Shown here one piece after another: positions 1-64,000 of a DNA stretch of 64,000 nucleotides. The first letter of the stretch is position 1; the number at the start of each line of letters is the position of its first letter. Source of the DNA: a phage; sequence record PZ445511.1; one strand, given 5' to 3'. Below the pieces are notes generated by a model that did not search any database, had not been told where the DNA came from, and saw nothing but the letters and a program-made list of their open reading frames with translations. Both the position numbers and the translations under genes were made by a program.

Positions 1-62
1 CACATATTTATTATATCTTGTTGTAATTACGGAATAATCACCTTCCTGCTCAATTGATACAA

Positions 63-86
63 ATGCCCGTAAAGCATATACGGGCA
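63..86 (-). terminator. Possible hairpin terminator downstream of DNA polymerase gene
   Basis: Inverted repeat tgcccgta...tacgggca just past the polymerase stop; weak U-tract. Confidence 0.3.
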
Positions 87-94
87 ATTTGAAA

Positions 95-2662
95 TCAAGC
101 ACCTAAAATCCTTTTCACATTATCCAGATCTTTACATACAGCAATAAACTTATCATCCTTGTACTTGCTGTGGTCTGGATGCTCTTTATCCATTGCAGCT
201 AACTTCTTATACTCGAAATCTGCATCGAGTAATACACCCTTAACATAACGAGTATATTCATCATCATCAATACAAGCGATTGATGGGTGTTGCTTCTTCA
301 TTTTACCACAAGAGTAGTCACGAGAACCACCTTTTTCAGAGTCAGAATCAATACCGATTGGGCAGCCAGGGATACTAATACCACGATCCTTCTGGATGTT
401 ACGAATCAGAATCTCGTTATACTGATCGATCAGATCTTCACGTACAATGGCAACCACGGAGTCGTGAACCAACATGACGATCTTCATCTCTTTTCCTAGA
501 CCCAAGGACAGGATTTCTTCATCAGCATCAATAGCCCCTAACAGGAGACTATCAGAAGATGCAGACTGAATGATTGCGTTAAATCCAGAACGGATTTCTT
601 CACCCTGAACACCACGATCTTCGGAATGGATGTTATGCAGACGACGCTTACGACCAAAGTGACTATAGATGAATCCAAAGTTCTTGATCTGATCGTGGCA
701 CTTATCAATCCAACGCTTAAGCTGAGGGAACTGACCGAAGTAAGTTTCGATATAGTCCTTCGCATCTGCAACGGTACATTCAACAAACGGTTCGCCTGTC
801 TTAGCGGCCTGTTCCAGAAGAGCTTCGTTAACAGAGTGAGCTACTTTCGCTGGGCCAGAACCATACAGAATACCGAAGGTAATTGCCTTAGCAGCCTGAC
901 GCAGAGCTGGGAACAGCTTCTTAACATCACGTGGTTCACAAGTCAGTTTAAATACCATGTGCGCGATGTTTGAGTGGAAGTCAGGATATTTATCAGGCTC
1001 ATTCTTCATGTTGATAAATACTTGTTGCATATTTCTGTCACCAGACAGAACAGCAGCATAGTAAACTTCCGCAGTTGTTAAGTCCCATGCGATTACACGG
1101 TATCCAGGAGGAGCTACTACACAACCCTTGATAATAGACTCATCACGTGGTAACTGTTGCAGGTTCAGCTTACCAGAAGAACTCAGACGACCAGAAGTAG
1201 TCATGTGTTCGTGGAAGCCGGTACGAATGCAACCATCTGCATCGATGCTCAGAAGAATCTTCTCAACATAAGTAGAGATCAGCTTAGTCAGCTTACGAAT
1301 CTCTAGCAGAGTTTTAGCAATCGGGTGCTGAGTTGCTAGTTCGTTCAGAGCTTCTGCGTTTGTAGAATCTGCACCTGTATCCGTCAGTTTACCAGTTGGA
1401 GTCAAACCAACATAATCAAACAGAAGAACACGGAGTTGCTTAACAGAGTTCGGGTTAAACGCTTCGTTCTGATCCTTCTCCAGCTGAACGACTTCTGGAT
1501 AAGTATACAGCTTCTCACGAGCCATATTTAATCGATGTGTCAACTGATACTGAGCTTCTTTCAAGCGATCAACGGAAATCGGTACACCACGATCTTCAAC
1601 ACGTTGCAGGAATACACAACCAGGCATCAGAACTTCGTAGTATAGACTGCAAAGCTTTTCGTTCTTCTCAATTTTTGGTAAGAAGAAGTTATGCAGACGC
1701 AGAGTAGCATCGGTATCTTTTGCAGCATATGGCCACATAATATCAAAAGGAATCAGATCATAGCTGAAATCCTCTTTTTTGATCTTATGTGCCTTGCAAT
1801 AATCATCCTTGAACTTATCCAGTTCAAAGTCATAGTCACCCATGTCAGTGTACTTCATAGCCAGAGATTTCAAGCCGTGAGTACCACGACGTTCATCGAG
1901 AACATAGTGTTGTAACATGGTATCGTGAAGTCTACGCTCTTTATGCGCTTTCTCAAAGGAAAGTCCTAGATGATAGGAATAAAAGTGCATATCGAACTTC
2001 AAGTTATGAAAAACGATCTGATGATTCTTGCTATCCAGAATTTTCTGGAGATAATGTACAGCTACTTCGGTGATGCTGTCAGAGTCAATATAGACACCCT
2101 GATACTCTTGGTGAGACATAGAAACACCAAGAAGATAACCATCACGAGCATACAGAGCTGAGGTTTCGGAGTCGAATGCGATAGGTCCGATAACCATGTT
2201 ATACACCATCTTGATGTATTCTTCAGCTTCGTCTGGATCAGTAATAGGACGATAATCACCAGCTTTTGCAATCTTCTCACGACCATTAATAATGTCGTGA
2301 ATACTTTCAACAGTAGCATCGAAAACTGGTTTCATTTCAGGTTTAAAGTGTAGCTGAGCTGGACTAATACTTGCAATCCAGTTGGCATAGCCACCATGCT
2401 CTACACGTTTACCAGTATAATCACCGATACCTTTCTTACCTGCGAAATACAGGAAAGGTTCAGCACCGACTAGCACAACAAAATCGTAATCGTTCGGATC
2501 GAACGGGTTATCTGGAGTTCCGATTGTAATATGCTTTTTCAGCAAACGACCAGATAACTTCTCGTTACACATATGGAATACATCAACTTCCTCACCATAA
2601 AGCTGGAAGTGTTTATCATAACGAGTGTTATTTAGAGCTTTATCAACTACTGCAATTTTCAA
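95..2662 (-). CDS. Family A DNA polymerase with 3'-5' exonuclease domain (T5-type replicative polymerase)
   Basis: 855 aa; Exo I motif FDSETSAL, motif B KAITFGILYGSG, motif C LVHDSVV; strong SD aaggag before ATG. Confidence 0.95.
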   Translation of the reverse strand: MKIAVVDKALNNTRYDKHFQLYGEEVDVFHMCNEKLSGRLLKKHITIGTPDNPFDPNDYDFVVLVGAEPFLYFAGKKGIGDYTGKRVEHGGYANWIASISPAQLHFKPEMKPVFDATVESIHDIINGREKIAKAGDYRPITDPDEAEEYIKMVYNMVIGPIAFDSETSALYARDGYLLGVSMSHQEYQGVYIDSDSITEVAVHYLQKILDSKNHQIVFHNLKFDMHFYSYHLGLSFEKAHKERRLHDTMLQHYVLDERRGTHGLKSLAMKYTDMGDYDFELDKFKDDYCKAHKIKKEDFSYDLIPFDIMWPYAAKDTDATLRLHNFFLPKIEKNEKLCSLYYEVLMPGCVFLQRVEDRGVPISVDRLKEAQYQLTHRLNMAREKLYTYPEVVQLEKDQNEAFNPNSVKQLRVLLFDYVGLTPTGKLTDTGADSTNAEALNELATQHPIAKTLLEIRKLTKLISTYVEKILLSIDADGCIRTGFHEHMTTSGRLSSSGKLNLQQLPRDESIIKGCVVAPPGYRVIAWDLTTAEVYYAAVLSGDRNMQQVFINMKNEPDKYPDFHSNIAHMVFKLTCEPRDVKKLFPALRQAAKAITFGILYGSGPAKVAHSVNEALLEQAAKTGEPFVECTVADAKDYIETYFGQFPQLKRWIDKCHDQIKNFGFIYSHFGRKRRLHNIHSEDRGVQGEEIRSGFNAIIQSASSDSLLLGAIDADEEILSLGLGKEMKIVMLVHDSVVAIVREDLIDQYNEILIRNIQKDRGISIPGCPIGIDSDSEKGGSRDYSCGKMKKQHPSIACIDDDEYTRYVKGVLLDADFEYKKLAAMDKEHPDHSKYKDDKFIAVCKDLDNVKRILGA

Positions 2663-2724
2663 ATTTAGTCTCCTTTTGGTAAGTAAGTATAACTTCAGTG
2701 TTTCTTCTCTAACTTACCAATATA

Positions 2725-3615
2725 TTATACCAAATCTTTGAGCGATTCGGCAACTAAAATTTCAATACGTTGAGCCAACATATCGATCTCTTCTTTATTT
2801 AAATCACCTGGGTCTTTGCCTTCTGGAAGAAGGAAGTTACCAACTATAGGTGTTAAACGTGTTTTTGTACGAATTAGCTTCGCTAGTGCTTGGGCAGCTT
2901 TATTACCAGAGGCATCATTATCTAGCAAGATAACAACTACTCTTACTCCAGCAATAATGTAAGGACTAAACTTATCCGCAATGTTATCAGATGTAAACTG
3001 ATGTGTACCAAAGCAGCAAGAAGCATAATCTACACCATTGTCTTCTAGATTTAACATATCAAAGATACCTTCAACTAGAACAAGAACTGGTGTATTATAT
3101 CGTACAGGGAAAATCGGTGGTGAAACTTGTTTTGGTTTTACTAAGTATTTAGGAGGGGCAGAACTGTTTATAGAACGTCCCAGGAATAGGATATTGCGTC
3201 CAACAGCATCTGTTATTGGGAATACAATTCTGCCTTCCCAGTCTGCTTGATGTTGGAAAGCAAAATATTTCTTCAAGGTCTTAGAACTGATACCTCGGAA
3301 ATCACCTTCGAAAAGGTAAGCAGATTCAGGAATTGCAAGATTCGTAGATCCATTCCTAATCTCTGAAATCTTTTTACGTACTTGTGACAATCTTGGGGAC
3401 TGTCTGTACTGAGTCTCATTAAAATAATGGTAAATGCTCGGTATTCCTCTACCGAAGCCACAGCTCAAGCAATGCATAATACCTGATTCAGGATCAATAC
3501 GCAAGCTTGGGTGTTTATCATCATGATCTGGATTGAGACAACAGATGAGGATGTCCCCACCTGTGTCTTTGTATTCAATGCCTTTCAGATCAAGTAGTTC
3601 TGTTATTCTACTCAT
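2725..3615 (-). CDS. DnaG-like DNA primase
   Basis: 296 aa; N-terminal zinc-binding CxxH...CxxC region, TOPRIM-like EGxxD and DxD motifs (VLVEGIFDML, LLDNDASG). Confidence 0.8.
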   Translation of the reverse strand: MSRITELLDLKGIEYKDTGGDILICCLNPDHDDKHPSLRIDPESGIMHCLSCGFGRGIPSIYHYFNETQYRQSPRLSQVRKKISEIRNGSTNLAIPESAYLFEGDFRGISSKTLKKYFAFQHQADWEGRIVFPITDAVGRNILFLGRSINSSAPPKYLVKPKQVSPPIFPVRYNTPVLVLVEGIFDMLNLEDNGVDYASCCFGTHQFTSDNIADKFSPYIIAGVRVVVILLDNDASGNKAAQALAKLIRTKTRLTPIVGNFLLPEGKDPGDLNKEEIDMLAQRIEILVAESLKDLV

Positions 3616-5135
3616 ATATCGCTGGCCTGTTCACCTGTTGAATTTTCAGCTTTGTCTTTCTTAGCACGTTTAGGTTGAGCTGGTTTATCCTTTTCAATAG
3701 GAATAACGAACTCAGCTTCCATTTGCGCAATATCTTCCATTGCTAGGTTGGTAGTGTTATCCATTCGCAGAGTTTCCCAGTTCATCTTAGGCATAAACTT
3801 CACACTATCAGAGGAACGAGTCTTAACGAAGTCAAACATAATAGCACCTTGACCATTATCAGCTTTTGCAGCATTAAGATTAGCAGCCATATCTGCGGAA
3901 TCAAGAATCCCTTTAGACATACGCGTTCTACCATCTTGGTCAATCTGATAAGGAGCAACACCAGCCACGTTATGTTTCTGGCAGATAGATTTGAAAGACG
4001 AACTAACAACCATCTGTTCTTTCCAGTCATACATGTCAATGGTCTTTGAATCTGGAAGTCTTGTTTGGTTAATATAGTCTAGAAGAGCTACAGTAACCTT
4101 ATCACCATACTTAGCAACTAGTTTATTTAATTCTACGTCAACCGTCGTAATAGACAGTTCAGGATCGTAAACGATGATCATAGGAGTGTGAAGTTCATAG
4201 CTTTCAAGGAGTTTACTTTCCATATCATAGAAGTCACTCATTTTAGCCATAGTGTACTGCTTAACGAAACTATCGAAAAGCTCTTCACCACCATTAAACA
4301 TTCTAGCCCTAGTTCTGGCTAATCTCAACAGAGCAGCACCTTCAAGAGTGTTATTACGCATTGCTAATGCAGATACTCCAGCTAACATAGCCAGATTACG
4401 TCTAAACACTTCGTGCTCTTTCATCTCAATTGAGAAATATGGAGCAATGTCTCCATTCAAATATTGCTGAACCTGTATGTTTGAACAGATAATGGATTTA
4501 CCAGTACCACGCCAACCACCAAGCAGTAACGTTTCTGTGCGAGCTAAACCAATTTGAGCGTCGAACTCATTACAAATACCAAGAGCGATCAAGTTCAGTT
4601 TGGTATCTTCTTCTCTCTGGAAAATACGCATTGTGTCCGCGTTGAATACCTTTCCAGTATTCGTTACTTTCTCTTCTAATTTTAAGTGAAGGGAGGCAAC
4701 TCGATTGAGAATTTCTCCCTGATCCAGCATTGTTAAATCTTGAAGCACGTCTGTTTCTAGAAGTTTCAGGAATAGATCCTGTGTATATTCAGCTTCTAGG
4801 ACTTCAAGTGCCTGTTCCATGCTCACTTCTGGAATTTGAGTGTTAGCTAAGACGACAAGAGCTTGAGAAAGGCGGGCGTTCCTATTGGCCTCAAGCATCA
4901 GTGCGTCAATGGACGGCATTGCGTTATATTTCTTATAATAATTCTGGACGGCTTGGTAAATTGAGGAGAAAGCGTCATTAAAATGATCTTTATGCAGTTT
5001 TGAGAATGTTTCCAATGCTATTTGCTTCTGTTCAGAAGCGAGAAGCATCTTCAACACTACAGCTTGCACGTTAAACAAGGTCATTCTCCTTTGCACGCTT
5101 TCGTGCCTTCTAAATGCAAAAAGGGGAAGGAGCAT
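3612..5135 (-). CDS. DnaB-like replicative DNA helicase
   Basis: 507 aa; Walker A-like GGWRGTGKS; 4-nt overlap (ATGA) with primase gene; start could instead be the internal Met at 5084. Confidence 0.8.
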   Translation of the reverse strand: MLLPLFAFRRHESVQRRMTLFNVQAVVLKMLLASEQKQIALETFSKLHKDHFNDAFSSIYQAVQNYYKKYNAMPSIDALMLEANRNARLSQALVVLANTQIPEVSMEQALEVLEAEYTQDLFLKLLETDVLQDLTMLDQGEILNRVASLHLKLEEKVTNTGKVFNADTMRIFQREEDTKLNLIALGICNEFDAQIGLARTETLLLGGWRGTGKSIICSNIQVQQYLNGDIAPYFSIEMKEHEVFRRNLAMLAGVSALAMRNNTLEGAALLRLARTRARMFNGGEELFDSFVKQYTMAKMSDFYDMESKLLESYELHTPMIIVYDPELSITTVDVELNKLVAKYGDKVTVALLDYINQTRLPDSKTIDMYDWKEQMVVSSSFKSICQKHNVAGVAPYQIDQDGRTRMSKGILDSADMAANLNAAKADNGQGAIMFDFVKTRSSDSVKFMPKMNWETLRMDNTTNLAMEDIAQMEAEFVIPIEKDKPAQPKRAKKDKAENSTGEQASDI

Positions 5136-5148
5136 AGCCCCCTCCCCT
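5118..5148 (-). terminator. Rho-independent terminator after the 255-aa gene; helicase ATG sits in its loop
   Basis: On minus transcript a 9-bp GC-rich stem (aggggaggg/ccttcccct) followed by UUUU. Confidence 0.5.
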
Positions 5149-5166
5149 TAGGTTTAATTTACCAGA

Positions 5167-5934
5167 TTATTCAGCAGCCGCAGCTTTTGCATCCAGTTTA
5201 GCACGCTTAGCGGCACCATCATAGTCCTTAGCAACCAGACCACGACGAGACAGCATAGATTTAACACCGCGCTCAGACTTACCAGTTTTCTCAGCGATCT
5301 CAGCAACAGTCATGTTAGCCAGATCCAGACCTTCTAACAGATCTTCACGAGTTTTAGCACTTGAAGTTTCCTGTACCGGCATAGCAGCGATACGACCTTC
5401 ACGAAGCAGGCTCAGAGCTTTACCACGGATCTGCTTAATATTGCGACCGAAGTGAGCAGCGATAGCTTCAATAGTAGCACCAGCAACAACCTGATTAACG
5501 AAATCAGTTTCTTCGTCAGGAGTGAAGGAACGAACAGCAGCAGTTTTTTCAGTTGGCTTAACAGAAGCAGTCATTTCCAGACTCAGGATCTTACCCTGTA
5601 CCTGCTTAGCACCGAACTGACCACCAGCTACAGCAGCAGCGATTTCAGCGTAAGTATACTGACCAGCATGAGCGTTCAGGAAATCAACCAGTTCAGCTTC
5701 CTGTTCAGGAGTCCACGGGGATTTCTGTACTTCGTTAGCTTTCTGTACTTCGAAACCTTCTTTACGCAGCTTAGAGCCAACAGAGCGAGCGGTAACGTCT
5801 TTACCAGTCTCGGTAGCCAGTTCAGCAGCGATAGCAGCTACTTGTTCTTGAGAGATTACAGCAACACCCAGAGCAGTGGCTTTTGCTTTCAGAGACTCGG
5901 TTACACCTTCTACGTTCCAGTTCAGTTTAGACAT
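5167..5934 (-). CDS. Putative DNA-binding replication protein (possible T5 D5-like)
   Basis: 255 aa, Ala/Lys/Glu-rich with internal repeats; sits between ligase and helicase genes; identity inferred from position only. Confidence 0.4.
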   Translation of the reverse strand: MSKLNWNVEGVTESLKAKATALGVAVISQEQVAAIAAELATETGKDVTARSVGSKLRKEGFEVQKANEVQKSPWTPEQEAELVDFLNAHAGQYTYAEIAAAVAGGQFGAKQVQGKILSLEMTASVKPTEKTAAVRSFTPDEETDFVNQVVAGATIEAIAAHFGRNIKQIRGKALSLLREGRIAAMPVQETSSAKTREDLLEGLDLANMTVAEIAEKTGKSERGVKSMLSRRGLVAKDYDGAAKRAKLDAKAAAAE

Positions 5935-6709
5935 TATTATTTTTCTCCAATAGTTCTTTAATCGACAGGATTTCTATCCCATTCGTTTCGGCTTTCTTAT
6001 AAGATGAGGAAGAACGTTTTGATTCATCCTCACAGATTAGGTATTTGACGTCTTTGGTAACGGACTTCTTGACCGTATATCCTAGACTTTCTAAATAGTT
6101 TGTTGCATCCGTTCGATTTGCAAAATCTTGCAAAGATCCGGTAATACAGATCGTGATTCCATTTGGCTGGGCAACTAAATCATCTGTAATGATGATGTCA
6201 GCTTTAGCACCTCGGATACCAGTTGAGAATTTCCACGGTAATTCAATAACATCCTTGCCTTGTGGGGAATTTAGCCAGGTTTTGTAATTTTCTCCAGCCT
6301 TGCCGTCAGCCTTCACATCGTGGAAGCTAGTGCAATTTTGGGACAGTTTCTTTGCTGCAACCTCTCCAATAAGAGGAATTCCTAAAGAACCGAGAACTGA
6401 ACCAAAGTCAATGTCTCCGCGAACCTTAGTATTTAACTCGCTAATCAATTTAGCGGCAACCTTGCTACCCACAGCTCCGACCAAATCTTCTTCGGTCAGG
6501 TAAAACAGTTCTGAGATCTTAGTCAGCTCCAGCTTCTCAATAGTTTTCGGGCCAAAGCCCTTTAACTTCATTTTTGTGCAGAAGTTCTCGATTAACTTAC
6601 TTGATTGCGCTGGACAGTTGGACTTATTCCTACAGAATAATTGCCCGTTGACAAGATCTAGCTTAGAACCACAAGAGGGACATTGTGTTGGAATTTCGAT
6701 TTTCATCAA
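5927..6709 (-). CDS. ligB: NAD-dependent DNA ligase, C-terminal subunit (Zn finger, HhH, BRCT)
   Basis: 260 aa; zinc-finger CPSCGSKL...CRNKSNC at N-terminus, HhH-like and BRCT-like C-terminus; separate ORF from adenylation domain. Confidence 0.8.
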   Translation of the reverse strand: MMKIEIPTQCPSCGSKLDLVNGQLFCRNKSNCPAQSSKLIENFCTKMKLKGFGPKTIEKLELTKISELFYLTEEDLVGAVGSKVAAKLISELNTKVRGDIDFGSVLGSLGIPLIGEVAAKKLSQNCTSFHDVKADGKAGENYKTWLNSPQGKDVIELPWKFSTGIRGAKADIIITDDLVAQPNGITICITGSLQDFANRTDATNYLESLGYTVKKSVTKDVKYLICEDESKRSSSSYKKAETNGIEILSIKELLEKNNNV

Positions 6710-6736
6710 ATTTCTTCCTTATCAATTTATATAAAT

Positions 6737-6765
6737 ATTATAGCAAGTATTTAAGCATTTAGCAA
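6737..6765 (-). promoter_or_regulatory. Sigma70 promoter for ligB (minus strand)
   Basis: Reverse complement reads ttgcta-17bp-tataat followed by conserved atttatataaattga leader. Confidence 0.6.
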
Positions 6766-6908
6766 CTACAATTTTAACTAACTTTGCTTACCCTCGCCAT
6801 AACTTTCTATCCCTCAACTGAATGATAATAGTATATACCTAAGCGGCGAAAATGTCAATAACCACTTTATAATTCCGACATGGTAAATGGGTAGCAAAGG
6901 GTTACGAA

Positions 6909-7880
6909 TTAGTCGTATACTCGCTCTACTATACAAGGGATTACACCACCAGCACGAATCACTCGAATCTGGCAACCGATCTCTAAATCGAGAGCGTTAA
7001 TATAATCAACGTTATTAAGAGTTGCTTTAACGATTGTGGCATCATCAATAATCACCGGTTCGAAATAACCAACTGGAGTTACTTTACCAGAAGCCCCTAC
7101 TTGCCATTCAACTTTAACAAGTGTGGTAATTTCGCCTTCTTCATCCTCTTTAATAGCAAATGCACCACGAGGAAATTTATTAGTCCAACCTTCACGGAAG
7201 AATTTATTGTTGTCGTTAATGCGAACAACTTTACCATCTGTCGGAATCCATTTAAAGAAGGAACGAACATTAACAACTGTCAAGAAGTTCTCATTCTCTA
7301 GCCAAAGCATATCTTTTAAATAGGCTTCTGTAATACCGACTGTTTCCGCTGAACACTGGATACCATATGCAACGAAGATTAAACCACCTTCACCAATACG
7401 TTGGATGAAATCATCGCTGTCTTTCAGGTTAATAGCACCCGAAGCGTAGTTACGTTTGTTCTCTACTTCTTTAGTAATTAGAACTTCACCAGTGATTTGA
7501 GTTGGTACTTTTTGGGAAATAGTTTTGGGGATGTTCAGCATTTTAACATTATGCGTTACATCATTCCCTAGAATACCGTTACCACGAGTTAACGCTTGAA
7601 CAAACTCACCATTAATATATAATAGAGAAATCGCACAACCATCTAACTTATCAGTTTCAACCTGACCAAGTGGGTTGAATGGAGCTTTATCACCACGATC
7701 GTAATAGACTTTCTGCAAAGAATACATACGATACAAATGAGGGATATCACCTTTCGGTCCGATTTCTTCCTCTAGTGGGAATCTTTTAATCAGACGATCA
7801 TATTCTTCGTCAGAGATTAAAGACATACCTTGATAATATGCTTCTTGACAGCGTTTAATAAATTCTTTTACATTAGTCAT
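6909..7880 (-). CDS. ligA: NAD-dependent DNA ligase, adenylation-domain subunit
   Basis: 323 aa; KxDG adenylation motif (ETDKLDGCAISL); N-terminal Ia-like region. Confidence 0.85.
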   Translation of the reverse strand: MTNVKEFIKRCQEAYYQGMSLISDEEYDRLIKRFPLEEEIGPKGDIPHLYRMYSLQKVYYDRGDKAPFNPLGQVETDKLDGCAISLLYINGEFVQALTRGNGILGNDVTHNVKMLNIPKTISQKVPTQITGEVLITKEVENKRNYASGAINLKDSDDFIQRIGEGGLIFVAYGIQCSAETVGITEAYLKDMLWLENENFLTVVNVRSFFKWIPTDGKVVRINDNNKFFREGWTNKFPRGAFAIKEDEEGEITTLVKVEWQVGASGKVTPVGYFEPVIIDDATIVKATLNNVDYINALDLEIGCQIRVIRAGGVIPCIVERVYD

Positions 7881-7911
7881 TTATTTATATCTCTCATCAA
7901 TTTATATAAAT

Positions 7912-7940
7912 ATTATATAACAAAACTGAGTCGAAAGCAA
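7912..7940 (-). promoter_or_regulatory. Sigma70 promoter for ligA (minus strand)
   Basis: Reverse complement ttgctt-17bp-tataat plus atttatataaattgatgagag leader. Confidence 0.6.
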
Positions 7941-7950
7941 GTACATTTAT

Positions 7951-7985
7951 AAAGAAAAAGCCAAGAATGCCTAGTTCTTGGCTTT
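7951..7985 (-). terminator. Rho-independent terminator (minus strand)
   Basis: Minus transcript hairpin gccaagaa...ttcttggc followed by UUUUU. Confidence 0.6.
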
Positions 7986-8276
7986 GAGTTCTTCAGCTCG
8001 TTTCTGTACTTCATGCAATACCTCGGATTCACTGAGGATTTGCGTAAAAGCGTAAAATAGCTGTGATGTAGTTTCTAGGGTATAAGGAAAAGAGAAGCCG
8101 GATTTCGTTGGAAACCACTCTCCAGTAATATCTTGGAGCCAGTAACGAATTCCCATGTATAGATTCCCACGAAATTCAGATACGGTTAGTCTTACTTGTT
8201 CCCCCTCCTTCTCCCAAAGCATGATGGACTGGTCGTCAACGTGTCCTTCATAGTTTTGATTTACCTGATCGCTCAT
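7971..8276 (-). CDS. Hypothetical protein
   Basis: 101-aa ORF in operon context; no recognisable motif. Confidence 0.5.
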   Translation of the reverse strand: MSDQVNQNYEGHVDDQSIMLWEKEGEQVRLTVSEFRGNLYMGIRYWLQDITGEWFPTKSGFSFPYTLETTSQLFYAFTQILSESEVLHEVQKRAEELKAKN

Positions 8277-8292
8277 TTACATATCCCAAATA

Positions 8293-8318
8293 CACAAAAA
8301 GCCCCATATAGGGGCTAA
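8293..8318 (-). terminator. Rho-independent terminator (minus strand)
   Basis: agcccc-tata-ggggct hairpin followed by U-run on minus transcript. Confidence 0.55.
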
Positions 8319-8326
8319 TTGGTTTC

Positions 8327-8623
8327 TTATCGGCCTACTGGAGAAGCACGATCTAACTCTGACTGGAGGCTCGTCACACGGCGAACTTTCGCAACAGGAA
8401 TAAAACGGAAGCTATCATTAGTACGAGAGAAAACGAGGATTTCATCTTCTTTCGGCTTACGGATGCGCTCACGTTTAATACGCTCAGCCAGGTATTTATC
8501 CTGAGCTGGATCAAATTCCATCGTACCCTGAAGGTACGTGGTTCCTTTCTGACGAAGTTTTTCGTAATGAAGATAAAACTCACCAAATTTTTCGCATTGA
8601 GCAATAATTTCAGCTTTGTTCAT
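8327..8623 (-). CDS. Hypothetical protein
   Basis: 98-aa ORF with SD aggaa upstream. Confidence 0.5.
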   Translation of the reverse strand: MNKAEIIAQCEKFGEFYLHYEKLRQKGTTYLQGTMEFDPAQDKYLAERIKRERIRKPKEDEILVFSRTNDSFRFIPVAKVRRVTSLQSELDRASPVGR

Positions 8624-8659
8624 AACTGTATTCCTTGTATTGGTGGATTTATCTAAGAT

Positions 8660-9070
8660 TTACTTAGTGATAGCTCGGATAGCTTCTGCCAGATGAGCAG
8701 CTGCTTTACCGGTCAGCTTGTCGATGATTGCGTCGTCCAGGAAGTCCGGTGCTAAGCCAGCATCAGAGAATGCAGAGCGAAGATCGGAGTGAGCCTGAGC
8801 TTTGGAAGTACGAGAACCACCAGAAGCTTTTTCTCCAGTAGATGCGCTTGATTTAGAAGTAGAGCCAGCAGCTTTCTTGATATACAGACCTGCTTTGGTC
8901 AGCTTCATACGAAAACCGTTCGGAGTTACACCATTTTCCTGAGCAATTTCGCTAACAATTTCCATGCTAACGCCCGGACGTTCATCTTCTGGGAATTGCT
9001 CCATACGAGCGACGTAGTCGGAAGACATTTTTTCGAACAGTTCATCAGTCCACTGAGTTGGAGTAGTCAT
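8660..9070 (-). CDS. Hypothetical protein
   Basis: 136-aa ORF directly downstream of a minus-strand promoter. Confidence 0.55.
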   Translation of the reverse strand: MTTPTQWTDELFEKMSSDYVARMEQFPEDERPGVSMEIVSEIAQENGVTPNGFRMKLTKAGLYIKKAAGSTSKSSASTGEKASGGSRTSKAQAHSDLRSAFSDAGLAPDFLDDAIIDKLTGKAAAHLAEAIRAITK

Positions 9071-9128
9071 ATTTTTCGATTTCCTTAATTAAGAATTAAA
9101 CAGAATAGTTCTTTCAAACTATGAGAAT

Positions 9129-9157
9129 ATTATATCAAGAATTACAGGATTAAGCAA
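9129..9157 (-). promoter_or_regulatory. Sigma70 promoter (minus strand)
   Basis: Reverse complement ttgctt-17bp-tataat. Confidence 0.55.
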
Positions 9158-9177
9158 CTGAAATTTTTCAGTAACTG

Positions 9178-9411
9178 CTACACATCTAGTTCAACGATCT
9201 CCCAATCGTCGGCCAGAGCTTCTTCTAGACTAAGATTAACTACTGTTACTATCGGGCGTACGCAGTGTATACTAGGCCACTCATATAGCTTAACAGTGTC
9301 ACTATCTACATCAAATTTTAACAAGAATGTAAAGTCTCGGGTGTTCTTCCAGCTATCTCGCTGGAGATATTTTACGTCTCCAGCTTTTAACAGATCAGTT
9401 AGTTTACTCAC
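9178..9411 (-). CDS. Hypothetical protein
   Basis: 77-aa ORF, 8-nt overlap with upstream gene. Confidence 0.45.
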   Translation of the reverse strand: MSKLTDLLKAGDVKYLQRDSWKNTRDFTFLLKFDVDSDTVKLYEWPSIHCVRPIVTVVNLSLEEALADDWEIVELDV

Positions 9412-10108
9412 GGCGTTTTCCTTTCTCTTTATCGAGTTTCAGTGCAGCTTTAACAGCTTCATTAACCAACGTGATAACTTCTTCACGGCCCCATTTAAAG
9501 CCAAGAGCTTTAACATCAACTCCCAGCTTTTCCAGATGTTTAACAGAAGCTAATTCGTAGTGCATATAGTGAACGTTCTGTTGTTTACCTTCTGATAACA
9601 ACCAAACACGATAGCAACCAACTGGGTTAGTCATTGCTTTCTTGATTTCACCAATACACTGATAGCCAGGAACCCAAACAAGTTCACCAACTTCAAATTC
9701 CTCTGCCATTGCATCATCAGGAATCAACGGAGGATTCAATGGATCAACAATATCATTTAAACGAAGCAGAGCACCATAACGTTCCAGAACAGATTTAATC
9801 ATCGCTACAGAACGATAGTTACGATCTGCGATTTCTTCAAAAGAATCACCAGAAAGATACTGTTCAATTACGTTTGCAAGCTCAACACCTTCAATCAGTG
9901 TTCCGCGCTTCTTCTTTTTCATTTCCGCAACCTGAACCTGACGATCCCTCCATTCCTCGATCATTCGTTCCATAGTTGGGTTAGAAGAAACACCGAGCAT
10001 TTCACATGCTGCTTTCTTAGTACCACCGTTCTCCAGATGTTCAATGACCTTTTTAAAGGTTTCATCAGGGATTTCATGGATAAGTTTCTTTCTACGAGAA
10101 CCAGCCAT
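9404..10108 (-). CDS. Putative DNA-binding protein with helix-turn-helix
   Basis: 234 aa; HTH-like segment KKAACEMLGVSSNPTMERMI near N-terminus. Confidence 0.5.
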   Translation of the reverse strand: MAGSRRKKLIHEIPDETFKKVIEHLENGGTKKAACEMLGVSSNPTMERMIEEWRDRQVQVAEMKKKKRGTLIEGVELANVIEQYLSGDSFEEIADRNYRSVAMIKSVLERYGALLRLNDIVDPLNPPLIPDDAMAEEFEVGELVWVPGYQCIGEIKKAMTNPVGCYRVWLLSEGKQQNVHYMHYELASVKHLEKLGVDVKALGFKWGREEVITLVNEAVKAALKLDKEKGKRRE

Positions 10109-10139
10109 ATTTAAACTCCTCTCTCAAATTTATGAATCT

Positions 10140-10168
10140 ATTATACAGAAAATTTTTCCTGAAAGCAA
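10140..10168 (-). promoter_or_regulatory. Sigma70 promoter (minus strand)
   Basis: Reverse complement ttgctt-17bp-tataat plus agattcataaatttgagag leader. Confidence 0.55.
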
Positions 10169-10176
10169 ATAAATTT

Positions 10177-10431
10177 TTACGATTCTTTGAGCAAAGAAGC
10201 AAGTTCAGCATAGACTTTATCTAACTCAAAGCCAATGCGAAGAGACACACGAGTCTTCCGTTGTTTAAGTAACCATATGGAGACGTTAGGGATGCCAGCG
10301 AGACGAGGTGGTACAACCCTACATAGTTTCTCCGCAGTATCGTAAACAGAAGTTTTACGTTCTTTTACGGGAAACTTCCTTGTTTCCCACTTTTTATTCT
10401 TCACTATCATTTCTAGCTCCCAATTCAGCAA
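10177..10431 (-). CDS. Hypothetical protein
   Basis: 84-aa ORF. Confidence 0.4.
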   Translation of the reverse strand: MLNWELEMIVKNKKWETRKFPVKERKTSVYDTAEKLCRVVPPRLAGIPNVSIWLLKQRKTRVSLRIGFELDKVYAELASLLKES

Positions 10432-13306
10432 GAGCTTCCTCGTGCATCTGACGTTCTTCGTCTGTCATAAACTTAACTGGAATCGGCATACATTCGATCT
10501 TACAGTAAGTTCTGTACCAGTCCACAATCTTTTCCGTATCCAGATCTTTACCGATACCCATCATGCCAAGATACATACGAGCATATTTTGGGTTAGCACT
10601 CTGACCTGTCTTAAGGAAGAAATCCTTCTTCTTATTCTTAAGAGCTTCAATAAACGGTTTGATTGTTACGTTTGAACACTTCTTGATATCTTCCCAGAAC
10701 ATATCGTGCATCTTATGGAAAAATGCAGCTCGATCATTCGGTTTATCCTTGATATACTGTTCAACATGTTCCACTGTTACATCTTTAATAGAATCCAGAT
10801 GATAATAGCGAACCAGAAGTAACTTGGCTTCATATGCATCTGCATGACGTGGTGCGCAGTATTCAGGAGTTGAGTGCAAAATAGCTTTGATTCGCTCTTC
10901 TGTATACTCTTTGCCTGCACCTTCGATAGTTCCCCAGCTTTCACTGAAAATATCAATAGTTGCACCTTGATCGAGAAGATAATAACGCAAAGTACTGGTA
11001 TAGTTTCTAGATTCCAGCTCACGACGACGTGCGTACAGTTGCTGAGCTAACTCAATCCAACCCTCGTCAATATTATATTGCTCGGAACCCGCAGAGAATC
11101 CACTCGTAGATTTATCAATAAAATAATAAATGTTCTGAGCACCACGGTCGCGCCTGATTGCTTGGAAACGCATGTTTGGCGCTTGGTTTGAGGTTCTAGT
11201 GATTACGAATACGTTATCAAAATAGTTAAAGTCAACACCACTCGTTACAGATGGACTACATAACAAACAATCAATCTGTTGATCAATTAGCTCATTAGTT
11301 GTATAATCCAGAATACGTCGAATATCTACGTCTGATGTAGAGTTTGAGTGAATTTCTTTAACTAACGCACCAGTATTACGACGTAATGCCATTCCCTTTT
11401 CATTCAGTTCATCCGGTCCACAGTCAGATACTAGGATTGATTTCTCACCCATCTCTAGAGATGTTTGAAGTGCGACCCAAATACTGGATTCATCAGGGAA
11501 TTCATAAGCATGAGCTTTCGCCAGCATTTTACGGTGATGATTATAGAATGCAACTGGTTTATCAAAATCAATCAAAGAACCATAGGCTTCAATCGTTTCT
11601 GCACTGATATCACCATCAGATAAGATCACCGTTTTAGCAGTAATAAGAATATCGCGAAGGACCTGTATACATTCACGACGGTTTTTAACAACCGGAGCGA
11701 ATAACAGATCATTCATTACTGCGTCACATTCATCAATAAAGATCGTATCAATCTGACCCACAAAGCTCTTGAACTTATGGATAGAGTGAATAGTTGAAGA
11801 CATACGATCAATGGCACCACGTTTGAAGTTCAGCATATCAACTGACTTATCATACTGACCAGCACCGAATTTCTTCGCGTTTGAAGATACAAGTGCCCTA
11901 GTATTCGTGATTGCAATAAAGTTTCCTGGAAGAACACCTGCATCTAGCCACTTAGTTACTGCTGTGGTTTTACCTGTACCAAGACTTGCCTTAACAAATG
12001 TTAAATGTCCTTTTGGTGGTACAATGTTAATTTTCAGGTATGGAACTTCTGGCGGTGAATCTGTGTCCAGACGCTTTAGTGGTACACCTTTTAAGTTGGG
12101 TGGAATCTCACGTTTGGAGTTATTCACAAAGGCTTTTAGAGCCTGCTTACGACCGTTATTAAAGTAATCTTGAATATTACGACTATTATCTTTAGTTGCA
12201 ATATATTCAGATAAAGCTGGTTTAATCTCACGTTCTAACCACGTAAAGTCAACACCATCTTCTAACGCTCTGTGATAAAGTTTTGGGATAATACGCAGGT
12301 ACACCCCATCCTCAGCTTCTTCTAGTTCGCTGATGGTTTCTTCCACTTTATCAGATGCAGCTTTCTTGCCTTTAATTTGGTCAAGTAAGGAGTAGAATTC
12401 TTCTTTAAACTCACCTCTAGTTGTTTCAAAGTCAACTAGGTTATTGGGTAGATTCACTTTCGAACCCTTAACATACACAAGACGTGGTTTATTCTCCGCT
12501 TTAAACGGATCGACTATACCATCATCAAACAAGGGATCTGCGAAATAGTGAAGCTGAACAGAAGAATAATAAGCTAAGTCAGCAATATCAAAGCCATACT
12601 TTTGCTTACTACTGTCATTGATAGATGTAAATAAGAACTTTAACTGTCCCTGCGTTACCTTGACATTAGATTCTAGCATTAAGTGCATTCGGATACCTGG
12701 TTTTAATCCAGCCGAAGACGATGCATGGGCAATAAACCCTGCATCAAGAGGAAACATATCCTCACTAATACTATTCAACATCTTAATAATATGACGTGCC
12801 ATGCCAACAAGATTAAACTTGTCATAGCCACCAGTATCTACAATACCATCCACGTCCATAGCGATAATATGACTAGGATTGGATACGTTAAAGTTTCCTC
12901 TGGTACGACGCACATTATCTTTTGGAGCTAGACATTTACCACGAATAGCTACAATATGCGGGTCTTTGGTAAGACGACGCATGATAGGTAACATTTCAGC
13001 AAGGTTTTGCGGGTCAAGTTCTTCAAGTACATCAAATTTGAAGGGCATGGAAGCTGGTTTACCTTCTGGATGCTCTTTAGAGAATCGCTTTGCAAAGGTA
13101 TAATCTTCCACTTTGATCTCTTTCCAGATGCCAGTGGCTTTATCTCTGGAAAATCCTGCGTGACCTTGTAGGATTGAGAACACAACAATACTCCTATGTT
13201 GGTTATTCGAATATCTTTCTTTAGGACTATTCAAAAGAATAGAACAACTATTACTACCATTTACACAAACATTAATCATCATCAAGCAGTATGAATAAGT
13301 TATCAT
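10394..13306 (-). CDS. Large SF2 helicase-domain protein (possible replication-origin-binding / initiator helicase)
   Basis: 970 aa; Walker A ASLGTGKTT and DExD-like FIDECDAV; N-terminal approx 90 aa low complexity, so true start may be the internal Met at 13048. Confidence 0.6.
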   Translation of the reverse strand: MITYSYCLMMINVCVNGSNSCSILLNSPKERYSNNQHRSIVVFSILQGHAGFSRDKATGIWKEIKVEDYTFAKRFSKEHPEGKPASMPFKFDVLEELDPQNLAEMLPIMRRLTKDPHIVAIRGKCLAPKDNVRRTRGNFNVSNPSHIIAMDVDGIVDTGGYDKFNLVGMARHIIKMLNSISEDMFPLDAGFIAHASSSAGLKPGIRMHLMLESNVKVTQGQLKFLFTSINDSSKQKYGFDIADLAYYSSVQLHYFADPLFDDGIVDPFKAENKPRLVYVKGSKVNLPNNLVDFETTRGEFKEEFYSLLDQIKGKKAASDKVEETISELEEAEDGVYLRIIPKLYHRALEDGVDFTWLEREIKPALSEYIATKDNSRNIQDYFNNGRKQALKAFVNNSKREIPPNLKGVPLKRLDTDSPPEVPYLKINIVPPKGHLTFVKASLGTGKTTAVTKWLDAGVLPGNFIAITNTRALVSSNAKKFGAGQYDKSVDMLNFKRGAIDRMSSTIHSIHKFKSFVGQIDTIFIDECDAVMNDLLFAPVVKNRRECIQVLRDILITAKTVILSDGDISAETIEAYGSLIDFDKPVAFYNHHRKMLAKAHAYEFPDESSIWVALQTSLEMGEKSILVSDCGPDELNEKGMALRRNTGALVKEIHSNSTSDVDIRRILDYTTNELIDQQIDCLLCSPSVTSGVDFNYFDNVFVITRTSNQAPNMRFQAIRRDRGAQNIYYFIDKSTSGFSAGSEQYNIDEGWIELAQQLYARRRELESRNYTSTLRYYLLDQGATIDIFSESWGTIEGAGKEYTEERIKAILHSTPEYCAPRHADAYEAKLLLVRYYHLDSIKDVTVEHVEQYIKDKPNDRAAFFHKMHDMFWEDIKKCSNVTIKPFIEALKNKKKDFFLKTGQSANPKYARMYLGMMGIGKDLDTEKIVDWYRTYCKIECMPIPVKFMTDEERQMHEEALAELGARNDSEE

Positions 13307-13678
13307 ACCTCAGTGCTGCGCTCTCTTAACTCTTATCCAGATCAGAACCTAGGTCATTGGCCGCTAAGCCAATTCTGATTGCCCTCACTATCCTATTGGT
13401 AGGTGGCTACTGGACGTGTCACCATTCGCTGCTCTTTTCGTTCGCACCCCCATATAAAGCTCTGCCTATATAACGAGCTAAATATGCACGGTTTGGATTT
13501 ACCTTTCCGAATTCAGGGTACGCAGATCACTTAATTGATAATTAACTAATGCAGTATAAACACTAGTAATAGTTAAAACAACCCTTAATGGGGCAGCCTA
13601 ACTGTTCCGTATTGCGGACTGTAAACAAGAAAAATTAGCAAAATCAATTTTTACTAATGTCTCTCAATTCAATATAAA

Positions 13679-13707
13679 TATTATATCAAGATTTTGAGCA
13701 TCCTGCA
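13679..13707 (-). promoter_or_regulatory. Sigma70 promoter (minus strand) giving approx 365-nt leader before the 970-aa ORF
   Basis: Reverse complement ttgcag-17bp-tataat. Confidence 0.5.
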
Positions 13708-13799
13708 AGTAAAATTTTTCCGAAGGTGCTATCAGTGTCTTTGAGCACAGAGAAAACCGAGCCAAAATGACTCGGTAATCAGGATTGGGCTAACGAAAA

Positions 13800-14195
13800 T
13801 CAATCATCATTTAGACCTGGGACATAGATCCCAATGCGATTTAATTGACCTTTAGCTTCTTCGAGAATATCTTCGGTGTACTCCCAAATATCATCTTCTA
13901 CTTGCAAAAGATAAGGGGATTCACCAGTTTCGGGGTCACGTGTAATGGCTAAGCCACGTGGATGGAATATAGAGAAGTTGAGGGCAACAATCAAGCCCAT
14001 GCTGGACAATTCATTCCAGTCAGCTTCCCAACCATCATCTTCATCTTCGTCCACAAAGACACCTACACTAGGGTCTGTTACAGAAGTAAACGGAAATGTT
14101 ACACTAACCTTGTCAACCCCCAACCAACGTGCAAGGAGCCCCTCAGCACGCTCTACCAAACTAGGATCTATCTGACGCCAAAATACTTGTTCCAT
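13800..14195 (-). CDS. Hypothetical protein, paralog of adjacent 142-aa gene
   Basis: 131 aa; shares GLxxALN, acidic WExxWxEL and C-terminal G(Y/I)xxPGL blocks with neighbour. Confidence 0.55.
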   Translation of the reverse strand: MEQVFWRQIDPSLVERAEGLLARWLGVDKVSVTFPFTSVTDPSVGVFVDEDEDDGWEADWNELSSMGLIVALNFSIFHPRGLAITRDPETGESPYLLQVEDDIWEYTEDILEEAKGQLNRIGIYVPGLNDD

Positions 14196-14204
14196 TCTGC
14201 CTCC

Positions 14205-14633
14205 TTAAGCAGTTAAACCTGGGATCATATACCCGAAACGACGAAGTTTCTGAATCCCCTCATTTACTTCCTCGGGCGAATATGACCAGCCCTCACTTTC
14301 ATTTACCTGGAAAGCAGGAGCTTCACCAGTGCGATAATTTACAATAAGACGGTGATTTGCAGGCATAAACAGCTTATGGTTCAAGGCAAAAACCAGACCC
14401 ATTTCATCGAGTTCTTTCCAGTCTACAATCTCTTCTACTCCCTCCCCTAAATCCACGCTAACTCCAATACACGGAGCTTCCTCTAGTGGGCCTTTAAAAG
14501 ACAGGAAGATATCGTTATTCTCACACCAAATCTTAAGCAGATTGATGGTTTCATTGTACATACCATTAGGGAGAGAACGCCAGAAGTTGAGGAGCATAGG
14601 ATTTACCTCTTTCATGAAAATATTATTGAACAT
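14205..14633 (-). CDS. Hypothetical protein, paralog of adjacent 131-aa gene
   Basis: 142 aa; tandem duplicate pair. Confidence 0.55.
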   Translation of the reverse strand: MFNNIFMKEVNPMLLNFWRSLPNGMYNETINLLKIWCENNDIFLSFKGPLEEAPCIGVSVDLGEGVEEIVDWKELDEMGLVFALNHKLFMPANHRLIVNYRTGEAPAFQVNESEGWSYSPEEVNEGIQKLRRFGYMIPGLTA

Positions 14634-14635
14634 GC

Positions 14636-15176
14636 TTATACCTTAAGTTTCTGAAGAGCCTTACACATTTCAAGATCTGGACTAAATTCCAGCATATAGC
14701 TTATAGCATTTAAATCTTGAAGGTTTATTCCAGTCCTGCCATTTACAATAACAGTAGGAAATTGGTACATCATAGCACCAGCATCATCTAGGACACACCA
14801 ATGCTTGAGCTTATATTTTTTCGACGAAACGTAAAACAGAATTACCCCGAGATAAACCACCTCCAGTAAAATCTGTTGTACCAAGGAAACGATCGATCAA
14901 ACCGAGCCCGGTCATAATCTGAACGTTCTCCATCTCATTTCGTACAGAAAACCATGAAGATACCCCAACAATCATTATTGGGGATGGCTTAAGAAAGTTC
15001 TGAAAAGCCTGGAGTAATGGCTTGTAAACCCAATCACCACCAAAGAATAGCTTCTCACTATCTGGAGCATGATGGTGAGAGATGCTCGAATTGAGCACCC
15101 CATCAATATCCAGGAAAATCACAGGAGTATTACTTATTTCCACCAGTAGCATCCCACGTCCAGACTTTAACTTCAT
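14636..15176 (-). pseudogene. HAD-superfamily hydrolase-like gene split across two frames (frameshift near 14811-14896)
   Basis: N-terminal ORF carries HAD motif I FLDIDGVLN; downstream overlapping ORF in another frame carries K...VLDD (motifs III/IV). Confidence 0.45.
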
Positions 15177-15296
15177 CAGTAAAAGGAACTGGAACCTTCA
15201 ATTCACCCTTACCCCCACATAACAGATAGGAACAGAGAATAAATGGTAATCATACCGATTAGGTTGACAAACCGTACTAGACCTTTCCAGATACCC

Positions 15297-15479
15297 TTAA
15301 AAATCTTCTTCACCATATTCTCCCTCCTTAATAAGGAACTCTTTCCATTCTGCTGTATCCTCATAGATAACGCAGAAATCATCACTCTTCCATGAGAAGT
15401 CATCAGTAGCAAATTCAAAACGGTAGCACCAACTACCGTCTGGCCATACTAAAAGATCACACATGCTTTTCTGGGACAT
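15297..15479 (-). CDS. Hypothetical small protein
   Basis: 60-aa ORF from internal Met (MSQKS...), overlaps end of Sir2-like gene. Confidence 0.3.
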   Translation of the reverse strand: MSQKSMCDLLVWPDGSWCYRFEFATDDFSWKSDDFCVIYEDTAEWKEFLIKEGEYGEEDF

Positions 15480-16308
15480 AAATATTTCCCTCCATAAAAG
15501 CTTCAACTTGATCAATAAAGTGTTTATTACCAAAAACTTCGGCAGCTCCAGCACGCCATACAGTAACACCACGTTTCTCATATTCAAGCTGTTCATCATA
15601 GCGAACTTGAGGGTTAACAACCATCATCTTAGTTCCACGACATACAGCAGGGAATAGTTCCCAGTTGAAGTCAATCACTTGGTTGCTACAACCTACTACA
15701 ATAACCATATCATTGCTAGTAAGTGTATCAAACAGGTTAATCTGACCCATATACCACGGAGCCGTCTCACCAAAGAATGTTACGTTTGGTTTTACCCATT
15801 CGTAATCTTCAGGAACAATTGCAGTGTATCCAACATCTTCGATGATTTGATTGCGACCCCGACGATAGATCACCTCTTTCAAGTACCCGTGAGCGTGAAT
15901 GATTTCATCACGAGGGATACCAGCACGTTCCAGAAGGTCATCAACGTTAGTAGTGAAGTTCTTCACGCTATCCGCACCATAACGCTGGAACCATTCTGCA
16001 ATTCGCAGATGGGCAATGTTAGGCTCAACAGTCTGTAATTCCTGACGACGCATGTTGTAGAACTCATGAGTCTTGAGATACAGATCGTTACCCTCTTCAT
16101 CAATGCCAGGGAAACGAGCACTGAAGTAGTTAGGATCATCTTCACCACAGAAGCGACGGAAGCCAGCTTCAAAGTTAGGCAAGCTACATACTTCCTCTAG
16201 ATCGTACTCATCCCACAAAGATTTTCCACTAGCAGTATCAGTACGGAAAGCACGAACACCACTATCAACACTTAAACCAGCACCACTAACAATGATTAGT
16301 CTACGCAT
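15457..16308 (-). CDS. Sir2-family (sirtuin-like) NAD-dependent protein
   Basis: 283 aa; N-terminal GAGLSxxSGxxxFR sirtuin NAD-binding motif and HG catalytic motif; no CxxC zinc module. Confidence 0.6.
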   Translation of the reverse strand: MRRLIIVSGAGLSVDSGVRAFRTDTASGKSLWDEYDLEEVCSLPNFEAGFRRFCGEDDPNYFSARFPGIDEEGNDLYLKTHEFYNMRRQELQTVEPNIAHLRIAEWFQRYGADSVKNFTTNVDDLLERAGIPRDEIIHAHGYLKEVIYRRGRNQIIEDVGYTAIVPEDYEWVKPNVTFFGETAPWYMGQINLFDTLTSNDMVIVVGCSNQVIDFNWELFPAVCRGTKMMVVNPQVRYDEQLEYEKRGVTVWRAGAAEVFGNKHFIDQVEAFMEGNIYVPEKHV

Positions 16309-16502
16309 TATACGATTCCTTGCTTGAATCCTTCGATGATATTTTGGAGCAGAATTGCTTCTTCTGGGCGAACCTTCTCTTGCTTAATAAGCATATCCAA
16401 ACCAGCAATACAGGTAGCTACTCCAGCATTATACCCAGCATTCCACTGCTCCATGAGCATATTTTCTAAATTACTTTTTAGATTCTGATTCAAGAAGTCC
16501 AT
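16308..16502 (-). CDS. Hypothetical protein
   Basis: 65-aa ORF from Met with SD ggagg; stop overlaps Sir2-like start (TAATG). Confidence 0.4.
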   Translation of the reverse strand: MDFLNQNLKSNLENMLMEQWNAGYNAGVATCIAGLDMLIKQEKVRPEEAILLQNIIEGFKQGIV

Positions 16503-16674
16503 AAAGTTTTTCCTCCAATTCCATAATACGATTTTCGTAAGAAGCACGCAGCTTCTCGATGGACAAAGCACGAACTGTAACTTCATCTGAATTGATCGCT
16601 AGCTGAGCTAGATCTTCTGTTTCCATACGTCCGTTGTAAATTAAGCGATATTTAAGATGTTTTACGTTTTTCAT
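16471..16674 (-). CDS. Hypothetical protein
   Basis: 67-aa ORF. Confidence 0.4.
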   Translation of the reverse strand: MKNVKHLKYRLIYNGRMETEDLAQLAINSDEVTVRALSIEKLRASYENRIMELEEKLYGLLESESKK

Positions 16675-16683
16675 TCTTGTTCC

Positions 16684-16965
16684 TTAGTTCTGTACTGTAA
16701 ATTCATTCTTATCACAGTGAGCATAATAATACCCATACATACGATAAATTTTCACAGCCTTAGTAGACCCCTTCGATTCTTCATAATCAATCCAGAGCCA
16801 CTTGTCTTTACCTACATAATGTACCCGAAACTTCTTAACTTTCTTATCATTCCATGTTGCAACAACACGACGATAATCAAATCCGCCCAACCAATCTAGA
16901 GCCTTACGTTCTTCACTAGGCTCTCCAAGATGGGAAACATCTACTTTCGGAAGCAATTCGCTCAT
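16684..16965 (-). CDS. Hypothetical protein
   Basis: 93-aa ORF directly downstream of minus-strand promoter. Confidence 0.5.
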   Translation of the reverse strand: MSELLPKVDVSHLGEPSEERKALDWLGGFDYRRVVATWNDKKVKKFRVHYVGKDKWLWIDYEESKGSTKAVKIYRMYGYYYAHCDKNEFTVQN

Positions 16966-16993
16966 AGCTTTCTCCTCTCAAATTTATAAATCA

Positions 16994-17022
16994 ATTATAC
17001 ATAAGTTTTAGCTCGAAAGCAA
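16994..17022 (-). promoter_or_regulatory. Sigma70 promoter (minus strand)
   Basis: Reverse complement ttgctt-17bp-tataat plus tgatttataaatttgagag leader. Confidence 0.55.
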
Positions 17023-17025
17023 ATA

Positions 17026-17058
17026 AAATAAAAGCCAGGTCGACTAGCAACCTGGCTG
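17026..17058 (-). terminator. Rho-independent terminator after nrdD
   Basis: Minus transcript hairpin agccaggt...acctggct followed by UUUUAUUUU. Confidence 0.6.
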
Positions 17059-17063
17059 ATTCA

Positions 17064-18938
17064 TTATTTAGCGCGAATGTCTTGATGTTTCACTCGACCC
17101 ATAACCTCATGTTGTTTACCTGGGTTAAACGGACGAGCACCTGGATTTCCAAGATATCCACAAACTCGACGAGTTACCTCAAGAGTCTCAGGATCATGAT
17201 TGCCACAAATTGGGCATTTGAAACCATCCTCAGAAGCTATAGTTTCACCCAAGAACCCACATTCCCCACAAGAGTCTACTGGAGTATTAATACCGAAGTA
17301 ATGAACTTTACTTGCAGCATAGTTAATAACCCATTCCAGTGCATCAGGGAATCGTTTCATATCAGGCAATTCCACATAGGAAATGCACCCACCAGAAGCA
17401 ATTGGGGTAAAGTTAGACTCATAATCGAACTTCACGTTCGGAGCAACCTTACGCTCCACATCAAGGTGATGAGAGTTAGTGTAATATCCTTTAACCAGAA
17501 TATCTTCATGCTCTGGGAAATACTCACGATCTAGACGACAGAAGCGATCACATAGAGATTCAGATGGTGTAGCATACAGACTATACCCTAATTGAGTCTC
17601 TTCCTTCTTCTGATCAGCACGATCACGCATGTATTGTAGCACACGTTGAACGAACTTGATACAGGATTCAGACATTGTATCTACATCTTTACCAAACATG
17701 AACTGTAACATTTCGTGGCAGCCAATATATCCTAGAGATACAGAAGCACGCTTGTAGAAATGATCAAATACATATTCATCTGGCCCCAGACGTAATCCAA
17801 AGGCTCCTGACATATAGAGGATGGGCGCAGCTTTAGCTTGAATGTACTTTAAGCGATCAACCCTCCACTCCAATGCTTTTAACGCGGTATCCACACGCAG
17901 CTCAAGCAGATCGAAGAATAGATCAATATTACCTTCCGCTTCGATAGCAATTCGAGGTAGGTTTACAGAAACAACGCCTAAGTTGTTACGACCAGAAGTT
18001 TCACCATCTTCCGCAGCAGCCAGGAATGAACGACAGCCCATAGAGACTTTGTAGTCTCCCGTAACTTCTACAACCTTATCATAACTGATGTAGTCAGGAT
18101 ACATACGTTCAGCAGTACATTTCATAGCTAACTTCTTGATATCATAGTTAACATCACCAGGTTTCATGTTTACGCCATCACGCAAAACAAATACCAGTTT
18201 AGGGAAGATAGCTGTACGTTTATTGATACCCAAACCATCCATACGCACTTCTAGGATTGCTTTCTGTACAAGACGTGCTTCCCAAGAAGTTCCTAGACCA
18301 AACCCAAAGGTAATAAACGGACTTTGACCATTAGAGTTGAACATCGTATTGATTTCATACTCCAGGCCCTGACAGGCATCGTAAACTTCTTTCTCAGTCA
18401 TTTCCGTAGCCATTACAGATGCTTTAGCTTCATCCTTAGTCCAACGCTTTGCAAACGCATGATTCTTATCATAAGACTTACGAACATAAGGAGCCAATAC
18501 TTCATCTAATCGGTCTACAGAAGTACCCCCATATTGATGTGAACTAACCTGAGTGATAATCTGAGCTGTGATAGCAGCCGCAGTAGTAATAGAGTTTGGT
18601 GTACTGATTTCAGCATTACCAACCTTCATACCATTCTTCAACATATCTTCCAAAGCAACCAGGCAACAGTTAGTCATACCTAACGCAGCGTAATCAGCAT
18701 CATGGAAGTGAATATCACCAATCATGTGAGCATTTCGAATCTGGATTGGCATTTCTTCCAGAATCAGATGTTTACTCAATTCCCCTGCAAGCATGTCCCT
18801 TTGTGTAGGGAAACGTTCGCTTGGTTTGTTCGCATTATTAAAGAGTAGCTCTTCATCTGCTGATCCTTCGATAATTTCTTTGCAGTTTCGAATTAAGGAC
18901 TGCACTCCTTTATACTTTAGTTCTTCATTGAGATTCAT
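17064..18938 (-). CDS. nrdD: Anaerobic ribonucleoside-triphosphate reductase (class III RNR)
   Basis: 624 aa; C-terminal glycyl-radical motif RVCGYLG and Cys-rich zinc ribbon CGECG...CPICG; strong SD AAGGAGG. Confidence 0.9.
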   Translation of the reverse strand: MNLNEELKYKGVQSLIRNCKEIIEGSADEELLFNNANKPSERFPTQRDMLAGELSKHLILEEMPIQIRNAHMIGDIHFHDADYAALGMTNCCLVALEDMLKNGMKVGNAEISTPNSITTAAAITAQIITQVSSHQYGGTSVDRLDEVLAPYVRKSYDKNHAFAKRWTKDEAKASVMATEMTEKEVYDACQGLEYEINTMFNSNGQSPFITFGFGLGTSWEARLVQKAILEVRMDGLGINKRTAIFPKLVFVLRDGVNMKPGDVNYDIKKLAMKCTAERMYPDYISYDKVVEVTGDYKVSMGCRSFLAAAEDGETSGRNNLGVVSVNLPRIAIEAEGNIDLFFDLLELRVDTALKALEWRVDRLKYIQAKAAPILYMSGAFGLRLGPDEYVFDHFYKRASVSLGYIGCHEMLQFMFGKDVDTMSESCIKFVQRVLQYMRDRADQKKEETQLGYSLYATPSESLCDRFCRLDREYFPEHEDILVKGYYTNSHHLDVERKVAPNVKFDYESNFTPIASGGCISYVELPDMKRFPDALEWVINYAASKVHYFGINTPVDSCGECGFLGETIASEDGFKCPICGNHDPETLEVTRRVCGYLGNPGARPFNPGKQHEVMGRVKHQDIRAK

Positions 18939-18967
18939 TACACCCTCCTTCTCTAATTAAGACTACT

Positions 18968-18996
18968 ATTATAACTCATTCGAAGGCGGATGTCAA
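18968..18996 (-). promoter_or_regulatory. Consensus sigma70 promoter for nrdD
   Basis: Reverse complement is exact ttgaca-17bp-tataat. Confidence 0.65.
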
Positions 18997-19188
18997 CAAT
19001 ATTTTACCATAAAGTTCTGTAACATGATCTGAGTCAAAAAATTTTATTTGCCAACCTCTATTAAAAATAGTATAATCACACGCCCGTGTACGCGATATAA
19101 AATGATTATCTAGTACCATACATCTCCCAATAAAAGCAAGTAAATTTTTTATTTAAAAGCAATATCATGGGTTTATTTAAAATTATAC

Positions 19189-19217
19189 TTGCTTTTTGCT
19201 GTAAACCTTGTTATAAT
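19189..19217 (+). promoter_or_regulatory. Sigma70 promoter for phoH operon
   Basis: ttgctt-17bp-tataat with A/T-rich upstream region. Confidence 0.6.
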
Positions 19218-19293
19218 ATATTTGTAAGTTGATAAACAAGATCTCTTTGTTGATCCTCTGTTAGAAGCGAAGTACACTATAGGAGTGTTATTT

Positions 19294-20046
19294 ATGGGAA
19301 AAGCACGTCAAAAAAGAGAGAACCGCAATGGTTCAAGAAAGCGTGGCAACAAGTATGAGAGTAACGTAATTCAAGCAGATTTCTCTGGTGATTACGCCAA
19401 TCCAGTTGCTAAATCCCTAGTTGGTAAAAACCGTGAGCAAAAATCATATATCAATATGATCAAGAACAACACAGTGACTGTGGGTATTGGTGAACCAGGT
19501 ACTGGTAAAACCTTTATTCCGTCCGTTCTTGCAGCTCAGGAACTCGTAGACATTCACTCAGATATTGAGCAAGTGATCCTCGTGCGTCCGAACGAACCTC
19601 TAGGTAAATCTCTTGGTATGCTCCCAGGTGATCTGGCAGAAAAGCTAGAGCCTTGGTTGGAACCAATAGCCGATGGCATGAAATGGGCAATCGGTGATCA
19701 CGCCTACAAAGGATATGTCGAACGTCAGAAAATTAAATTCCTGGCTATCGAACATGCCCGTGGCCGAACTTTCAACAACTCCTATGTAATTGTCGATGAA
19801 GCTCAGAATATCTCCGTTGAAGCAATGATCTGTCTCCTGACTCGTGTAGGACAAGATTGTCGTTTAATTATCTGTGGGGATATAGCGCAGAAAGACATCA
19901 AGGGTGATTCAGGTCTAGCACTTCTTATGGAAGTCTATGAGAAGTATGAAAACTCTCCTTTCTCTATGATCGAACTGATCGACAACGTTCGCTCACCAGA
20001 GTCTAAAGCATTCTACGATATCTTTAAGGATATGGGGAAGGTGTAA
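19294..20046 (+). CDS. phoH: PhoH-like ATPase
   Basis: P-loop GEPGTGKTF and DEAQN motif; start set to ATG 8 nt after aggag (track GTG start overlaps the RBS). Confidence 0.85.
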   Translation: MGKARQKRENRNGSRKRGNKYESNVIQADFSGDYANPVAKSLVGKNREQKSYINMIKNNTVTVGIGEPGTGKTFIPSVLAAQELVDIHSDIEQVILVRPNEPLGKSLGMLPGDLAEKLEPWLEPIADGMKWAIGDHAYKGYVERQKIKFLAIEHARGRTFNNSYVIVDEAQNISVEAMICLLTRVGQDCRLIICGDIAQKDIKGDSGLALLMEVYEKYENSPFSMIELIDNVRSPESKAFYDIFKDMGKV

Positions 20047-20047
20047 T

Positions 20048-20290
20048 ATGGGAAACGTCGTACATCTGCACCGCAAAACTAAGATTCACCGTACTTCACT
20101 GAGTGCTGCTAATATGATTACACGTAAGGAAGGGGAAGAAAGTCCTAAGACTACCCTAGCGTGGAAAATTGTAGCCTCTAATCCAAATCGGCCTTTTAAT
20201 TATAACGAATTGAGTACTTCTATAGACATTCTTATGGCTAAGGAAATACGACAGAAACTAACTGATATGACCGATAAACTTAAATGGTAA
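20048..20290 (+). CDS. Hypothetical protein
   Basis: 80-aa ORF translationally coupled to phoH. Confidence 0.5.
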   Translation: MGNVVHLHRKTKIHRTSLSAANMITRKEGEESPKTTLAWKIVASNPNRPFNYNELSTSIDILMAKEIRQKLTDMTDKLKW

Positions 20291-20297
20291 GACAGAC

Positions 20298-20330
20298 GAG
20301 CCTGGGTATGAAAATATCCGGGCTCTTTTT
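20298..20330 (+). terminator. Rho-independent terminator
   Basis: gagcc...ggctc hairpin followed by TTTTT. Confidence 0.6.
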
Positions 20331-20346
20331 ATCTGTAAAATTGTAC

Positions 20347-20375
20347 TTGCAAAATGACCCAAAACAAAGTAGAAT
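20347..20375 (+). promoter_or_regulatory. Sigma70 promoter for nrdA
   Basis: ttgcaa-17bp-tagaat. Confidence 0.5.
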
Positions 20376-20413
20376 ATTTCCTAAATCCTGATAACTACAA
20401 AAAGGAAAGCCAA

Positions 20414-22744
20414 ATGAGCCATCGCATCGAAAAAGTAATTAAACGTGACGGTACTGTTCAGGACTTTGCTCCTGAAAAACTCAATGATTGGGCTGCATGG
20501 GCATGTAAAGATACTGACGTAAGTTGGTCTGCCGTAGTTATGGCTGCCCTGAAAAATCTACCCAAAGGTGTTGTAGACTCCGATACACTCCAAGATGTGT
20601 TAATTAAAGCCGCTGAAGGTCTTATCAAAGACAACCCAGCATATGATACTGTAGCAAAGGAATTACGTCTTGCGCAGATGCGTAAACGCCTATATGATTC
20701 CTTTGAACCTCCTTCTCTGCGTTTCTTCCACGATCATATGATTCGTGTTGGCGCCTGGGAAGACATGAGTGCATGGATTAGCGATGATCAGTTTGATGCT
20801 CTGAATCAAGTTATTGATCATGATCGCGATCGTTTATTCACCAGTGGTGGACTGAAACAGTTCTTCGACAAGTATTCCCGTCGTAATATTGCAACTGGTG
20901 AAATTTATGAAACCCCGCAGTTTGCCTACATGGGTATGGCAATGGCGATGTTATCTCAACCTAACTGGACAATTCTCGATGCAATCGACCTCTACAACGC
21001 AATGTCACTCCATAAAATCAACGTGCCGACTCCACCTCTCGTGGGTCTTAGGAGCAGCGACCGCGGTTTTGCTTCTTGTTGTCTTGTTGATAGTACTGAT
21101 ACCCTCGATTCAATCGACACAGCCGAGCACATCGTCTTCAAAATGGTCGCAGCCAGAGCGGGAATCGGGTATCATCTTGAAAGCCGATCAATTGCTGATC
21201 CGGTGCGAAATGGGGCATTCCCGCATTCCGGAAAACTGCCATATTATCGACACATTGACCGATCAGTAAAAGCTAACACTCAGCAAACCCGTGGTGGTTC
21301 TGCTACTGTGTCTTACCCATACTTCGATCCTGAAATCATTCAGTTGATGCAGGTTAAGCAGCAACGTGCTACAGACGAGAATAAAATCGATAAGATGGAT
21401 TACTCTCTGAGCTTTAACAACCTTCTGTTAAAACGTTACCTGAAAAATGAAGATATTACGCTAATGTCCTACTTCTACGCACCAGAAGTTCATGAAGCGT
21501 TTTATGGCGAAGATGAGGCTAAGTTTGAAGAAATCTACGTGGCAGCGGAGAAACGTGTGGCATCTCTTACAAAGATCGACCACGAAGGAAAAACAATTCC
21601 AGCAGCTCCTAGAATCTCTGCAAAAGAAATCCTAGATACTTGGTTACGTATCCGTATGGAAACAGGGCGTATGTATGCTCATCACATTGGTGAATCTAAC
21701 CGTCATGGTAACTTCCTTGACCCGATTCGTATGACCAACCTTTGTGTTGAAATTACTCAGCCAACCCGTCCATTCCATCACATTACGGAGCTGTATAAGA
21801 CCCAAGATCAGTTAGACGATATGCGTCCAGAAGATATTGGTGAAGTATCTCTGTGTAACTTAGGTGGTGTTGTACTAGGTCGTATGGAATCTCTGGCTGA
21901 ATGGGAGAAAACTTGCTACATTCTTCTGAAATTCGTTGATACAATCATCGAGATTCAGGATTACCCATTCCCAACTATGGAGTACACGGCTAAGAAACGT
22001 CGTAACGTTGGTATTGGTCTGATGAACGCAGCAGGTGCAATGGCAGCCGAAGGTTTGGCTTACGAAGGTGTTGAAGCCCGTAACTGGATTCACCGTGAAG
22101 CTGAAAAGCTGTCCTACTTCCTACATAAAGCCTCTGTACGTCTGGCTAAAGAACAAGGTGCATGTGACTGGTTTAATCGTACTAAACCATCCAAAGGAAC
22201 TCTGGTAATCGACACGTACAAGAAAACTGTTGATGAACTGGTAACTGTAGGTCTAGAAATGGATTGGGAATCTCTGCGTGCAGATATTCTGAAATATGGT
22301 ATGCGCAACTCTGTTCTGACTGCTCAGATGCCGGGTGAAAGTTCCTCTGTACTGCTAGGTGTTACTAACTCTATCGAGCCGCCTCGTAAGATTGTATCTA
22401 TCAAGGGTAGTGCAGTTAATAAAGTAATTGCAATTGCTCCAGGTGCAACCGATTGGGATACATTAATGAGTTATAAACTGGCTTATGATGTAGATCGTAT
22501 CGAGTGGATCAAATGGGTAGCAACCATGCAGAAATTCTTCAGTCAGTCTATCAGTACGAATATGTACTATGACTACACCAAGTTTGAGAATGAAATCATT
22601 CCTGGTCCAGTAGTAGTTCGTGATTTCATGACTGCTGTTAAGTACGGCTGGAAAACTTGGTACTACGCTAACTTCAACACTGAAAATGGTGGTGGAGCTG
22701 GTGAAGAAGCAGCAGGTTGTGCATCAGGTGGTTGTAACCTATAA
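20414..22744 (+). CDS. nrdA: Ribonucleoside-diphosphate reductase large subunit (class Ia)
   Basis: ATP-cone at N-terminus, catalytic NLCVEI motif, C-terminal Cys pair; start moved to ATG after aaaggaaag RBS (track start lies inside the promoter). Confidence 0.9.
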   Translation: MSHRIEKVIKRDGTVQDFAPEKLNDWAAWACKDTDVSWSAVVMAALKNLPKGVVDSDTLQDVLIKAAEGLIKDNPAYDTVAKELRLAQMRKRLYDSFEPPSLRFFHDHMIRVGAWEDMSAWISDDQFDALNQVIDHDRDRLFTSGGLKQFFDKYSRRNIATGEIYETPQFAYMGMAMAMLSQPNWTILDAIDLYNAMSLHKINVPTPPLVGLRSSDRGFASCCLVDSTDTLDSIDTAEHIVFKMVAARAGIGYHLESRSIADPVRNGAFPHSGKLPYYRHIDRSVKANTQQTRGGSATVSYPYFDPEIIQLMQVKQQRATDENKIDKMDYSLSFNNLLLKRYLKNEDITLMSYFYAPEVHEAFYGEDEAKFEEIYVAAEKRVASLTKIDHEGKTIPAAPRISAKEILDTWLRIRMETGRMYAHHIGESNRHGNFLDPIRMTNLCVEITQPTRPFHHITELYKTQDQLDDMRPEDIGEVSLCNLGGVVLGRMESLAEWEKTCYILLKFVDTIIEIQDYPFPTMEYTAKKRRNVGIGLMNAAGAMAAEGLAYEGVEARNWIHREAEKLSYFLHKASVRLAKEQGACDWFNRTKPSKGTLVIDTYKKTVDELVTVGLEMDWESLRADILKYGMRNSVLTAQMPGESSSVLLGVTNSIEPPRKIVSIKGSAVNKVIAIAPGATDWDTLMSYKLAYDVDRIEWIKWVATMQKFFSQSISTNMYYDYTKFENEIIPGPVVVRDFMTAVKYGWKTWYYANFNTENGGGAGEEAAGCASGGCNL

Positions 22745-22751
22745 TAAAAAC

Positions 22752-22777
22752 AAGGAGATCTTCGGGTCTCCTTTTTT
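22752..22777 (+). terminator. Rho-independent terminator after nrdA
   Basis: ggagatc-UUCG-ggtctcc hairpin followed by TTTTTT. Confidence 0.65.
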
Positions 22778-22791
22778 CTTTGAAATTTTAC

Positions 22792-22820
22792 TTGCTAATC
22801 GCTACCAGATTTGCTATAAT
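22792..22820 (+). promoter_or_regulatory. Sigma70 promoter for nrdB
   Basis: ttgcta-17bp-tataat. Confidence 0.6.
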
Positions 22821-22851
22821 ATTCCTGAAATAGTGAGAAAGAGGAAAATCA

Positions 22852-23997
22852 ATGACTACTTTACTAAACCTGAATTGGGATCATACTAACGCTGACCTTT
22901 TCCTGGGCGATTCTCTTGGTATCGCAGATTACGTTCGTGTAGCACATCCTGAACTTGAGCGTCTAGCACTTCTGCAACGTTCTCAATTTTGGACTGAAAC
23001 TGAAATCAGTCTGGAAGCTGATAAGAAACAATGGCCAAACCTCCCGCGTGATATCCAGGAAATTACTCTCCTGAACTTAGCATGGCAAACTCAAACAGAT
23101 TCTTTCATTAGTCGTGCTCCTGAGGCAGCTATTATGCCACTTGTAAGCCGTCCTGAATTGGAAGGTATGCTCAAGCAGTGGAGCTACTTCGAAGATCTAC
23201 ATAGCCGTGCGTATAGTAACATTATTCGTAACGTTCTGACTGACCCAGCAGAATTTATTGATTCTGTAACTAAAAACCAAGAAGCATTTGCACGTATCGC
23301 AGATTCTGTTGAACTGTTTGATGAATTGTATCTGTTAGGTCAGTATTTCCTTGCAGTACGTGATCATCAGGGTGATAATACTTATCCAGAAACTGAGTTC
23401 CCTGAAGTTAAACGTGAAACTCAGGCTAAACTGTTAGACGCTTACTTTGCAATCTACGGTCTGGAAGCAATGCAGTTCTACGCATCCTTTGCATGTACCT
23501 TTGCTCTAGCAGAGAACGATATTCTGCAAGGTATTGCTAAGAACCTGCAATTAATCGCTAAAGATGAAGCTCTACATACTCAAATGTCTAAAGCTATCAT
23601 CCAGATTATGTTCCAGCAGTTTGATAAAGATCTGGTAGATGAAGCATTAGCTAAAGCACCAGCACAACTCCTAAAAACTCTGAAAACTGAGATTGAATGG
23701 GGCCACTTTATCTTTAAAGGCCGCAGTCTGATTGGTTTGAACGCAGAATTGCTTGAAGAATACCTTTACTTTGTAGGACGTAACGCATTTATGCACATTG
23801 GTGTAGAATGGCCAAGCCACTTACCTGTAATTACTAAGAACCCTATTCCGTGGATTATGAACTGGTTGGATACTACATCTTTACAACCTGCTCCACAAGA
23901 GATTCAGATTGGTGCAGCGTACCGTGTAGGTCAAGTAACTGAAACCTCTGCTGATACTCTGAAAGATCTTGGCAACGAATTTGAGGATATGTTCTAA
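22852..23997 (+). CDS. nrdB: Ribonucleoside-diphosphate reductase small subunit
   Basis: 381 aa; ferritin-like di-iron ligands (E..H pairs) and radical-site Tyr region. Confidence 0.85.
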   Translation: MTTLLNLNWDHTNADLFLGDSLGIADYVRVAHPELERLALLQRSQFWTETEISLEADKKQWPNLPRDIQEITLLNLAWQTQTDSFISRAPEAAIMPLVSRPELEGMLKQWSYFEDLHSRAYSNIIRNVLTDPAEFIDSVTKNQEAFARIADSVELFDELYLLGQYFLAVRDHQGDNTYPETEFPEVKRETQAKLLDAYFAIYGLEAMQFYASFACTFALAENDILQGIAKNLQLIAKDEALHTQMSKAIIQIMFQQFDKDLVDEALAKAPAQLLKTLKTEIEWGHFIFKGRSLIGLNAELLEEYLYFVGRNAFMHIGVEWPSHLPVITKNPIPWIMNWLDTTSLQPAPQEIQIGAAYRVGQVTETSADTLKDLGNEFEDMF

Positions 23998-24527
23998 TGA
24001 TAGCAGCAATCTATGCAACTGGGCCGAATGGGGAGTTCGGCCTCAATGGTAAGCTCCCCTGGGGTTCTTTCAAAGAAGAACTAGATATCTTCTATGCTAC
24101 ATTGGATTCTCTGGCACCTGACAATATTATTGTAGGAGCAGGAACTTGGTTAGCATTCCCTGAGACTCTGCAAAAAAGAATACTAGGAGATTCTGACCTA
24201 TTTATTTATGCAAATAGACCACTACCGAACTCTATAAGATCAGCTACACGCATAAGCAACATTGGATACCGTCTGCCTGATTTTCTCAAGGAAGAGGTAA
24301 CTGTAGTATTAGGGGGAGCAACTCTGCTTCTTGAAATGTATGTCAAAAATCATCTAGATATGGCGTATATCTCTACTGTTACTTCAGCCACACCATTATC
24401 TGCTGATGTACATCTGCATCATCATATTACTTTAACTAATTCAATGGCAACTAGAATGGACTATGTGGCAGGACAGAATGCAGATAAAACGCTTTCATTC
24501 TTACAAGAATTGGTGATATTTAAATGA
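23997..24527 (+). CDS. Dihydrofolate reductase
   Basis: 176 aa; N-terminal [14 protein letters not shown]...LPW motif typical of DHFR; overlaps nrdB stop. Confidence 0.75.
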
Positions 24528-25378
24528 AGCAATATATTGAAACTGGAAAACGTATTCTTGAAGAGGGTGTATGGGTAACGAATCCTAGAACAGGGGTTCG
24601 TTGCCTAACCATTATTGATGCAGACTTTACCTTTAACGTAGGAGCAGGAGAACTGCCGCTAGTAACTACTCGTAAAGCATTTGCTAAACAAGCAATAATG
24701 GAAATGATCGGATATCTACGTGGGTACGACTCAGCAGCACAATTCCGCACTATTGGTGTTAATACATGGAATGCTAATGCAAATGAAAATATTGCCTGGC
24801 TAGGTAATCCATTCCGTAAAGGCGAGGATGATATGGGACGAGTCTATGGTGTTCAAGGACGTCATTGGACTAATTCTGATGGTATGGTATTTGATCAGTT
24901 AGCCAAAGTCTACCATAATTTGAAAAGAGGGATTGACGATCGTGGAGAAATTTTAACTTTTTGGAACCCTGGGGAATTTCGTAAAGGATGCCTACGTCCG
25001 TGTATGCATACCCATCAATTCTCTATTTTAGGTGATACACTATACCTAAACTCTTTCCAGAGGTCTAATGATTTCTTGCTGGGCCAAGTATTTAATATGG
25101 TGCAATGCTATGCACTTCTAGCTATTATGGCACAGATTACAGGTCTTAAGCCAGGTATTGCTCGTCAAAAGATTATTAATCTTCATATCTATGAAGATCA
25201 GTATAATGTTCTGATGGAGCACAAGCAATTCGATCGTGAACCTTTTGCACCTCCTACTTTAGAAATCAATCCAAATATTAGAACTTTGGATGATGTATTA
25301 ACGTGGGTAAGTAAGGATGATTTTACTGTTCGTGGCTATGAACACCATCCTGCTATTGCATATCCATTTACGGTGTAA
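24524..25378 (+). CDS. thyA: Thymidylate synthase
   Basis: 284 aa; catalytic Cys region [10 protein letters not shown] and conserved C-terminal blocks; ATGA overlap with DHFR gene. Confidence 0.85.
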
Positions 25379-25381
25379 CAT

Positions 25382-25735
25382 ATGTTAATTATACTATTAT
25401 TTGTCATATTCTTTCTAAAACATTTTATGGCCGATTATCCACTCCAAACACCATATATGCTAAGAAAGACGCATAAAATAGGGTGGAAACTTCCATTATT
25501 AACCCATTCGCTAGTACATGCTGGATTAACATTTGCAATTCTAATCCTATTCACATCACCAGGAATGTCTATAGCTTTAGCTATTATGGAATTAATTCTA
25601 CACTTTATTATAGATTATTGGAAAGCACAACGCTGTAAATACGCTATAAGCGATGCTAAGTTTTGGATAGCTTTAGGATTTGATCAGTTACTGCATTATC
25701 TGACATACGCCCTAATAATCTTGATTATAATCTAA
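25382..25735 (+). CDS. Hypothetical integral membrane protein
   Basis: 117 aa with multiple hydrophobic helices. Confidence 0.5.
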   Translation: MLIILLFVIFFLKHFMADYPLQTPYMLRKTHKIGWKLPLLTHSLVHAGLTFAILILFTSPGMSIALAIMELILHFIIDYWKAQRCKYAISDAKFWIALGFDQLLHYLTYALIILIII

Positions 25736-25740
25736 TTCAA

Positions 25741-25767
25741 ATAGCCCTTCGGGGCTATTATATTTAA
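25741..25767 (+). terminator. Rho-independent terminator
   Basis: tagccc-TTCG-gggcta hairpin then T-rich run. Confidence 0.55.
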
Positions 25768-25774
25768 ATTTCAT

Positions 25775-25803
25775 TTGCTTACTGAGTGAAATTCAAATAT
25801 AAT
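25775..25803 (+). promoter_or_regulatory. Sigma70 promoter
   Basis: ttgctt-17bp-tataat. Confidence 0.55.
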
Positions 25804-25827
25804 ATATTTTATAAATTGGAGACACTT

Positions 25828-26082
25828 ATGGGACTCTTTAAAAAGAAAGTTTATTTAACACAAAGTCAAGAACGCAGGTTCTTAGCTCTGTCTCAGTATT
25901 ACCATTTACCTTTCGATCATTTCATAGAACGGGCGTTAGAACAATTCCTAGAAAAGGAATTAAGGGCAATTAGACCTGAACCGCCAAGAGCACCAAATGA
26001 TGCACAGAGAGGTCATCCACATATCCCACCTATGCCGCCAGTTCCACCAGCGACTAGGGTCATTATAGAAGGTGAAAAATAA
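25828..26082 (+). CDS. Hypothetical protein
   Basis: 85 aa from ATG after ggagac; Pro-rich C-terminus. Confidence 0.5.
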   Translation: MGLFKKKVYLTQSQERRFLALSQYYHLPFDHFIERALEQFLEKELRAIRPEPPRAPNDAQRGHPHIPPMPPVPPATRVIIEGEK

Positions 26083-26351
26083 TGTCTATTCTTTTATCTG
26101 CTTTAGAAGCAAAACAAAATACTATTGCTAGTATTAAAAAGGAAGTAATTGACTTAGAGTCACTTATTGCCGTAGAGATTGACAAAGCCATCAAAGATAA
26201 AGAATTTAACTGTCACATCCAGGGATTGACTGAATATTCAGAAAATGCTAGAAATAGCGTCATGCAAAAACTTAGCAAACTAGGTTATGTTGTGGAAGCT
26301 AAGTATGAGCAACGTGAAGGTTTTTGGCTTGAAATTGATTGGAGCAAATAA
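26082..26351 (+). CDS. Hypothetical protein
   Basis: 89-aa ORF translationally coupled. Confidence 0.5.
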   Translation: MSILLSALEAKQNTIASIKKEVIDLESLIAVEIDKAIKDKEFNCHIQGLTEYSENARNSVMQKLSKLGYVVEAKYEQREGFWLEIDWSK

Positions 26352-26827
26352 TGTCGGTTTTCCACATATATACAGATGGTGCATGTAAGGGCAATCCTGG
26401 TTTAGGTGCGTGGGGATTCGTTGTCTATAATGATAATGATGATCGTATTGGCTCTAAATCTGGCTTCAGCCATAAAACTACTAATAACGAAATGGAACTT
26501 ACTGCAATTGTTGAAGTTCTTCGTTGGTCTACTAAGAAAGATAATCGTCCAGTAATTATCTACACTGATTCTGCTTACTGCAAAAATGGTATGGAGAGTT
26601 GGGTATTTGCCTGGCAAAAGAAAGGATGGAAAAAAGCAGATGGTGAGGCCCCTCTTAATCTAGAACTATGGAAAGAGGCATTTTCTTTACTACAGAAATA
26701 TATAAACTTCCATGACACTACGCCTACTTTTATAAAAGTCAAAGGTCACTCAGGGGACCCTAGAAATGATGAAGTAGATGCTCTATGTAACACAGTTATA
26801 ACAGAGCAAGAATTAGCTGATATATAA
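26339..26827 (+). CDS. Ribonuclease H
   Basis: 162 aa; RNase H1 motifs YTDGAC...GxGxAxWG and TDSxY. Confidence 0.8.
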   Translation: MEQIMSVFHIYTDGACKGNPGLGAWGFVVYNDNDDRIGSKSGFSHKTTNNEMELTAIVEVLRWSTKKDNRPVIIYTDSAYCKNGMESWVFAWQKKGWKKADGEAPLNLELWKEAFSLLQKYINFHDTTPTFIKVKGHSGDPRNDEVDALCNTVITEQELADI

Positions 26828-26829
26828 TT

Positions 26830-27342
26830 ATGCTAACACAAGAAATTCTCAAGCAATTGCTAGATTATGATCCACTATCCGGTATTTTTACATGGAAAAC
26901 TAGAGATCCCGATAAGGGAGGATTTAATAAGCAATTTGCAGGTAAAGTAGCTGGAACCAAAAAATCTGGATATATCAGAATACAGATTAACGGAAAACCA
27001 TACGATGCCCATAGACTAGCCTTCTTATTTATGGAGGGCTATATACCAGAGCTGATAGACCATAAAGACAGAGTGGGAACAAACAACGCTTGGGACAATC
27101 TTAGAAAAGCTACTGATAGTCAAAATGCTGCAAACCAATCCGTCCGATCTACTAATATTTCTGGATATAAAAATGTATCCTGGGATAAGGCTAGAAATAA
27201 ATGGTTAGTTAATATCATGAAGGATGGTAAAACTATATATGGTGGTAGATTCTCTGAATTAGAGGATGCAGTAAATGCTGCCAATACTCTACGTTTGTCT
27301 TTATTTGGTAGCTTTGCTCTTTACGAAGAATTTATAAAATAA
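26830..27342 (+). CDS. HNH homing endonuclease (HNH_3 plus AP2-like DNA-binding domain)
   Basis: 170 aa; AHRLAFLF...DHKDR...NN..NLR motif followed by SGYKNVSW AP2-like region. Confidence 0.75.
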   Translation: MLTQEILKQLLDYDPLSGIFTWKTRDPDKGGFNKQFAGKVAGTKKSGYIRIQINGKPYDAHRLAFLFMEGYIPELIDHKDRVGTNNAWDNLRKATDSQNAANQSVRSTNISGYKNVSWDKARNKWLVNIMKDGKTIYGGRFSELEDAVNAANTLRLSLFGSFALYEEFIK

Positions 27343-27355
27343 ATTAAAAATTCAC

Positions 27356-27384
27356 TTGCTTAAAGCCCTCGAATTTAGTATAAT
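27356..27384 (+). promoter_or_regulatory. Sigma70 promoter
   Basis: ttgctt-17bp-tataat. Confidence 0.55.
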
Positions 27385-27411
27385 ATTCGTATTGAAAGTG
27401 AGGAGGGCTTT

Positions 27412-27690
27412 ATGCGAATTTACAACTCAAATTCATTAGGATTTAAACCTTTGAGAAAACGCGCACAATCTCCGCGTCAGATCAGAAAGGCAAATATTGG
27501 TGAGCCAGAAACTAGGCTTCCACCACCTCCGGAGCAACGTCTAGTTTACTTAGACGAAGAATTAGCCGAAAGGGAACGTAAAGCTCAAGAAGAAATTGAG
27601 CGCAAGAAACTGTGTACTGCTCCTGCATATAACAAGGGTGGTTATCAGTACGTTTCCAGTGAGGAACAAGCTAAGATGATCGGCAGATAA
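27412..27690 (+). CDS. Hypothetical protein
   Basis: 92-aa ORF after SD gaggagg. Confidence 0.55.
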   Translation: MRIYNSNSLGFKPLRKRAQSPRQIRKANIGEPETRLPPPPEQRLVYLDEELAERERKAQEEIERKKLCTAPAYNKGGYQYVSSEEQAKMIGR

Positions 27691-27706
27691 TTTTTAAAAA
27701 ATTCAT

Positions 27707-27735
27707 TTGCTAAACGCTTCAAAATTTCGTATAAT
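27707..27735 (+). promoter_or_regulatory. Sigma70 promoter
   Basis: ttgcta-17bp-tataat with A-rich UP-like region. Confidence 0.6.
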
Positions 27736-27773
27736 ATATCTCATAAATTGATCAACAAAAAGGAAAACAAATA

Positions 27774-28289
27774 ATGGCTAAGCAGAAAAACGCAAAAACT
27801 CAGGCAGCTCCGGCAGTTAAAACTTTCGCTCAGACCGAAGCCAATCGTAAGGCTCGTCTGGAACGTCATCTGCGTGAGCATCCTACTGATGCTCAGGCTC
27901 AGACTGCCCTGAAGTCTGCGGCTCCGGTTCGCCAGAAGCCGAAGGCCAAGAACTCTACTCGCGCAACTGCTAAGCAGGTTGTGTTCATCAAGGGTGAAGG
28001 TCATAAGTCTGTACCTGTAACTCTGAGCTTTAATGGCGGTGCTGAGATGTTCGCCCGCAACGGTATGGCTCTGAAAGACTACGAAAAAGCAGTCAATCAG
28101 AAGCGTAAGCCAATGGCTGACGTAATGCGTGAATCCCGTGGACAGTTTGGCTCCGTTAAACCGAATATTTTCGGTGTAGAGTATAGCCGTGACAACGTTC
28201 GCGCTCTGTGCTACGGTATAGGTATTAAGTTTACTGGTGCTTCTGATCGTAAATCCGCTAAACCTACTCGTAAGCGTAAAGCGAAGTAA
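27774..28289 (+). CDS. Basic Lys/Ala-rich protein of unknown function
   Basis: 171 aa; codon usage enriched in gct/cgt/ctg unlike neighbours; antisense 190-aa ORF judged spurious. Confidence 0.6.
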   Translation: MAKQKNAKTQAAPAVKTFAQTEANRKARLERHLREHPTDAQAQTALKSAAPVRQKPKAKNSTRATAKQVVFIKGEGHKSVPVTLSFNGGAEMFARNGMALKDYEKAVNQKRKPMADVMRESRGQFGSVKPNIFGVEYSRDNVRALCYGIGIKFTGASDRKSAKPTRKRKAK

Positions 28290-28350
28290 TGATTGATGGG
28301 GCGAAAGCCCCATATACTAACTCTTTCTCTGACTAATCAAGGATATTTTT

Positions 28351-28566
28351 ATGTTCTCTAAGAAACCACGTTCCGTTACTGAAATCGTTGCTTCCTTTAC
28401 CACTATTACTGATGAACTTCAAGCTCGTATTGAAGCTGACCAGAAAACTGCTGCTGATATTCAGAAACAGCAGGAAGAACTCGCTCTGAAACTGGCTGAA
28501 ACCAATAAGAGTGAAAAATCTGCTCAAACTATTAAGGAAAATATCCTTAAACTGCTGGGCAAGTAA
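28351..28566 (+). CDS. Hypothetical coiled-coil protein
   Basis: 71-aa ORF. Confidence 0.5.
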   Translation: MFSKKPRSVTEIVASFTTITDELQARIEADQKTAADIQKQQEELALKLAETNKSEKSAQTIKENILKLLGK

Positions 28567-28607
28567 TTTAAATCAGGGGGCGAAAGCCCCTCTTATTTGG
28601 AGAAACT

Positions 28608-28820
28608 ATGCGTAACTTCGTTGCAAAGAATGATTTTAACCGTGCTAGCACTCACAAGTCTGCTAGAGACTACACTCGTCTTTCTAAACATGAGCTTCTA
28701 GAAGAAATCATGGAAGAAAACTGGGATGTTAGTGAAAATGGAACAGACCTGTTTGAAGAAGAGGAACTTCCTCTGAAAGACCCCAAACAGTGGGAGTCTA
28801 TTAAAGAGACAGCTCTTTAA
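28608..28820 (+). CDS. Hypothetical protein
   Basis: 70-aa ORF with SD ggag. Confidence 0.5.
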   Translation: MRNFVAKNDFNRASTHKSARDYTRLSKHELLEEIMEENWDVSENGTDLFEEEELPLKDPKQWESIKETAL

Positions 28821-28850
28821 TAGTTTTCTACAACAATAAAGGACATAATT

Positions 28851-29552
28851 ATGAAATTCAAGCCCTTTGGTATGCTGGACATTGAATCTCTAGGTACTCC
28901 AGGAAATTGCGGTACTACTCATATTGCAATGCCTTCTTTCGCTTTTGTAGCGATGCACGGAATTGATAAAGATCCTGATCTGGTATTCGTTACTCTAGAC
29001 GTTCAAGATCAGCTTAATGCGGGTGCTAAGGTAACTGCCTCTACTATTGCATTCTGGATGGATCAAGCTAAAAACAGTCCATCTGCGCTCCATATTATGG
29101 AGGCTCTAAATGGTCGTAATCCTAAACTGATTGCCTTCCGTGATGGTAAGCATCACTGCACTAATGACGTAGGCTCTAATTATGCTGCCTTCTCTATGGC
29201 TCAGAACATTATGGAATTGTCTCTAGGAGATAATGCTCTGTATTATGGCAATGGCCCAGAGTTTGATATGACAATCTACTCTGCAAATACGTTCCATGCC
29301 GGAACCCATGAAGAAATAGTTCCGTGGAAATTCTGGAACTTAGGTAACGTTCGATCTTTCCGTAATCAGTGGATGCAAGCTGGTTATAGCTATAAAGATC
29401 TAGAAGCCGAAGGTGCTAGCTGGGCAAAAGCTAAAATGGAAAAGATGGACACCATTCGTTATGGAATCTATCCTGTGAAGCATGATCCAGCATTCGATGC
29501 TTTAGTTGAAAGTTATTGTGTAGCCGTCATGATCGAAAAAATCAAAATTTGA
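28851..29552 (+). CDS. DEDDh-family 3'-5' exonuclease (DnaQ-like)
   Basis: 233 aa; Exo I-like LDIESLG near N-terminus and Exo III-like H..D (VKHDPAFDA) near C-terminus. Confidence 0.55.
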   Translation: MKFKPFGMLDIESLGTPGNCGTTHIAMPSFAFVAMHGIDKDPDLVFVTLDVQDQLNAGAKVTASTIAFWMDQAKNSPSALHIMEALNGRNPKLIAFRDGKHHCTNDVGSNYAAFSMAQNIMELSLGDNALYYGNGPEFDMTIYSANTFHAGTHEEIVPWKFWNLGNVRSFRNQWMQAGYSYKDLEAEGASWAKAKMEKMDTIRYGIYPVKHDPAFDALVESYCVAVMIEKIKI

Positions 29553-29553
29553 T

Positions 29554-29582
29554 TTGCTTTCAGCTCCAAAATTCTGTATAAT
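29554..29582 (+). promoter_or_regulatory. Sigma70 promoter
   Basis: ttgctt-17bp-tataat. Confidence 0.55.
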
Positions 29583-29622
29583 ATATTCATAAATTTGAGA
29601 GAACAACAAAAGGAAAATAATT

Positions 29623-29805
29623 ATGCCAGTATCTAAAAACGTCCGTAAAAATGGTAAAGTAGCAAAACGTAACCTGGGTCTGCGTCGTATGGCTGAGCGT
29701 CAGTCCGGCATCCAGAAAATCTTTAATGTGCTGAATCGCGCCAACCCGAATATTGATAACAGTTCTGATACTGTTCTGCGCACTCTGCTAGCAATCGGTC
29801 TGTAA
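29623..29805 (+). CDS. Hypothetical small basic protein
   Basis: 60-aa ORF with SD aaggaaa. Confidence 0.5.
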   Translation: MPVSKNVRKNGKVAKRNLGLRRMAERQSGIQKIFNVLNRANPNIDNSSDTVLRTLLAIGL

Positions 29806-29858
29806 TAGACCATTTTTAAAACAAATTCAAATCTCAAACTTCATATAAGGAAGAAATA

Positions 29859-30497
29859 ATGACTACTCGTATCTCTAAAACTCGTGCTCTGGCAACTATC
29901 AAGTCTCTAGAAGCTAAAATCCGTAAAGCTACTGAACAACAGCTTTTGATTGCTGTTGGTGAAGGTAAGGATAAGAACCAAGTTGTAGTTGGCGCTGCAA
30001 TCGAAGTAGATGCTCTGTCTACTCGTATTAAGACTGATTTCCAGTCTCTGTTGGATATGATGTCCCAGCGTGATCATCTGAAAGCAGCGCTGATCAAGAG
30101 CAATGCTGAAACTGTTGTAGAGATCGGTTCCCGATCTATGACTGTTGCGGAAGCAATCGAAGCTAAGCGTTCTATGGAACTCAAAGCTCAGTTGCTGGCT
30201 AACATGCGTAAGCAGTTCCATGCTGCTACTGTTAAGTTTAACACTCAGAAGGCTCAGTTTGATAACAAGTATGAGCGTTTGCAGGATACCATGGCTACCC
30301 GCGACAAGAAGACTTCTGAGGATGAAGTTAAGATGCAGCTTAACCTGCTGGAACTCAAGAACACTCCGTTCCTGATCGATCCGCTGGAGCTGGAAAAGCT
30401 GATCAAGCAACACGACGAAGAATACCAGGATTTTGCAACCAACGTTGACTTTGTTCTGTCTGAGTCCAACGCCTCTACTTTTATCGAAGTAGAGTAA
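29859..30497 (+). CDS. Hypothetical protein
   Basis: 212-aa ORF with SD aaggaag; high-expression-like codon usage. Confidence 0.6.
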   Translation: MTTRISKTRALATIKSLEAKIRKATEQQLLIAVGEGKDKNQVVVGAAIEVDALSTRIKTDFQSLLDMMSQRDHLKAALIKSNAETVVEIGSRSMTVAEAIEAKRSMELKAQLLANMRKQFHAATVKFNTQKAQFDNKYERLQDTMATRDKKTSEDEVKMQLNLLELKNTPFLIDPLELEKLIKQHDEEYQDFATNVDFVLSESNASTFIEVE

Positions 30498-30887
30498 TGA
30501 TTTAAAAGACTAGTAAATCGGTAGACGAAAGCCCAAGCATCTTACCTCGCAGCAGCGGTTGAAATACGAGGTTAAATAAGACCGCTGACCATACTATAAA
30601 GTATAATCTATTGGAGATTATCTTAATTTATTTTTCGGCAGATGTTGCATCTGTCAAAATAAAACAAGACGTCGTTGGTAGTACCAACACAACTTCAAAG
30701 ATCAACGCTCAAGTATGAAAGCTGAAAAGTTAAAAGCACTCAAACTTCTAACCTTCTAAAGCTAAAAGATGCAAAGTATTCGTTGATGATTCAAACCCTA
30801 GATCAAAGGTACATGGCTCATAAGATATGGCCTGTGGCGCCTCTAGGCTGTTTATCGGTTTACTAGTTTCACAATTTAAAAATGTAT

Positions 30888-30916
30888 TTGCTAATTAGTT
30901 TAGTTTTCTGTATAAT
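30888..30916 (+). promoter_or_regulatory. Sigma70 promoter
   Basis: ttgcta-17bp-tataat. Confidence 0.55.
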
Positions 30917-30946
30917 ATATTTTTAAATTGATGAGACGAGGCTATT

Positions 30947-31210
30947 ATGATTTTTCATATTCTTATTGATGATGTGCGTAACCTTCATGGAATGGACATT
31001 ATAATTCGAACCCCCGAAGCCGCTGTTGAGTTTCTGAATAAAACCGATACCACAGGTCATTTCGTTTATATGGATAACGATCTGGCTGTAGATGATATGG
31101 AAGGTTATCAAATTCTTCGTTTACTCCTAGAATTTGGTCAGAGACCCAAGAAAGTGGTACTAGTAACCTCGAACCCTTCGTCTAAGAGACCATGCGTAAT
31201 GATCTCTTAG
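30947..31210 (+). CDS. Hypothetical protein
   Basis: 87-aa ORF after promoter and gagacgagg RBS. Confidence 0.5.
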   Translation: MIFHILIDDVRNLHGMDIIIRTPEAAVEFLNKTDTTGHFVYMDNDLAVDDMEGYQILRLLLEFGQRPKKVVLVTSNPSSKRPCVMIS

Positions 31211-31268
31211 ACGAAGGGTATCAAGAAAGCCCTAATCGTATTGAGTACGATTGGCCGGAGTAAATAAA

Positions 31269-31718
31269 ATGAAGGCAGCTTTGCTTTTAATAGCTGCCCT
31301 AACCTATAGCTTCAATAGTCATGCTACCTACGACGCTAAACAGATTGATTGCATTGCAAAAAATGTCTATTTTGAGAGCCGAGGTGAGGGCACGAAGGGA
31401 ATGGTTGCAGTTGCACAGGTCACCAAAAACCGTGTTAACTCTGGTACATTCCCGGATTCTTACTGTAAAGTAGTATATCAGTCTAACCAGTTCTCTTGGG
31501 TATCTAAGAGACCAAAAGTTGATAAAACCGATGCGGCTTGGCAAACTGCTAAGAATGTAGCTAGAGTGATATACTACGTTGATTTACCCCATGATCCAAC
31601 ATATGGAGCGTTATACTTCCATAGTGGTAAAGAAAAGCCGTACTGGACGAAAACGTTCAAGAAAACAACTAAAATTCAAGGCCACACGTTCTATAAGCCT
31701 GTGACTAAGAAAATTTAA
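31269..31718 (+). CDS. Secreted SleB-like cell-wall hydrolase
   Basis: Signal peptide MKAALLLIAALTYSFNSHA; conserved SleB/Hydrolase_2-like block NVYFESRGEG...VTKNRV...FP...C...QFSW. Confidence 0.6.
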   Translation: MKAALLLIAALTYSFNSHATYDAKQIDCIAKNVYFESRGEGTKGMVAVAQVTKNRVNSGTFPDSYCKVVYQSNQFSWVSKRPKVDKTDAAWQTAKNVARVIYYVDLPHDPTYGALYFHSGKEKPYWTKTFKKTTKIQGHTFYKPVTKKI

Positions 31719-31726
31719 AAATTCAA

Positions 31727-31755
31727 TTGCTTTAAGCCTTAAAATTCTGTATAAT
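31727..31755 (+). promoter_or_regulatory. Sigma70 promoter
   Basis: ttgctt-17bp-tataat. Confidence 0.55.
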
Positions 31756-31787
31756 AACTGTATAAATTGATGAGAGGAAAGCGAACA

Positions 31788-31958
31788 ATGAAAACCTTAG
31801 TAATTATTGGTGTTAATACTCATGGTATTCGTACTACGAAAACAGTTAAAACTACTAACATTGCTGAAATTACTACAAATCCTAAGAAGTTTGATTTCGC
31901 CAAAGTCTCAGCAGTTATGACAGAACAATCTTTTAACCAAGCACTGGGAATTAAATAA
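31788..31958 (+). CDS. Hypothetical protein
   Basis: 56 aa from ATG after gagagg RBS. Confidence 0.45.
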   Translation: MKTLVIIGVNTHGIRTTKTVKTTNIAEITTNPKKFDFAKVSAVMTEQSFNQALGIK

Positions 31959-32401
31959 TGGAAGAGAATATTCTAGATGTTTTGCGTAGGGCTTTGCAGG
32001 AATCCAAGTTTGATGGTTCTGATAAAGAAGTAGCTAAAAGCTACCAGACCATAATCGGAGATCTTCAGCGTGTTGATAAAGACTTCATTACTTCTGAACA
32101 GTTTATATCTTATCTAAAAGCTCAACTGAAAAGCATTAATCAGACGAAAGCTAAACTTCACAGTCAAGATCTTGATAATTATAGCTTGCAGTCTGCTCAG
32201 TATGAATATATACTGAACAAATGGTTACAGCAGTATTTGCCTCCTCAGCTATCTGATTCTGAGATTCGCAAATACTTCGCAGAATTAGTTAAGCTGAATC
32301 CTGGGATTACAAAGGGTATGCTGATGAAAGCGATTAAGGAAGAGTTTCCTGGTCGTTACGACGGTGGCATTGCTGCTCAGGTTGCTGGCGAATTTAATTA
32401 A
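31958..32401 (+). CDS. GatB/YqeY-domain protein
   Basis: 147 aa; C-terminal YqeY-like block NPGITKGMLMKAIKEEFPGRYDG. Confidence 0.55.
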   Translation: MEENILDVLRRALQESKFDGSDKEVAKSYQTIIGDLQRVDKDFITSEQFISYLKAQLKSINQTKAKLHSQDLDNYSLQSAQYEYILNKWLQQYLPPQLSDSEIRKYFAELVKLNPGITKGMLMKAIKEEFPGRYDGGIAAQVAGEFN

Positions 32402-32409
32402 AAATTAAT

Positions 32410-32438
32410 TTGCTAAACGCTTCAAAATTCTGTATAAT
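32410..32438 (+). promoter_or_regulatory. Sigma70 promoter; downstream HNH ATG sits 7 nt after the -10
   Basis: ttgcta-17bp-tataat; ATG at 32445 with no Shine-Dalgarno. Confidence 0.5.
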
Positions 32439-32444
32439 ATATTC

Positions 32445-32927
32445 ATGAAAAGGAAAGAATACCCTACTAAAGAAATACTTGAAAAATATTTTGTAGCTGA
32501 TCCTGATAATGGGATACTATATAGGAAAACAAAGAAAGGTTTGAAAGAGTGTTGTGCCAATAATAAGAAATCACATCCAGATGTGGGATTTCAGGGCGAC
32601 ACCTATCAACTGCATGTCTTATTATTTATTATGTACTATGGATATAGGCCTGAAGAAGTAGATCATAAGGATACTAATCCTAGAAATAATAGGAAAAATA
32701 ATCTAAGGGACGCCTCTAGATCGCAAAATAATGCGAATAGAAACCAACAATGCAATAATACTTCTGGGTACAAAGGAGTAAGTTGGGAAGGCTCTTCCTG
32801 GAGATACCAAGTAAGACATGAAGGAAAAAATTACAGTAAAAGAGGGTTTAAAACTGCGGAAGAGGCTTTCGAGGCCTCTAAGATATTAAGAGAATCCTTA
32901 CATAAAGAATTTACTAACTTTGGTTAG
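32445..32927 (+). CDS. HNH homing endonuclease (HNH_3 plus AP2-like domain)
   Basis: 160 aa; VDHKDTNPRNN...NLR and SGYKGVSW motifs; paralog of 26830 and 37805 genes. Confidence 0.7.
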   Translation: MKRKEYPTKEILEKYFVADPDNGILYRKTKKGLKECCANNKKSHPDVGFQGDTYQLHVLLFIMYYGYRPEEVDHKDTNPRNNRKNNLRDASRSQNNANRNQQCNNTSGYKGVSWEGSSWRYQVRHEGKNYSKRGFKTAEEAFEASKILRESLHKEFTNFG

Positions 32928-32965
32928 TAATAGTGGGGTGCCGAAACCACTTATGTAACAACACT

Positions 32966-33037
32966 GCCGTCCTAGTATAATAGGTATTATTAGGGCTTCA
33001 CCGCCTGAAGATGTGGGTTCGAGTCCCACGGTCGGAA
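32966..33037 (+). other. tRNA-like element (canonical T-arm, non-canonical anticodon arm, no CCA)
   Basis: gtgggTTCGAGTcccac T-arm plus 6-of-7 acceptor pairing; 5-nt loop where anticodon loop should be. Confidence 0.3.
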
Positions 33038-33499
33038 AGAGTTGGATAACTGGTGCTTCTAATGGCGAAGCAATCGCAGGCAGTTGCGCACTGCCAAAAC
33101 CACGCGGTAGTTGGTTCCAGGCTAACCAACCACTCTTGAAAAGTATATACTACGGTTTTGCTTGTTCAGGAAGCTTCGCATCGAAAATCGGAGGTGCGAT
33201 TTTATCAGACCGCGTGGAGGACGTCTCTCCGTTAAGTGACGAAAAGTGGGACGATTCAGGTAGAGCTGGATATGGAACACCTATACATATGCGGAGTGCG
33301 CACAAAGCATATTGCGGTGGTACTAAACGAAATTAGGAGTCATGACCTGCACAAGTTTAGTATGTCATAACCGATGTACATTCAGTACAAAAACCACTGA
33401 AGCTAAGATAGATAGTCACCTTGACTTAAACTGGAAGATATTGTCTGACGGAAGGGCTGCAGAGCTTAATCTGAGGGGGCTGACCCTACCTACCGTCGG

Positions 33500-33539
33500 G
33501 TATCTTTAAGAGTTCTTACGAGAACTCTTAAAGATACCT
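33500..33539 (+). other. Perfect 18-bp inverted repeat hairpin with TACG loop
   Basis: ggtatctttaagagttct / agaactcttaaagatacc, exact complement, 18 nt upstream of the next ORF. Confidence 0.8.
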
Positions 33540-33557
33540 AAACATTAAGGAATACTG

Positions 33558-34067
33558 ATGAATCTAGGAACTACTTGTATATTTGATCACAGAGAAATGT
33601 GTTGCCCACATATTCTGTATGTAGTTCACTTTGCAGAACGTCTTACTCTGGATGAAGCTCGTGAGAAAATGGGTGGAATTACTGGATATGATTTCCGTGA
33701 AGGTGAATACTTTAGCATTGCTCTTGATTACATTGACAATACCCGTCTCTATCATCTAGTGCAGCTAGGGGAAGAAACTGATGAAGTGAAAATGGCGAAA
33801 GATACTCTACGTCGTTATCGTCCTCAGATTCTAGAACGTACACTTCGTGGAGAACGTAGTGACCCATTGTTCTTGAAGTGCTATGACGCAGATGTTAATG
33901 AGTATCTAGGACAGCAACGGTTTTACACTGAAATCAAAGAGTTTGTTCGTGAAAAATACGACGCTCTACTAATTGATTCCAGAGCACGACGTGCAGCTAA
34001 AAATGCTGAGAAATCTGCTAAAGCAGCACTAGAAAGCCAAACCAAACTGAACGAAATCGTTAAGTGA
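33558..34067 (+). CDS. Hypothetical protein
   Basis: 169-aa ORF after aaggaa RBS. Confidence 0.55.
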   Translation: MNLGTTCIFDHREMCCPHILYVVHFAERLTLDEAREKMGGITGYDFREGEYFSIALDYIDNTRLYHLVQLGEETDEVKMAKDTLRRYRPQILERTLRGERSDPLFLKCYDADVNEYLGQQRFYTEIKEFVREKYDALLIDSRARRAAKNAEKSAKAALESQTKLNEIVK

Positions 34068-34075
34068 TCTAATTT

Positions 34076-34150
34076 CGGGGTGTAGTCTAAGGGATAGGCA
34101 GGAGTCTTCTAAATTCCTTTATGCAGGTTCGAATCCTGTCACCTCGGCCA
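34076..34150 (+). tRNA. tRNA-Arg (anticodon TCT)
   Basis: Acceptor cggggtg/cacctcg, anticodon loop cttctaa, T-arm gcaggTTCGAATcctgt, CCA encoded. Confidence 0.8.
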
Positions 34151-34176
34151 ATCTTATTACCTGTTAGGAAAATAAA

Positions 34177-34377
34177 ATGAAAACACGATATATAGTAAAA
34201 GTAGTAGGTGAACATTCGCAAGTAAATACCACGGATGTTACAGCACTAGCATTTGAGGTAGTCTCCGGTATAGTCATATTTCATAATGGGGATATCAAAG
34301 CTCCTGAATTTGCTGTGGATGCTGGCCTGTTTATTTCTGCAACTAAAGTAACTGTAGTAGCTAACTCTTCTAAATAA
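34177..34377 (+). CDS. Hypothetical protein
   Basis: 66-aa ORF just upstream of SPFH gene. Confidence 0.45.
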   Translation: MKTRYIVKVVGEHSQVNTTDVTALAFEVVSGIVIFHNGDIKAPEFAVDAGLFISATKVTVVANSSK

Positions 34378-34388
34378 TAAGGAAATAT

Positions 34389-35333
34389 ATGTTTACTAAA
34401 AACACTAAAGAACTGACTTCTGAGCAAAAAGTAATTCGTACTATTAAACGTTGGGGTGTTGGTGCTGCTATTAGTCTTGGTGCTCTTATTCTGGCTCTCA
34501 ATTCCTATACAGTTGTTCAGGATGGTACTGTTAAGACCCAAACCTTCCTGGGTAAAGTTAGCCCTAATCCTGTATTGCCAGGCTTCCATATTGTTAACCC
34601 ATTTGCTTCTTTTGATACTTTTAGTACGAAAGATATTTCCATGAAACTGGATAAACTTCAGGTTCCTAGCCAGGATAAGTTTAAGTCCACTGTTGACATT
34701 ACCGTTATGTTGCAGTTTGATGGTGCTAAAGCTCCTATGAACCGTGTTAACGCAGGTACTCAGGATCAAGCTCTGAACAAGTACGTTGAAGAGAAGATGC
34801 TGTCTACGATTCGTGAGTTTGGTAAGTCTGTACCAAAAGCACAAGATCTGTTCGACGCTAAGATTCAGGCTCAACTGCAAACCGCTATTCAGCAAGAAGT
34901 AGAAGAGTATGCGCGTCCTTATGGTTACACCGTTAAGCAAGTATTCCTTCAGGATATTACTCTGCCACCGGTAATCATGGAACAGGTACAGAACACCAAA
35001 GTTCGTGAAGAACAAGTTAACGCTGCAAAAGCTGAACTGGCTCGTGTTGAACAAGAAGCACAGCAGAAAGTTAAGCAAGCTGAGGCGGATCGTTCCGCTC
35101 GTGAAAACATGGCAGTAGCTAACGAACGTGACGCAGATGCTAAACTGTACGCAGCTAAGAAAGAAGCTGAAGCTAACGCCGCTCTGCAACGTACCATTAC
35201 TCCTGAAATGATTCGTTGGAAGCAGCTGGAAGTTGAAATGCTTCGTGCTGAAAAATACCAAGGTGGTGTACCACAGACTGTTGTCGGTACTGGCTACGAT
35301 GGTCAAATGATCATGGATATGCGTAACAAGTAA
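34389..35333 (+). CDS. SPFH/band-7 (stomatin/prohibitin-like) membrane protein
   Basis: 314 aa; N-terminal TM helix, SPFH core, long Ala/Gln/Glu coiled-coil C-terminus. Confidence 0.7.
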   Translation: MFTKNTKELTSEQKVIRTIKRWGVGAAISLGALILALNSYTVVQDGTVKTQTFLGKVSPNPVLPGFHIVNPFASFDTFSTKDISMKLDKLQVPSQDKFKSTVDITVMLQFDGAKAPMNRVNAGTQDQALNKYVEEKMLSTIREFGKSVPKAQDLFDAKIQAQLQTAIQQEVEEYARPYGYTVKQVFLQDITLPPVIMEQVQNTKVREEQVNAAKAELARVEQEAQQKVKQAEADRSARENMAVANERDADAKLYAAKKEAEANAALQRTITPEMIRWKQLEVEMLRAEKYQGGVPQTVVGTGYDGQMIMDMRNK

Positions 35334-35346
35334 TAGTTACACGTAA

Positions 35347-35383
35347 TCTTCGAACCAAGCCCGCGTTTCCTTCGAGAGCGCGG
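35347..35383 (+). terminator. Rho-independent terminator
   Basis: aagcccgcg...cgcgggctt hairpin then TTTCTATATTT. Confidence 0.6.
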
Positions 35384-35537
35384 GCTTTTCTATATTTAAG
35401 GCAAAAGAAAAAGCCCATAAGTTATTCAACTAAGGTCTTTAGTATTTAATTCTTTAGAATCATATACTATTATTGCAGCAACAACGTGCTAACCTTAAGT
35501 GCCCTGCGATTTTCCTCTAAAAAGTTAAAAAATTCGA

Positions 35538-35566
35538 TTGCTTGAATGCTAAATTCTCTGTATAAT
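35538..35566 (+). promoter_or_regulatory. Sigma70 promoter for nadR-pnuC
   Basis: ttgctt-17bp-tataat; leader identical to the one at 37402-37437. Confidence 0.6.
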
Positions 35567-35596
35567 ATATTTATAAATTTGAGAGAGGAATCAAAT

Positions 35597-36652
35597 ATGA
35601 TTAAGACTGGTCTAGTAATTGGTAAGTTCGCACCATTAACGCGTGGTCATATTAACCTAATAAACACAGCAGCAACTATGTGTGAACGAGTTATTGTTGT
35701 AGTTAGTCATGATAATCGTTGGCTGGATAAGCAGAACACACGTGATAAGGAAGTATTACAGTTAAAGAATCGACTTCGTTGGTTAGAACAAACTTACGCG
35801 GATATTGAGCACATTTCGGTAGAGTACATTATTGAAGATGATATTCCTGAATATCCGAATGGTTGGCCGGAATATGCTAGAATCCTTAATGAAAATTACG
35901 GACATTTGCCTGAGATCACCGTTTTCTCTAGCGAACTAGACTATGATGCAGAATATAAGAAATATCTGCCGAAGTTTGGTCATTATATTGTAGATTCTGA
36001 TCGGACTCGTGTTCCAATCTCAGCTACAATGATTCGTAATGATCTTATGAAGTATTGGGAGTTTCTTCCTAGCGTAGTTCGTAAAGATTACGTGCGTAAG
36101 GTTGTAATCATTGGGACTGAAAGCTCGGGAAAGACTACTTTAACAAAATACCTTGCGAAGCTATACAACACTTCGTGGGTAGAAGAATATGGTCGAACGT
36201 ATTGTGAAGTTGATCTAGTTGGTAACGAAAATCTGCTTACCAGCGAAGATTATAGTAAAATTGCGTTCAGACACAAAGAGCTAGAGTTTGAAGCAGAACG
36301 TACTGCAAATAAGATCATGTTTGTGGATACAAATGCTTTTATTACTGAGTTCTACCACAGACTTTATGAACATAGTAAGAATCCTGTGGTTACAGCAATT
36401 GCAAAAGAAGAACATTATGATTTAGTAATTGTTCTAGCGCCTACTGTCAAGTGGGTAGATGATGGTTTACGTATTAACTCCGATCGTTCAATTACTTCTG
36501 AACTATTCGAGCAGATGAAGAAAGAATTTCCAAATCAGTTCCCTGAAGGGCGTACTGTTTACATCGACTCTCCGGACTACAAAGTTCGTATGGACGAAGC
36601 AGTAAACGCAGTAGACTGGCTGATTCATCACTTTAACGTTGGAGAGTTTTAA
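35597..36652 (+). CDS. nadR: NadR-type bifunctional NMN adenylyltransferase / ribosylnicotinamide kinase
   Basis: N-terminal nucleotidyltransferase GKFAPLTRGH (HxGH-class), C-terminal P-loop GTESSGKTTL kinase; start set after gagagagg RBS. Confidence 0.75.
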   Translation: MIKTGLVIGKFAPLTRGHINLINTAATMCERVIVVVSHDNRWLDKQNTRDKEVLQLKNRLRWLEQTYADIEHISVEYIIEDDIPEYPNGWPEYARILNENYGHLPEITVFSSELDYDAEYKKYLPKFGHYIVDSDRTRVPISATMIRNDLMKYWEFLPSVVRKDYVRKVVIIGTESSGKTTLTKYLAKLYNTSWVEEYGRTYCEVDLVGNENLLTSEDYSKIAFRHKELEFEAERTANKIMFVDTNAFITEFYHRLYEHSKNPVVTAIAKEEHYDLVIVLAPTVKWVDDGLRINSDRSITSELFEQMKKEFPNQFPEGRTVYIDSPDYKVRMDEAVNAVDWLIHHFNVGEF

Positions 36653-36653
36653 T

Positions 36654-37331
36654 ATGACTAACTATCTCGTAAATGACTTTAAAAACTGGAAACCTCTGGA
36701 ATATCTGTGGCTGTTCATAGCGGTTGTCTTCATTAGTTTAGCAAACTATAATGGTACAGCTCTAGATTGGGCTACTGCAATAACCAATGTGGTTTGTGTT
36801 ATTCTGGTTGCAAAAGGACGTATTTCCAACTATATTTGGGGCTTAGTGGGTGTTCTTACATATGGTATTACAGCTTTAAACGCAGATCTTTATGGTAACG
36901 CTGCACTAAACCTGCTATACTACGTTCCTATGCAGTTTTATGGAATGTACTTATGGCATAAAAATAAGCCAAGTAATCTGCCAGATGTTCCAACTAAGGT
37001 TCTGACTAAAGCCCAAGCTCTGCTGACTCTAGGGATTCTAGCAGTAGCCACGTTAGGGTATGGTAGTTTCTTAGCTACTACGGCTGATCCATTTCCAATG
37101 TTGGATGCATTTACTGCTGTAGGTAGTGTGATCGCTATGTGGCTTATGGTTAAGCAATATGCCGAGCAGTGGCTGATCTGGATTGCTATTAACATTGGTA
37201 CTGTGTACATTTGGCTTGTAACTGCTCAATCTACAGGTGCATCTTATGCAATCCTAGCAATGTGGCTAGTATTCTTAGGTAACTCTATTATAGGAGCCTA
37301 TAAAGGATACTTTGTACGCGTTAACAAATAA
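36654..37331 (+). CDS. pnuC: PnuC-like nicotinamide riboside transporter
   Basis: Multi-helix membrane protein with conserved W/Y-rich PnuC-like blocks; coupled to nadR. Confidence 0.65.
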   Translation: MTNYLVNDFKNWKPLEYLWLFIAVVFISLANYNGTALDWATAITNVVCVILVAKGRISNYIWGLVGVLTYGITALNADLYGNAALNLLYYVPMQFYGMYLWHKNKPSNLPDVPTKVLTKAQALLTLGILAVATLGYGSFLATTADPFPMLDAFTAVGSVIAMWLMVKQYAEQWLIWIAINIGTVYIWLVTAQSTGASYAILAMWLVFLGNSIIGAYKGYFVRVNK

Positions 37332-37338
37332 AGTAGTT

Positions 37339-37364
37339 ATAGCCCTCGCTTAGAGGGCTATTAT
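37339..37364 (+). terminator. Hairpin terminator after pnuC
   Basis: atagccctc-gctta-gagggctat, weak U-tract. Confidence 0.45.
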
Positions 37365-37378
37365 ACAGAAATTTTCAC

Positions 37379-37407
37379 TTGCTTAATATAGAAAATTTCT
37401 GTATAAT
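37379..37407 (+). promoter_or_regulatory. Sigma70 promoter
   Basis: ttgctt-17bp-tataat; -10 plus leader plus RBS duplicated from nadR promoter. Confidence 0.6.
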
Positions 37408-37437
37408 ATATTTATAAATTTGAGAGAGGAATCAAAT

Positions 37438-37734
37438 ATGAAACGCATTGTACTTGCATTGACTCTAGTATCTACTTCTGTATTTGCTGCTCCACAACAG
37501 GAACTTTGTCAAGTTCAAGTTTGTAATAAGCTAGAACGATTTACTCTAGACATTTGGTCCCACATTAAAGATAATATGGGTGAACAGTGTTTTGATATTG
37601 TTCTGCCAAAAGAACAAGCTGTTCCTGGGGCTGTTCTCAGCTCAGAATCACGTTGGTGGCAAGGTTCTTCTATCAACCCAACTAAGAAGTCAGTGACACG
37701 TATCAAACAAGTATATCAGTGCAACGTTCAGTAA
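37438..37734 (+). CDS. Secreted Cys-containing protein
   Basis: Signal peptide MKRIVLALTLVSTSVFA then mature domain with 4 Cys. Confidence 0.55.
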   Translation: MKRIVLALTLVSTSVFAAPQQELCQVQVCNKLERFTLDIWSHIKDNMGEQCFDIVLPKEQAVPGAVLSSESRWWQGSSINPTKKSVTRIKQVYQCNVQ

Positions 37735-37742
37735 AATTTCAC

Positions 37743-37771
37743 TTGCTTAATGCCGAAATTTTCTGTATAAT
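37743..37771 (+). promoter_or_regulatory. Sigma70 promoter
   Basis: ttgctt-17bp-tataat. Confidence 0.55.
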
Positions 37772-37804
37772 ATATTCATAAATTTGGAAGATTAGGAACT
37801 ATTT

Positions 37805-38314
37805 ATGTTAGACTATGAGTCTATACTTTATAGATTCCGTTTAGAAGATGGTGTACTGGTGTGGAATCCGCTCTCCGGAAACTCCAGAGAGGAGAAGATA
37901 TTTAATACTAAGTTTGCCAATAAACCTGCGGGATCTTTGCACAAAAGCTCTGGGTATATCAGAGTTAACGTTGATCACCAAGATTACTTAGCTCATATCA
38001 TAGTATTTATACTATGATATGGGTATAGGCCGGAAATGGTTGATCATAAAGACTGCAATAAGTTAAATATACATCCTTTAAATTTAAGAGCAGCGGATAG
38101 TACCACTAATACTCATAATGCTAGTAAATCTTCTAGGAATACTAGCGGATTTAAGGGAGTATCCTACCACAAAGCATCTGGTCAGTGGCAGGGTAGAATA
38201 ATGTTTAAAGGTAAGTCATACTCCGCAGGGCTGCACAGTACTCCTGAAGCAGCAAATGAAGCTCTAATTCAACTGAGAGAGAAACTTCATGGGGAATATG
38301 CCCGAAATAATTAA
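37805..38314 (+). pseudogene. HNH homing endonuclease interrupted by in-frame TGA at 38015-38017
   Basis: Reading continues in the same frame across TGA: ...AHIIVFIL-stop-YGYRPEMVDHKDC..., matching the paralog sequence FIMYYGYRPEEVDHKD. Confidence 0.55.
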
Positions 38315-38403
38315 GGAAGAATAGCATAACGGTATTGCAGCAGATTGCTAATCTGTCGGTTTGAAACATAGCCTTGTGGGTTCGATTCCCACTTCTTCCG
38401 CCA
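38315..38403 (+). tRNA. tRNA-Ser (anticodon GCT), class II
   Basis: Acceptor ggaagaa/ttcttcc, anticodon loop ttgctaa, long variable arm, T-arm gtgggTTCGATTcccac, CCA. Confidence 0.75.
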
Positions 38404-38408
38404 AATTT

Positions 38409-38486
38409 GGTTCTCAAGCTCATTTGGTATGAGCCGTCGCCTCATAAGCGAAAGGTAGGTAGGTTCGAATCCTCCGGGAGCCACCA
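38409..38486 (+). tRNA. tRNA with CAT anticodon (Met or Ile2)
   Basis: Acceptor ggttctc/gggagcc (two G-U), D-arm gctc...gagc, anticodon loop ctcataa, T-loop TTCGAAT, CCA; A at position 8. Confidence 0.65.
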
Positions 38487-38635
38487 GATAACTAGGAGAC
38501 TTTATGTCACGCTTTCACGAAATTAAGCAAGAACTAGAAGAATGTATGTGTACTGAATGTTGGGGTTCTGGCACTTAATGTTCCAGTGACTGGATTCCCT
38601 GATTGGCTGCAAGGTTACGAACTCTAACAAAATTT

Positions 38636-38721
38636 GGATCTGTGGTGGAATTGGCAATACACACCATGCTTAAAACGTGGCGCTTAAATGATTGAGGGTT
38701 CGAGCCCCTCCAGATCCACCA
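38636..38721 (+). tRNA. tRNA-Leu (anticodon TAA), class II
   Basis: Acceptor ggatctg/cagatcc, anticodon loop cttaaaa, 13-nt variable arm, T-arm gagggTTCGAGCccctc, CCA. Confidence 0.75.
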
Positions 38722-38737
38722 AATTAAGGAAGTAAAA

Positions 38738-38860
38738 ATGAAATCTATTAAGAAAGCTATTCGTGAACTTATCCGTTGTCGCTTCCATAACATCAAGGCT
38801 TCAACTAATGGTACTACTTACGATCGCTATGATCCTAAGTTTGGCTTACATTCTAAATAA
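38738..38860 (+). CDS. Hypothetical small protein
   Basis: 40-aa ORF with aaggaag RBS. Confidence 0.35.
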   Translation: MKSIKKAIRELIRCRFHNIKASTNGTTYDRYDPKFGLHSK

Positions 38861-38873
38861 CTGGAGAAAACAA

Positions 38874-39080
38874 ATGGCTAATCCTGAAATTACGGCACAA
38901 CGTTTTATGCTGAAAGGAATTATTGCTGAAGCAGGCGTGACACAAGAAGTGGAAGATTTCCATAAGCAGTTCCTAAATATTCTCACTCAAGCCAAAGAGC
39001 TAGGAGAGAAAGAACATGGCGCGGCTATTATGGCAATCACATTGGTTGGGCTTGATCTGGCAGAAGAATCAGGAGTTTAA
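38874..39080 (+). CDS. Hypothetical protein
   Basis: 68 aa from ATG after ggagaaa RBS. Confidence 0.45.
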   Translation: MANPEITAQRFMLKGIIAEAGVTQEVEDFHKQFLNILTQAKELGEKEHGAAIMAITLVGLDLAEESGV

Positions 39081-39110
39081 CTTCTCCAAGCAGAAATTTT
39101 AAAAATGTAC

Positions 39111-39140
39111 TTGCTTTTTACTTAAGATTTCTGCTATAAT
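39111..39140 (+). promoter_or_regulatory. Sigma70 promoter
   Basis: ttgctt-18bp-tataat. Confidence 0.5.
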
Positions 39141-39169
39141 AGTTATATAAGTTGATGAGAGGAATCAGA

Positions 39170-39445
39170 ATGTTAAAACGTTTTGCAGCAACTGGTATTG
39201 AAAGCTCAGTATGTAAATCCTGGGGTGGTTGGGAAGGTGAGATCGAGTGGCTTTATTTCTACAATGTAGAACTTCTTCCAGAGATCAAAGCTCAATGTAT
39301 TGAGGCTGGTATGGCTCCTGATGCTACGGCTGATGTTGAAATCAGCATGAATAAGCTAGAGGGTCGAGTAGTCACTGTTACTGATGAAGGTGAAGAGGTA
39401 TTCGAACTTCCATTCACTTTGAAAGTCACTCCTTCATTTGATTAA
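39170..39445 (+). CDS. Hypothetical protein
   Basis: 91 aa from ATG after gagagg RBS. Confidence 0.5.
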   Translation: MLKRFAATGIESSVCKSWGGWEGEIEWLYFYNVELLPEIKAQCIEAGMAPDATADVEISMNKLEGRVVTVTDEGEEVFELPFTLKVTPSFD

Positions 39446-39483
39446 CTGATACAGCACTTGAGCAAGTTCTTTAAAATTTGACT

Positions 39484-39512
39484 TGCTCAAGTGCCTTAAA
39501 ACTTGATATAAT
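39484..39512 (+). promoter_or_regulatory. Sigma70 promoter for tRNA transcription unit; -35 lies inside a 13-bp inverted repeat
   Basis: ttgctc-17bp-tataat; approx 124-nt leader before tRNA-Tyr. Confidence 0.55.
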
Positions 39513-39636
39513 AGTTACCTAATTTGGAAACATATCTGAATGAGAAGTAATTAAGCGAGTTGCTTTGAGGGATAAAGTCAGGATAGCCGGAAATATTCCA
39601 CCTTGAGTTTAACCGACTTACTTTTCATTCAAATAT

Positions 39637-39717
39637 GGGGGATTGGCTCAGTGGCGACGGCGCCTGGCTGTAGACCGGGTATATCACGCGGAGGTTCGAG
39701 TCCTCCATCCCCCACCA
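39637..39717 (+). tRNA. tRNA-Tyr (anticodon GTA)
   Basis: Acceptor gggggat/atccccc, anticodon stem cctgg/ccggg with loop ctgtaga, extended variable region, T-arm ggaggTTCGAGTcctcc, CCA. Confidence 0.7.
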
Positions 39718-39725
39718 AAATTAAT

Positions 39726-39800
39726 GCACCTATCGTCTAATGGTTAGGACATCAGGATTTCAATCTGAGAATTGAACTCCGATTCTCCGTGGGTGTGCCA
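39726..39800 (+). tRNA. tRNA-Glu-like (anticodon TTC) with degenerate T-arm
   Basis: Good acceptor, D- and anticodon arms (loop atttcaa); T-arm tgaac/tccgatt/ctccg pairs poorly; CCA encoded. Confidence 0.45.
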
Positions 39801-39809
39801 ATTAATAAT

Positions 39810-39880
39810 TGGGGTACACATAGGTTGCTAGTGGGCCTCCAAAACCCATGAAAAGGTTTCGAATACCTTTACCCCTGCCA
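39810..39880 (+). tRNA. tRNA-Trp-like (anticodon CCA) with truncated D-arm
   Basis: Canonical T-arm aaggtTTCGAATacctt and CCA; anticodon loop ctccaaa with C31-A39 mismatch; U1-U72 mismatch; only 15 nt for the D region. Confidence 0.35.
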
Positions 39881-39886
39881 ATATTT

Positions 39887-39961
39887 GCACCTTTAGCTGA
39901 GATGGATTAGCGCTTGCCTGAAGAGCTTGAGAGGTTCGTTCAATTCGAACAGGGTGCACCA
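39887..39961 (+). tRNA. tRNA-Phe (anticodon GAA), weak anticodon stem
   Basis: Acceptor gcacctt/agggtgc, D-arm gctg...tagc, anticodon loop ctgaaga, T-arm gttcgTTCAATTcgaac, CCA. Confidence 0.55.
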
Positions 39962-39978
39962 ATTTGAAGGAGATGCTG

Positions 39979-40251
39979 ATGCATCCTGAAAACTTCTTTA
40001 TATACTGTACTAGTCCTTTGCTTAAACGCCGGATTAATAAAGTATATCACTACAGAGCTAGTCAACAGCCTTATGTTTATGATTCTAGTGGAGATCATAT
40101 TCCACTTGAGCAACTAGGGACTGATTATATGGTTTTGAAGCACTTTAATGAGGCGAAGATCTCTAGCGTTCATAACCGACAAAACTCTAAAACGTGGTGG
40201 CATAAGAAGCGTAAGAAAGGCATCAAATTTCTTAAAAATGTAGTTGCTTAA
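39979..40251 (+). CDS. Hypothetical protein
   Basis: Track ORF begins at TTG 39964 abutting the tRNA; ATG at 39979 has aggag at proper spacing. Confidence 0.45.
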   Translation: MHPENFFIYCTSPLLKRRINKVYHYRASQQPYVYDSSGDHIPLEQLGTDYMVLKHFNEAKISSVHNRQNSKTWWHKKRKKGIKFLKNVVA

Positions 40252-40272
40252 ATCCTTAAAGTTCTGTATAAT
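40244..40272 (+). promoter_or_regulatory. Sigma70 promoter
   Basis: ttgctt-17bp-tataat overlapping upstream stop codon. Confidence 0.55.
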
Positions 40273-40300
40273 TATTACATAAATTGAACTGGAGAACTAG

Positions 40301-40489
40301 ATGAAAGCACCTAAACCGAAATTAGTTAAGTTCGACTGCTGTGATACTGAAATCTTATTTACTAAGTTTGGTGAATTTAAGATGTGTGAATGTGGAACAT
40401 GTGGTTACGATCATGGTGATGGATATTATTGCAGAACCCTAGGGCCTTCTGAACTAATCCACTTCTCATGGCCGGAAAGTAAAGAATAA
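40301..40489 (+). CDS. Hypothetical Cys-rich small protein
   Basis: 62 aa with CC...CxC...CxxC pattern; ggagaa RBS. Confidence 0.5.
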   Translation: MKAPKPKLVKFDCCDTEILFTKFGEFKMCECGTCGYDHGDGYYCRTLGPSELIHFSWPESKE

Positions 40490-40491
40490 TA

Positions 40492-40567
40492 CGACCGTTG
40501 GCTGAATGGCTTAGGCGGAGGCCTGCAAAACCTCCTTATGTGAGTTCGAATCTCATGCGGTCGTCCA
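40492..40567 (+). tRNA. tRNA-Cys (anticodon GCA)
   Basis: Acceptor cgaccgt/gcggtcg, anticodon loop ctgcaaa (C31-A39), T-arm gtgagTTCGAATctcat, CCA. Confidence 0.65.
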
Positions 40568-40719
40568 ATTTGCTGAAAGAATTGTTAAATCAATTCAGGC
40601 ACGCGTAGGAACACTGCCTCAGTAATTGAAAGATGAGGCACGGTTTGGAGAGGTATGCCGCTACACGCTACGGTGCTAACTCCGTCTAGGTGAAAATCCT
40701 AGTCAGCAATATAAATTTA

Positions 40720-40802
40720 GGGTCGTTAGCCAAGCGGTTTGGCGGTGGACTGTTAATCCATGTCGAAAGACAACGTAGGTTCGAATCCTACACGGCCCGC
40801 CA
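40720..40802 (+). tRNA. tRNA with GTT anticodon (Asn) and unusual 13-nt variable arm
   Basis: Acceptor gggtcgt/acggccc, D-arm gcca...tggc, anticodon loop ctgttaa, variable gtcgaaagacaac, T-arm gtaggTTCGAATcctac, CCA. Confidence 0.65.
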
Positions 40803-40905
40803 TATTCTATGTAGGATTAAGTAAACCGGTAGCCAACCAGCTATCATTACTGATATCGAATTCAGTCACAGATACCATTTTTCACTAACAACTGAGGAAA
40901 TAGAT

Positions 40906-41091
40906 ATGACAACTCGTGCAATTGCTCGACTAGAAGCTGATCGTGATAATCTGATTAATAATATTAAGGTTCGTGGTAATATTATTAAGGCTCTGAAAGC
41001 TGAACTTCTTGAAGAACTTCAAGGTCAAGTAGAGCGTCGTGAAGCTCTAAAAGAGGTTGAGGAAGCTATCGAAAAACTCAAGGCTGAATAA
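40906..41091 (+). CDS. Hypothetical coiled-coil protein
   Basis: 61-aa ORF with gaggaaa RBS. Confidence 0.5.
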   Translation: MTTRAIARLEADRDNLINNIKVRGNIIKALKAELLEELQGQVERREALKEVEEAIEKLKAE

Positions 41092-41094
41092 ATT

Positions 41095-41676
41095 ATGCAC
41101 GGAATATCCTTACCCATTCCAGGGTTTGAGGAGTACTTAGTAAGTTTGGATGGGTTAGTATTTAGTATCAAATCAAACAAAATACTAACCCCAATAACCA
41201 GTAATTATGGATACTTATCTATACGTCTCCATAAAAATGGTCAACAGAGAAATACCGGTGTACATAGGATTTTAGCATGTGCATTTAAGAAATTACCAAG
41301 TCTAGACTCTGAACTAGAAGTTGACCATATTAACACAGACATTACTTATTGGGGTCTTAATAACTTACAAGTGCTCACAAAAGAGCAGCATCTAGAAAAG
41401 ACTTTAAAAGATAAAGGATTTAGTAAACTAAATCATGATAATTGTTGTAAGGATTGTGGTAAAGCTATTTCTTTAAAAGCTGAAAAATGTCAGGAGTGCT
41501 CTTCACATAAACCAAAAGATATCTCTATAACTAAAGAAATAATCGAGGTTACAGTAAGAGAGCTAGGCTGGTCAGGTGCAGGGAGAAAGTTAAATTATTC
41601 AGATAATGGGTTGCGTAAAAGATACACTTCTTTAGGAGGCAATCCTAAAGAACTTAAAAAGTTAAAGGTACTATAG
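41095..41676 (+). CDS. HNH homing endonuclease (NUMOD4-like N-terminus, HNH core, C-terminal zinc ribbon)
   Basis: 193 aa; GFEEYLVSLDG, VHRILA...VDHINTD...NL, CCKDCGK...CQEC. Confidence 0.7.
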   Translation: MHGISLPIPGFEEYLVSLDGLVFSIKSNKILTPITSNYGYLSIRLHKNGQQRNTGVHRILACAFKKLPSLDSELEVDHINTDITYWGLNNLQVLTKEQHLEKTLKDKGFSKLNHDNCCKDCGKAISLKAEKCQECSSHKPKDISITKEIIEVTVRELGWSGAGRKLNYSDNGLRKRYTSLGGNPKELKKLKVL

Positions 41677-41741
41677 TCTAACGGTTAGGATACTCCCCTG
41701 TCACGGGAGAGGTAGGGTTTCGATTACCCTTAGTACCGCCA
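41667..41741 (+). tRNA. tRNA-Asp (anticodon GTC)
   Basis: Acceptor ggtacta/tagtacc, anticodon stem ctccc/gggag loop ctgtcac, T-arm agggtTTCGATTaccct, CCA; 5' end overlaps HNH gene stop. Confidence 0.8.
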
Positions 41742-41747
41742 AATTAT

Positions 41748-41824
41748 ACATCCATAGCTCAACTGGTCAGAGCTACCGCCTCTTAAGCGGAGGGTTGAAG
41801 GTTCAAGTCCTTCTGGGAGTACCA
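41748..41824 (+). tRNA. tRNA-Lys (anticodon CTT)
   Basis: D-arm gctc...gagc, anticodon loop ctcttaa, T-arm gaaggTTCAAGTccttc, CCA; one acceptor mismatch. Confidence 0.65.
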
Positions 41825-42027
41825 AACAAATAGAGTAAAGGCTACAGTAGGTGCACCCTTACGGACTGCTACACCGGACTCTATTCATTAACAAACATTC
41901 TAGCGTGGTGGAGAGGGGACACCAGCTGTGCGAGGGTAGAAGCTTGTTCGATTCAAGTGAAAGAATGGTTCTCGTAAATCCGCAGCAGTGATAGTAGGTT
42001 CAAGTCCTACCTAGATTGACTTATTAT

Positions 42028-42101
42028 GCGTTCGTAGTTAAAAGGTATAATTTTTGGTTGCCAACCAGAAGTTGAGGGTTCGATTCCCTCCGACCGCACC
42101 A
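42028..42101 (+). tRNA. tRNA-Gly (anticodon GCC)
   Basis: Acceptor gcgttcg/cgaccgc (one mismatch), anticodon loop ttgccaa, T-arm gagggTTCGATTccctc, CCA. Confidence 0.7.
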
Positions 42102-42351
42102 AATTTAGGGTTCTGCTTCCTAGAGAACGGACTCCTAGATAAACAAGGCGATGAGTTTCCGGCCGGTTCTAGTCGCTGAAAATCCTCCCGACCAGGTAGG
42201 TGTAGGTAAACGAAAGTTTACTTATTGAGTAGGTTCCGATAGATCGGCGGATCTATTCTGGCATTTAAGAGAAGTCTCGCAAACTTCTTTGTCAGCAGAG
42301 CGTTTGAAGCGTGAGGTGGCCTACACAATAAGTAAATTTATTAAAAACTCA

Positions 42352-42381
42352 TTTGCTATTTCACTTAATTCTCTTTATAAT
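42352..42381 (+). promoter_or_regulatory. Sigma70 promoter for tRNA transcription unit
   Basis: ttgcta-18bp-tataat directly upstream of tRNA-Pro. Confidence 0.55.
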
Positions 42382-42413
42382 ATATCTTATAAAGTGAGTT
42401 AACAAAGAATATT

Positions 42414-42491
42414 CTCCGTGTAGCTCAGTTTGGCCAGAGCGTTCCGTTTGGGGCGGTAGGGTCGGGGGTTCAAATCCTCCCACGGAGACCA
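42414..42491 (+). tRNA. tRNA-Pro (anticodon TGG)
   Basis: Acceptor ctccgtg/cacggag, D-arm gctc...gagc, anticodon loop tttgggg (G37), T-arm gggggTTCAAATcctcc, CCA. Confidence 0.75.
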
Positions 42492-42497
42492 AACAAT

Positions 42498-42575
42498 TGC
42501 GGGTTAGATCTCTGGTAGAGATCGCTAGTCTCATAAGCTAGAAAGAGGTAGGTTCGATTCCTACACCCGCTTCCA
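42498..42575 (+). tRNA. tRNA with CAT anticodon (Met-type; unpaired 1-72, possibly initiator-like)
   Basis: Anticodon stem ctagt/gctag loop ctcataa, T-arm gtaggTTCGATTcctac, CCA; position 1 U opposite U72. Confidence 0.6.
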
Positions 42576-42594
42576 ATTTAATAGAGGATACGAA

Positions 42595-42759
42595 ATGAAA
42601 TTATTTCGATTGGTAGTAAGTGATAGACGGTCTAGCAAAGATCGTTCGAAGTATACCTTAGCCCATTATGGGAAAGATGAAAATGAAGTAATGGCTGAAT
42701 TTGGTATTAATCATCGCTACTTAGAAGTTTACTCTATTAAGGAAGTTTATCCGTATTAA
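42595..42759 (+). CDS. Hypothetical small protein
   Basis: 54-aa ORF with agagga RBS between two tRNAs. Confidence 0.4.
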   Translation: MKLFRLVVSDRRSSKDRSKYTLAHYGKDENEVMAEFGINHRYLEVYSIKEVYPY

Positions 42760-42837
42760 GGGTCGTTAGCTCAATTGGTTAGTAGCACTTGCCTTTTAAG
42801 CAATAGGTTGAAGGTTCGAGTCCTTCACGACCCACCA
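42760..42837 (+). tRNA. tRNA-Lys (anticodon TTT)
   Basis: Acceptor gggtcgt/acgaccc, anticodon loop cttttaa, T-arm gaaggTTCGAGTccttc, CCA. Confidence 0.75.
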
Positions 42838-42846
42838 AATTACTTT

Positions 42847-42920
42847 GCTCGGTTAGTTTAATGGGAGAACCCCGTCTTTACACGGCGGTTGCGATAGTTC
42901 GATTCTATCACCGAGTACCA
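42847..42920 (+). tRNA. tRNA-Val (anticodon TAC)
   Basis: Acceptor gctcggt/accgagt, anticodon stem ccgtc/ggcgg loop tttacac, T-arm gatagTTCGATTctatc, CCA. Confidence 0.75.
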
Positions 42921-42939
42921 ATTAACTCAAAATAAGGAA

Positions 42940-43299
42940 TTGCAAATGCAATTATCAAGCAAGATTCAAGGCTATTTTGGTCATGTAACAATGGAGTTCG
43001 CTATCTCTAAAGGTTGGGATTTCGAGCAAGATCTAGCTGAGTTCTACAAAGATATTGATCTGAACGTACCATACATGGGACTCTCCACTGGTCAAGAGAT
43101 CACAGAAGGCGATGTGTTCAAGGCAAGTCAAGGTGAGGTAACACCTAATTTTGCCAAGTTCTGGTTAGGACTTACTTTGAAGGAAGATGCACCAGAGGAT
43201 GGTGTGGTTATGCAGAGTATGCACTCTGGAAGCTCTGATTACCTTTTCGTTAGCGACGTTAAGGAACTACAAGAAATCGCTAAAAATGTACTTGCTTGA
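42940..43299 (+). CDS. Hypothetical protein
   Basis: 119-aa ORF (TTG start per track; internal ATG 6 nt later) after aaggaa RBS. Confidence 0.5.
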   Translation: MQMQLSSKIQGYFGHVTMEFAISKGWDFEQDLAEFYKDIDLNVPYMGLSTGQEITEGDVFKASQGEVTPNFAKFWLGLTLKEDAPEDGVVMQSMHSGSSDYLFVSDVKELQEIAKNVLA

Positions 43300-43320
43300 T
43301 GCTTAATTTCTTGTTATAAT
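43292..43320 (+). promoter_or_regulatory. Sigma70 promoter overlapping upstream stop codon
   Basis: ttgctt-17bp-tataat then gatgagga-GAAA-tcctcatc hairpin in leader. Confidence 0.55.
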
Positions 43321-43582
43321 ATTTATATAAATTGATGAGGAGAAATCCTCATCAAAGTTCACTAAGGTATTAGCTCGACCTAGGGCTGGCTGCCAAAAAG
43401 CACAATTGCAATTAGACCCCTAATGGCGGGGGATACTTTGCAATAAGTTCTAGATTAGTCCACTAGATTCAGTGGCAACTGAATAGTGTATCGGGTTTGT
43501 GAAGAGCGGTTATCCTCTACTGGCTAATGTCTGAGGGTAATACGCACACCGAGCTAATAGCCTTAGTAAACTTAAAGATTTT

Positions 43583-43661
43583 GGGGAATGGGTCTGCTTG
43601 GAGTGGACACCTCGCTTGCACCGAGGATATCAGAAGAGTTCGAATCTCTTATTCTCCACCA
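43583..43661 (+). tRNA. tRNA-Ala-like (anticodon TGC), G3-U70 present, 7-nt variable loop
   Basis: Acceptor ggggaat/attctcc with G3-U70, anticodon stem cctcg/cgagg loop cttgcac, T-arm aagagTTCGAATctctt, CCA. Confidence 0.55.
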
Positions 43662-43666
43662 AATTC

Positions 43667-43742
43667 GGGGTCATAGGTTATTTGGTTAAACTTACTGCCT
43701 TGCAAGCAGTGGAACTCAGTTCAATTCTGAGTGACTCCACCA
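43667..43742 (+). tRNA. tRNA-Ala (anticodon TGC)
   Basis: Acceptor ggggtca/tgactcc with G3-U70, anticodon stem actgc/gcagt loop cttgcaa, T-arm ctcagTTCAATTctgag, CCA. Confidence 0.7.
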
Positions 43743-43761
43743 AACAAATTAAGGAAATAAT

Positions 43762-43980
43762 ATGGTATTCTTAGCAGCCTCTGTAGTTCTTGCAGCTTTA
43801 GCACTAGCTATCTATTTTAGAACTATTAAAGATTTAGCTAAAGAAAAGAAAACTTTCTTTACTGATTATTCTTGGGGCGCTCCATATAACGTCCGCTTTA
43901 TCAGCTTAGAAGCTATGCTGATAATGGTATTCAGTGGCATAGGTTCCATTGTTGCAGGGTTACTATTTATTTCTAACTAA
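43762..43980 (+). CDS. Hypothetical small membrane protein
   Basis: 72 aa with two hydrophobic helices; aaggaaa RBS. Confidence 0.5.
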   Translation: MVFLAASVVLAALALAIYFRTIKDLAKEKKTFFTDYSWGAPYNVRFISLEAMLIMVFSGIGSIVAGLLFISN

Positions 43981-43987
43981 ATAAAAT

Positions 43988-44068
43988 GGGGATGTGGCGA
44001 AATTGGCAGACGCGCTAGATTTAGGTTCTAGTCTTCGGGTGTGGGTTCGAGTCCCTCCATCCCTACCA
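43988..44068 (+). tRNA. tRNA-Leu (anticodon TAG), class II
   Basis: Acceptor ggggatg/catccct, anticodon stem ctaga/tctag loop tttaggt, long variable arm, T-loop TTCGAGT, CCA. Confidence 0.7.
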
Positions 44069-44084
44069 AACATTGGATTAACTC

Positions 44085-44261
44085 ATGATGAAAACTCCTA
44101 TAACTGATATCTGGTTAGCTGTTAATACATCAACTAAAGAGTATGTGTTTATAGAGTATGGTCAGAGGTATGACCAAAAGATGTATAATCTCATACTTCC
44201 AGTATCTGCTAATGAAGTTTATGATTTAATCCTGAGATCTACGGAAGAGCAAATCGATTAG
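44085..44261 (+). CDS. Hypothetical small protein
   Basis: 58-aa ORF; 3' end overlaps tRNA-Ser(GGA). Confidence 0.35.
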   Translation: MMKTPITDIWLAVNTSTKEYVFIEYGQRYDQKMYNLILPVSANEVYDLILRSTEEQID

Positions 44262-44335
44262 GTGACGAAAACCGCTTGGAAAGTGGCTGACTTGTTAAAG
44301 CAGGCTTGAGAGTTCGAATCTCTCTTCTTCCGCCA
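44243..44335 (+). tRNA. tRNA-Ser (anticodon GGA), class II
   Basis: Acceptor ggaagag/ttcttcc, anticodon loop ttggaaa, approx 20-nt variable arm, T-arm gagagTTCGAATctctc, CCA. Confidence 0.55.
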
Positions 44336-44356
44336 AACAACTAATAGGGAATATAA

Positions 44357-44599
44357 ATGAAAGTCAAGATTATGATGTTGGATTTAGCTAATGATAAGTT
44401 TTTCTTGCGTCATACATTCCCTAGTAAGCAAGCTTTAGAGTTTCATATCAAGTACGCAATGGGCATGAAACTTCCTGAGCGAGAAATATTTGATAAAGCA
44501 TGTGATACTGGAGTTATTTATGTATGGCAAACAACCTATCATGATAATCCAGAAGATCTTCGAAAAGAAGTAGAACAAATACTAGAAGATAGTACGTAG
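44357..44599 (+). CDS. Hypothetical protein
   Basis: 80-aa ORF; 3' end overlaps tRNA-Ser(TGA). Confidence 0.45.
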   Translation: MKVKIMMLDLANDKFFLRHTFPSKQALEFHIKYAMGMKLPEREIFDKACDTGVIYVWQTTYHDNPEDLRKEVEQILEDST

Positions 44600-44673
44600 T
44601 GGTATGTAACCGGTCTTGAAAACCGGCCCGCTGTAGTGATACGGTGATGGTTCGACTCCATTATCTTCTGCCA
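44584..44673 (+). tRNA. tRNA-Ser (anticodon TGA), class II
   Basis: Acceptor agaagat/atcttct, anticodon stem ccggt/accgg loop cttgaaa, long variable arm, T-arm gatggTTCGACTccatt, CCA. Confidence 0.7.
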
Positions 44674-44998
44674 AATCTTGAAGTATGCCGGAATCGGTAG
44701 ACGGGGCTTCCTAAAGGGCGTAAGGGGAACATCCACTCCTCATAAGATACCCGAAAACGAGGCTGAGATAACTGGTCTATCTCGTGAAGGTTCGAGTCCT
44801 TCTGCTTCTTGATATTCATCAATGGCTCAAAGTGTAACGGTGCTATTTGATGCTCTTAGTAAGACTTTCCCGACATGCGTTCGGGAGTAAGCTGCTAAGG
44901 CTAGAGTAGAAGAGTTTCGGAGAGCCGCCACAATTGAAGTCTTTAGAATGGGTATCGCCCTTTAGCCCCTCCGAAAGGGATAACTAGAGATTTCAATT

Positions 44999-45075
44999 GT
45001 GGCTATATCATAATTGGTTAATGATCCTGATTGTGAATCAGGCCTATGTGGATTCGAATTCCACTAGCCACCCCA
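44999..45075 (+). tRNA. tRNA-His (anticodon GTG)
   Basis: Acceptor gtggcta/tagccac, discriminator C, anticodon stem cctga/tcagg loop ttgtgaa, T-arm gtggaTTCGAATtccac, CCA. Confidence 0.75.
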
Positions 45076-45081
45076 AATATT

Positions 45082-45156
45082 GCGTCCTTATTTCAACGGA
45101 AAGAATGTAAAGCTACGAACTTTACGATCGGGGTTCGATTCCCTGAGGATGCACCA
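45082..45156 (+). tRNA. tRNA-Arg (anticodon ACG)
   Basis: Acceptor gcgtcct/aggatgc, anticodon stem taaag/cttta loop ctacgaa, T-arm cggggTTCGATTccctg, CCA. Confidence 0.75.
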
Positions 45157-45180
45157 ATTAACTTAAACAGGAAATAAAAT

Positions 45181-45381
45181 ATGGCTGATTTCTGCAAAGA
45201 ATGCTCTATTGATATGTGGGGCAGAGATACTGGTGATCTTTCTGGTCTGATTACAGAAGCCGAAGTTAAAGAAGGCTATGGTGCTGTTGTAATCTGTGAA
45301 GGTTGTGGCATTATCCGTGTTGATCATAATGGTAAACGTCTAGAAGAACCTGATCCAATCGCCACGGTTCCTGTAGAATAA
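45181..45381 (+). CDS. Hypothetical zinc-ribbon-like small protein
   Basis: 66 aa with CxxC...CxxC; ggaaataaaat upstream. Confidence 0.5.
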   Translation: MADFCKECSIDMWGRDTGDLSGLITEAEVKEGYGAVVICEGCGIIRVDHNGKRLEEPDPIATVPVE

Positions 45382-45388
45382 AAATTAT

Positions 45389-45464
45389 TGGGATGTAGAT
45401 CAATTGGTAGATCGTCGGCCTCTGACTCCGAAGGTTCCACGTTCGATCCGTGGCATCCCAGCCA
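45389..45464 (+). tRNA. tRNA-Gln (anticodon CTG)
   Basis: U1-A72 acceptor tgggatg/catccca, D-arm gatc...gatc, anticodon loop ctctgac, T-arm ccacgTTCGATCcgtgg, CCA. Confidence 0.7.
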
Positions 45465-45470
45465 AACAAT

Positions 45471-45546
45471 TGGAGAGTAGTGTAACGGTTAGCACAACGG
45501 CCTTTGACTCCGTTAATGGTAGGTTCGATTCCTCCTTCTCCAGCCA
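45471..45546 (+). tRNA. tRNA-Gln (anticodon TTG)
   Basis: U1-A72 acceptor tggagag/ttctcca, anticodon loop ctttgac, T-loop TTCGATT, CCA. Confidence 0.7.
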
Positions 45547-45552
45547 ATTTAT

Positions 45553-45627
45553 GCGTGATTAGTTCAGTGGCTAGAATAACTGGCTTCCAACCAGTAGACA
45601 CGAGTTCGACTCTCGTATCCCGCACCA
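45553..45627 (+). tRNA. tRNA-Gly (anticodon TCC)
   Basis: Anticodon stem actgg/ccagt loop cttccaa, T-arm acgagTTCGACTctcgt, CCA; one acceptor mismatch. Confidence 0.7.
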
Positions 45628-45643
45628 AATATAAGGAAACGTT

Positions 45644-45865
45644 ATGGACGTTTTTGAGTTTCGTAATAAAAATCCTAATAGACGAGTTTTAATTATTGGT
45701 GAAACATACCGAGCTTATGAACAGGAAGACGGTTCGGTTTTATTAAATGATGAAAAGCAAGGCTATAGCTTTCATCCAGAAGAAACATATGAAGAATTTC
45801 GTACTAAGTTTCTTTTACCAGACTGGCTAGCAATAGCTGAGCAAAGAGAACCCGAAGAGGGCTGA
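45644..45865 (+). CDS. Hypothetical protein
   Basis: 73-aa ORF with aaggaaa RBS. Confidence 0.5.
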   Translation: MDVFEFRNKNPNRRVLIIGETYRAYEQEDGSVLLNDEKQGYSFHPEETYEEFRTKFLLPDWLAIAEQREPEEG

Positions 45866-46032
45866 TAATCTAAAGCTAAAGGTTGATAAGCAAATGAAGT
45901 GTGTTGAGGTTGAGTTGGGTGAAGAACGTTTAAAACTCTCATTCGAATTTCTACAGCAGTTGGCTATGACAGTAATGTCTGATAAGTCCCTTATATTTGA
46001 AAAAGAAATCCCGTTGAAATAATGGGTTTATT

Positions 46033-46107
46033 GCTCCTAAAGCATTGCTGGCGATGCAGTTGCCTTGTAAGCATCTGAACCGGGTTCGATTCCAGGTGGG
46101 AGCACCA
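46033..46107 (+). tRNA. tRNA-Thr (anticodon TGT)
   Basis: Acceptor gctccta/tgggagc, D-arm gcat...atgc, anticodon loop cttgtaa, T-loop TTCGATT, CCA. Confidence 0.65.
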
Positions 46108-46123
46108 AATTTAAAAAATTCAT

Positions 46124-46152
46124 TTGCCTTCTCTCTTATTTCTTGTTATAAT
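46124..46152 (+). promoter_or_regulatory. Sigma70 promoter
   Basis: ttgcct-17bp-tataat. Confidence 0.5.
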
Positions 46153-46182
46153 ATTTATATAAATTAATTAGAGGGAAACCAA

Positions 46183-46476
46183 ATGAAACGTTATCTTTCT
46201 GTCGTGTTCCAAACTGGTGGTCAACGCTACACTTATGAATTTCCTGAGTCCTGGAAAATTAAAGAAGGTGATCAAGTTGTTGTATTAACACCTCGTGAAG
46301 GCTTCAAAGTAGTAACGGTTAAACAAGTATTTCCAAAAGATCACGAACCATCTAAGTCTATTCAGTACAAGATGATTCACGGTCTGGTACGAAAAGTACC
46401 TAGAACAGAAGTCGAAGTAGATAAAACTGGGGGAGTTAAGTATCAATATACATCCTACTTAGACGAGATGATGTAA
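46183..46476 (+). CDS. Hypothetical protein
   Basis: 97-aa ORF with gagggaaa RBS. Confidence 0.55.
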   Translation: MKRYLSVVFQTGGQRYTYEFPESWKIKEGDQVVVLTPREGFKVVTVKQVFPKDHEPSKSIQYKMIHGLVRKVPRTEVEVDKTGGVKYQYTSYLDEMM

Positions 46477-46676
46477 TGAGAATTACTTTCACAGAAAAGA
46501 TTATGTGTAATGGTGTTATGATCATTACAGCGTGGGACGGTAAATTGTGGTGTAACGTATCTGGTCTAAAGCCAGAAGATCAAACACCTGAAAACATCCG
46601 CAAAGTAAAGCGAAAAATGGCGGAACGTGCCCAACTTCCAGGTGCTCCAAGAAATGGAGGCTATTTTTCAACCTAA
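46476..46676 (+). CDS. Hypothetical protein
   Basis: 66-aa ORF, ATGA-coupled. Confidence 0.45.
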   Translation: MRITFTEKIMCNGVMIITAWDGKLWCNVSGLKPEDQTPENIRKVKRKMAERAQLPGAPRNGGYFST

Positions 46677-46677
46677 T

Positions 46678-46753
46678 GCTCCGATAGTTCAACAGGTTAG
46701 AACAGGCGACCGATAATCGTCAAATCTTGGTTCGATCCCAAGTCGGAGTACCA
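46678..46753 (+). tRNA. tRNA-Ile (anticodon GAT)
   Basis: Acceptor gctccga/tcggagt, D-arm gttc...gaac, anticodon stem ggcga/tcgtc loop ccgataa (C33), T-arm cttggTTCGATCccaag, CCA. Confidence 0.65.
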
Positions 46754-46759
46754 AATTAT

Positions 46760-46835
46760 AGTTAGTTGGCAGAACGGTTATGCACCTCCTTCATACGGAG
46801 CGACTACAGTGGTTCAACTCCACTACTAACTACCA
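46760..46835 (+). tRNA. tRNA with CAT anticodon (Met or Ile2)
   Basis: Acceptor agttagt/actaact, anticodon loop ttcatac, T-arm agtggTTCAACTccact, CCA. Confidence 0.6.
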
Positions 46836-47018
46836 AAGATAAGATCAGGCCTTTGTGCCAGATCTCTGTGTTTATTAAACTGAATGGGACTATCAATCCA
46901 CAAGCCGGACTACGAGCGATTATCGGGTATTCACTTAATAAACAGCCTGCCTCCCAGTTTTTATCTTGCTTCTGGGTTAACAAAAAGCTGAGCCAAATTC
47001 TAACATCAGGGAGATCTA

Positions 47019-47387
47019 ATGAAAGCATATCAAAGTCTTAAGTCTGGCGTAATTAACATTGTTCATAACAATCAGATCATTCAACTATATTCTAAAGATG
47101 GTAAACTTAAACAGAAAGTTCTAGTCGAAGATCTAGAAGGTATCACACCTCACTTTGACCCTGAGGCCTTTCGCATTGTAGATGTGGAAGTGGTTCCTCA
47201 AGTCGAGGGTGGTCAGCACCTAAATGTCAATGTGTTAAGCCGTGATCAGCTTTTGGATGCACAGAAACATCCTGAAAAATATCCTCAGTTGACCATCCGT
47301 GTCTCTGGCTATGCTGTTCGATTTAACGCATTGACGCGTGAACAACAGAACGACGTTATTAGTCGTACATTTACTCAGGCGATATAA
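47019..47387 (+). CDS. grcA: Autonomous glycyl-radical cofactor (GrcA/YfiD-like)
   Basis: 122 aa; C-terminus [12 protein letters not shown]...[28 protein letters not shown] closely resembles the glycyl-radical domain (RVSGY). Confidence 0.75.
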
Positions 47388-47468
47388 TGGGGTTTGGATA
47401 CGATTTCTCCCAGCTACGCAAGGTAGTCGAGCAAACTCCATTTATCTCCCAAGTTTTAGGAGAAATGT

Positions 47469-47768
47469 GTGGATCGAGCATTAAGACGCCATCACCGGCA
47501 ACGTGTGAAAAACAATCGCAAAAAGTATTGGACAGTCTTCCCACATGAAGAAAGTCCTAAGCGGTTAGGCATTATCACTACCACTCCTTGCATCTGTTCT
47601 TGTTGGATGTGTGGGAATCCTCGCAAATACTATAAGAATAGTAAAGCAGGTATGAAAATCTCGGAGATTAAAAAGATGGGTGCAATGATTATGGGCATCA
47701 CCTTTACAGGCGGTATCTCTGATGAATTCGACGGTTTTGTAACTCAGGATATTGTCGAAATTATCTAA
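47469..47768 (+). CDS. Hypothetical Cys-rich basic protein
   Basis: 99 aa (GTG start after aggag); CICSCWMCGNP cluster. Confidence 0.45.
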   Translation: MDRALRRHHRQRVKNNRKKYWTVFPHEESPKRLGIITTTPCICSCWMCGNPRKYYKNSKAGMKISEIKKMGAMIMGITFTGGISDEFDGFVTQDIVEII

Positions 47769-47778
47769 TTAATAATAA

Positions 47779-47815
47779 ACCCCAGCTATTGAATAGGTAG
47801 TCTGGGGTTTTCTTG
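47779..47815 (+). terminator. Rho-independent terminator
   Basis: accccag...ctggggt hairpin followed by TTTCTTGT. Confidence 0.6.
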
Positions 47816-47832
47816 TATGTAGGATTTTCGAA

Positions 47833-48018
47833 ATGAAAATTTTTAAAGTGAACTATAGCGGCCTGTGGTTAGGTGGTAAAGCTATTGTCGTTGCAGAAAC
47901 TGCAGAAGAAGCAATCGAACTGGCTAGAAACCATAGAAGTTCTATAGAATTCGAGGATGTGACAGTAGAAGAACTCCCGAGCAGTGGGGTAGTATACAAC
48001 GACAACGGAGATTACTGA
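47833..48018 (+). CDS. Hypothetical protein
   Basis: 61-aa ORF. Confidence 0.45.
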   Translation: MKIFKVNYSGLWLGGKAIVVAETAEEAIELARNHRSSIEFEDVTVEELPSSGVVYNDNGDY

Positions 48019-48076
48019 TGTTATATTTTGAAGTTCGCCCACATTAAGTTAATTTAAAAGACTTAATGGAGGTAAT

Positions 48077-48472
48077 ATGAGCCGTACATATCGTAAACAA
48101 TCTGGTGATCGTCACTGGCGTGATGCACATCGTTCTACTTATAATTTTCATAGCACTAATATCCGTATTCCGTATATCTACACGGATAGGGATGGTAAGC
48201 AGTGGAAGTATTATCAAGTTCGATCCAATGAAGCATGGGCTAAAACTTGGGATGAAATTGAGAAGGAGATTCAGGAAAATATCATCCGTAACGAGAAGAA
48301 AGATGGGCACTGGTGGGATTCTGTTAGTAGGAATGTTAAGTGGCATTCTAACAAAATGGTTCGTCATGGAAACCGTCGTGAACTTCACCGTGTGATGAAA
48401 GATCCAGAAAATTACGACTATAATCGTGATCATGACCTGCGTAAGCGTGGGTTATGGTGGGTTTACGACTAA
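48077..48472 (+). CDS. Hypothetical Trp/Arg-rich protein
   Basis: 131-aa ORF with ggaggtaat RBS. Confidence 0.55.
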   Translation: MSRTYRKQSGDRHWRDAHRSTYNFHSTNIRIPYIYTDRDGKQWKYYQVRSNEAWAKTWDEIEKEIQENIIRNEKKDGHWWDSVSRNVKWHSNKMVRHGNRRELHRVMKDPENYDYNRDHDLRKRGLWWVYD

Positions 48473-48489
48473 TTTCATAAATAATTCAT

Positions 48490-48518
48490 TTGCTAAAACC
48501 CTCTCCTTTTGATATAAT
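48490..48518 (+). promoter_or_regulatory. Sigma70 promoter
   Basis: ttgcta-17bp-tataat. Confidence 0.55.
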
Positions 48519-48548
48519 ATTTATATAAATTGATGAGAGGGCTTTGAA

Positions 48549-48821
48549 ATGAAAGAAGCAGAAATTAATGAAATGGCTAGAATATTCATCGTTTCCTATA
48601 TGCAAGGCAGTTGCAATAGTTTATTCGAGTCTGCTATAGTATTTCAGGAAATGTTAGCCGAGAAAGGCGTACATATGGAAGATACTGAAATTGAAGATCT
48701 TCTAATGGAAACTTGTAGTAGTGCTGAAGTCTTCCAGTGTGGTAACTGTAATTGGTGGTGTCCAGAGCATGATCGTTCTGAAGAAGGTTCCTACTGTTCC
48801 GATTGTGAAGGAGAAGAATAA
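48549..48821 (+). CDS. Hypothetical Cys-rich acidic protein
   Basis: 90 aa; CGNCNWWCPEH and CSDC motifs. Confidence 0.55.
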   Translation: MKEAEINEMARIFIVSYMQGSCNSLFESAIVFQEMLAEKGVHMEDTEIEDLLMETCSSAEVFQCGNCNWWCPEHDRSEEGSYCSDCEGEE

Positions 48822-49120
48822 TGAATAAGTTTATTATTGCTCTAGTAATTTCAGCAGTTAGTTTCGGTTCTCTGGCATCTACCAAAGTTTCTATGAAAAA
48901 TGGTAATGTTAAAGTTCAGCAGAATGGCATTACCACCGAATATGGTAAAGTACGTGATGTAAAAGAACGTAATGGCAAAGTAGAAATATATACTAATAAA
49001 AACTTCTCTACTCCGGCTGTTACTGTTAGTAAACGTGGTGAAATCACTACTCAACGTACTAATAGTTCTGATTCTTTTACTTGCCGTTATGACTGCGGCT
49101 TTGAAGGTGAAGATGAGTAA
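48821..49120 (+). CDS. Hypothetical secreted protein
   Basis: 99 aa with N-terminal signal peptide MNKFIIALVISAVSFGSLA. Confidence 0.5.
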   Translation: MNKFIIALVISAVSFGSLASTKVSMKNGNVKVQQNGITTEYGKVRDVKERNGKVEIYTNKNFSTPAVTVSKRGEITTQRTNSSDSFTCRYDCGFEGEDE

Positions 49121-49532
49121 TTTAGACCCTAGAATTAAACATGCAGTTGAAGAAATCCAAGATCAAATCGATGAGGATTTCACTGTTTGGTCAAGATTTG
49201 GTAATGGTGAAGGTTGTCAGCTTTATAACATGAAAATGGGTATCTCGATTGAACTTAGTATCAATCCCGAGGGTAACGTAGAAGCCCAACCCATGTTCAG
49301 TGTTCCAGGCTTCTCTGGATTTGTTATGGGCATGAAACTATGTCTACCAAATAAACATCTTTACCGTGTTATCTGTCAGCTAGAAACAATTAAACATTTC
49401 TTGCCAGAAGATAACATTAATGACTACTATCATGAAGTTGTAGCAGCTTACATGATGAAAGAACGCAAACGTCGGAGAGCAGAACGTGAAAGAGCTAAAT
49501 CTCAACAGTCTAGTACAGATTCCAGCAACTGA
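49113..49532 (+). CDS. Hypothetical protein
   Basis: 139 aa from ATG overlapping upstream stop. Confidence 0.45.
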   Translation: MSNLDPRIKHAVEEIQDQIDEDFTVWSRFGNGEGCQLYNMKMGISIELSINPEGNVEAQPMFSVPGFSGFVMGMKLCLPNKHLYRVICQLETIKHFLPEDNINDYYHEVVAAYMMKERKRRRAERERAKSQQSSTDSSN

Positions 49533-49782
49533 TGCTGTACTAGACTTCCCCAAGCAGGAACATATTAAGTTCTGGACTAACTATGCAGAACAGTACGAAG
49601 AAACTTCTAGTGCAATAACATTCGCGGATAAACGAATAGCTGAGTATACAGATCCTAGAGTTAAAAATGGTATGATTACCTTACCACTTTGGGATGTAAT
49701 GGAAAAGTTTGGTAAAGATTTGTGCCCAGGTTGTATACCATTGTTTGTTACTATTCTAATTGACGAAAAGGATCTTAAATGA
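49486..49782 (+). CDS. Hypothetical protein
   Basis: 98-aa ORF, GTG start, overlaps upstream gene; start uncertain. Confidence 0.35.
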   Translation: MKELNLNSLVQIPATDAVLDFPKQEHIKFWTNYAEQYEETSSAITFADKRIAEYTDPRVKNGMITLPLWDVMEKFGKDLCPGCIPLFVTILIDEKDLK

Positions 49783-50063
49783 TTATCTCTCCATTTGCTT
49801 TGTGGTTTGTTATTGGTGCAGTTGTCGCGATTTACAGTCTGATTGATGATCTGTATATCTCTAAAAATAAAGATGTTATTCTTTATGTTATAAACAAATA
49901 TCGTCCGCCAGAATTAACAGAATTTGACGATGAAAAGATGTTCAAATTCATTATGTCAGGTATGCTTATTATGGACACCTTGTTCGGGCCAGTAGCTACT
50001 TATTTCTTCTTACGTAAAACTCGTAAGATGAAAAAGTTCCGTGCTGAAATGCAGAGCAAGTAA
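49779..50063 (+). CDS. Hypothetical membrane protein
   Basis: 94 aa with two hydrophobic segments. Confidence 0.5.
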   Translation: MIISPFALWFVIGAVVAIYSLIDDLYISKNKDVILYVINKYRPPELTEFDDEKMFKFIMSGMLIMDTLFGPVATYFFLRKTRKMKKFRAEMQSK

Positions 50064-50179
50064 AGAACTCGCGTAGGACCGAGTTGCGTCACCTGCAACT
50101 GTTACGGATAAGGGAGTCGTGCCCCTTAGTGCGGTAAGTGGTGAGTTGGTCGCTGACCTCAACTTTAACTGGAGATATC

Positions 50180-50527
50180 ATGAGCTTTATTTTATTCATT
50201 GTAGCAGCATGGTTTATTATTGGTTTAGGCTATGCTATTGCAGTTATTCGTCATCTGGATGAATATTCTGCTGAATGGTTTATTAAGTACCTACGTTTAG
50301 ACGATCAAGAACACGAGTTCGACAGTGCTGAGGAAAGACAGGCTGTCCAGTCAATGACTCCCAAAGAATGCTTGCTTTACATGCGTGTAATTGGTTTCTT
50401 TGGACTGTTGGTAGCGGGGCCGTTAGGTCTTACTATTGCTCCCTACAAAGAAGTTGTTGACGACATTAAACTATGGAGAACCGCTGGATCGCTACGTCGT
50501 GCTAGAGAATTAAGTAAACAAGAGTGA
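50180..50527 (+). CDS. Hypothetical membrane protein
   Basis: Start moved to ATG after ggagat RBS; two TM helices. Confidence 0.5.
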   Translation: MSFILFIVAAWFIIGLGYAIAVIRHLDEYSAEWFIKYLRLDDQEHEFDSAEERQAVQSMTPKECLLYMRVIGFFGLLVAGPLGLTIAPYKEVVDDIKLWRTAGSLRRARELSKQE

Positions 50528-50561
50528 TGATAATCACCTCCTAGCAAGAATAATAATGACA

Positions 50562-50597
50562 AAGCCCAGCCTGCAATTTTGCGACTGGGCTATTTTT
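50562..50597 (+). terminator. Rho-independent terminator
   Basis: gcccag...ctgggc hairpin followed by TATTTTT. Confidence 0.6.
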
Positions 50598-50612
50598 GTA
50601 ATAAAATTTCAG

Positions 50613-50641
50613 TTGCTCAGATGCCACAAGTATTGTATAAT
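50613..50641 (+). promoter_or_regulatory. Sigma70 promoter
   Basis: ttgctc-17bp-tataat. Confidence 0.55.
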
Positions 50642-50672
50642 ATGTTTATAGATTGAGGCAAAAGGATAATTT

Positions 50673-51371
50673 ATGAGAATCATTTCAAAGTTCAATGATG
50701 TATACGATTTGCAGAATAGTTTATTTGATCCAGATCGTGTCTGGGAGCGTAAAACTGAAGAGCTGCTAGTAAAAGTAACTGACGATGTAGAAAAGAATAT
50801 CGTTCATAATCGTCAGGTGTTTCGTGAGGGTTCCTTATCCTTCCGTGGTGACTTCGAATACTCAGTAAATCCACTGTTTATTGCAGGTGAAGTTTACTGG
50901 TTACATGAACTGTCCTGCTGGCATCCAGCATTCAGTTTCAAAACGTTCAACATCGATGCTGTGTTCGATAAAATGGAAGAAATGGGATTACATGCCCGTT
51001 CTTACTTACTAGATAAGAATCGTGGTGATGTTCGTGAAACCATGCGAGATATGTTGGTTGAAGCAAAACCTAAAGCAGAACGTATCTTATCTGAACTGCG
51101 CGTACCAATTGCATATGTGAAAGGTATTAAGAAGAACGATAACGATGATGTTCGTAACTTCGTAATTCAGACAAACATTCGTTTCCATCAGTCAGGTATT
51201 CCGTGGCAGGAAATTGAAAGTAACTTATACCGTTTACACCAAGTTCTCGAACAGTATATTTTCGGTGTACTAGGAACTGGTGAGCCTGATATGATTACCG
51301 TATCAGATAAAGACAGGTTAGCAGCACATGGATTTGATACAAAAACTTCTTTCAGGAATATGGCAAGGTAA
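50673..51371 (+). CDS. Hypothetical protein
   Basis: 232-aa ORF with aaaagga RBS. Confidence 0.6.
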   Translation: MRIISKFNDVYDLQNSLFDPDRVWERKTEELLVKVTDDVEKNIVHNRQVFREGSLSFRGDFEYSVNPLFIAGEVYWLHELSCWHPAFSFKTFNIDAVFDKMEEMGLHARSYLLDKNRGDVRETMRDMLVEAKPKAERILSELRVPIAYVKGIKKNDNDDVRNFVIQTNIRFHQSGIPWQEIESNLYRLHQVLEQYIFGVLGTGEPDMITVSDKDRLAAHGFDTKTSFRNMAR

Positions 51372-51777
51372 GTGGTATATCCTGGGAGCTGGTCTTGCGA
51401 TAGGTATCGGATTCGGTGCTTATCACTTAGTAAATAAGGTTGAAACTCTAGCTGGGGATCTTGCAGTTGCGGCTAAAAAGATCTCCACTCTAGAGACTTC
51501 CCTTAATAAGGTGAAAACTGAAAGTGAACTTCGGGAGACTCGAATGAACCAGTATTTCACAATGAATAATATTTCGCAAGCAGATCTAGACAAAAAGATT
51601 AAGCAGTTAGATAAAGCTCTTAATCGTCAAGATGTTATCGCTGCAAAGCCTGGATTGGTAACATTAATTGCTAAAAAGCAGAATAAAGAGTTCGAGGAAA
51701 GATTAGCGTGTTTAACTGGAAACTTGGAGTACTGCTCGCAGCCGCAATCACAATCACAGGCTGTGCAGAAGAAATAA
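51328..51777 (+). CDS. Putative i-spanin-like type II membrane protein
   Basis: 149 aa; N-terminal TM helix then coiled-coil periplasmic region; next gene starts inside its 3' end. Confidence 0.4.
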   Translation: MDLIQKLLSGIWQGKWYILGAGLAIGIGFGAYHLVNKVETLAGDLAVAAKKISTLETSLNKVKTESELRETRMNQYFTMNNISQADLDKKIKQLDKALNRQDVIAAKPGLVTLIAKKQNKEFEERLACLTGNLEYCSQPQSQSQAVQKK

Positions 51778-52061
51778 AACCAGAGCCATCCCATGAGTTA
51801 AAGCAAGCTCATATCGATTGGCCTAAAGGACTTCAGCCTTGTAGTTTTGATTTCAAATTCGAAAAGAAATTAGCTACAAATGGTGAAGATGGCGTAGTAG
51901 TTGTTGTACCTTACAAAGATTGGAATGCAAAAGCAAAATGCGAGGAAGCAGTTTACTCTTACATTTCACGACTGACCGGTATGGTTTGCTTCTATCGTCA
52001 GGATTTACAAGAAAAACGTTGCTTAGTTTATTATCCACCCATTACAAATAGGAAAGATTAA
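51708..52061 (+). CDS. Putative outer-membrane lipoprotein (o-spanin-like)
   Basis: GTG start after gagga; lipoprotein signal with lipobox ITGC; embedded in another frame in upstream gene. Confidence 0.4.
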   Translation: MFNWKLGVLLAAAITITGCAEEIKPEPSHELKQAHIDWPKGLQPCSFDFKFEKKLATNGEDGVVVVVPYKDWNAKAKCEEAVYSYISRLTGMVCFYRQDLQEKRCLVYYPPITNRKD

Positions 52062-52813
52062 TGTCAGTATTAGTCGGTTTACATGGTGAGGCTGGTGCGG
52101 GAAAAGATACTGTTGCAAAATTAATGATTGACTGGTGTAATGACACGTTCCCAACGTGTTTATCCCGTCGTTATAGTTTTGCTAAACCCGTTTACGAACT
52201 TGCATCCGTAATCCTCGGGGTAACTCCAGAGTTTCTGGGAGAGCGCAGGGGAAAAGAGATTGACCAATGGTTTACGATCACACAATCTCAATTGGAGCGA
52301 GCTAGAGACGTATGGTTTAAGTATGGTATCGATAAGTTTGAGGACTTCTCGTACGTTTGGCCGATTTTTGAAGGAAAATACCTTGATCCTCAGCAGTTAA
52401 TTGGGCAAGCTGATGATGCGCTGTATAGCGTGTTTATCTCCCCAAGAAAAATGCTACAGCTTGTAGGTACTGAGTTAGGAAGGCAGCTGGTGCATGAACG
52501 CATTTGGCTCATAATTCTGGAGCAATCCATCGATAAAGACGACCCAGACGTCGCAATCGTTACCGATGTGCGTTTCCCCAATGAGGGAGAGCTAATCATG
52601 GAAACCAATACTCTAGATATGGATTCCATGCTTATTAAGGTTGAATCTGGTATTACTAATAAGTATCGCATCGAGACAGATCATCCGTCTGAAAGCGGTA
52701 TTCCTGAAAAATACATTTCTCATAAATTTGAGAATACCTTCAACGGACTTGATGCACTTCGTACCGATGTGTACCACTTCTGTGACTTAGAGCTAGAACC
52801 ACTAGTTGGATAA
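52061..52813 (+). CDS. Deoxynucleoside monophosphate kinase
   Basis: 250 aa; P-loop GEAGAGKDT and DVRFPNE block similar to phage dNMP kinases. Confidence 0.6.
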   Translation: MSVLVGLHGEAGAGKDTVAKLMIDWCNDTFPTCLSRRYSFAKPVYELASVILGVTPEFLGERRGKEIDQWFTITQSQLERARDVWFKYGIDKFEDFSYVWPIFEGKYLDPQQLIGQADDALYSVFISPRKMLQLVGTELGRQLVHERIWLIILEQSIDKDDPDVAIVTDVRFPNEGELIMETNTLDMDSMLIKVESGITNKYRIETDHPSESGIPEKYISHKFENTFNGLDALRTDVYHFCDLELEPLVG

Positions 52814-52825
52814 TTAAGGATCACT

Positions 52826-53425
52826 ATGACTAATAAGAAAGAAGAAAAGACTAACTTGTTTCACACTGTTCGCCAATCTAACGAATATACCTTTTTCTTT
52901 GATGAAGAATTAGGCTCACCGGATGAGTATCGTGACCTATCCATGATACTTATGCAGGCTGGTGAAGAAGATGAAATTAATCTGATGATTAATGGGCCTG
53001 GTGGTTACGTTGATACTGCTGCACAACTATCTAACCTAATCGCTAACTGTCGTGGAACGGTTATTGGACACCTGCTCGGTCCTAGTGCTTCTGCTTACTG
53101 TACAATCTTCCTGTCTTGCCACGGTTGGGTTGTACATCCACATGCTACGCTTATGGGACATACGTTCTCTGGCGGATTCTGCGAGAAAGGTCAAGAAATC
53201 AAGAAAGCCTATGAATCCTACAACCAGTTTGTAGAAGATATGATGCTAGATATTTACTTTCCGTTCTTCTCTGTCGACGAAATCGAGGATATGGTAAAAG
53301 AGAATAAGAATATCTATCTCAACAGCAAAGAAATCAATAAGCGTATTGAAATTTTGGCGAATTATCGTAAAGAGCAGTGTAGTAAAGCTCAAGCCCCGCA
53401 TCCAGAAGAACATGGAGAAGTGTAA
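52826..53425 (+). CDS. ClpP-like serine protease
   Basis: 199 aa; INGPGGYV motif resembling ClpP INSPGG. Confidence 0.5.
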   Translation: MTNKKEEKTNLFHTVRQSNEYTFFFDEELGSPDEYRDLSMILMQAGEEDEINLMINGPGGYVDTAAQLSNLIANCRGTVIGHLLGPSASAYCTIFLSCHGWVVHPHATLMGHTFSGGFCEKGQEIKKAYESYNQFVEDMMLDIYFPFFSVDEIEDMVKENKNIYLNSKEINKRIEILANYRKEQCSKAQAPHPEEHGEV

Positions 53426-53434
53426 GTAGTTTTA

Positions 53435-53468
53435 AGCCAGAGTTTAACGACTCTGGCTTTTCTTTTGC
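53435..53468 (+). terminator. Rho-independent terminator
   Basis: agccagag...ctctggct hairpin followed by TTTCTTTT. Confidence 0.6.
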
Positions 53469-53528
53469 CTAAAATTCTTCTTGACAACGACAAAAAATTG
53501 TGCTCCAGAAGTGATCTTAAAAAACACA

Positions 53529-53557
53529 TTGTAATTTTACTCTAGAATTAGTATAAT
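53529..53557 (+). promoter_or_regulatory. Putative sigma70 promoter for lysis genes
   Basis: ttgtaa-17bp-tataat; a ttgaca without matching -10 lies 40 nt upstream. Confidence 0.4.
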
Positions 53558-53581
53558 GGTAGTGGTTAGAGGAGGTTACAA

Positions 53582-54238
53582 GTGGAAAAGTTTATACAAC
53601 TATTAACGATACTGCTACAAGAAGCGAAAGATCCAGCTTCGCTACTAAAACGTCTGCTAACTATCTTAGTTGCTGTCATTATTTTCTTGTTTATAAGTAA
53701 CACTAGCGAGGTGATGTCATTTTTAAAGACTTTCTCCACGTCTTCGGTTTTACAGGATGTTCAAACCCAAAGGATAGATAACTTTCCTAATGTAGCACGA
53801 GAAAAGAGTATGGTTCTTTTCTCCCAGACTGGTGCGGATGCCGTTTTTGTAGTAAAGTATAAACCAGATGCTATAAATGATTATTCAAACATTATTGCAT
53901 GGGAAAGCAATGCGCAATTGGATAGGGCTGACTTGGCCGATAAAGCAGTAAACAAGACGTCTGAACTTTATAGACGTCACCTGGAAGGCTTTAACTATGC
54001 TGCGGATTTAAGTGTAAAAGTAAATAAATATACGGGGTCAAATATACCAGCGTTTAAGAACATTACTTTTAATTACGTCTACACTTGTCCATATTTCAAC
54101 CTAAATAATATCTATGCTGGATACATAGGTATTGCATGGAAGGATAAACCCGTAGATACAGCTGATTCGGAACAATTTAATGAGTACTTAGCAAAGCTCT
54201 GTTCCCCACAACGGAGATCATTAGGTAGATCTATATGA
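53582..54238 (+). CDS. Holin
   Basis: 218 aa; N-terminal TM segment, GTG start with aggagg SD, immediately upstream of and overlapping endolysin gene. Confidence 0.6.
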   Translation: MEKFIQLLTILLQEAKDPASLLKRLLTILVAVIIFLFISNTSEVMSFLKTFSTSSVLQDVQTQRIDNFPNVAREKSMVLFSQTGADAVFVVKYKPDAINDYSNIIAWESNAQLDRADLADKAVNKTSELYRRHLEGFNYAADLSVKVNKYTGSNIPAFKNITFNYVYTCPYFNLNNIYAGYIGIAWKDKPVDTADSEQFNEYLAKLCSPQRRSLGRSI

Positions 54239-54648
54239 GTTTTAAATTTGGTAAAAATAGCGAAAAACAATTAGCAACTGTTAAGCCCGAGCTACAGAAG
54301 GTAGCTCGTAGGGCTTTAGAATTATCTCCATATGATTTCACAATCGTACAGGGTATTCGTACAGTAGCACAAAGTGCCCAAAACATTGCTAATGGTACTT
54401 CATTTTTGAAAGACCCTAGCAAAAGTAAGCATGTAACTGGAGACGCTATCGATTTTGCACCATATATTAATGGTAAGATTGATTGGAAAGATCTGGAAGC
54501 ATTTTGGGCTGTTAAGAAGGCTTTTGAACAAGCTGGTAAGGAACTTGGTGTCAAACTTCGTTTTGGTGCCGACTGGAATAGTTCTGGTGATTATCATGAT
54601 GAGATCGATCGTGGTACTTACGACGGTGGTCACGTAGAATTAGTCTGA
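54235..54648 (+). CDS. Endolysin, zinc-dependent L-alanyl-D-glutamate peptidase (M15-like)
   Basis: 137 aa; H...D...H metal-ligand pattern (SKHVTGDAIDF ... DGGHVE). Confidence 0.75.
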   Translation: MSFKFGKNSEKQLATVKPELQKVARRALELSPYDFTIVQGIRTVAQSAQNIANGTSFLKDPSKSKHVTGDAIDFAPYINGKIDWKDLEAFWAVKKAFEQAGKELGVKLRFGADWNSSGDYHDEIDRGTYDGGHVELV

Positions 54649-54658
54649 TAATAAATCA

Positions 54659-54682
54659 AGGCGGGGTAATTCCCGCCTTTTA
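54659..54682 (+). terminator. Rho-independent terminator after endolysin
   Basis: aggcggg...cccgcct hairpin followed by TTT. Confidence 0.55.
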
Positions 54683-54723
54683 AAGCAAAGGGGGCTTTAA
54701 AAACTTAATGATAGGAGAAAGCC

Positions 54724-55140
54724 ATGTTTGCAGAACTATTCACCATGATATTACTAGGAATATGGAAAATAAGCCTAGTAGTTTTCATCTTAATGATAAT
54801 TCTCACTGTTGTCGCACTAGTTACCCAAAATGATACATTAAAGAAAGTCGTTCATGGGCTAGAGTATATAATTATGGGCACATTCGGCGTTTGCAAATGC
54901 AACTGCCAGAGGAATACGAAATATTGTTGGCTTTGGATGGAGTTAGAGAACTGCATCACAGTAGCCTTGGCTGTCTCATTCGGTATGATTCTTATGGCCC
55001 TTACTCTAGCATTGATACCACTAATGTTAGCTGGGGGAGTCACGGCTTATTTCACCCTTTTCTCCCCTATACTTATGTATTCAATATACCCAATAACTAT
55101 GTACTTAGTTAGGAAGAGATTCCCACATCAAGCACACTAA
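54724..55140 (+). CDS. Hypothetical membrane protein
   Basis: 138 aa with several hydrophobic helices. Confidence 0.5.
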   Translation: MFAELFTMILLGIWKISLVVFILMIILTVVALVTQNDTLKKVVHGLEYIIMGTFGVCKCNCQRNTKYCWLWMELENCITVALAVSFGMILMALTLALIPLMLAGGVTAYFTLFSPILMYSIYPITMYLVRKRFPHQAH

Positions 55141-55153
55141 TATAAAAAAGTAG

Positions 55154-55182
55154 TTGACTTTCCGCTGAAATTTTTATATAAT
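55154..55182 (+). promoter_or_regulatory. Sigma70 promoter
   Basis: ttgact-17bp-tataat. Confidence 0.55.
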
Positions 55183-55215
55183 ATTTGTATAAATTGAATC
55201 AGAGGAGTTTCACAA

Positions 55216-55626
55216 ATGTCAGATCGTTACTATACTCAGATGGCTAACCATTACAATATGGCTCCGTATGAATTGAACATCGCATTACGTGACCTCGATT
55301 CACCAGAGCGTGCAAAACTTGAGAAAAAGGCGGGAATTCGTATGTCTAGCAAGGGCAAGAAACTTACTCGTATTGACTTAAATACCATGCTAATGGAAGA
55401 GCTTGGCGTGAATATTGAAGGTCAGAAGTTGCCTCTCAATGTTCTTGAAACGATGCTGGATAAAGTCAAGAAGAAAACCTATAAGAAAGTACAAGTACCG
55501 GAAGGCAGGCTAAAAGCCCCTTATCAAGCTGCTGTATCCGAGTGCTTAGGTGCTACCTTAGATCTTAGCACTGCAACTGTCAAGGTAATGAAAGGCTTTT
55601 TGGAGGCCATTAATAAACATGAGTAA
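55216..55626 (+). CDS. Hypothetical protein
   Basis: 136-aa ORF with gaggag RBS. Confidence 0.6.
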   Translation: MSDRYYTQMANHYNMAPYELNIALRDLDSPERAKLEKKAGIRMSSKGKKLTRIDLNTMLMEELGVNIEGQKLPLNVLETMLDKVKKKTYKKVQVPEGRLKAPYQAAVSECLGATLDLSTATVKVMKGFLEAINKHE

Positions 55627-55909
55627 ATTAATATATCTATTAAAAGGTTCCACTTGCAACCCATGTAAACTTTTCGAGCCTGTATTCGATAAAGTAGTAC
55701 AGGGCTACAGTCTAGAAGTTCATAAAGAGACTGATAATACAGAACTTATGCAGAAGTTCGGTGTTAGACAAGTTCCTGTAGTAGTTCTAGCAGATCGTCT
55801 ACCGAATGGTCGTGTGGAAGCCAACCACATTCTGATTGGTCGTCAGCTTCGTAAGGAAACTATGCACGATGCAATCAAAAACTTCCTGGAAGATAATCCA
55901 GAAGATTAA
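55619..55909 (+). CDS. Thioredoxin/glutaredoxin-like protein
   Basis: 96 aa; CxxC active site STCNPCK near N-terminus. Confidence 0.55.
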   Translation: MSKLIYLLKGSTCNPCKLFEPVFDKVVQGYSLEVHKETDNTELMQKFGVRQVPVVVLADRLPNGRVEANHILIGRQLRKETMHDAIKNFLEDNPED

Positions 55910-55918
55910 TAAATCCAA

Positions 55919-55946
55919 CCCAGATCTTAGCTGATCTGGGTTTTTC
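55919..55946 (+). terminator. Rho-independent terminator
   Basis: cccagatc-ttagct-gatctggg followed by TTTTT. Confidence 0.65.
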
Positions 55947-55951
55947 TTTAT

Positions 55952-55980
55952 TTGCTAAACGCTTAAAATTTTGATATAAT
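55952..55980 (+). promoter_or_regulatory. Sigma70 promoter
   Basis: ttgcta-17bp-tataat. Confidence 0.6.
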
Positions 55981-56011
55981 ATACCTATAAACTTGAGAAA
56001 GGAACCAGATA

Positions 56012-56875
56012 ATGAAAAAAGAATTTAACCTGCATGAAATGTTAGTAGTACCAGACGATGTTAACCTGTTCTTCGTAGGAGATATTCACGGCTGTAATGA
56101 TATGCTGGAAGATGCTCTTAAACTAGCAGGATATAAAGAGAAGCGTGACTATGTTGTCTGTGTTGGCGACTTAATTGACCGTGGCCCGCAGAACTTACAG
56201 GTTCTAGCCAAATTCTTATATAACCCACGCTTCCGCAGCGTTCGTGGCAACCATGATCAGTTTATGATTGCTGGTGACTACGCCAACTGGATGTATAATG
56301 GTGGAATGTGGGCAATGAATGATCTGGATACCGATACAATTAAAGGTATCGCAGAAGATATGGCAGTTAAAATGCCAGTATTCATGACTGTACTCCATCG
56401 TGGCAAGAAATACGGTGTTGTTCATGGTGGAATACCATTCCAATATAAAGATGCGGGATTCGATGTACATACACCTAATTGGGACGATATTATTGATCAT
56501 ATCGCTGCAAGTGAAAATGATCCTAATGACCATCCTAGTTATTATATTGAACCATATTTGTGGGATCGTGATGTAATTCAGGAAATTGGTTTTCATCTAT
56601 CTAAGCAAGGTGCAGAACATCCTTATTTCCAGCGTTATACAGGCTTTAAAGATGAATTGACGGTGGAAGTACCAGAAGTTGAAAGTGTGGATTTCGTATT
56701 CCACGGCCACACTGGTGTTCCTTACCCGATTCTATATAAGAACCGTGTTTATCTTGATACTGGCGGTGTTTTCAACGGGCAGTTGACGGTTGCGCAAGTT
56801 AATGATGAAGCCGGTAAAATCATGACATTTACCACAGATAAAAATGATAGCTGTGGTGTACAGAGGATTCTATAA
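56012..56875 (+). CDS. Ser/Thr protein phosphatase (calcineurin-like, PPP family)
   Basis: 287 aa; GDIHG, GDLIDRG and RGNHD motifs. Confidence 0.8.
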   Translation: MKKEFNLHEMLVVPDDVNLFFVGDIHGCNDMLEDALKLAGYKEKRDYVVCVGDLIDRGPQNLQVLAKFLYNPRFRSVRGNHDQFMIAGDYANWMYNGGMWAMNDLDTDTIKGIAEDMAVKMPVFMTVLHRGKKYGVVHGGIPFQYKDAGFDVHTPNWDDIIDHIAASENDPNDHPSYYIEPYLWDRDVIQEIGFHLSKQGAEHPYFQRYTGFKDELTVEVPEVESVDFVFHGHTGVPYPILYKNRVYLDTGGVFNGQLTVAQVNDEAGKIMTFTTDKNDSCGVQRIL

Positions 56876-57243
56876 TGGAACGTGAAGAACGTTATGTAGT
56901 AATAAAGTTGTCTGATATTGAGAAAGCCCTAGAATTAGGGCATATCACTCAAAGCAACTTTACCACTTTGGAACATATCTTATCCAAACTGTGGTATAGT
57001 CGAGCACAACGTGGAAAAGAGGATCTCAAAACCGTTGTGGTAGAGCATGACTGGCCAGAGTATGAAGAAGTCTGGAAAATGCTAGAGAATCGTGTTGATT
57101 TTGAGCAAGCACGACAAGAAGAACTTGACAAAGGATATCAAGAAGCAAAAGAACATCATGAGATTCATGATGAAATATTCAAACTTCGTGGTATTAGTAG
57201 TTATTGTCAGGGTTGGAATAAATATGCGGAGGAAGTTCTGTAA
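56875..57243 (+). CDS. Hypothetical protein
   Basis: 122-aa ORF, ATGA-coupled. Confidence 0.5.
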   Translation: MEREERYVVIKLSDIEKALELGHITQSNFTTLEHILSKLWYSRAQRGKEDLKTVVVEHDWPEYEEVWKMLENRVDFEQARQEELDKGYQEAKEHHEIHDEIFKLRGISSYCQGWNKYAEEVL

Positions 57244-57761
57244 TGAAAGTTTATTTTTGGAGCGACCTACACTTAGGGCATGTTAATATCCCTAAGTTTC
57301 GAACTATGTTCTCTAGTATGGAAGAGCACGACGAATTTATCATGGATACTATTACGTCTATGAAGGATAAACGTACTGTATTTTTCATTTTAGGGGACGC
57401 ATTTGTATCTAGAAAGGGTCTGGAGAAGTTTGAAAAACTATTTAGCAATGTTAGGACTACTTTAGTTCTGGGGAACCACGATTTGGAACGAGAAGGCTTA
57501 TCTTTTACAGACTTAGTAGGTGTAGTAGATAATGTGCAGTCTTTAGTTAAATATAAGAACTTCTGGCTTTCTCATGCCCCCGTGCACCCAGGAGAGTTAA
57601 GGGGTAAAAAGAATTTACATGGGCATACTCACTTTGAATTAATGGGAGATCCACGTTACATTAACGTTTGTGTTGAGTATGCAAAGTCGCCTGTACGATT
57701 AGAAGATATTATGAGTGGTAAGTATACTTCTCATGATAAAACTAGCTGGATGTTGGAATGA
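57243..57761 (+). CDS. Calcineurin-like metallophosphoesterase
   Basis: 172 aa; DLHLGH, GDAF and GNHD motifs. Confidence 0.65.
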   Translation: MKVYFWSDLHLGHVNIPKFRTMFSSMEEHDEFIMDTITSMKDKRTVFFILGDAFVSRKGLEKFEKLFSNVRTTLVLGNHDLEREGLSFTDLVGVVDNVQSLVKYKNFWLSHAPVHPGELRGKKNLHGHTHFELMGDPRYINVCVEYAKSPVRLEDIMSGKYTSHDKTSWMLE

Positions 57762-58225
57762 TATGGATACAAATTACAGAATATCCTAACTATGCTGTAT
57801 CAGAAGATGGTGAAGTTAAGAATATATCACGAGGTAGACTTTTAACTCCCCATATAGATAGAGATGGATATGTTATTTATACACTATATAACAAGGGTAA
57901 ACCTAAAAAGTTAAAAGCCCATAGATTAGTCGCGCAATACCATCTAGATTTACCAGATAACTGGGAAAACCTACCTGTTAATCACAAGGATGGGGATAAG
58001 CAGAATAACCATAAATCTAATGTAGAATGGTCTACTATACTGGAAAATAATAGACATGCTAGAATTAATGGGTTAACTACAGATGCGCTTACAGTAGAAC
58101 AAGTATGGGAAATTAGAAGTCTGCTTATACAAGGCAGATCTAATACCGAAATTGCCAAAATCTATAAAGTAGATCAGTCTACTATCAGTAATATAAAGAC
58201 AGGAAGAACGTGGAATTATGTTTGA
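57758..58225 (+). CDS. HNH homing endonuclease with C-terminal HTH
   Basis: 155 aa; NUMOD4-like YPNYAVSEDGEV, HNH AHRLVA...NHKDGDKQNN, C-terminal sigma-r4-like HTH. Confidence 0.7.
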   Translation: MIWIQITEYPNYAVSEDGEVKNISRGRLLTPHIDRDGYVIYTLYNKGKPKKLKAHRLVAQYHLDLPDNWENLPVNHKDGDKQNNHKSNVEWSTILENNRHARINGLTTDALTVEQVWEIRSLLIQGRSNTEIAKIYKVDQSTISNIKTGRTWNYV

Positions 58226-58327
58226 TTTTGATGGCATGGCTCGTGAGATATTTATAGCAATAGGGATAGTAGTTCTTATCTCTTTCTTTACGGGCCTAGG
58301 CTTAGGCCTTTTATTTTAAAACTTCAT

Positions 58328-58356
58328 TTGCTAAAATGCTTAGTTTTCTGTATAAT
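58328..58356 (+). promoter_or_regulatory. Sigma70 promoter
   Basis: ttgcta-17bp-tataat. Confidence 0.55.
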
Positions 58357-58387
58357 TACTTTATAAATTGATGAGAAGGAATCAAAA

Positions 58388-58819
58388 ATGCAAAAGATTG
58401 ATAAAGCACTTTTAATCGCAACAGCAGATAAGTTTGAGCAAGTTAAAACTACTTTTAAGGCAGTCTTTCAGTCCTATGTTCAAGACAAATCGAACCCGAT
58501 TTCTGAGCGTTTGATGATGTGGGAATGTTTTACTTGCAATGCTCTGCTAATTTCCGATTATAGGGGAGAAGTATCTGAGGAATTGCAGGAGATCTTTATT
58601 AATGAAGATACTCCACGCTATCAGTTAGTGAACTTCCAGGATCTAGCCGAGCAAGTTATTCCAGATGATCTTTGGGACAAGTATTACGGTGATCCTGAAG
58701 AAGATGGTATGGAACCTGAGAAGTGCATCGAACTGATCTGTAAGGATTATCCTGAAATTGCTGAGAAATTTGAGTTAGTATTTGCTTCGGAGTTCTCAGG
58801 TTTCGTTAACGATTGGTAA
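58388..58819 (+). CDS. Hypothetical protein
   Basis: 143-aa ORF with gaagga RBS. Confidence 0.55.
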   Translation: MQKIDKALLIATADKFEQVKTTFKAVFQSYVQDKSNPISERLMMWECFTCNALLISDYRGEVSEELQEIFINEDTPRYQLVNFQDLAEQVIPDDLWDKYYGDPEEDGMEPEKCIELICKDYPEIAEKFELVFASEFSGFVNDW

Positions 58820-58832
58820 ATAAATAATTTAC

Positions 58833-58861
58833 TTGCTAAATGTCCAGAAATCTTATATAAT
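58833..58861 (+). promoter_or_regulatory. Sigma70 promoter
   Basis: ttgcta-17bp-tataat. Confidence 0.55.
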
Positions 58862-58893
58862 ATATTTATAAATTAATGAGAGAGGAAGTTCAA

Positions 58894-59154
58894 ATGGAAA
58901 ACATGACTAAAACTGAAATGGCAAACGTATTGGCTATCCTGCTGGACATGCAAGGGTTTGAAGGTCAGCTCATGAAGATGTCTATTCCGGCAATGAAAAA
59001 GATGTATGATTCTCTGAACAAGAATGCTATGGCATTCAACCTAGCAAAACAGGAAGCACGTTTTGCGAAAGAGCATCAGGCAACTGCCGAACGTCGTGCA
59101 GCATCTTTTGAGCGTGAAGTTAAGCAACTGAAAGGTAAGAAAAATGGAAGCTAA
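58894..59154 (+). CDS. Hypothetical protein
   Basis: Start moved to ATG after agaggaag RBS (track start lies in promoter). Confidence 0.5.
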   Translation: MENMTKTEMANVLAILLDMQGFEGQLMKMSIPAMKKMYDSLNKNAMAFNLAKQEARFAKEHQATAERRAASFEREVKQLKGKKNGS

Positions 59155-59286
59155 ACTAGCTATATTAGTAGTATTAGCTTTCCAAGCAATGGTATTAGGA
59201 TTTATTCATGGTAAAGTGTCCCATTTAGAGAATTCAGTGAAGGAATTAAAAGTAGAAATGTGCAAAAATATCCCAGATAATGAAAA

Positions 59287-59583
59287 ATGCAGGAGCACTT
59301 AATGATTACAGAAATTTTAATTGGATTGCTGGTTCTTACTACTTTAGCAGCAATTGGAGGAATCATTGGCATTCTTAATGCTAGTAAAAATATGGAAGCA
59401 ATGAAGGCTACCAACAATGCGCTTTGGGAAAAATATATAGCTGCGGAAAAAGATATCGAGGACACACAAAGACGTTCAGATCTTCTTAAAGAAAAGCTAA
59501 AGAATGTTGAAACTCTTGTTGGTAACACTAAACTTCCTATTAAAGTCCTGCGCGCTCAGGTAATCACGGAGATTAAGAAATGA
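59287..59583 (+). CDS. Hypothetical membrane-anchored coiled-coil protein
   Basis: 98 aa with N-terminal hydrophobic helix. Confidence 0.45.
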   Translation: MQEHLMITEILIGLLVLTTLAAIGGIIGILNASKNMEAMKATNNALWEKYIAAEKDIEDTQRRSDLLKEKLKNVETLVGNTKLPIKVLRAQVITEIKK

Positions 59584-59825
59584 TGTTAATTATCTTAGCT
59601 TTTTATCTGGTTATTGTTGGTGTTCTGGTTACTAAGTATCACACCTGGACTCCGAAGAACGTTGGTAAAGTAGCACTGTTTGTTCTGCCAGTTCCTATCA
59701 TCATCGTTGCAATGCTGTTCACGATGTTGGCCGGTAAAGTGACAAAAACTGACGTTAAACGCATTGTAGACGAACTACAGCAATCTTCTGACATGATCGA
59801 GGATATTCTGAAAGATGAAGCTTAA
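59580..59825 (+). CDS. Hypothetical membrane protein
   Basis: 81 aa, ATGA-coupled. Confidence 0.45.
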   Translation: MMLIILAFYLVIVGVLVTKYHTWTPKNVGKVALFVLPVPIIIVAMLFTMLAGKVTKTDVKRIVDELQQSSDMIEDILKDEA

Positions 59826-60147
59826 TTTTAGTGAATTAACCCTGCTGGACGAGTTTCTAGGTTTTGTTACTGAACGTGGGTTTATTAACGTAGACCACCA
59901 GACACTAGAAGTCCTTCAATCTATCCAGAATAAAACTAAAACAGATCTGGAAGACTTATGGCGACCGCTTTCTGAGTTAACTCCTCTTAATATGAAAGTG
60001 ATTGTTAAAAATATTGAAACTGGTGAAGAACGTGAGATGGTTCGTAAAGAACTGGCTAATAGTTATTCTCCAGAGTCCCTAGTGATGCATCATGACGATG
60101 AACCAGAAACACTTTGGACAGCCCATTATATTTGGCGTCTGCCTTGA
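59815..60147 (+). CDS. Hypothetical protein
   Basis: 110-aa ORF. Confidence 0.45.
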   Translation: MKLNFSELTLLDEFLGFVTERGFINVDHQTLEVLQSIQNKTKTDLEDLWRPLSELTPLNMKVIVKNIETGEEREMVRKELANSYSPESLVMHHDDEPETLWTAHYIWRLP

Positions 60148-60246
60148 TTGATTTAACAACTGTTACGGCAATCTTAATCTTCGGTTTAGTGGTTGCAGTT
60201 TTCATAATCGTTGAGCAGGCCAAAGTAATACGGAGACTTAAAAACA

Positions 60247-60447
60247 ATGCTAAGACTTCTTAGTTCCAAGCTCTCCCAATCCATTTGGGAGTATTTTATA
60301 ATTCTACCAGCTTTTATGTTAAGTTGTGCAATCATTAACATTATGTATCAAGAAGCTGGTTGGACAGTCCAAGATTTCCACATTTCACAAGTTCTTCCCT
60401 TCATGTATGAAGGCGTTATCGCAGCAATAAATGGAGTTCGTAAATGA
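60247..60447 (+). CDS. Hypothetical small membrane protein
   Basis: 66-aa ORF. Confidence 0.4.
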   Translation: MLRLLSSKLSQSIWEYFIILPAFMLSCAIINIMYQEAGWTVQDFHISQVLPFMYEGVIAAINGVRK

Positions 60448-60911
60448 CAGCACTGCAAAGATTACAAAATTACTGGTTTGATGGCCAATTTAATGATTTA
60501 TTCATCCAGTTGTTTGTCGAAACGAATGGACGCTTTAACTACCGCTTCTTTAATACCTTCCATGAAACGAAGTTCTCACATACAGAGATTAATGCGGCGA
60601 TTCAAGATCTCACCGGTTCTAAGGTAGTTCCTTATCGTGATGTAGATTTTGCACCTGACTGTTTTGGTTTTGAACTGTTCAAGAAAGCATATAAGTTCGG
60701 TAAGTTTGAAAATGCACGACATTGGGTTCATGACTTCTGGTATAATACCGATATCGTTCCTAGCCGTGTACTGATCCTCAACTGGATTGCTAAACAACAT
60801 CCGCCGAAAGCACAATCGGCATTCCTTCCAACTGATACAGGAAACCTTTACCATGACACAAAAGAAAAATCCAGTGCTAGAGCAGATGAAGCAGTTGGAG
60901 AAGCAGATTGA
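60444..60911 (+). CDS. Hypothetical protein
   Basis: 155-aa ORF, ATGA-coupled. Confidence 0.5.
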   Translation: MTALQRLQNYWFDGQFNDLFIQLFVETNGRFNYRFFNTFHETKFSHTEINAAIQDLTGSKVVPYRDVDFAPDCFGFELFKKAYKFGKFENARHWVHDFWYNTDIVPSRVLILNWIAKQHPPKAQSAFLPTDTGNLYHDTKEKSSARADEAVGEAD

Positions 60912-61236
60912 GGAAGGAAGCGTTGATGGGCAGTCAATTGTCAATCATGCTTTCGATCTTACAGTAGGATGTGCTAATCCGCTGGTGGCAGGTGAAACAA
61001 CAGATATTCTTGGGCTTTTAATGGCTGTTGGCCAGTTAATTGAGATTACCAAAGAAGAGTTAGACAAGGATGAAGAAGTAACTGTTCATGATGTTCTTGG
61101 TGCTCTAGATCTGATTGTTAATGCTTATGCCTATAAACGCCGCCACTCAATTGATGAATATCTAGTTTCTCGAGAGATTACCGAATCTCTTCTGGAAACT
61201 GCTGATATGGCCTTAAACGGCAAGCAACTTCACTAA
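60853..61236 (+). CDS. Hypothetical protein
   Basis: Overlaps upstream gene; start uncertain (track 60787, internal Met 60853). Confidence 0.35.
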   Translation: MTQKKNPVLEQMKQLEKQIEEGSVDGQSIVNHAFDLTVGCANPLVAGETTDILGLLMAVGQLIEITKEELDKDEEVTVHDVLGALDLIVNAYAYKRRHSIDEYLVSREITESLLETADMALNGKQLH

Positions 61237-61242
61237 TCCTAG

Positions 61243-61272
61243 AGGCCAGGACTTAATTGTTCTGGCCTTTCG
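61243..61272 (+). terminator. Rho-independent terminator
   Basis: ggccag...ctggcc hairpin followed by TTTCGTG. Confidence 0.5.
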
Positions 61273-61290
61273 TGTATACAGGAATATAAC

Positions 61291-61488
61291 ATGAAATCAC
61301 TAGATAATTACTTAAAGGCTAAATACAGTCCTATAGAAGATCAATCTGCTGTAACTTGTGAAATAAGTCGAAATAATACATTACGATTAGCTCAAAAAGG
61401 TGGAGGAGCATCCGCCAGCATTATTTGGCTATCCGAAGAACAAGCAAAAGACTTGTACCATAAGCTAGACAAGTTATTTAATAAGTAA
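61291..61488 (+). CDS. Hypothetical protein
   Basis: 65-aa ORF. Confidence 0.45.
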   Translation: MKSLDNYLKAKYSPIEDQSAVTCEISRNNTLRLAQKGGGASASIIWLSEEQAKDLYHKLDKLFNK

Positions 61489-61489
61489 T

Positions 61490-62008
61490 ATGAGAGATAA
61501 AATAAACGAATTACTTTATGAGGAAGCACTACAATTCCCCATAAATAGATTCACTAAATCAGATGGATCTATTAATAGAACTAAACTCAAACAACTTCAT
61601 CCAGACTTCCAGCAAGATGCACTTAATCTAATCTTTATTAGAAGATCTGTAGAAGCACATGGCAAGTTCTTTGGGTATGAAAGAGTTAAGTATAGAACTA
61701 TGCAACAGCAGGTTGAGATCTATTGTCCAGATCATGACGGTTACTTCCTGCAAACTGCACGATCTCACTTAGAAGGACATGGTTGCCGATTATGTGCTCA
61801 TAAAGTTGTGACACGCTTAACAGAATATGGAGTGTACACCGTACCAGCACCTTTCCACAAATTTGTAGTTGACGGTGAGCATATAATTTGGTATAATAAA
61901 GATCAAAAGTTAAAACAGGAGTTAAAGAAAGATGGAGTACGTAGTCTGGTCAAACCCATTAGCTCTACTCTCCCACAAACTGTTCAAGACGACGTGGGGA
62001 AGGCATGA
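61490..62008 (+). CDS. Hypothetical protein
   Basis: 172 aa; CxxH...CxxC cluster. Confidence 0.5.
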   Translation: MRDKINELLYEEALQFPINRFTKSDGSINRTKLKQLHPDFQQDALNLIFIRRSVEAHGKFFGYERVKYRTMQQQVEIYCPDHDGYFLQTARSHLEGHGCRLCAHKVVTRLTEYGVYTVPAPFHKFVVDGEHIIWYNKDQKLKQELKKDGVRSLVKPISSTLPQTVQDDVGKA

Positions 62009-62217
62009 AGTCTTTATAGATACAAATCCTTATCCAAATAGCCCTCCATTAGTTCCTACATTATTTAAGGTAAAAATTGATGGTAAAGAATATTTACTAG
62101 ATTCTTTTGGGCATGAGTTTGTAATAGAAGCTGTAGAAAATAATAGTATCTCTATGCGTGAAGTAATTAATAGAGCAGCCACCTTTGATAAGAGTTGGAT
62201 GTTAATCTGGGGTTAAT

Positions 62218-62451
62218 ATGGAAATTATAGTAAGTGTCTTAGTAGTTATGTTATTCATCGTAATACTCGTATCTTTCGCTATTATGCGTAGAGCTAGAGA
62301 ACTAGCAGCAGATCTAACAAAGTTACGTGGCGAAGTAGCTGGTTTTAAACTACAACGTGAAGCTCTCAAGTTATTCGTGGCTCAAGGTAGCCTAGAACAT
62401 AAAGCGGAAGACTTTATCGTATATCTTAAACATTACATGGGAATCAAATAA
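62218..62451 (+). CDS. Hypothetical membrane protein
   Basis: 77 aa with N-terminal TM helix. Confidence 0.45.
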   Translation: MEIIVSVLVVMLFIVILVSFAIMRRARELAADLTKLRGEVAGFKLQREALKLFVAQGSLEHKAEDFIVYLKHYMGIK

Positions 62452-62636
62452 TGGAAACATTACTTCTTGTATTACTAGGCGGCTCACTCTTAACCATCCT
62501 AGGCTTGATAATTGTGTGCAGTCGCCTCAATACTAAGAATCTAGAGTTAATCTGTGAGAATGAAATTCTCAATAATGAACTCTTTCAATATAACATCGCA
62601 GCTCATAAACTGTTAGACAAACTGGAGAATATATAA
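62451..62636 (+). CDS. Hypothetical membrane protein
   Basis: 61 aa, ATGA-coupled. Confidence 0.4.
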   Translation: METLLLVLLGGSLLTILGLIIVCSRLNTKNLELICENEILNNELFQYNIAAHKLLDKLENI

Positions 62637-63241
62637 TGTTTACACAACAACCTATTCAAGTAGTACCGGATCATGAACTGAACACATGGGATTATAGCTT
62701 TAAAGATTTAACTGCTACTGTACAATTCAAATCTATGAAGCTAACATTTGCACACAATGACCTTAGAGCATGTAAAGATCTTGAGGGTAAGCTCGAAGAT
62801 GCTCGCAAGATTTTTGGTAAGGCTCGCATCCCGGCGGATAATCTGATTAATGCACTGATCGATGCAGGATACAAACTCGTGAAGACTGAGGTGAACCGCC
62901 CGAGTACTACAACTATTCCTCGTAATGACCCTTGGCATATTACTGCACTGACTAATTCTGATAAAAGATTAATGTCGGATATGCACAATGTTCCTTGTGG
63001 TGGCGTGGTAAGCAATACGCAATCATATAAGTTTGGGGAGGATTGCAGTCCTTCTGTACAATTGAAACATACTCAAGAAGCTCTTGAATCTGATATGCGA
63101 AGCGTAGCACCAGCGGATACTGGAGTTTCTAGGAACTCATACACCATTCATCTGAGTACACCATCTAGTAGAAATGAGAGCTTTGCTGATGCAGTTATGG
63201 AAGCTCTTGTTGATCTGACTAATAGTAAGGGTTTTAATTAA
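62636..63241 (+). CDS. Hypothetical protein
   Basis: 201-aa ORF. Confidence 0.55.
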   Translation: MFTQQPIQVVPDHELNTWDYSFKDLTATVQFKSMKLTFAHNDLRACKDLEGKLEDARKIFGKARIPADNLINALIDAGYKLVKTEVNRPSTTTIPRNDPWHITALTNSDKRLMSDMHNVPCGGVVSNTQSYKFGEDCSPSVQLKHTQEALESDMRSVAPADTGVSRNSYTIHLSTPSSRNESFADAVMEALVDLTNSKGFN

Positions 63242-63591
63242 TGGAACTAGTTACTGAATTTACTATAGGCCACTGCAAGGTGGCTTTTCTTAATGAAAAG
63301 TCTTTTAATAACGAAGAAACTATTGGGATCTTTGAAATTAAGGAGGATGAATATGAACGTGTGGAAAGGCTAGCGTATTTATTCTTTGCTGATGGTCATT
63401 TAATGAATGATCTCAAAGAGCTAGTATTTAGGCTGCCAAAAGATATACCTTTCACAGCTAGAAACATGTCTCATATTGTTGCTCAACTAAATCTAATATG
63501 GATTAAATTAGATCCCGCTATAGATAGAGTCATAACATTAAAAGAAAGACCAGTTAAAAAATTTACAGGTGATCAAGCCTGTGATATCTAG
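63241..63591 (+). CDS. Hypothetical protein
   Basis: 116-aa ORF, ATGA-coupled. Confidence 0.5.
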   Translation: MELVTEFTIGHCKVAFLNEKSFNNEETIGIFEIKEDEYERVERLAYLFFADGHLMNDLKELVFRLPKDIPFTARNMSHIVAQLNLIWIKLDPAIDRVITLKERPVKKFTGDQACDI

Positions 63592-63667
63592 TAATAAAGC
63601 ATGAGCCTCTACGGAGGCTCTAAAATAAAAAGAAGGTCACAATGACCTTAAAAACGAGATATAACTA

Positions 63668-64000
63668 ATGTATAACTTTAAAGATAAACTAAGACAAAAT
63701 GCTGGTAAAGGAAAAGCTAAAGAGAACAATAATATTCCTAGTGCTAAAATATTATCTTTTCCTGAACTAACACAGGAAGAAAAAGATAAACTAGCATTTA
63801 TGTTCGATGCACTTATAGGATTAAGTGGACGCCTATATTCCACTCTTAGTATTAATGAGAAACGTCTAGTAGAGATGTTCTGCAAACGTTATCAAGTTAC
63901 TTCAAAAGGTAACTCTTATAAAGAAGGTGAAAAAGCATTCACAGTCTTAAAAATCAGTGCGTATGCACATCGTTTCTTAGTTTATGGATTACAGATGGAA
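63668..64000 (+). CDS. Hypothetical protein, 3' end beyond window
   Basis: Open frame from ATG 63668 to window end; antisense 82-aa ORF judged less likely. Confidence 0.4.
   Translation, partial: MYNFKDKLRQNAGKGKAKENNNIPSAKILSFPELTQEEKDKLAFMFDALIGLSGRLYSTLSINEKRLVEMFCKRYQVTSKGNSYKEGEKAFTVLKISAYAHRFLVYGLQME

What the first reader, a model, noticed from the sequence alone, without database searches (positions are those of the whole stretch)
35561..37440. Duplicated promoter-leader-RBS cassettes and a leaderless HNH gene
The strings tataatatatttataaatttgagagaggaatcaaatATG at 35561-35599 and 37402-37440 are identical, and most plus-strand promoters share the ataaattga leader block. The HNH gene at 32445 has its ATG only 7 nt after the -10 with no SD, so it looks inserted into such a cassette and translated leaderless or poorly.
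Basis: seen in the sequence. Interest (0 to 1): 0.45.

Follow-up and report, generated by a model that had tools for sequence, protein, structure and literature searches.

The report
T5 early promoter cassettes; leaderless HNH
The repeated strings are the well-known strong early promoters of T5-like phages, leader and ribosome site included; two copies bracket a movable NAD-salvage gene pair, and a homing-endonuclease gene sits exactly at another promoter's predicted transcription start, so it is probably translated without a leader.

Summary
The window is a T5-like Salmonella phage (Epseptimavirus). The "cassettes" are the classic T5 early sigma-70 promoter design: -43 AAAAATT, -35 TTGCTw, 17-18 nt spacer, TATAAT, ATATT discriminator, ATAAATT(T)GA initial transcribed sequence, SD, and an ATG about 24 nt downstream. 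The window holds 32 such sites. This consensus is already published for T5-like phages, and one site is 64/65 identical to P_N25.

The exact repeat is 44 nt (35557-35600 = 37398-37441), far above family similarity. Copy 1 is the ortholog of T5 promoter P15a. Copy 2 is a chimera of a different -35/spacer with the P15a -10/leader/SD. Together they flank nadR-pnuC plus a terminator hairpin. In relatives the same cassette is fused to three different genes, and homology breaks at -16, +3, +8 or the ATG. This fits module shuffling by recombination between promoter cassettes, as with T4 PeSLs.

The HNH gene replaces the transcript of the T5 P16-17 ortholog from +3 onward, so its ATG occupies +1 to +3. 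Four anciently diverged alleles keep TATAAT-N6/7-ATG under purifying selection; 0 of 77 distant homologues do. Leaderless translation is therefore likely but is inferred, not shown. The promoter part is known; the leaderless homing endonuclease is a modest novelty.

The parts
35538..35599 (+). Promoter-leader-RBS cassette 1, the ortholog of T5 promoter P15a. -35 TTGCTT 35538-35543; -10 TATAAT 35561-35566; discriminator ATATTT 35567-35572; predicted +1 A at 35573; ITS ATAAATTTGAGAG 35573-35585; SD GAGG/AGGA 35585-35589; ATG 35597. It drives nadR.
   Evidence: The T5 record AY734508 annotates 'promoter P15a' on the orthologous 75 nt. P15A was validated as an early promoter by primer extension (PMC7472727).
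35557..35600 (+). Exact 44-nt repeat, copy 1 (-16 to ATG+1).
37398..37441 (+). Exact 44-nt repeat, copy 2 (-16 to ATG+1).
35597..36652 (+). nadR-like gene: NMN adenylyltransferase plus ribosylnicotinamide kinase (CTP_transf_like + AAA_28).
36654..37331 (+). pnuC nicotinamide riboside/NMN transporter.
37339..37361 (+). Strong stem-loop (AUAGCCCUC-GCUUA-GAGGGCUAU) directly after pnuC, about 18 nt upstream of the -35 of promoter 2. It is a terminator-like half of a terminator/promoter composite, although its U-tail is weak.
   Evidence: -18 kcal/mol, z = -5.4.
37379..37440 (+). Cassette 2, a chimeric promoter. -35 TTGCTT 37379-37384 and the spacer are of the tRNA-Ser-promoter type. -10 37402-37407, +1 37414, SD, and ATG 37438 are of the P15a type. 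It drives a 98-aa ORF.
37438..37734 (+). 98-aa ORF of unknown function (no Pfam match). In phage HMD-P2 it is fused directly to the full P15a promoter.
37743..37804 (+). Third cassette. -35 37743-37748; -10 37766-37771; +1 37778; leader ATAAATTT + GGAAGATTAG... It drives the HEG at 37805.
32410..32447 (+). Ortholog of T5 promoter P16-17. -35 TTGCTA 32410-32415; -10 TATAAT 32433-32438; discriminator ATATTC 32439-32444; predicted +1 = A of the HNH ATG (32445).
32445..32927 (+). Free-standing HNH_3 homing-endonuclease gene (160 aa) with a putatively leaderless mRNA.
32965..33038 (+). tRNA-like gene with anticodon UCA. It is the first downstream element of the transcription unit into which the HNH gene is inserted.
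   Evidence: (Rfam tRNA 33 bits).
10106..10195 (-). Ortholog of the classic T5 P_N25 promoter. -35 10168-10163; -10 10145-10140; +1 10133; ATG 10108. It shows that the leader block is the N25-type initial transcribed sequence.
   Evidence: 64/65 identical to the published P_N25 sequence.

Best explanation
The window is the early/tRNA region of a T5-like Salmonella phage.

(1) The 'cassettes' are T5-class early promoters used by host sigma-70 RNA polymerase. Their layout is an A-tract at -43, TTGCTw, a 17-18 nt spacer, TATAAT, an ATATT discriminator and an A start 7 nt after the -10. Then comes the conserved initial transcribed sequence ATAAATT(T)GA(G/T)GAG and an SD, and most protein-gene 5'UTRs are 21-28 nt. 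The ATAAATT block is a transcription element (the N25-type initial transcribed sequence), not a translation element, because it also precedes tRNA genes with only an 8-nt leader.

(2) The exact 44-nt pair is two copies of the -16-to-ATG part of promoter P15a. They bracket a nadR-pnuC-terminator module. Copy 2 is a recombinant of another promoter's -35/spacer with the P15a -10/leader/SD. The arrangement is best explained by unequal homologous recombination between promoter cassettes. That process also fuses the same cassette to other genes in relatives and could delete the module again between the two repeats. Functionally, both genes receive the same -10, start site, leader and ribosome site.

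(3) The HNH homing-endonuclease gene has replaced the transcript of the P16-17 ortholog from +3 on, so its AUG is the predicted 5' end of the RNA. It is most likely translated as a leaderless mRNA by 70S ribosomes binding a 5'-terminal AUG. That would give low, SD-independent early expression.

Shown: sequence architecture, orthology, junctions, purifying selection and conservation of the geometry. Inferred: the start site at 32445, leaderless translation, and the recombination mechanism.
For: Identity of the genome: 100% identity to Salmonella phage vB_SenS-3 and 99.9% to phage bux, Epseptimavirus.

Promoter family:
- There are 32 sites with conserved -45..-40, -35, -17..-13, -10, -6..-1 and +1..+14 blocks.
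- The same consensus is published for T5-like AKFV33: TTGCTw, TATAATA, -43 AAAAATT, +1 TAAATT, 32 promoters (PMC3326045).
- All known T5 early promoters have an ATATT discriminator (PMC7472727).
- Window 10179-10115(-) is 64/65 identical to published P_N25.
- N25 initiates with ApU (bioRxiv 10.1101/042432), which I read as the AT of ATAAATT.
- T5 promoter features in AY734508 all span -55..+20 around that A.
- ATAAATTC is followed directly by tRNA-Ser in T5 and smaug.

The pair:
- Identity is 44/44 against a next-best 36/44, with upstream halves at the family average.
- The same P15a cassette is fused at the ATG to T5p074 (T5, SSP1), nadR (window, smaug, S147) or orf98 (HMD-P2).
- STG2 and HMD-P2 break homology at -16.
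- HMD-P2 reads exactly as the product of deletion between the repeats.
- A strong hairpin lies between pnuC and promoter 2.
- The PeSL precedent is in PMC2839356 and PMC4122927.

HNH:
- It has an HNH_3 domain.
- It is present in about 66 phage records at 80% identity or more, while many close relatives lack it.
- The left junction follows +2; the right junction is at GTGGGGTGCC, just 5' of the tRNA.
- Four alleles (49-72% aa identity) keep TATAAT-N6-ATG (three alleles) or N7-ATG (one), two of them behind visibly diverged promoter sequences.
- pS is 0.70-0.84 against pN 0.13-0.41.
- All four use ATG, as leaderless translation in E. coli requires (PMC4965119).
- The 5' end is unstructured.
- 0 of 77 distant homologues have a -10 at that distance, and 44 of 77 have an SD.
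Against: - There is no direct TSS mapping, ribosome or protein evidence for this phage. The start could be heterogeneous; initiation at the G at position 9 would remove the AUG.
- No terminator separates the upstream yqeY gene from the promoter. Read-through transcripts with an internal, SD-less AUG must also exist and could contribute.
- The recombination history is reconstructed from extant variants, and its direction (insertion or deletion) is not resolved.
- Promoter 1 has no tight stem-loop immediately upstream (z = -1), so the terminator-promoter composite is not universal.
- The orf98 copy differs from the nadR copy by 1-2 nt in several relatives. Exact identity in this genome may be ancestral, or may be a small gene-conversion patch.
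Confidence: 0.75

Rival explanations
1. The identical pair is a recent duplication or gene-conversion event private to this genome, such as replication slippage or an assembly artefact, with no link to module exchange.
For: Exact 44/44 identity in this genome. In several relatives the orf98 copy differs by 1-2 nt, so a small conversion patch in this lineage is possible.
Against: The two-copy arrangement exists in many independently sequenced Epseptimaviruses at 42-44/44 (STG2, EscoHU1, 100268_sal2, PSa2, S147). The upstream halves are unrelated beyond family level. Natural variants carry each single-copy or alternative joint.
Confidence: 0.1
2. The identity reflects convergent selection of two promoters toward one optimal -10/ITS/SD sequence, not common descent.
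For: The whole family is strongly constrained from -45 to +14. The nadR copy is invariant in 7 relatives.
Against: Positions +15 to +28 carry almost no family conservation, yet they are 14/14 identical here against at most 10/14 for any other pair. The expected number of identical pairs is about 3e-12. The same downstream half is found fused to orf98 behind the full P15a promoter in HMD-P2.
Confidence: 0.05
3. The HNH gene is not leaderless in practice. It is translated weakly from read-through transcripts of the upstream yqeY operon by SD-independent initiation on an AU-rich region, or it is essentially silent selfish DNA.
For: There is no terminator between yqeY (stop codon ending at 32401) and the promoter. 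The HNH paralog at 26830 also lacks an obvious SD and starts 2 nt after the upstream stop, so SD-poor starts occur among this phage's homing endonucleases.
Against: The ORF is under strong purifying selection, so it is expressed. The exact -10/N6-7/ATG geometry is retained in four alleles whose synonymous sites are saturated, two of them with visibly diverged promoter sequence and one with a different upstream gene. Distant homologues usually have an SD and never this geometry.
Confidence: 0.2
4. The true HNH start is downstream of 32445, so the promoter overlap is irrelevant.
For: None found.
Against: The next in-frame ATG is codon 62, inside the HNH_3 domain (residues 54-96). Residues 1-12 are conserved across alleles, with synonymous third-position changes. 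Homologues of 160-176 aa align from residue 1.
Confidence: 0.02

Closest known systems
Bacteriophage T5 early promoters (P_N25, P15a, P16-17 and others; Bujard-lab promoter set; consensus re-described for T5-like phage AKFV33)
   Same: Same element order and sequence: -43 AAAAATT, TTGCTw, 17-18 nt spacer, TATAAT(A), ATATT discriminator, +1 ATAAATT. Window sites are direct orthologs of P_N25 (64/65), P15a and P16-17.
   Different: Nothing essential. This is membership. Only the specific 44-nt pair and its gene fusions are particular to Epseptimaviruses that carry nadR-pnuC.
PeSLs (promoter-early stem-loops) of T4-type phages, mobile regulatory cassettes that mediate modular shuffling (PMC2839356, PMC4122927)
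   Same: Repeated strong sigma-70 early promoters, sometimes just downstream of a stem-loop, lie at the boundaries of insertions, deletions and replacements between close relatives. A gene module is flanked by two cassette copies in direct orientation.
   Different: It is a different phage family and a different sequence. The stem-loop is not present at every cassette. Breakpoints fall inside the promoter/leader (-16 to ATG). No mini-circles have been demonstrated. I found no paper describing this for T5-like phages in the searches made.
Leaderless mRNAs of E. coli and its phages (for example lambda cI from P_RM), translated by 70S ribosomes that recognise a 5'-terminal AUG (PMC4965119 and references therein)
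   Same: The AUG is placed at the predicted +1 of a sigma-70 promoter, with no 5'UTR or SD, and all alleles use AUG.
   Different: The start site and translation mode are not measured here. The gene is a homing endonuclease on an early phage promoter. The searches made found no paper reporting this.
Free-standing HNH homing endonucleases of the T5 tRNA region (F-Tfl enzymes) and T4 SegB in the T4 tRNA cluster (PMC10644984, PMC2330249)
   Same: A small HNH_3 ORF in the tRNA gene region, variably present among close relatives and lying next to a tRNA gene.
   Different: Enzyme activity and target are untested for this protein. Here the ORF starts at the transcription start, whereas the T5p074-type HEG behind P15a has a normal 24-nt SD leader.

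Membership tests
T5-class early sigma-70 promoter | -35 TTGCTw, 17-18 nt spacer, -10 TATAAT(A) | tested here: met
   All three focal sites and 32 sites in total; published consensus.
T5-class early sigma-70 promoter | A/T-rich -43 block (AAAAATT) and ATATT discriminator | tested here: met
   Positions -45..-40 are 88-97% A/T-specific. The discriminator is ATATTT or ATATTC at the focal sites (PMC7472727).
T5-class early sigma-70 promoter | Conserved initial transcribed sequence (T)AAATT from +1 | tested here: met
   Met at 35573, 37414 and 37778. At 32445 it is replaced from +3 on by the HNH ORF.
T5-class early sigma-70 promoter | Orthology to experimentally defined T5 promoters | tested here: met
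   P15a, P16-17, P_N25.
T5-class early sigma-70 promoter | Early-class activity and start site in infected cells | not testable with these tools
   Only literature data for T5 P15A primer extension and N25 ApU initiation.
Leaderless mRNA gene | Start codon is AUG with no upstream in-frame alternative | tested here: met
   ATG in all four alleles. The ORF listing gives 32445 as the first start after the preceding in-frame stop; I read that stop as TAA at 32406.
Leaderless mRNA gene | Transcription start coincides with the A of AUG | tested here: inconclusive
   The geometry (-10 + 6 nt, C at -1, A at +1) matches the N25/P15a start rule. No TSS data exist for this site.
Leaderless mRNA gene | No SD and no 5'UTR on the promoter-proximal transcript | tested here: met
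   Sequence. It is the only one of the 32 sites with an ATG at +1; most protein-gene sites have a 21-28 nt UTR.
Leaderless mRNA gene | 70S-dependent initiation at the 5'-terminal AUG | not testable with these tools
   Needs toeprinting or reporter assays.
Free-standing HNH homing endonuclease | HNH nuclease domain with conserved catalytic His/Asn residues | tested here: met
   PF13392 HNH_3, E = 1.2e-11. H57, D73, H74, N86 and N95 are invariant in the alignment.
Free-standing HNH homing endonuclease | Presence/absence polymorphism at one locus among close relatives | tested here: met
   62 of 327 records carry the full allele, and others have a non-coding replacement.
Free-standing HNH homing endonuclease | Site-specific cleavage of the HEG-less allele, and homing | not testable with these tools
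   Needs enzyme and co-infection assays.
PeSL-type mobile regulatory cassette | Composite of stem-loop terminator and strong early promoter | tested here: inconclusive
   Clear at 37339-37440 (z = -5.4). Not evident immediately upstream of 35538 (z = -1.0); the nearest terminator-like hairpin is at 35357-35387.
PeSL-type mobile regulatory cassette | Cassettes lie at indel or replacement boundaries between close relatives | tested here: met
   Breakpoints fall at -16, +2/+3, +8 and the ATG in six independent comparisons.
PeSL-type mobile regulatory cassette | Member of the T4-type PeSL sequence family, or mini-circle formation | tested here: not met
   It is a different phage family and sequence, so this is an analogy of mechanism only. 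Mini-circles are not testable here.

The most novel reading that the evidence does not exclude
T5-like phages have maintained, over long divergence, a homing-endonuclease gene whose AUG is the very 5' end of an early transcript (the P16-17/'RNAX'-tRNA unit). Leaderless translation would then be a selected way to express a potentially harmful nuclease at a low, SD-independent level. In parallel, the highly conserved T5 early promoter/leader cassettes would act as PeSL-like recombination joints that insert, delete and re-fuse gene modules such as nadR-pnuC.
Probability: 0.5. Interest if true: 0.45.

Novelty: new member of a known kind. Interest (0 to 1): 0.3.

Why it matters
The promoter architecture is textbook. 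P_N25 is among the most studied and most used E. coli promoters, so rediscovering it adds nothing.

Two side results could be useful.

First, this would be a natural, evolutionarily conserved leaderless gene on a T5 early promoter. It would be a clean model for how mobile nucleases are kept at low expression. It would also be a ready-made natural test case for leaderless translation during phage infection.

Second, the evidence suggests that promoter/leader cassettes are the crossover points for gene-module exchange in Demerecviridae. That would explain why auxiliary metabolic genes such as the NAD-salvage pair nadR-pnuC come and go in otherwise syntenic genomes. It would also extend the PeSL concept beyond T4-type phages.

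Tried and rejected
- The primary papers Gentz & Bujard 1985 and Kammerer et al. 1986 are not in the held library. I therefore relied on secondary sources that quote the N25 sequence, the ITS/anti-DSR result and the promoter consensus.
- Searching IMG/VR for HNH relatives gave only distant homologues (45% identity or less) from unrelated phages. These were useful only as a negative control.
- An exact-pattern scan for the N-terminal codons found a single contig, with the same arrangement.
- Rfam found only tRNAs in the window and in HNH-less relatives.
- The small hairpin AUUUGA/UCAAAU that would display the SD in a loop of the duplicated leader is not more stable than shuffles. It is also broken in T5, by my reading of the T5 leader. 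I dropped it.
- I considered programmed UGA read-through of the second HEG. The TGA is confined to the 100%-identical sublineage and the gene is intact in 99.6%-identical relatives, so this is most likely a recent nonsense mutation.
- The generic promoter scan is uninformative: 50 sites found against 49.6 expected. A family-specific search was needed.
Full report
**What the sequence is.** Window 32000-38000 is 100% identical to Salmonella phage vB_SenS-3 and 99.9% identical to phage bux (Demerecviridae, Epseptimavirus). 454 T5-like phage records match it. The region is the early/tRNA part of the genome, with 28 tRNA-like genes between 32.9 and 46.8 kb. Genes around the finding, in order:
- yqeY-like gene, 31958-32401
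- HNH_3 gene, 32445-32927
- tRNA-like gene with anticodon UCA, 32965-33038
- SPFH-family gene, 34389-35333
- nadR-like gene, 35597-36652
- pnuC, 36654-37331
- a 98-aa ORF, 37438-37734
- a second HNH/AP2 gene, 37805-38314
- tRNA-Ser, starting at 38315

**Observation.**
- The 39-mer is exact at both stated positions and occurs nowhere else with up to 3 mismatches.
- The full exact repeat is 44 nt, 35557-35600 = 37398-37441. It reads TCTG-TATAAT-ATATTT-ATAAATTTGAGAGAGGAATCAAAT-ATG-A and is flanked by mismatches.
- A family-specific scan finds 32 sites of one architecture, 25 on the plus strand. The repeat finder recovers the same family as its top direct and inverted repeats.
- Conserved blocks are -45..-40 AAAA(A)T, -35 TTGCT, -17..-13 TTcTG, TATAAT, -6..-1 ATATTT, +1..+7 ATAAATT and +8..+14 GA(G/T)GAGA. 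Conservation fades after about +18.
- Most protein-gene sites have a 21-28 nt 5'UTR.
- About half the plus-strand sites carry ATAAATT exactly: 12 of 25.
- The HNH ATG begins 7 nt after the last T of its TATAAT and has no SD. It is the only one of the 32 sites with an ATG at +1.

**This architecture is already known.**
- Niu et al. 2012 describe for T5-like phage AKFV33 '32 promoters', consensus TTGCTw / TATAATA, 17-18 bp spacing, a -43 AAAAATT region and a +1 TAAATT region (PMC3326045).
- Klimuk et al. 2020 state that all T5 early promoters have an ATATT discriminator. They also validate P15A as an early promoter by primer extension (PMC7472727).
- The published P_N25 sequence is CATAAAAAATTTATTTGCTTTCAGGAAAATTTTTCTGTATAATAGATTCATAAATTTGAGAGAGGAGTT (PMC4447248). 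It is 64/65 identical to window 10179-10115 on the minus strand, and the first native codons ATGGCTGGTTCTC follow there.
- The N25 initial transcribed sequence (+3 to +20) controls promoter escape and productive yield, as shown by N25 versus N25antiDSR (PMC12464699).
- N25 initiates with ApU (bioRxiv 10.1101/042432). I read this as the AT of cATAAATT, 7 nt after the -10.
- The T5 GenBank record AY734508 annotates its promoters as 75-nt features. At every site I checked these span -55..+20 around that same A.
- In T5 and in phage smaug, ATAAATTC is followed immediately by tRNA-Ser. The ATAAATT block therefore belongs to transcription, not translation.

**Why two copies are identical.**
- The 44/44 identity is not explained by family constraint. 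The next-best pair is 36/44 and the mean is 23.
- Positions +15..+28 are 14/14 here against at most 10/14 for any other pair.
- The expected number of identical pairs is about 3e-12.
- The parts upstream of -16 are only at the family average, 21/41.

Copy 1, with its whole upstream region, is the ortholog of T5 promoter P15a. That same promoter, leader and SD is joined at the ATG to different genes in different phages:
- T5p074, a homing-endonuclease-like ORF, in T5 and SSP1
- nadR in the window, smaug, S147 and others
- the 98-aa ORF in HMD-P2

Copy 2 follows a strong hairpin after pnuC (37339-37361; -18 kcal/mol; z = -5.4). Its -35 and spacer resemble the tRNA-Ser-type promoter seen at 37743 and in smaug, but from -16 on it is P15a.
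- In smaug the post-pnuC promoter runs straight into tRNA-Ser.
- In STG2 the nadR promoter has a different upstream half, joined again at -16.
- HMD-P2 reads exactly as the product of deleting everything between the two 44-nt repeats.

Across seven relatives the nadR copy is invariant and the orf98 copy differs by 0-2 nt (AAAC, TTC, TGTAAT). The pair is therefore old and conserved, not a fresh duplication. The simplest mechanism is unequal homologous recombination between promoter cassettes. That leaves nadR-pnuC as a module bracketed by direct repeats. This works like the PeSL cassettes of T4-type phages (PMC2839356, PMC4122927), but it is not a member of that sequence family.

**The HNH gene: insertion.** The protein has an HNH_3 domain (E = 1.2e-11) and matches 160-176-aa homologues from residue 1. 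Of 327 records that share the flanks, 62 carry this allele. Others carry a diverged allele, a 205-nt or 370-nt non-coding segment, or a different downstream region. In HNH-less relatives the same promoter reads TATAATAGATTCAT|AAATTAGAGAAC... and the window reads TATAATATATTCAT|GAAAAGG. Homology resumes at GTGGGGTGCC, just upstream of the tRNA-like gene. In T5 this promoter is annotated P16-17 and drives 'RNAX', which runs to tRNA-Arg. The ORF therefore replaces the transcript from +3 on, and its ATG occupies +1..+3.

**The HNH gene: leaderless reading.**
- Four alleles all keep TATAAT-N6-ATG, or N7-ATG in L093. They are the window allele, CRW-SP5 (49% aa identity), a Logan contig L012 (72%) and L093 (71%; different upstream gene). 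Two of them sit behind visibly diverged promoter sequence.
- Synonymous sites between the alleles are saturated (pS 0.70-0.84) while pN is 0.13-0.41. Codons 3-8 show synonymous changes. The protein is therefore under selection and is read from this ATG.
- The next in-frame ATG is codon 62, inside the nuclease domain.
- None of 77 distant homologues from IMG/VR has a -10 at this distance, and 44 of them have an SD.
- The first 56 nt of the putative mRNA are essentially unstructured.
- E. coli 70S ribosomes initiate on 5'-terminal AUGs and require AUG (PMC4965119). All four alleles use ATG.

Leaderless translation is the best-supported mechanism, at about 0.6 by my estimate. Read-through transcripts from yqeY must also exist, because there is no terminator between the genes. 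They could add SD-independent initiation.

**Comparison, novelty and verdict.**
- The cassettes are members of the T5 early-promoter class, and every sequence criterion is met.
- The exact pair is a by-product of module recombination.
- The HNH gene is a free-standing homing endonuclease of the kind known to cause most differences among T5-like genomes (PMC10644984).
- The full-text searches I ran found no paper reporting a leaderless homing endonuclease, or promoter-cassette-mediated shuffling, in T5-like phages. Absence from that library is not proof of novelty.
- Overall this is mostly a rediscovery of a classic, with one modestly new and testable detail. Interest 0.3.

Noticed in passing
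window 37805-38314 (TGA at 38015-38017) and 32965-33038: The second HNH/AP2 homing-endonuclease gene is one reading frame interrupted by a single in-frame TGA, and it is annotated as two ORFs in phage bux. The same genome encodes a tRNA-like gene with anticodon UCA, which would read UGA. The TGA is confined to the 100%-identical sublineage (bux, KKP_3831). The gene is annotated as a single ORF in 99.6%-identical relatives and is called F-TflVI in mar003J3. This is most likely a recent nonsense mutation, but suppression by the phage tRNA is not excluded.
   Followed up: partly
window 37778-37804 and 38315-38325: The leader of the 37805 HEG is ATAAATTT followed by GGAAGATTAG. That repeats the first ~9 nt of tRNA-Ser, which begins GGAAGAATAGC at 38315. 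In T5, smaug and S147 the same promoter is followed directly by tRNA-Ser after ATAAATTC. So this HEG sits between promoter position +8 and the tRNA 5' end, with a short duplication of the tRNA start.
   Followed up: partly
L003 944-1192 (phage vB_EcoS-26175III); L100 1894-1850 minus strand (T5): Where the HNH gene is absent, the P16-17 transcript begins with a structure whose 5' AUAAAUUAGAGAA pairs with a downstream UUCUCUAGUUUAU. In Epseptimaviruses the whole ~215-nt fold has MFE -76.5 kcal/mol (z = -3.3). In T5 only the closing hairpin is present, and the region is annotated 'RNAX'. No Rfam family matches. This is a candidate structured leader or ncRNA in front of the tRNA-like gene.
   Followed up: partly
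window 32965-33038: The 'tRNA-SeC(tca)' call is a low-scoring tRNA-like element (Rfam 33 bits against a gathering score of 29). Its anticodon-arm region differs in T5 and Stitch, where annotators call no tRNA. Its identity as an opal-reading tRNA is uncertain.
   Followed up: no
window 27707-27726, 32410-32429, 55952-55969: Three promoters share the same -35/spacer module, TTGCTAAACGCTT(C)AAAATT, but have different downstream leaders. Other promoters share leaders but not spacers. This combinatorial pattern suggests repeated recombination inside promoters.
   Followed up: no
window 26830-27342: A third HNH_3 paralog (170 aa; 37% identical to the 32445 protein) starts 2 nt after the stop of an upstream 162-aa ORF (26339-26827), which I take to be RNase H-like from its sequence but did not test. 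It has no obvious SD and no promoter, which is another SD-poor start for a homing endonuclease.
   Followed up: no
window 33039-33557: About 520 nt without an annotated gene lie between the tRNA-like element and ORF 33558-34067 (169 aa, no Pfam match). That ORF is absent from phage bastian. The stretch probably corresponds to part of the T5 'RNAX' transcription unit.
   Followed up: no
window 35546 and 37420: The mechanical ORF list extends nadR to an ATG at 35546 and orf98 to a TTG at 37420. Both lie inside the promoter or leader, upstream of or at the predicted +1. They are not plausible starts. The SD-preceded ATGs at 35597 and 37438 are.
   Followed up: yes

What the first reader, a model, noticed from the sequence alone, without database searches (positions are those of the whole stretch)
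37805..38314. In-frame TGA inside an HNH homing endonuclease gene
The frame reads ...AHIIVFIL-TGA-YGYRPEMVDHKDC... and continues in the same frame with the conserved HNH catalytic region. The paralog at 32445 has Tyr at this position. This is either a recent nonsense mutation or a site of stop-codon readthrough. It lies at the edge of a phage tRNA array that includes a Trp(CCA)-like tRNA with an unusual C31-A39 anticodon stem.
Basis: seen in the sequence. Interest (0 to 1): 0.6.

Follow-up and report, generated by a model that had tools for sequence, protein, structure and literature searches.

The report
Nonsense-mutated homing endonuclease in T5-like phage
A selfish DNA-cutting gene in a T5-like Salmonella phage has recently picked up a stop codon that cuts its catalytic domain in two, which is ordinary decay of a dispensable mobile gene and not a special way of reading the genetic code.

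Summary
A TGA at 38015-38017 lies in frame at codon 71 of a 169-codon gene. The gene encodes a freestanding homing endonuclease with an HNH domain and an AP2 domain (F-TflVI type), in a T5-like Epseptimavirus.

The stop is derived and recent. The window's closest relative, vB_SenS-3, is 99.9% identical over 15 kb and reads TAT (Tyr) there, so two adjacent bases differ. Orthologues sampled from every other identity class also read Tyr. Of 58 public phage records that carry the gene, only bux and KKP_3831 share the TGA. With the window, that makes three distinct mosaic genomes, so a sequencing error is unlikely.

The stop splits the HNH_3 domain, and the catalytic Asp-His, Asn and AP2 parts lie downstream.

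Nothing supports programmed readthrough:
- The stop is not conserved.
- The context is UGA-U, the commonest context of real TGA terminators in this window.
- There is no downstream RNA structure.
- It is the only interrupted gene in 64 kb.
- The "tRNA(UCA)" at 32966 is a conserved tRNA-like RNA with a 6-nt, hypervariable anticodon loop.
- The Trp(CCA) tRNA's C31·A39 mismatch is a T5 family trait, and the KKP_3831 stretch examined holds no tRNA-Trp.

Verdict: early pseudogenisation of a homing endonuclease. Interest is low.

The parts
37743..37771 (+). T5 early-type promoter-like element (TTGCTT, 17 nt, TATAAT). In phages without the endonuclease gene it directly drives tRNA-Ser and tRNA-Met.
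   Evidence: Read from the sequence. It is identical in the empty-site phage beppo. A near-identical copy precedes the paralogue at 32405-32444. The -35 hexamer matches only 3 of 6 consensus bases, so the simple scan did not list it. Its likeness to T5 promoters is from my own knowledge.
37786..37795 (+). Remnant of the 5' end of the ancestral tRNA-Ser(GCU) (GGAAGATTAG). It now forms the leader and Shine-Dalgarno region of the HNH gene.
   Evidence: Alignment with the beppo empty site and with the tRNA-Ser alleles.
37805..38014 (+). Codons 1-70 of the HNH-AP2 homing endonuclease gene: the N-terminal domain plus the first helix of the HNH_3 domain.
   Evidence: ORF list. There is no Pfam hit to this fragment alone. 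The structural model puts helix 63-72 just before the catalytic strand.
38015..38017 (+). In-frame TGA at codon 71. It is derived from TAT (Tyr) by two adjacent base changes at 38016-38017.
   Evidence: G/A and A/T differences from vB_SenS-3. Tyr is present in all sampled orthologues.
38018..38314 (+). Codons 72-169 plus the TAA stop. This part holds the beta-beta-alpha-metal catalytic core (Asp80-His81 at 38042-38047, Asn93, Asn102/105) and the AP2-type DNA-binding domain.
   Evidence: Invariant residues in the alignments. Pfam HNH_3 and AP2. AlphaFold model with pLDDT 94. Matches to I-HmuI and to AP2 domains.
38036..38314 (+). 92-aa ORF starting at the internal ATG (Met78), 18 nt after the TGA. 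The public records of bux and KKP_3831 annotate it as a separate hypothetical protein. It is a possible reinitiation product.
   Evidence: Alone it scores 16.5 bits on HNH_3, below the 24.8 cut-off.
38315..38403 (+). tRNA-Ser(GCU) allele that travels with the endonuclease gene. It starts one base after the HNH stop codon and is only about 60% identical to the tRNA-Ser(GCU) of empty-site phages.
   Evidence: ARAGORN. Rfam 60.5 bits. Alignment with beppo.
32445..32927 (+). Intact paralogous HNH endonuclease gene (160 aa, 35% identical), with Tyr at the aligned position.
   Evidence: phrog_99.
32966..33037 (+). tRNA-like RNA whose loop reads UCA. ARAGORN and several records call it tRNA-SeC or tRNA-OTHER. 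It was considered as an opal suppressor and rejected.
   Evidence: 33 bits, anticodon loop one base short; covariation; part of T5-type 'rnaX' stable RNA.
39810..39880 (+). Orthologue of phage T5 tRNA-Trp(CCA), with U1·U72 and C31·A39 mismatches and a reduced D arm.
   Evidence: (23.8 bits).

Best explanation
The gene is a freestanding homing endonuclease of the HNH (His-Me finger, Pfam HNH_3) type with an AP2 DNA-binding domain. Related records annotate it as F-TflVI. It sits in a T5-like Salmonella phage of the genus Epseptimavirus.

The gene lies between a strong early promoter and tRNA-Ser(GCU). It arrived as a cassette that replaced most of the resident tRNA-Ser with its own diverged copy. 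I infer that this copy cannot be cut by the enzyme.

In one recent lineage, two adjacent base changes turned Tyr71 (TAT) into TGA. Translation therefore stops after 70 residues, ahead of the catalytic Asp-His, Asn motif and the AP2 domain, and the enzyme is lost. This is the degeneration stage of the usual homing-endonuclease life cycle.

The phage pays no cost, so the dead allele persists. General recombination has moved it into at least three mosaic genomes, or it has been copied as a repair template when an intact copy in a co-infecting phage supplies the cut.

Shown here: the stop, its derived state, its position in the domain, the presence/absence polymorphism, and the cassette anatomy. 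Inferred: loss of activity, neutrality, and the route of spread.
For: - The TGA is in frame.
- vB_SenS-3 is 99.895% identical over 15.3 kb and reads TAT. In the gene and its flanks the only differences are 38016-38017.
- Of 58 phage records carrying the gene, only bux and KKP_3831 have TGA (4 entries, because GenBank and RefSeq both list them).
- An exact-sequence look-up finds the 70-aa and 92-aa fragments only in those two genomes, and finds many intact 169-aa versions.
- Orthologues from each identity class have Tyr.
- HNH_3 spans residues 61-99, so the stop splits it. Neither fragment reaches the Pfam cut-off.
- The model (pLDDT 94.2) puts residue 71 in helix 63-72, before catalytic strands 78-81 and 94-97 and before the AP2 sheet and helix.
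- The fold matches I-HmuI and AP2 domains. The sequence matches phrog_99 HNH endonuclease at E=1e-50.
- Mobility: 437 records share the flanks and 58 hold the gene. Beppo has an empty site and SE19 holds a different ORF there.
- HNH homing endonuclease genes are the main source of differences among T5-like genomes (PMC10644984).
Against: - Apart from the stop, the allele has no further damage. It is identical to intact alleles over 1.1 kb, so decay cannot be confirmed from accumulated mutations.
- The allele is found in three different genomic backgrounds. This could also mean that it is tolerated because some function remains.
- Codon 71 is a variable position in the family (Y, H, V, A, M, T and others), so a readthrough product would probably be active.
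- No expression or activity data exist.
Confidence: 0.85

Rival explanations
1. The TGA is leaky and functionally relevant. Host tRNA-Trp reads it by near-cognate pairing, or a phage-encoded RNA reads it: the UCA-loop tRNA-like element at 32966, or the unusual tRNA-Trp. A small amount of full-length enzyme is made, and the allele is kept as an attenuated version of a potentially toxic nuclease.
For: - UGA is the leakiest stop codon in enterobacteria (my own knowledge).
- Codon 71 tolerates many residues in the family, and Trp would replace Tyr.
- All three TGA-carrying genomes also carry the UCA-loop tRNA-like element.
- The allele persists in three mosaic genomes.
- Expression of homing endonucleases in T4 and T5 tRNA clusters is known to be kept low (PMC2330249).
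Against: - The stop is not conserved: it is in 2 of 56 distinct records plus the window.
- The +4 base is U, as in 16 of 27 real TGA terminators here. From my own knowledge, U is an efficient termination context in E. coli.
- There is no downstream structure (z=+0.69).
- The UCA element occurs at >=98% identity in about 76 records, most of which have an intact or absent HNH gene.
- The UCA element's anticodon arm is 3-4 bp with a 6-nt loop, and there are non-standard pairs at 1:72 and 5:68.
- Its loop sequence differs between clades (TTCACC against GTAACT).
- T5-type records call the region a stable RNA of unknown function.
- The C31·A39 mismatch of tRNA-Trp is a family trait. The KKP_3831 stretch examined has no tRNA-Trp. 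The T5 record notes that this tRNA does not act as a suppressor when its anticodon is replaced.
- 27 of 116 long ORFs in the window end in TGA, with no excess of back-up stops.
Confidence: 0.08
2. The gene is now a functional split gene. Ribosomes terminate at the TGA and reinitiate at the ATG 18 nt downstream (38036). The resulting 92-aa protein carries the Asp-His, Asn motif and the AP2 domain and still cuts or binds DNA.
For: - An in-frame ATG (Met78) lies 18 nt after the stop, with a weak AGG six bases upstream.
- The fragment keeps all invariant catalytic residues and the AP2 domain.
- Public records annotate it as a separate CDS.
Against: - The fragment lacks residues 1-77. That removes the N-terminal domain, helix 63-72 and the nearly invariant His64.
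- HNH_3 drops to 16.5 bits, below the 24.8 cut-off.
- The ATG and its context are identical in intact alleles, so nothing has evolved to support independent expression.
Confidence: 0.04
3. The TGA is a sequencing or assembly error.
For: I could not inspect raw reads.
Against: - The same dinucleotide is present in three different genomes: the window, bux, and KKP_3831 (wastewater, Warsaw). They differ from one another elsewhere.
- A two-base substitution is not a typical homopolymer or indel error.
Confidence: 0.02

Closest known systems
Freestanding HNH homing endonucleases of the phage T5 tRNA-gene region (F-TflI, F-TflII, F-TflIV; orthologues of this gene are annotated 'F-TflVI')
   Same: - It belongs to the same phage family and lies in the same genomic region, the early tRNA cluster.
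- It has an HNH_3 catalytic domain, its own promoter context, and a presence/absence polymorphism between relatives (PMC10644984, PMC2330249).
   Different: This allele carries a premature TGA inside the HNH domain. No cleavage data exist for F-TflVI, as far as I could find.
I-HmuI (Bacillus phage SPO1 HNH homing endonuclease, PDB 1U3E)
   Same: It is the best whole-chain structural match (probability 0.97). It is also an HNH nuclease followed by a DNA-binding module.
   Different: - It is only 19% identical, and the global superposition is poor (TM 0.42).
- I-HmuI is intron-encoded and has a different C-terminal DNA-binding domain. Here the C-terminal domain is AP2-like (rmsd 1.4 Å to plant AP2/ERF domains).
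Degenerating homing endonuclease genes (the invasion, fixation, decay, loss cycle)
   Same: A derived nonsense mutation in a dispensable selfish gene, with intact copies and empty sites co-existing in close relatives.
   Different: This is a very early stage. There is one lesion (two adjacent substitutions) and no secondary decay.
Stop-codon recoding in phages with suppressor tRNAs (TGA to Trp or TAG to Gln; bioRxiv 10.1101/2021.08.26.457843)
   Same: There is an in-frame TGA, and the same genome encodes an RNA that tRNA finders label with anticodon UCA.
   Different: - Recoded phages have many in-frame stops across genes, especially late ones, and canonical suppressor tRNAs.
- Here there is one in-frame TGA in 64 kb, 27 ORFs terminate with TGA, and the 'suppressor' has a 6-nt loop that is not conserved.

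Membership tests
HNH (His-Me finger) homing endonuclease, Pfam HNH_3 with AP2 domain | The HNH_3 domain scores above the Pfam gathering score | tested here: met
   It scores 34.9 bits against 24.8 when codon 71 is read as Tyr. The two fragments alone give no hit and 16.5 bits.
HNH (His-Me finger) homing endonuclease, Pfam HNH_3 with AP2 domain | Catalytic Asp-His, Asn and Asn residues on a beta-beta-alpha-metal fold | tested here: met
   D80, H81, N93, N102 and N105 are invariant or nearly so in 25- and 45-sequence alignments. The model has strands 78-81 and 94-97 and helix 99-104. All of these lie downstream of the TGA.
HNH (His-Me finger) homing endonuclease, Pfam HNH_3 with AP2 domain | AP2-type DNA-binding domain | tested here: inconclusive
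   Pfam AP2 scores 25.5 bits, below the 33.3 cut-off (E=1.7e-5). Structurally, the domain superposes on plant AP2/ERF domains at rmsd 1.4 Å with probability 1.00.
HNH (His-Me finger) homing endonuclease, Pfam HNH_3 with AP2 domain | Mobility: presence/absence at a fixed site among close relatives | tested here: met
   58 of 437 records that share the flanks hold the gene. Beppo has an empty site and SE19 has different cargo there.
HNH (His-Me finger) homing endonuclease, Pfam HNH_3 with AP2 domain | Site-specific cleavage or nicking of the empty allele | not testable with these tools
   This needs an enzyme assay. The target is inferred to lie in the beppo-type tRNA-Ser(GCU).
Pseudogene / degenerating homing endonuclease gene | The premature stop is derived relative to intact orthologues | tested here: met
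   TAT is present in vB_SenS-3, mar003J3, BD13, bastian, S114, SE3 and P0001. TGA is present only in the window, bux and KKP_3831.
Pseudogene / degenerating homing endonuclease gene | Further degenerative changes have accumulated (frameshifts, relaxed selection) | tested here: not met
   There are no other differences from intact alleles over 1,101 bases. The lesion is too recent to test for relaxed selection.
Programmed stop-codon readthrough | The stop codon is conserved among relatives, with a conserved downstream ORF | tested here: not met
   The stop is absent from 54 of 58 records.
Programmed stop-codon readthrough | Leaky sequence context or a stimulatory downstream RNA structure | tested here: not met
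   The context is UGA-U, shared with 16 of 27 true TGA terminators. The fold of 38005-38095 has z=+0.69.
Stop-codon reassignment (TGA as sense) with a phage suppressor tRNA | Many genes contain in-frame TGA, and TGA is not used as a terminator | tested here: not met
   One interrupted gene in 64 kb. 27 of 116 long ORFs end in TGA.
Stop-codon reassignment (TGA as sense) with a phage suppressor tRNA | A canonical tRNA with a UCA anticodon in a 7-nt loop | tested here: not met
   The element at 32966-33037 has a 6-nt loop, a 3-4 bp anticodon stem and acceptor-stem mismatches. Its loop sequence is not conserved in orthologous elements.
Selenocysteine insertion | A SECIS hairpin just 3' of the UGA, and a tRNA-Sec with a long variable arm and an 8+5 acceptor/T helix | tested here: not met
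   There is no structure 3' of the UGA. The element matches the general tRNA model RF00005 at 33 bits, not RF01852, and has a 5-nt variable region. The 'SeC' label comes from the anticodon alone.

The most novel reading that the evidence does not exclude
The TGA allele is not dead. It is an attenuated, conditionally expressed endonuclease. A phage-encoded RNA decodes UGA at a useful rate during infection: either the covariation-supported tRNA-like element with a UCA loop at 32966-33037, or the D-arm-reduced tRNA-Trp(CCA), which in this window carries a private G-to-A change at 39818. That would explain why the allele persists in three mosaic genomes. It would also show that some T5-like phages carry a natural opal suppressor.
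Probability: 0.04. Interest if true: 0.55.

Novelty: already known. Interest (0 to 1): 0.1.

Why it matters
It matters little beyond annotation. Public records for bux and KKP_3831 list the two halves as separate hypothetical proteins. They should be marked as one disrupted HNH homing endonuclease gene.

The locus is a tidy snapshot of all stages of the homing-endonuclease cycle at one site among near-identical phages: an empty site, an intact gene, alternative cargo, and a freshly inactivated gene.

It also shows the endonuclease travelling with its own diverged tRNA-Ser(GCU) copy. That is a useful natural system for homing and co-conversion experiments in T5-like phages that are being considered for biocontrol.

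If the TGA were in fact decoded by a phage RNA, which is unlikely, it would reveal a natural opal suppressor in a well-studied phage family.

Tried and rejected
1. I first took the window to be phage bux, which is 100% identical over 1.1 kb. I rejected this. Bux diverges after 39535 and no record matches the window at 100%. The backbone is closest to vB_SenS-3.

2. Opal suppressor tRNA at 32966. ARAGORN says SeC(tca). I rejected it as a canonical suppressor because of its 6-nt loop, its variable loop sequence, its wide distribution regardless of the state of the HNH gene, and the T5 'rnaX' annotation.

3. The idea that the UCA variant is a cleavage-immune allele co-converted with the upstream HNH paralogue. 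The association is not strict, since both combinations exist.

4. tRNA-Trp C31·A39 as a special suppressor feature. It is conserved in T5.

5. SECIS or a readthrough-stimulating structure. None was found.

6. Genome-wide TGA recoding. The only other candidate, at 60247-60447, is an ATGA start/stop overlap with the next gene.

7. A paralogous donor for the dinucleotide change. There is no matching sequence elsewhere in the window.

8. IMG/VR scans for either allele found nothing.

9. The 92-aa 'homing endonuclease' annotations in S114, S133 and SE3 looked like further truncated alleles. They are short start calls on intact 169-codon ORFs.

10. Literature searches for F-TflVI, and for tRNA-Sec in T5-like phages, found nothing.

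Full report
**Observation**

The window reads ...cat atc ata gta ttt ata cta TGA tat ggg tat agg ccg gaa atg gtt gat cat aaa gac tgc... The TGA at 38015-38017 is in the frame opened by the ATG at 37805, and that frame continues to a TAA at 38312-38314. Mechanical ORF finding gives a 70-aa ORF (37805-38017) and a 92-aa ORF (38036-38314). The coordinates and the quoted peptide in the finding are correct.

**What the gene is**

Read through, the 169-residue product is 98% identical over its full length to an intact database protein (P0001, E=2.7e-107).

- It matches Pfam HNH_3 at residues 61-99, at 34.9 bits against a cut-off of 24.8.
- It matches AP2 at residues 114-163, at 25.5 bits, below the 33.3 cut-off.
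- It matches PHROG 99 'HNH endonuclease' at E=1e-50.
- An AlphaFold model built from 45 homologues is confident (pLDDT 94.2).
- Its best matches among solved structures are the HNH homing endonuclease I-HmuI (probability 0.97) and plant AP2/ERF DNA-binding domains (rmsd 1.4 Å, probability 1.00).
- Orthologues in related phages are annotated 'H-N-H endonuclease F-TflVI' or 'homing endonuclease'.
- The paralogue at 32445-32927 is 35% identical, belongs to the same PHROG, and has Tyr at the aligned position.

**Where the window comes from**

The 1.1 kb around the gene is 100% identical to Salmonella phages bux and KKP_3831. The window is neither of them.

- Bux is 99.71% identical over 31257-39535 and then drops to 78-94%.
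- KKP_3831 aligns up to 38729, and its next matching segment resumes at window 42072, a gap of about 3.3 kb.
- No record matches the window at 100% over longer stretches.
- The closest backbone is vB_SenS-3 (MT004791.1), at 99.895% over 15.3 kb with 13 mismatches.
- All of these are T5-like phages of the genus Epseptimavirus, family Demerecviridae.

**The stop is derived and recent**

vB_SenS-3 reads CTA TAT TAT GGG where the window reads CTA TGA TAT GGG. The two adjacent bases 38016-38017 are the only differences in the gene. Over the 1,101 bases compared they are also the only differences from the nearest intact alleles, which are 99.8% identical.

58 phage records carry the gene. Only four entries match the TGA version exactly, and these are bux and KKP_3831, each listed in both GenBank and RefSeq. 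I sampled one or two genomes from each other identity class: vB_SenS-3, mar003J3, BD13, bastian, S114 and SE3. All encode Tyr (YYGY) in an intact 169-codon ORF.

An exact-sequence look-up in the 15-billion-protein collection finds the 70-aa and 92-aa fragments only in bux and KKP_3831. It finds many intact 169-aa variants. Three records (S114, S133, SE3) annotate only the last 92 codons. That is a short start call on an intact ORF, not another truncation.

Three different genomes share the same two-base change, so a sequencing error is very unlikely.

**Consequence for the protein**

Codon 71 lies in helix 63-72 of the model. That is after the nearly invariant His64 and before the catalytic strands (78-81 with Asp80-His81, and 94-97 with Asn93), helix 99-104 (Asn102, Asn105) and the whole AP2 domain.

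The 70-aa product has no domain hit. The 92-aa fragment scores 16.5 bits on HNH_3, below the cut-off. Termination at the TGA should therefore abolish activity. This step is an inference.

**Tests of readthrough and recoding**

1. Conservation. The stop is confined to one recent haplotype.
2. Context. The base after the stop is U. 16 of the 27 long ORFs in the window that end in TGA also have U there. From my own knowledge, UGA-U is an efficient terminator in E. coli.
3. Structure. The 91 nt around and after the stop fold no better than shuffled sequence (z=+0.69). So there is no SECIS-like or stimulatory element.
4. Genome-wide recoding. Treating TGA as sense extends only two ORFs by 40 codons or more. 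One is this gene. The other (60247-60447) is an ATGA overlap with the next gene, in another frame. TGA ends 27 of 116 long ORFs, and there is no excess of nearby back-up stops compared with TAA.
5. The 'tRNA-SeC(tca)' that ARAGORN reports at 32965-33038.
   - It is a real structured RNA. It scores 33 bits on the Rfam tRNA model.
   - Its cloverleaf is supported by covariation across nine T5-like phages: 8 pairs have changes on both sides, and 0 of 500 shuffles reach that number.
   - Its anticodon arm is only 3-4 bp with a 6-nt loop, and pairs 1:72 and 5:68 are non-standard.
   - The loop reads TTCACC here but GTAACT in T5-type and Klebsiella phages, and Sugarlandvirus has a 14-nt insertion there.
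   - The UCA variant occurs at >=98% identity in about 76 records, most of which have an intact or absent HNH gene.
   - In DT571/2 the region is annotated as part of 'rnaX, stable RNA with unknown functions'.
   - It is therefore not a credible canonical opal suppressor.
6. The Trp(CCA)-like tRNA.
   - It lies at 39810-39877, scores 23.8 bits (below the gathering score), and ARAGORN misses it.
   - It is the orthologue of T5 tRNA-Trp(CCA). The C31·A39 and U1·U72 mismatches are identical in T5, Sen-E22 and OSYSP.
   - The T5 record notes that this tRNA does not become an amber suppressor when its anticodon is replaced.
   - The KKP_3831 stretch around the TGA allele has a deletion where the window holds this tRNA, and no tRNA-Trp is annotated in it.

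None of this supports a link between the stop codon and the tRNA array.

**How the element is built**

437 records share the flanks but only 58 hold the gene.

In phage beppo (flanks 99.2% identical) a T5 early-type promoter directly drives a tRNA-Ser(GCU) followed by tRNA-Met. In the window this promoter is TTGCTT, 17 nt, TATAAT at 37743-37771.

In the window, the first ten bases of that tRNA (GGAAGATTAG, 37786-37795) remain upstream of the HNH start and supply its Shine-Dalgarno region. The HNH ORF follows. One base after its TAA stop, a different tRNA-Ser(GCU) begins (38315-38403). It shares the acceptor stem with the beppo tRNA but is only about 60% identical overall.

So the endonuclease travels with its own tRNA-Ser allele. 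The likely homing target is the beppo-type tRNA-Ser gene, and the co-travelling allele is presumably immune to cutting. Both points are inferences. They fit what is reported for T5 F-Tfl enzymes and for T4 SegB in tRNA clusters, including low expression because the ORF is part of a processed tRNA precursor (PMC2330249). They also fit the report that HNH genes are the main source of differences between T5-like genomes (PMC10644984).

Phage SE19 carries an unrelated primase-like ORF at the same site.

**Best explanation**

This is an early stage of homing-endonuclease degeneration. A two-base substitution (TAT to TGA) inactivated a dispensable selfish gene. The dead allele persists without cost and has been shuffled among co-circulating Epseptimaviruses. 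Confidence is about 0.85.

**Rival explanations**

- Functionally meaningful readthrough or suppression (about 0.08). This is made slightly more plausible because codon 71 is a variable position in the family and because the allele sits in three backgrounds.
- An active reinitiated 92-aa fragment (about 0.04).
- Sequencing error (about 0.02).

**Novelty and interest**

The gene family, its location and its mobility are known. The disrupted allele is already in GenBank, split into two 'hypothetical proteins'. Nonsense decay of homing endonuclease genes is expected. Interest is low (0.1).

The only reading with some novelty is that a phage RNA decodes the UGA. I put that at about 4%.

Noticed in passing
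window 32966-33037: A tRNA-like RNA labelled tRNA-SeC(tca) or tRNA-OTHER. Its cloverleaf is supported by covariation across T5-like phages. Its anticodon arm is short, with a 6-nt loop, and it is the fastest-evolving part (TTCACC here, GTAACT in T5-type phages, a 14-nt insertion in Sugarlandvirus). In DT571/2 it lies at the 5' end of the annotated 636-nt 'rnaX' stable RNA of unknown function. It may be a processing signal or a decoy for tRNA-targeting defences. Its function is unknown.
   Followed up: partly
window 37786-37795 and 38315-38403; L020 437-530: The HNH gene is inserted after the first ~10 nt of a tRNA-Ser(GCU) gene and is followed by a second, complete tRNA-Ser(GCU) that is only ~60% identical to the one in empty-site phages. 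The endonuclease therefore appears to travel with its own tRNA allele, presumably resistant to cleavage.
   Followed up: partly
window 39810-39880, position 39818: This is the orthologue of T5 tRNA-Trp(CCA). It scores below the Rfam threshold, and its U1·U72 and C31·A39 mismatches are conserved in T5. The window carries an A at 39818 that the aligned relatives lack (G in vB_SenS-3, T5, Sen-E22 and OSYSP); none of the 118 records with this tRNA matches the window's copy exactly (best 98.9%). The change turns the first G:C pair of the 3-bp D stem into A·C.
   Followed up: partly
L021 453-971 (Salmonella phage SE19): The same site, between the promoter and tRNA-Ser, holds an unrelated 172-aa ORF that matches primase-like PHROG 849. 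The site therefore accepts alternative cargo.
   Followed up: partly
window 32405-32447: The paralogous HNH gene's ATG lies only about 7 nt after a TATAAT that is part of a promoter nearly identical to the one at 37743-37771. This suggests a leaderless or near-leaderless mRNA, or a mis-called start.
   Followed up: no
L022 and L023 (phages S114, SE3; also S133): Public records annotate only the last 92 codons of the HNH gene as 'homing endonuclease', although the full 169-codon ORF is intact. This is an annotation artefact that mimics the truncated allele.
   Followed up: yes
window 28742-44000: The window's genome is not in the phage collection searched. It is a fine-scale mosaic: 99.9% like vB_SenS-3 overall, but it shares the TGA and the base at 35108 with bux and KKP_3831.
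   Followed up: partly
window 39726-39797: tRNA-Glu(UUC) is detected by Rfam (35.2 bits) but missed by ARAGORN. So the ARAGORN list of 28 tRNAs for this window is incomplete: it lacks Glu and Trp.
   Followed up: yes

What the first reader, a model, noticed from the sequence alone, without database searches (positions are those of the whole stretch)
39456..39494. 13-bp perfect inverted repeat overlapping the -35 of a tRNA-unit promoter
cacttgagcaagt ... acttgctcaagtg flanks a 13-nt AT-rich spacer and includes the -35 hexamer. This may be an operator for a dimeric regulator, or a terminator-promoter overlap.
Basis: seen in the sequence. Interest (0 to 1): 0.45.

Follow-up and report, generated by a model that had tools for sequence, protein, structure and literature searches.

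The report
Conserved hairpin embedding a phage promoter
The inverted repeat is real and kept by evolution in T5-like phages, apparently as a stem-loop in RNA read through from upstream, wrapped around the promoter of a tRNA gene cluster, rather than as a repressor binding site; its exact job is still unknown.

Summary
The window is a T5-like Salmonella phage (99.9% identical to vB_SenS-3). The repeat is real and slightly larger than reported. It has 14-bp perfect arms (39454-39467 / 39481-39494) and a 13-nt A/T-rich loop. No dinucleotide shuffle gave a perfect repeat this long.

The 3' arm carries the -35 (TTGCTC) of the promoter that T5's GenBank record annotates as P14a. P14a drives tRNA-Tyr, Glu, Trp and Phe. 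The loop sits where the UP element should be.

The pairing, not the sequence, is conserved:
- T5 has a 13-bp perfect version.
- Other T5-like phages show G.U intermediates and fully compensated substitutions.
- The window lineage has a compensated one-base insertion in both arms.
- Homologous promoter cassettes in Vibrio Thalassavirus phages (two tandem copies) and Proteus phage PM135 (before DNA ligase B) keep the stem with different arm sequences.
- Four pairs change on both sides. All nine one-sided changes in the ten outer pairs are G.U on the + strand.
- The Vibrio P2 copy folds well only as + strand RNA.

This favours an RNA stem-loop formed in read-through transcripts from the upstream promoter. 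It most likely acts as a 3'-end-forming, protecting or insulating hairpin. It has no U-tract and a 13-nt loop, so it is not a canonical terminator. An operator, a cruciform and a neutral quasi-palindrome are less likely. The function is inferred, not shown.

The parts
39454..39467 (+). 5' arm of the inverted repeat (GCACTTGAGCAAGT), about -65 to -52 of the promoter. It is non-coding and starts 8 nt after the stop codon of the upstream ORF.
   Evidence: conserved with compensatory changes
39468..39480 (+). 13-nt A/T-rich loop (TCTTTAAAATTTG), in the UP-element position (about -51 to -39) of the promoter
   Evidence: the whole promoter family has an A/T-rich block here
39481..39494 (+). 3' arm (ACTTGCTCAAGTGC), about -38 to -25. 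It contains the -35 hexamer TTGCTC (39483-39488) and the first spacer bases.
39483..39512 (+). Sigma-70 type promoter: -35 TTGCTC, 18-bp spacer, extended -10 TGATATAAT (39504-39512). Homologue of the annotated T5 promoter P14a. Start site about 39519 (inferred).
39111..39140 (+). Upstream same-strand promoter (homologue of T5 P15c). Its transcripts must read through the repeat, so the hairpin is made as RNA.
   Evidence: the terminator scan listed no site between it and the repeat
39170..39445 (+). Upstream ORF (91 aa, T5.072 homologue, phrog_4551, unknown function). The hairpin lies in its 3' untranslated region.
39531..39637 (+). Structured 107-nt leader of the tRNA unit, closed by a 20-bp stem (90% complementary) that abuts tRNA-Tyr. 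It belongs to the unit driven by the promoter, not to the repeat.
   Evidence: (I2)
39637..39961 (+). tRNA-Tyr, Glu, Trp and Phe cluster transcribed from the promoter

Best explanation
The repeat is a selected stem-loop that works as single-stranded + strand RNA. It is an integral 5' part of one particular promoter cassette of Demerecviridae phages, P14a in T5.

RNA polymerase that starts at the upstream same-strand promoter (39111-39140) transcribes the small ORF and then the repeat. The nascent RNA folds into a 14-bp hairpin just as the polymerase crosses the UP/-35 region of the tRNA-unit promoter.

The most likely job is to mark the end of the upstream message. It could do so as a barrier to 3' exonucleases, as a processing site, or as a weak or factor-dependent pause or termination site. 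That would uncouple the tRNA-Tyr unit, which has its own promoter, from incoming transcription. Transcripts started at P14a itself do not contain the hairpin.

Shown: the repeat, its conservation, its covariation and its strand asymmetry. Inferred: that it is transcribed, and what the RNA does.
For: (1) The repeat is far beyond chance and folds strongly.

(2) Among 24 distinct T5-like variants, 97.4% of pair cells are paired. Two pairs change on both sides. One-sided changes in the core are all G.U on the + strand.

(3) Compensated indel. T5 and saus132 have 13-bp perfect arms. Phages atrejo, mar003J3 and oselot carry an extra A in the 3' arm only. The window lineage carries the extra A plus the matching T in the 5' arm.

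(4) Homologous cassettes in Vibrio Thalassavirus phages (two tandem copies) align colinearly and keep the stem with different arms. There are 4 pairs with changes on both sides. The covariation score is 0.333 against 0.159 in shuffles (0 of 500 reach it) and at most 0.124 when the partners are slid. In the ten outer pairs there are nine G.U cells, and the only unpaired cells are two at the second pair from the base.

(5) Strand and chemistry asymmetry. Vibrio P2 folds at -20.5 kcal/mol (z = -5.7) as + strand RNA and at -11.1 as - strand RNA. As DNA it is not significant on either strand (-4.2 and -2.8 kcal/mol). The SSP1 variant gives -19.6 against -11.8.

(6) A search defined only by promoter bases (86 distinct promoters) found the repeat only in homologous cassettes. 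One was new: Proteus phage PM135, in front of DNA ligase B.

(7) In the window, PM135 and Vibrio P2 a same-strand promoter lies a short way upstream; Vibrio P1 follows the end of an ORF. Read-through RNA containing the hairpin is therefore expected.
Against: No RNA data were available, so transcription through the repeat and any 3' end there are inferred.

The hairpin lacks a U-tract (it is followed by CCTTAAAAC), has a 13-nt loop, and was not called by the terminator scan. Efficient intrinsic termination is therefore unlikely.

In Vibrio phages and PM135 the hairpin sits only about 45-60 nt downstream of another promoter with no ORF between. An efficient terminator there would make the upstream promoter pointless.

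In the L002-type variants the second pair from the base favours the - strand.

The number of independent compensatory events is small, perhaps 5 to 7. Template-switch correction of quasi-palindromes could produce compensated changes without selection.

A dyad-symmetric protein site would also show symmetric changes.
Confidence: 0.45

Rival explanations
1. Operator. A dimeric phage or host DNA-binding protein recognises the two arms on double-stranded DNA. It occludes the UP element and the -35, and so switches the tRNA-unit promoter off or on during the early programme.
For: The dyad is perfect, centred at about -45 and covers the -35. The outer GCA...TGC bases and the overall span of the dyad are invariant across cassettes. 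The mechanism that switches T5 transcription classes is unknown (PMC7472727). Symmetric changes in both half-sites are also what a co-evolving dimer site would show.
Against: The arm sequence is not conserved. P1 and P2 in the same Vibrio genome differ at five of the ten outer pairs, so one protein could not read both. All one-sided changes in those outer pairs are G.U on one strand. One lineage carries an insertion inside one half-site only, and the window has insertions in both, which changes the half-site spacing. The arm centres are 27 bp apart, about 2.6 helical turns, which puts them on opposite faces. The window has no further copies of the half-site beyond chance. The adjacent ORFs have no recognisable DNA-binding domain.
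Confidence: 0.12
2. Neutral quasi-palindrome. An inverted copy of the -35 region arose once by a template switch. It is kept perfect by repeated template-switch correction during replication and has no function of its own.
For: The 3' arm is dictated by the promoter consensus (ACTTGCT..A.TGC is family-wide), so only the 5' arm needs explaining. The compensated T/A insertion is exactly the kind of change that quasi-palindrome correction produces.
Against: The stem persists in three lineages of the family Demerecviridae: T5-like phages (Tequintavirus and Epseptimavirus, subfamily Markadamsvirinae), Vibrio Thalassavirus (subfamily Ermolyevavirinae) and Proteus phage PM135. Their flanks are unrelated. 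Correction should give perfect Watson-Crick arms, not stable G.U states that favour one strand (three in Vibrio P2). The 5' arm is much better conserved than the adjacent ORF end and linker.
Confidence: 0.13
3. DNA-level structure. A cruciform, or a single-strand DNA hairpin, sequesters the -35. This would make the promoter sensitive to supercoiling, or make it serve as a replication or priming signal.
For: The repeat is perfect with an A/T-rich centre, which favours extrusion. As DNA both strands of the window fold at -15.6 kcal/mol.
Against: A cruciform needs both strands to fold. In Vibrio P2 neither DNA strand folds significantly (-4.2 and -2.8 kcal/mol, z = -0.8 and -0.2). In SSP1-type variants the - strand carries A.C mismatches. 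From general knowledge, T5 virion DNA is linear and nicked, which would relax the supercoiling needed for extrusion unless the nicks are sealed.
Confidence: 0.07

Closest known systems
Terminator-promoter fusions of T5-type phages, such as the rho-independent terminator overlapping promoter P10a annotated in T5 (AY543070). The window has many equivalents, for example upstream of the promoters at 22792, 55952, 58328, 17022(-) and 7940(-).
   Same: A hairpin placed at the end of one transcription unit, physically overlapping the upstream part of the next early promoter on the same strand.
   Different: In those fusions the whole G+C-rich hairpin lies upstream of the promoter, and its T-run doubles as the A/T-rich upstream block. 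Here the UP region is the loop, the -35 is inside the 3' arm, the loop is 13 nt and no T-run follows.
Intercistronic stem-loops that act as RNase III processing sites or as 3' protective hairpins, such as the phage T7 early-region sites and bacterial REP-type stabilisers (from general knowledge)
   Same: A U-tract-less stem-loop between units of a long polycistronic phage transcript, conserved as a structure rather than as a sequence.
   Different: The stem is only 13-14 bp, with no internal loop. No cleavage data exist. Unlike those elements, it is tied to a promoter cassette and travels with it.
Palindromic operators overlapping the -35, such as the lambda/434 type and LexA boxes (from general knowledge)
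   Same: Dyad symmetry positioned over the -35 and the upstream region of a sigma-70 promoter.
   Different: The half-sites co-vary rather than stay fixed, lie 27 bp apart, tolerate indels and have no other copies.
Hairpin or single-strand promoters: phage N4 early promoters, and F-plasmid Frpo and related ssi signals (from general knowledge)
   Same: Promoter elements embedded in an inverted repeat.
   Different: In those cases the hairpin itself is the polymerase recognition structure. Here only the -35 lies in the stem, the -10 is outside, and the promoter is an ordinary duplex sigma-70 promoter of the T5 family.

Membership tests
Sigma-70 early promoter of the T5 family (T5 P14a) | -35-like TTGCT, spacer of 17 +/- 1 bp, -10 TATAAT with an upstream TG, and an A/T-rich block upstream of the -35 | tested here: met
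   TTGCTC, 18 bp, TGATATAAT. The upstream 20 nt is 75% A/T. It is one of about 37 near-identical promoters in the window.
Sigma-70 early promoter of the T5 family (T5 P14a) | Positional and sequence homology to a promoter annotated in T5 | tested here: met
   It aligns to the T5 feature 'promoter P14a' (35524-35598), upstream of tRNA-Tyr. The T5 feature holds only the last few bases of the 5' arm.
Sigma-70 early promoter of the T5 family (T5 P14a) | Mapped transcription start in infected cells | not testable with these tools
   No RNA data were available. The start at about 39519 is inferred from the -10 position.
Intrinsic (rho-independent) terminator | Stable G+C-rich stem just downstream of a stop codon | tested here: met
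   14-bp stem, 50% G+C, -23.7 kcal/mol, starting 8 nt after the stop codon of the ORF at 39170-39445.
Intrinsic (rho-independent) terminator | Short loop (about 3-8 nt) | tested here: not met
   The loop is 13 nt in the window, T5 and PM135, and 18-19 nt in the Vibrio cassettes.
Intrinsic (rho-independent) terminator | U-tract directly after the stem | tested here: not met
   The stem is followed by CCTTAAAACTTG, and the element is absent from the terminator scan. The same holds in the homologous cassettes.
Palindromic operator of a dimeric regulator | Dyad symmetry over core promoter elements | tested here: met
   Perfect 14-bp dyad centred near -45 and covering the -35.
Palindromic operator of a dimeric regulator | Half-site sequence conserved among homologous sites, and the same site recurring at co-regulated promoters | tested here: not met
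   The arms co-vary. Vibrio P1 and P2 differ within the same genome. Matches to the half-site in the window are at chance level. None of the other roughly 36 family promoters has this repeat.
Palindromic operator of a dimeric regulator | A cognate DNA-binding protein | tested here: inconclusive
   The two adjacent ORFs match only PHROG families of unknown function and no Pfam domain. The rest of the genome was not screened.
Cis-acting structured RNA element | Base pairs maintained by compensatory and wobble changes, above the controls | tested here: met
   Alignment A1: 97.4% paired, 2 pairs changed on both sides. Alignment A3: 4 pairs changed on both sides, covariation 0.333 against 0.159 in shuffles (0 of 500 reach it) and at most 0.124 when slid. 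The sequences are few and related.
Cis-acting structured RNA element | Strand specificity (G.U on the transcribed sense) | tested here: met
   Nine G.U cells on the + strand in the ten outer pairs, where the only unpaired cells are two at the second pair from the base. Fold energies are asymmetric between strands, and between RNA and DNA parameters.
Cis-acting structured RNA element | Membership of a described RNA family | tested here: not met
   Rfam 15 gave no match at the repeat at E-value up to 1.
Cruciform-forming DNA repeat | Both strands can fold | tested here: not met
   True for the window. Not true for Vibrio P2 (DNA folds are not significant on either strand) or for SSP1-type variants.
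RNase III processing site | Double-stranded RNA substrate that is cleaved in vivo | not testable with these tools
   The 13-14-bp stem is at the lower limit for a substrate. No cleavage data are available.

The most novel reading that the evidence does not exclude
The hairpin and promoter form a mobile cassette. RNA made by an upstream promoter folds over the transcribed copy of the next promoter's UP/-35 region. That fold would control how the two tandem promoters interfere with each other, for instance by a hairpin-assisted pause or release of the incoming polymerase just before the downstream -10. This would be a cis-acting layer of early-gene control in T5-like phages, whose class-switching mechanism is still unknown.
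Probability: 0.15. Interest if true: 0.7.

Novelty: new variant of a known kind. Interest (0 to 1): 0.45.

Why it matters
T5-type phages transcribe everything with the host polymerase, and how they time and balance their many near-identical early promoters is unresolved (PMC7472727).

A structure-conserved hairpin built into one promoter cassette gives a concrete, mutable cis element with which to test how neighbouring transcription units are insulated or coupled. The cassette sits in front of the tRNA-Tyr unit. A paper read here reports that T5 tRNA-Tyr rescues retron Eco7 toxicity (cited in PMC10644984).

The result also cautions against annotating promoter-overlapping palindromes as operators. 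Here the comparative data point to RNA.

Tried and rejected
- Canonical terminator: rejected. There is no U-tract, the loop is 13 nt, and the scan did not call it.
- Divergent promoter on the - strand using the mirrored -35: by eye, no acceptable -10 at 16-19 bp in the window or in T5. No - strand promoter near the repeat was listed by the scans.
- Regulon of half-sites: searches with mismatches returned chance-level counts. The 11-nt third copy at 40103-40113 is part of one such 2-mismatch match.
- Known RNA family: Rfam found only tRNAs in 37000-41000.
- General property of T5 promoters or of 18-bp-spacer promoters: rejected. Only homologous cassettes have this repeat, both among about 37 promoters in the window and among 86 distinct promoters from viral contigs. 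The window's own ligase B promoter does not fold significantly (z = -1.5).
- Metagenome scan: mostly chance matches. Only six contigs passed the promoter filter, and they gave two informative stem variants, L094 and L098.
- Literature: searches for T5 transcript-end maps or for any description of this repeat found nothing usable.
- One fold input (L005) had the wrong coordinates and was ignored.

Full report
**What the window is.** The region is 99.9% identical to Salmonella phage vB_SenS-3. It matches about 450 T5-like (Demerecviridae) phage records. The finding lies in the tRNA gene region. ARAGORN tRNAs, all on the + strand.

**The observation.**
- The quoted 13-mers sit at 39455-39467 and 39481-39493. 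The next outer pair, G39454 with C39494, also matches.
- The element is therefore a 14-bp perfect inverted repeat, GCACTTGAGCAAGT / ACTTGCTCAAGTGC, around a 13-nt loop, TCTTTAAAATTTG.
- The window contains four perfect repeats of at least 14 bp with loops of at most 30 nt. Sixty dinucleotide-preserving shuffles gave none.
- As RNA the hairpin folds at -23.7 kcal/mol, z = -6.8.
- The 3' arm contains TTGCTC (39483-39488), followed by an 18-bp spacer and an extended -10, TGATATAAT (39504-39512).
- With the start site placed at about 39519 (inferred), the 5' arm is -65 to -52, the loop is -51 to -39 (the UP-element position) and the 3' arm is -38 to -25.

**The promoter.**
- A regular-expression scan finds about 37 near-identical promoters in the window. 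Their approximate consensus is aaaaatt..a.TTGCT....GC...AAAATTcTGTATAATatatttataaat.
- The target is one of them. It is the homologue of the feature 'promoter P14a' in the T5 record AY543070, upstream of tRNA-Tyr, Glu, Trp and Phe.
- The T5 annotation holds only the last few bases of the 5' arm, so the repeat itself is not annotated there.
- About nine family promoters are preceded by canonical terminators whose T-run merges into the A/T-rich upstream block. T5 annotates one such overlap at P10a.
- The target is the only promoter in the window whose -35 lies inside the 3' arm of a hairpin.

**Comparative evidence within T5-like phages.** I collected the cassette from IMG/VR, metagenomes and GenBank phages.
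- T5 and most relatives have a 13-bp perfect version, GCACTGAGCAAGT / ACTTGCTCAGTGC.
- SSP1 and Th1 have GCATTGGGCAAGT with an unchanged 3' arm. This gives two G.U pairs on the + strand.
- L002, KPP2018, HMD-P5 and Stp1 have the same 5' arm with ACTTGCCCAATAC. Both positions are now fully compensated.
- L094 adds a third G.U pair.
- Phages atrejo, mar003J3 and oselot carry an extra A in the 3' arm only, which makes a bulge. The window and its closest relatives carry that A plus a matching extra T in the 5' arm, which restores a perfect 14-bp stem.
- Only the second pair from the base, and one loop-closing pair, are ever broken.
- On 24 distinct sequences, 97.4% of pair cells are paired and two pairs change on both sides. 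Partners slid by one to three columns give 25-42% paired.

**Beyond T5-like phages.**
- BLAST matched the promoter part to Vibrio Thalassavirus phages.
- Two tandem copies of the cassette, P1 and P2 about 100 bp apart, sit in front of a small ORF and a tRNA cluster.
- Both copies carry the same architecture with different arms. P1 has GCAGAGAGCA / TGCTCTCTGC. P2 has AAAGCATTTGGTA / TTGCTAAGTGCTTT, with three G.U pairs.
- MAFFT aligns the T5-like and Vibrio cassettes colinearly. The outer GCA...TGC bases are invariant.
- On that alignment four pairs change on both sides. The covariation score is 0.333, against 0.159 in shuffles (0 of 500 reach it) and at most 0.124 for slid partners.
- There are nine G.U cells on the + strand in the ten outer pairs. 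The only unpaired cells there are two at the second pair from the base. The three innermost pairs are not kept in the Vibrio copies.
- A further search was defined only by promoter bases, with no constraint on the 5' arm. It returned 86 distinct promoters from viral contigs.
- Only homologous cassettes had the repeat. One was new: Proteus phage PM135, in front of DNA ligase subunit B. Its arms are GGCTCTTAGCAAGT / ACTTGCTAAGTACC, with 10 perfect pairs plus 2 outer pairs around a 13-nt loop.
- BLAST independently links the PM135 cassette to the T5-like P14a cassette (H124 and H125).
- The window's own ligase B promoter has no significant fold.

**DNA or RNA, and which strand.**
- Vibrio P2 folds at -20.5 kcal/mol (z = -5.7) as + strand RNA and at -11.1 as - strand RNA. 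With DNA parameters neither strand is significant (-4.2 and -2.8 kcal/mol).
- The SSP1 variant gives -19.6 against -11.8.
- This pattern, together with the bulged intermediate, argues against a cruciform, which needs both strands to fold.
- It also argues against a rigid dimeric operator. One regulator could not read both P1 and P2 of one Vibrio genome, which differ at five of the ten outer pairs.
- The window has no other copies of the half-site beyond chance.
- The flanking ORFs (phrog_4551 and phrog_5876) have no recognisable domain.
- One exception to the strand bias: in the L002-type variants the second pair from the base favours the - strand.

**Mechanism.**
- The hairpin is not part of P14a's own transcript, because it ends at -25.
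- It is expected in RNA from the upstream promoter at 39111-39140 (the T5 P15c homologue), which reads through the 91-codon ORF at 39170-39445. The terminator scan listed no site in between.
- In PM135 and at Vibrio P2, another same-strand promoter lies 45-60 nt upstream.
- The best-supported reading is therefore a transcribed stem-loop that belongs to the promoter cassette and acts on incoming read-through RNA. It could act as a 3'-end barrier, a processing site, or a weak or factor-dependent pause or termination site that insulates the downstream unit.
- It fails the terminator definition: the loop is 13 nt and no U-tract follows. Efficient termination would also make the close upstream promoters of the Vibrio and PM135 cassettes pointless.
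- I therefore treat the function as inferred. My rough estimates are 0.8 that the pairing is selected, 0.6 that it acts as RNA, and 0.45 for the explanation as a whole.
- A neutral origin by quasi-palindrome correction remains possible. It fits poorly with stable, strand-biased G.U states and with retention across two subfamilies.

**What is known.** Rfam has no family here. The papers I could search do not describe this repeat. They state that the mechanism of T5 class switching is unknown (PMC7472727). One cites work reporting that T5 tRNA-Tyr rescues retron Eco7 toxicity (PMC10644984).

**Verdict.** The operator reading is not supported. The terminator-promoter overlap reading is right about the geometry but not about the mechanism. 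The element is a new variant of the known theme of hairpins at the junction of phage transcription units. Interest is moderate.

Noticed in passing
window 39726-39797 and about 39810-39880: ARAGORN missed two tRNA genes between tRNA-Tyr and tRNA-Phe. Rfam finds tRNA-Glu (35.2 bits). tRNA-Trp(cca) aligns with 5 mismatches over the 71 nt of the annotated T5 tRNAW.
   Followed up: partly
window 39531-39637: A structured 107-nt leader lies between the promoter and tRNA-Tyr. It is closed by a 20-bp stem (90% complementary) that abuts the tRNA 5' end (-32 kcal/mol, z = -3.5). It is conserved but unannotated in T5, and it is not a paralogue of the annotated T5 stable RNAs. Many relatives have a different, roughly 65-nt shorter leader, so about 39535 is a mosaic junction.
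   Followed up: partly
window 37359-37408 (with a terminator-like hairpin at 37339-37361): An 18-bp perfect inverted repeat, TATTATACAGAAATTTTC / GAAAATTTCTGTATAATA, encloses the -35 of the promoter at 37379-37407. The 5' arm is an inverted copy of the extended -10, so the - strand carries a mirror TGTATAAT.
   Followed up: no
window 39089-39135: The upstream promoter (T5 P15c homologue) also sits in an inverted repeat, AGCAGAAATTTTAA / TTAAGATTTCTGCT (14 nt, one mismatch). Here the -35 is in the loop and the -10 edge is in the 3' arm. This geometry recurs at 25775 and 43292. It may follow from the palindromic AAATTT found in both the upstream block and the spacer consensus.
   Followed up: partly
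window 33499-33538: An 18-bp perfect hairpin with a 4-nt loop and no U-tract lies about 20 nt upstream of a ribosome-binding site and an ATG. It is a candidate double-stranded RNA processing site.
   Followed up: no
window 31173-31219: A 17-bp perfect inverted repeat with a 13-nt loop. Its context was not examined.
   Followed up: no
whole window, both strands (for example 19189, 27356, 32410, 58328; 17022 and 7940 on the - strand): There are about 37 near-identical T5-type early promoters. About nine are fused to a canonical upstream terminator whose T-run doubles as the A/T-rich upstream block.
   Followed up: partly
L055 285-440 (Vibrio phage Hades) and L206 268-400 (Proteus phage PM135): The hairpin-promoter cassette occurs as a tandem duplicate in Thalassavirus phages and in front of DNA ligase B in PM135. 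At Vibrio P2 and in PM135 it lies 45-60 nt downstream of another promoter, so it behaves as a movable module.
   Followed up: partly
window 32965-33038: ARAGORN calls a tRNA-SeC with anticodon tca. This could be an opal-reading or mistyped phage tRNA.
   Followed up: no
window 40103-40113: A third exact copy of CACTTGAGCAA lies inside the ORF at 39964-40251. The count of such matches is at chance level.
   Followed up: yes
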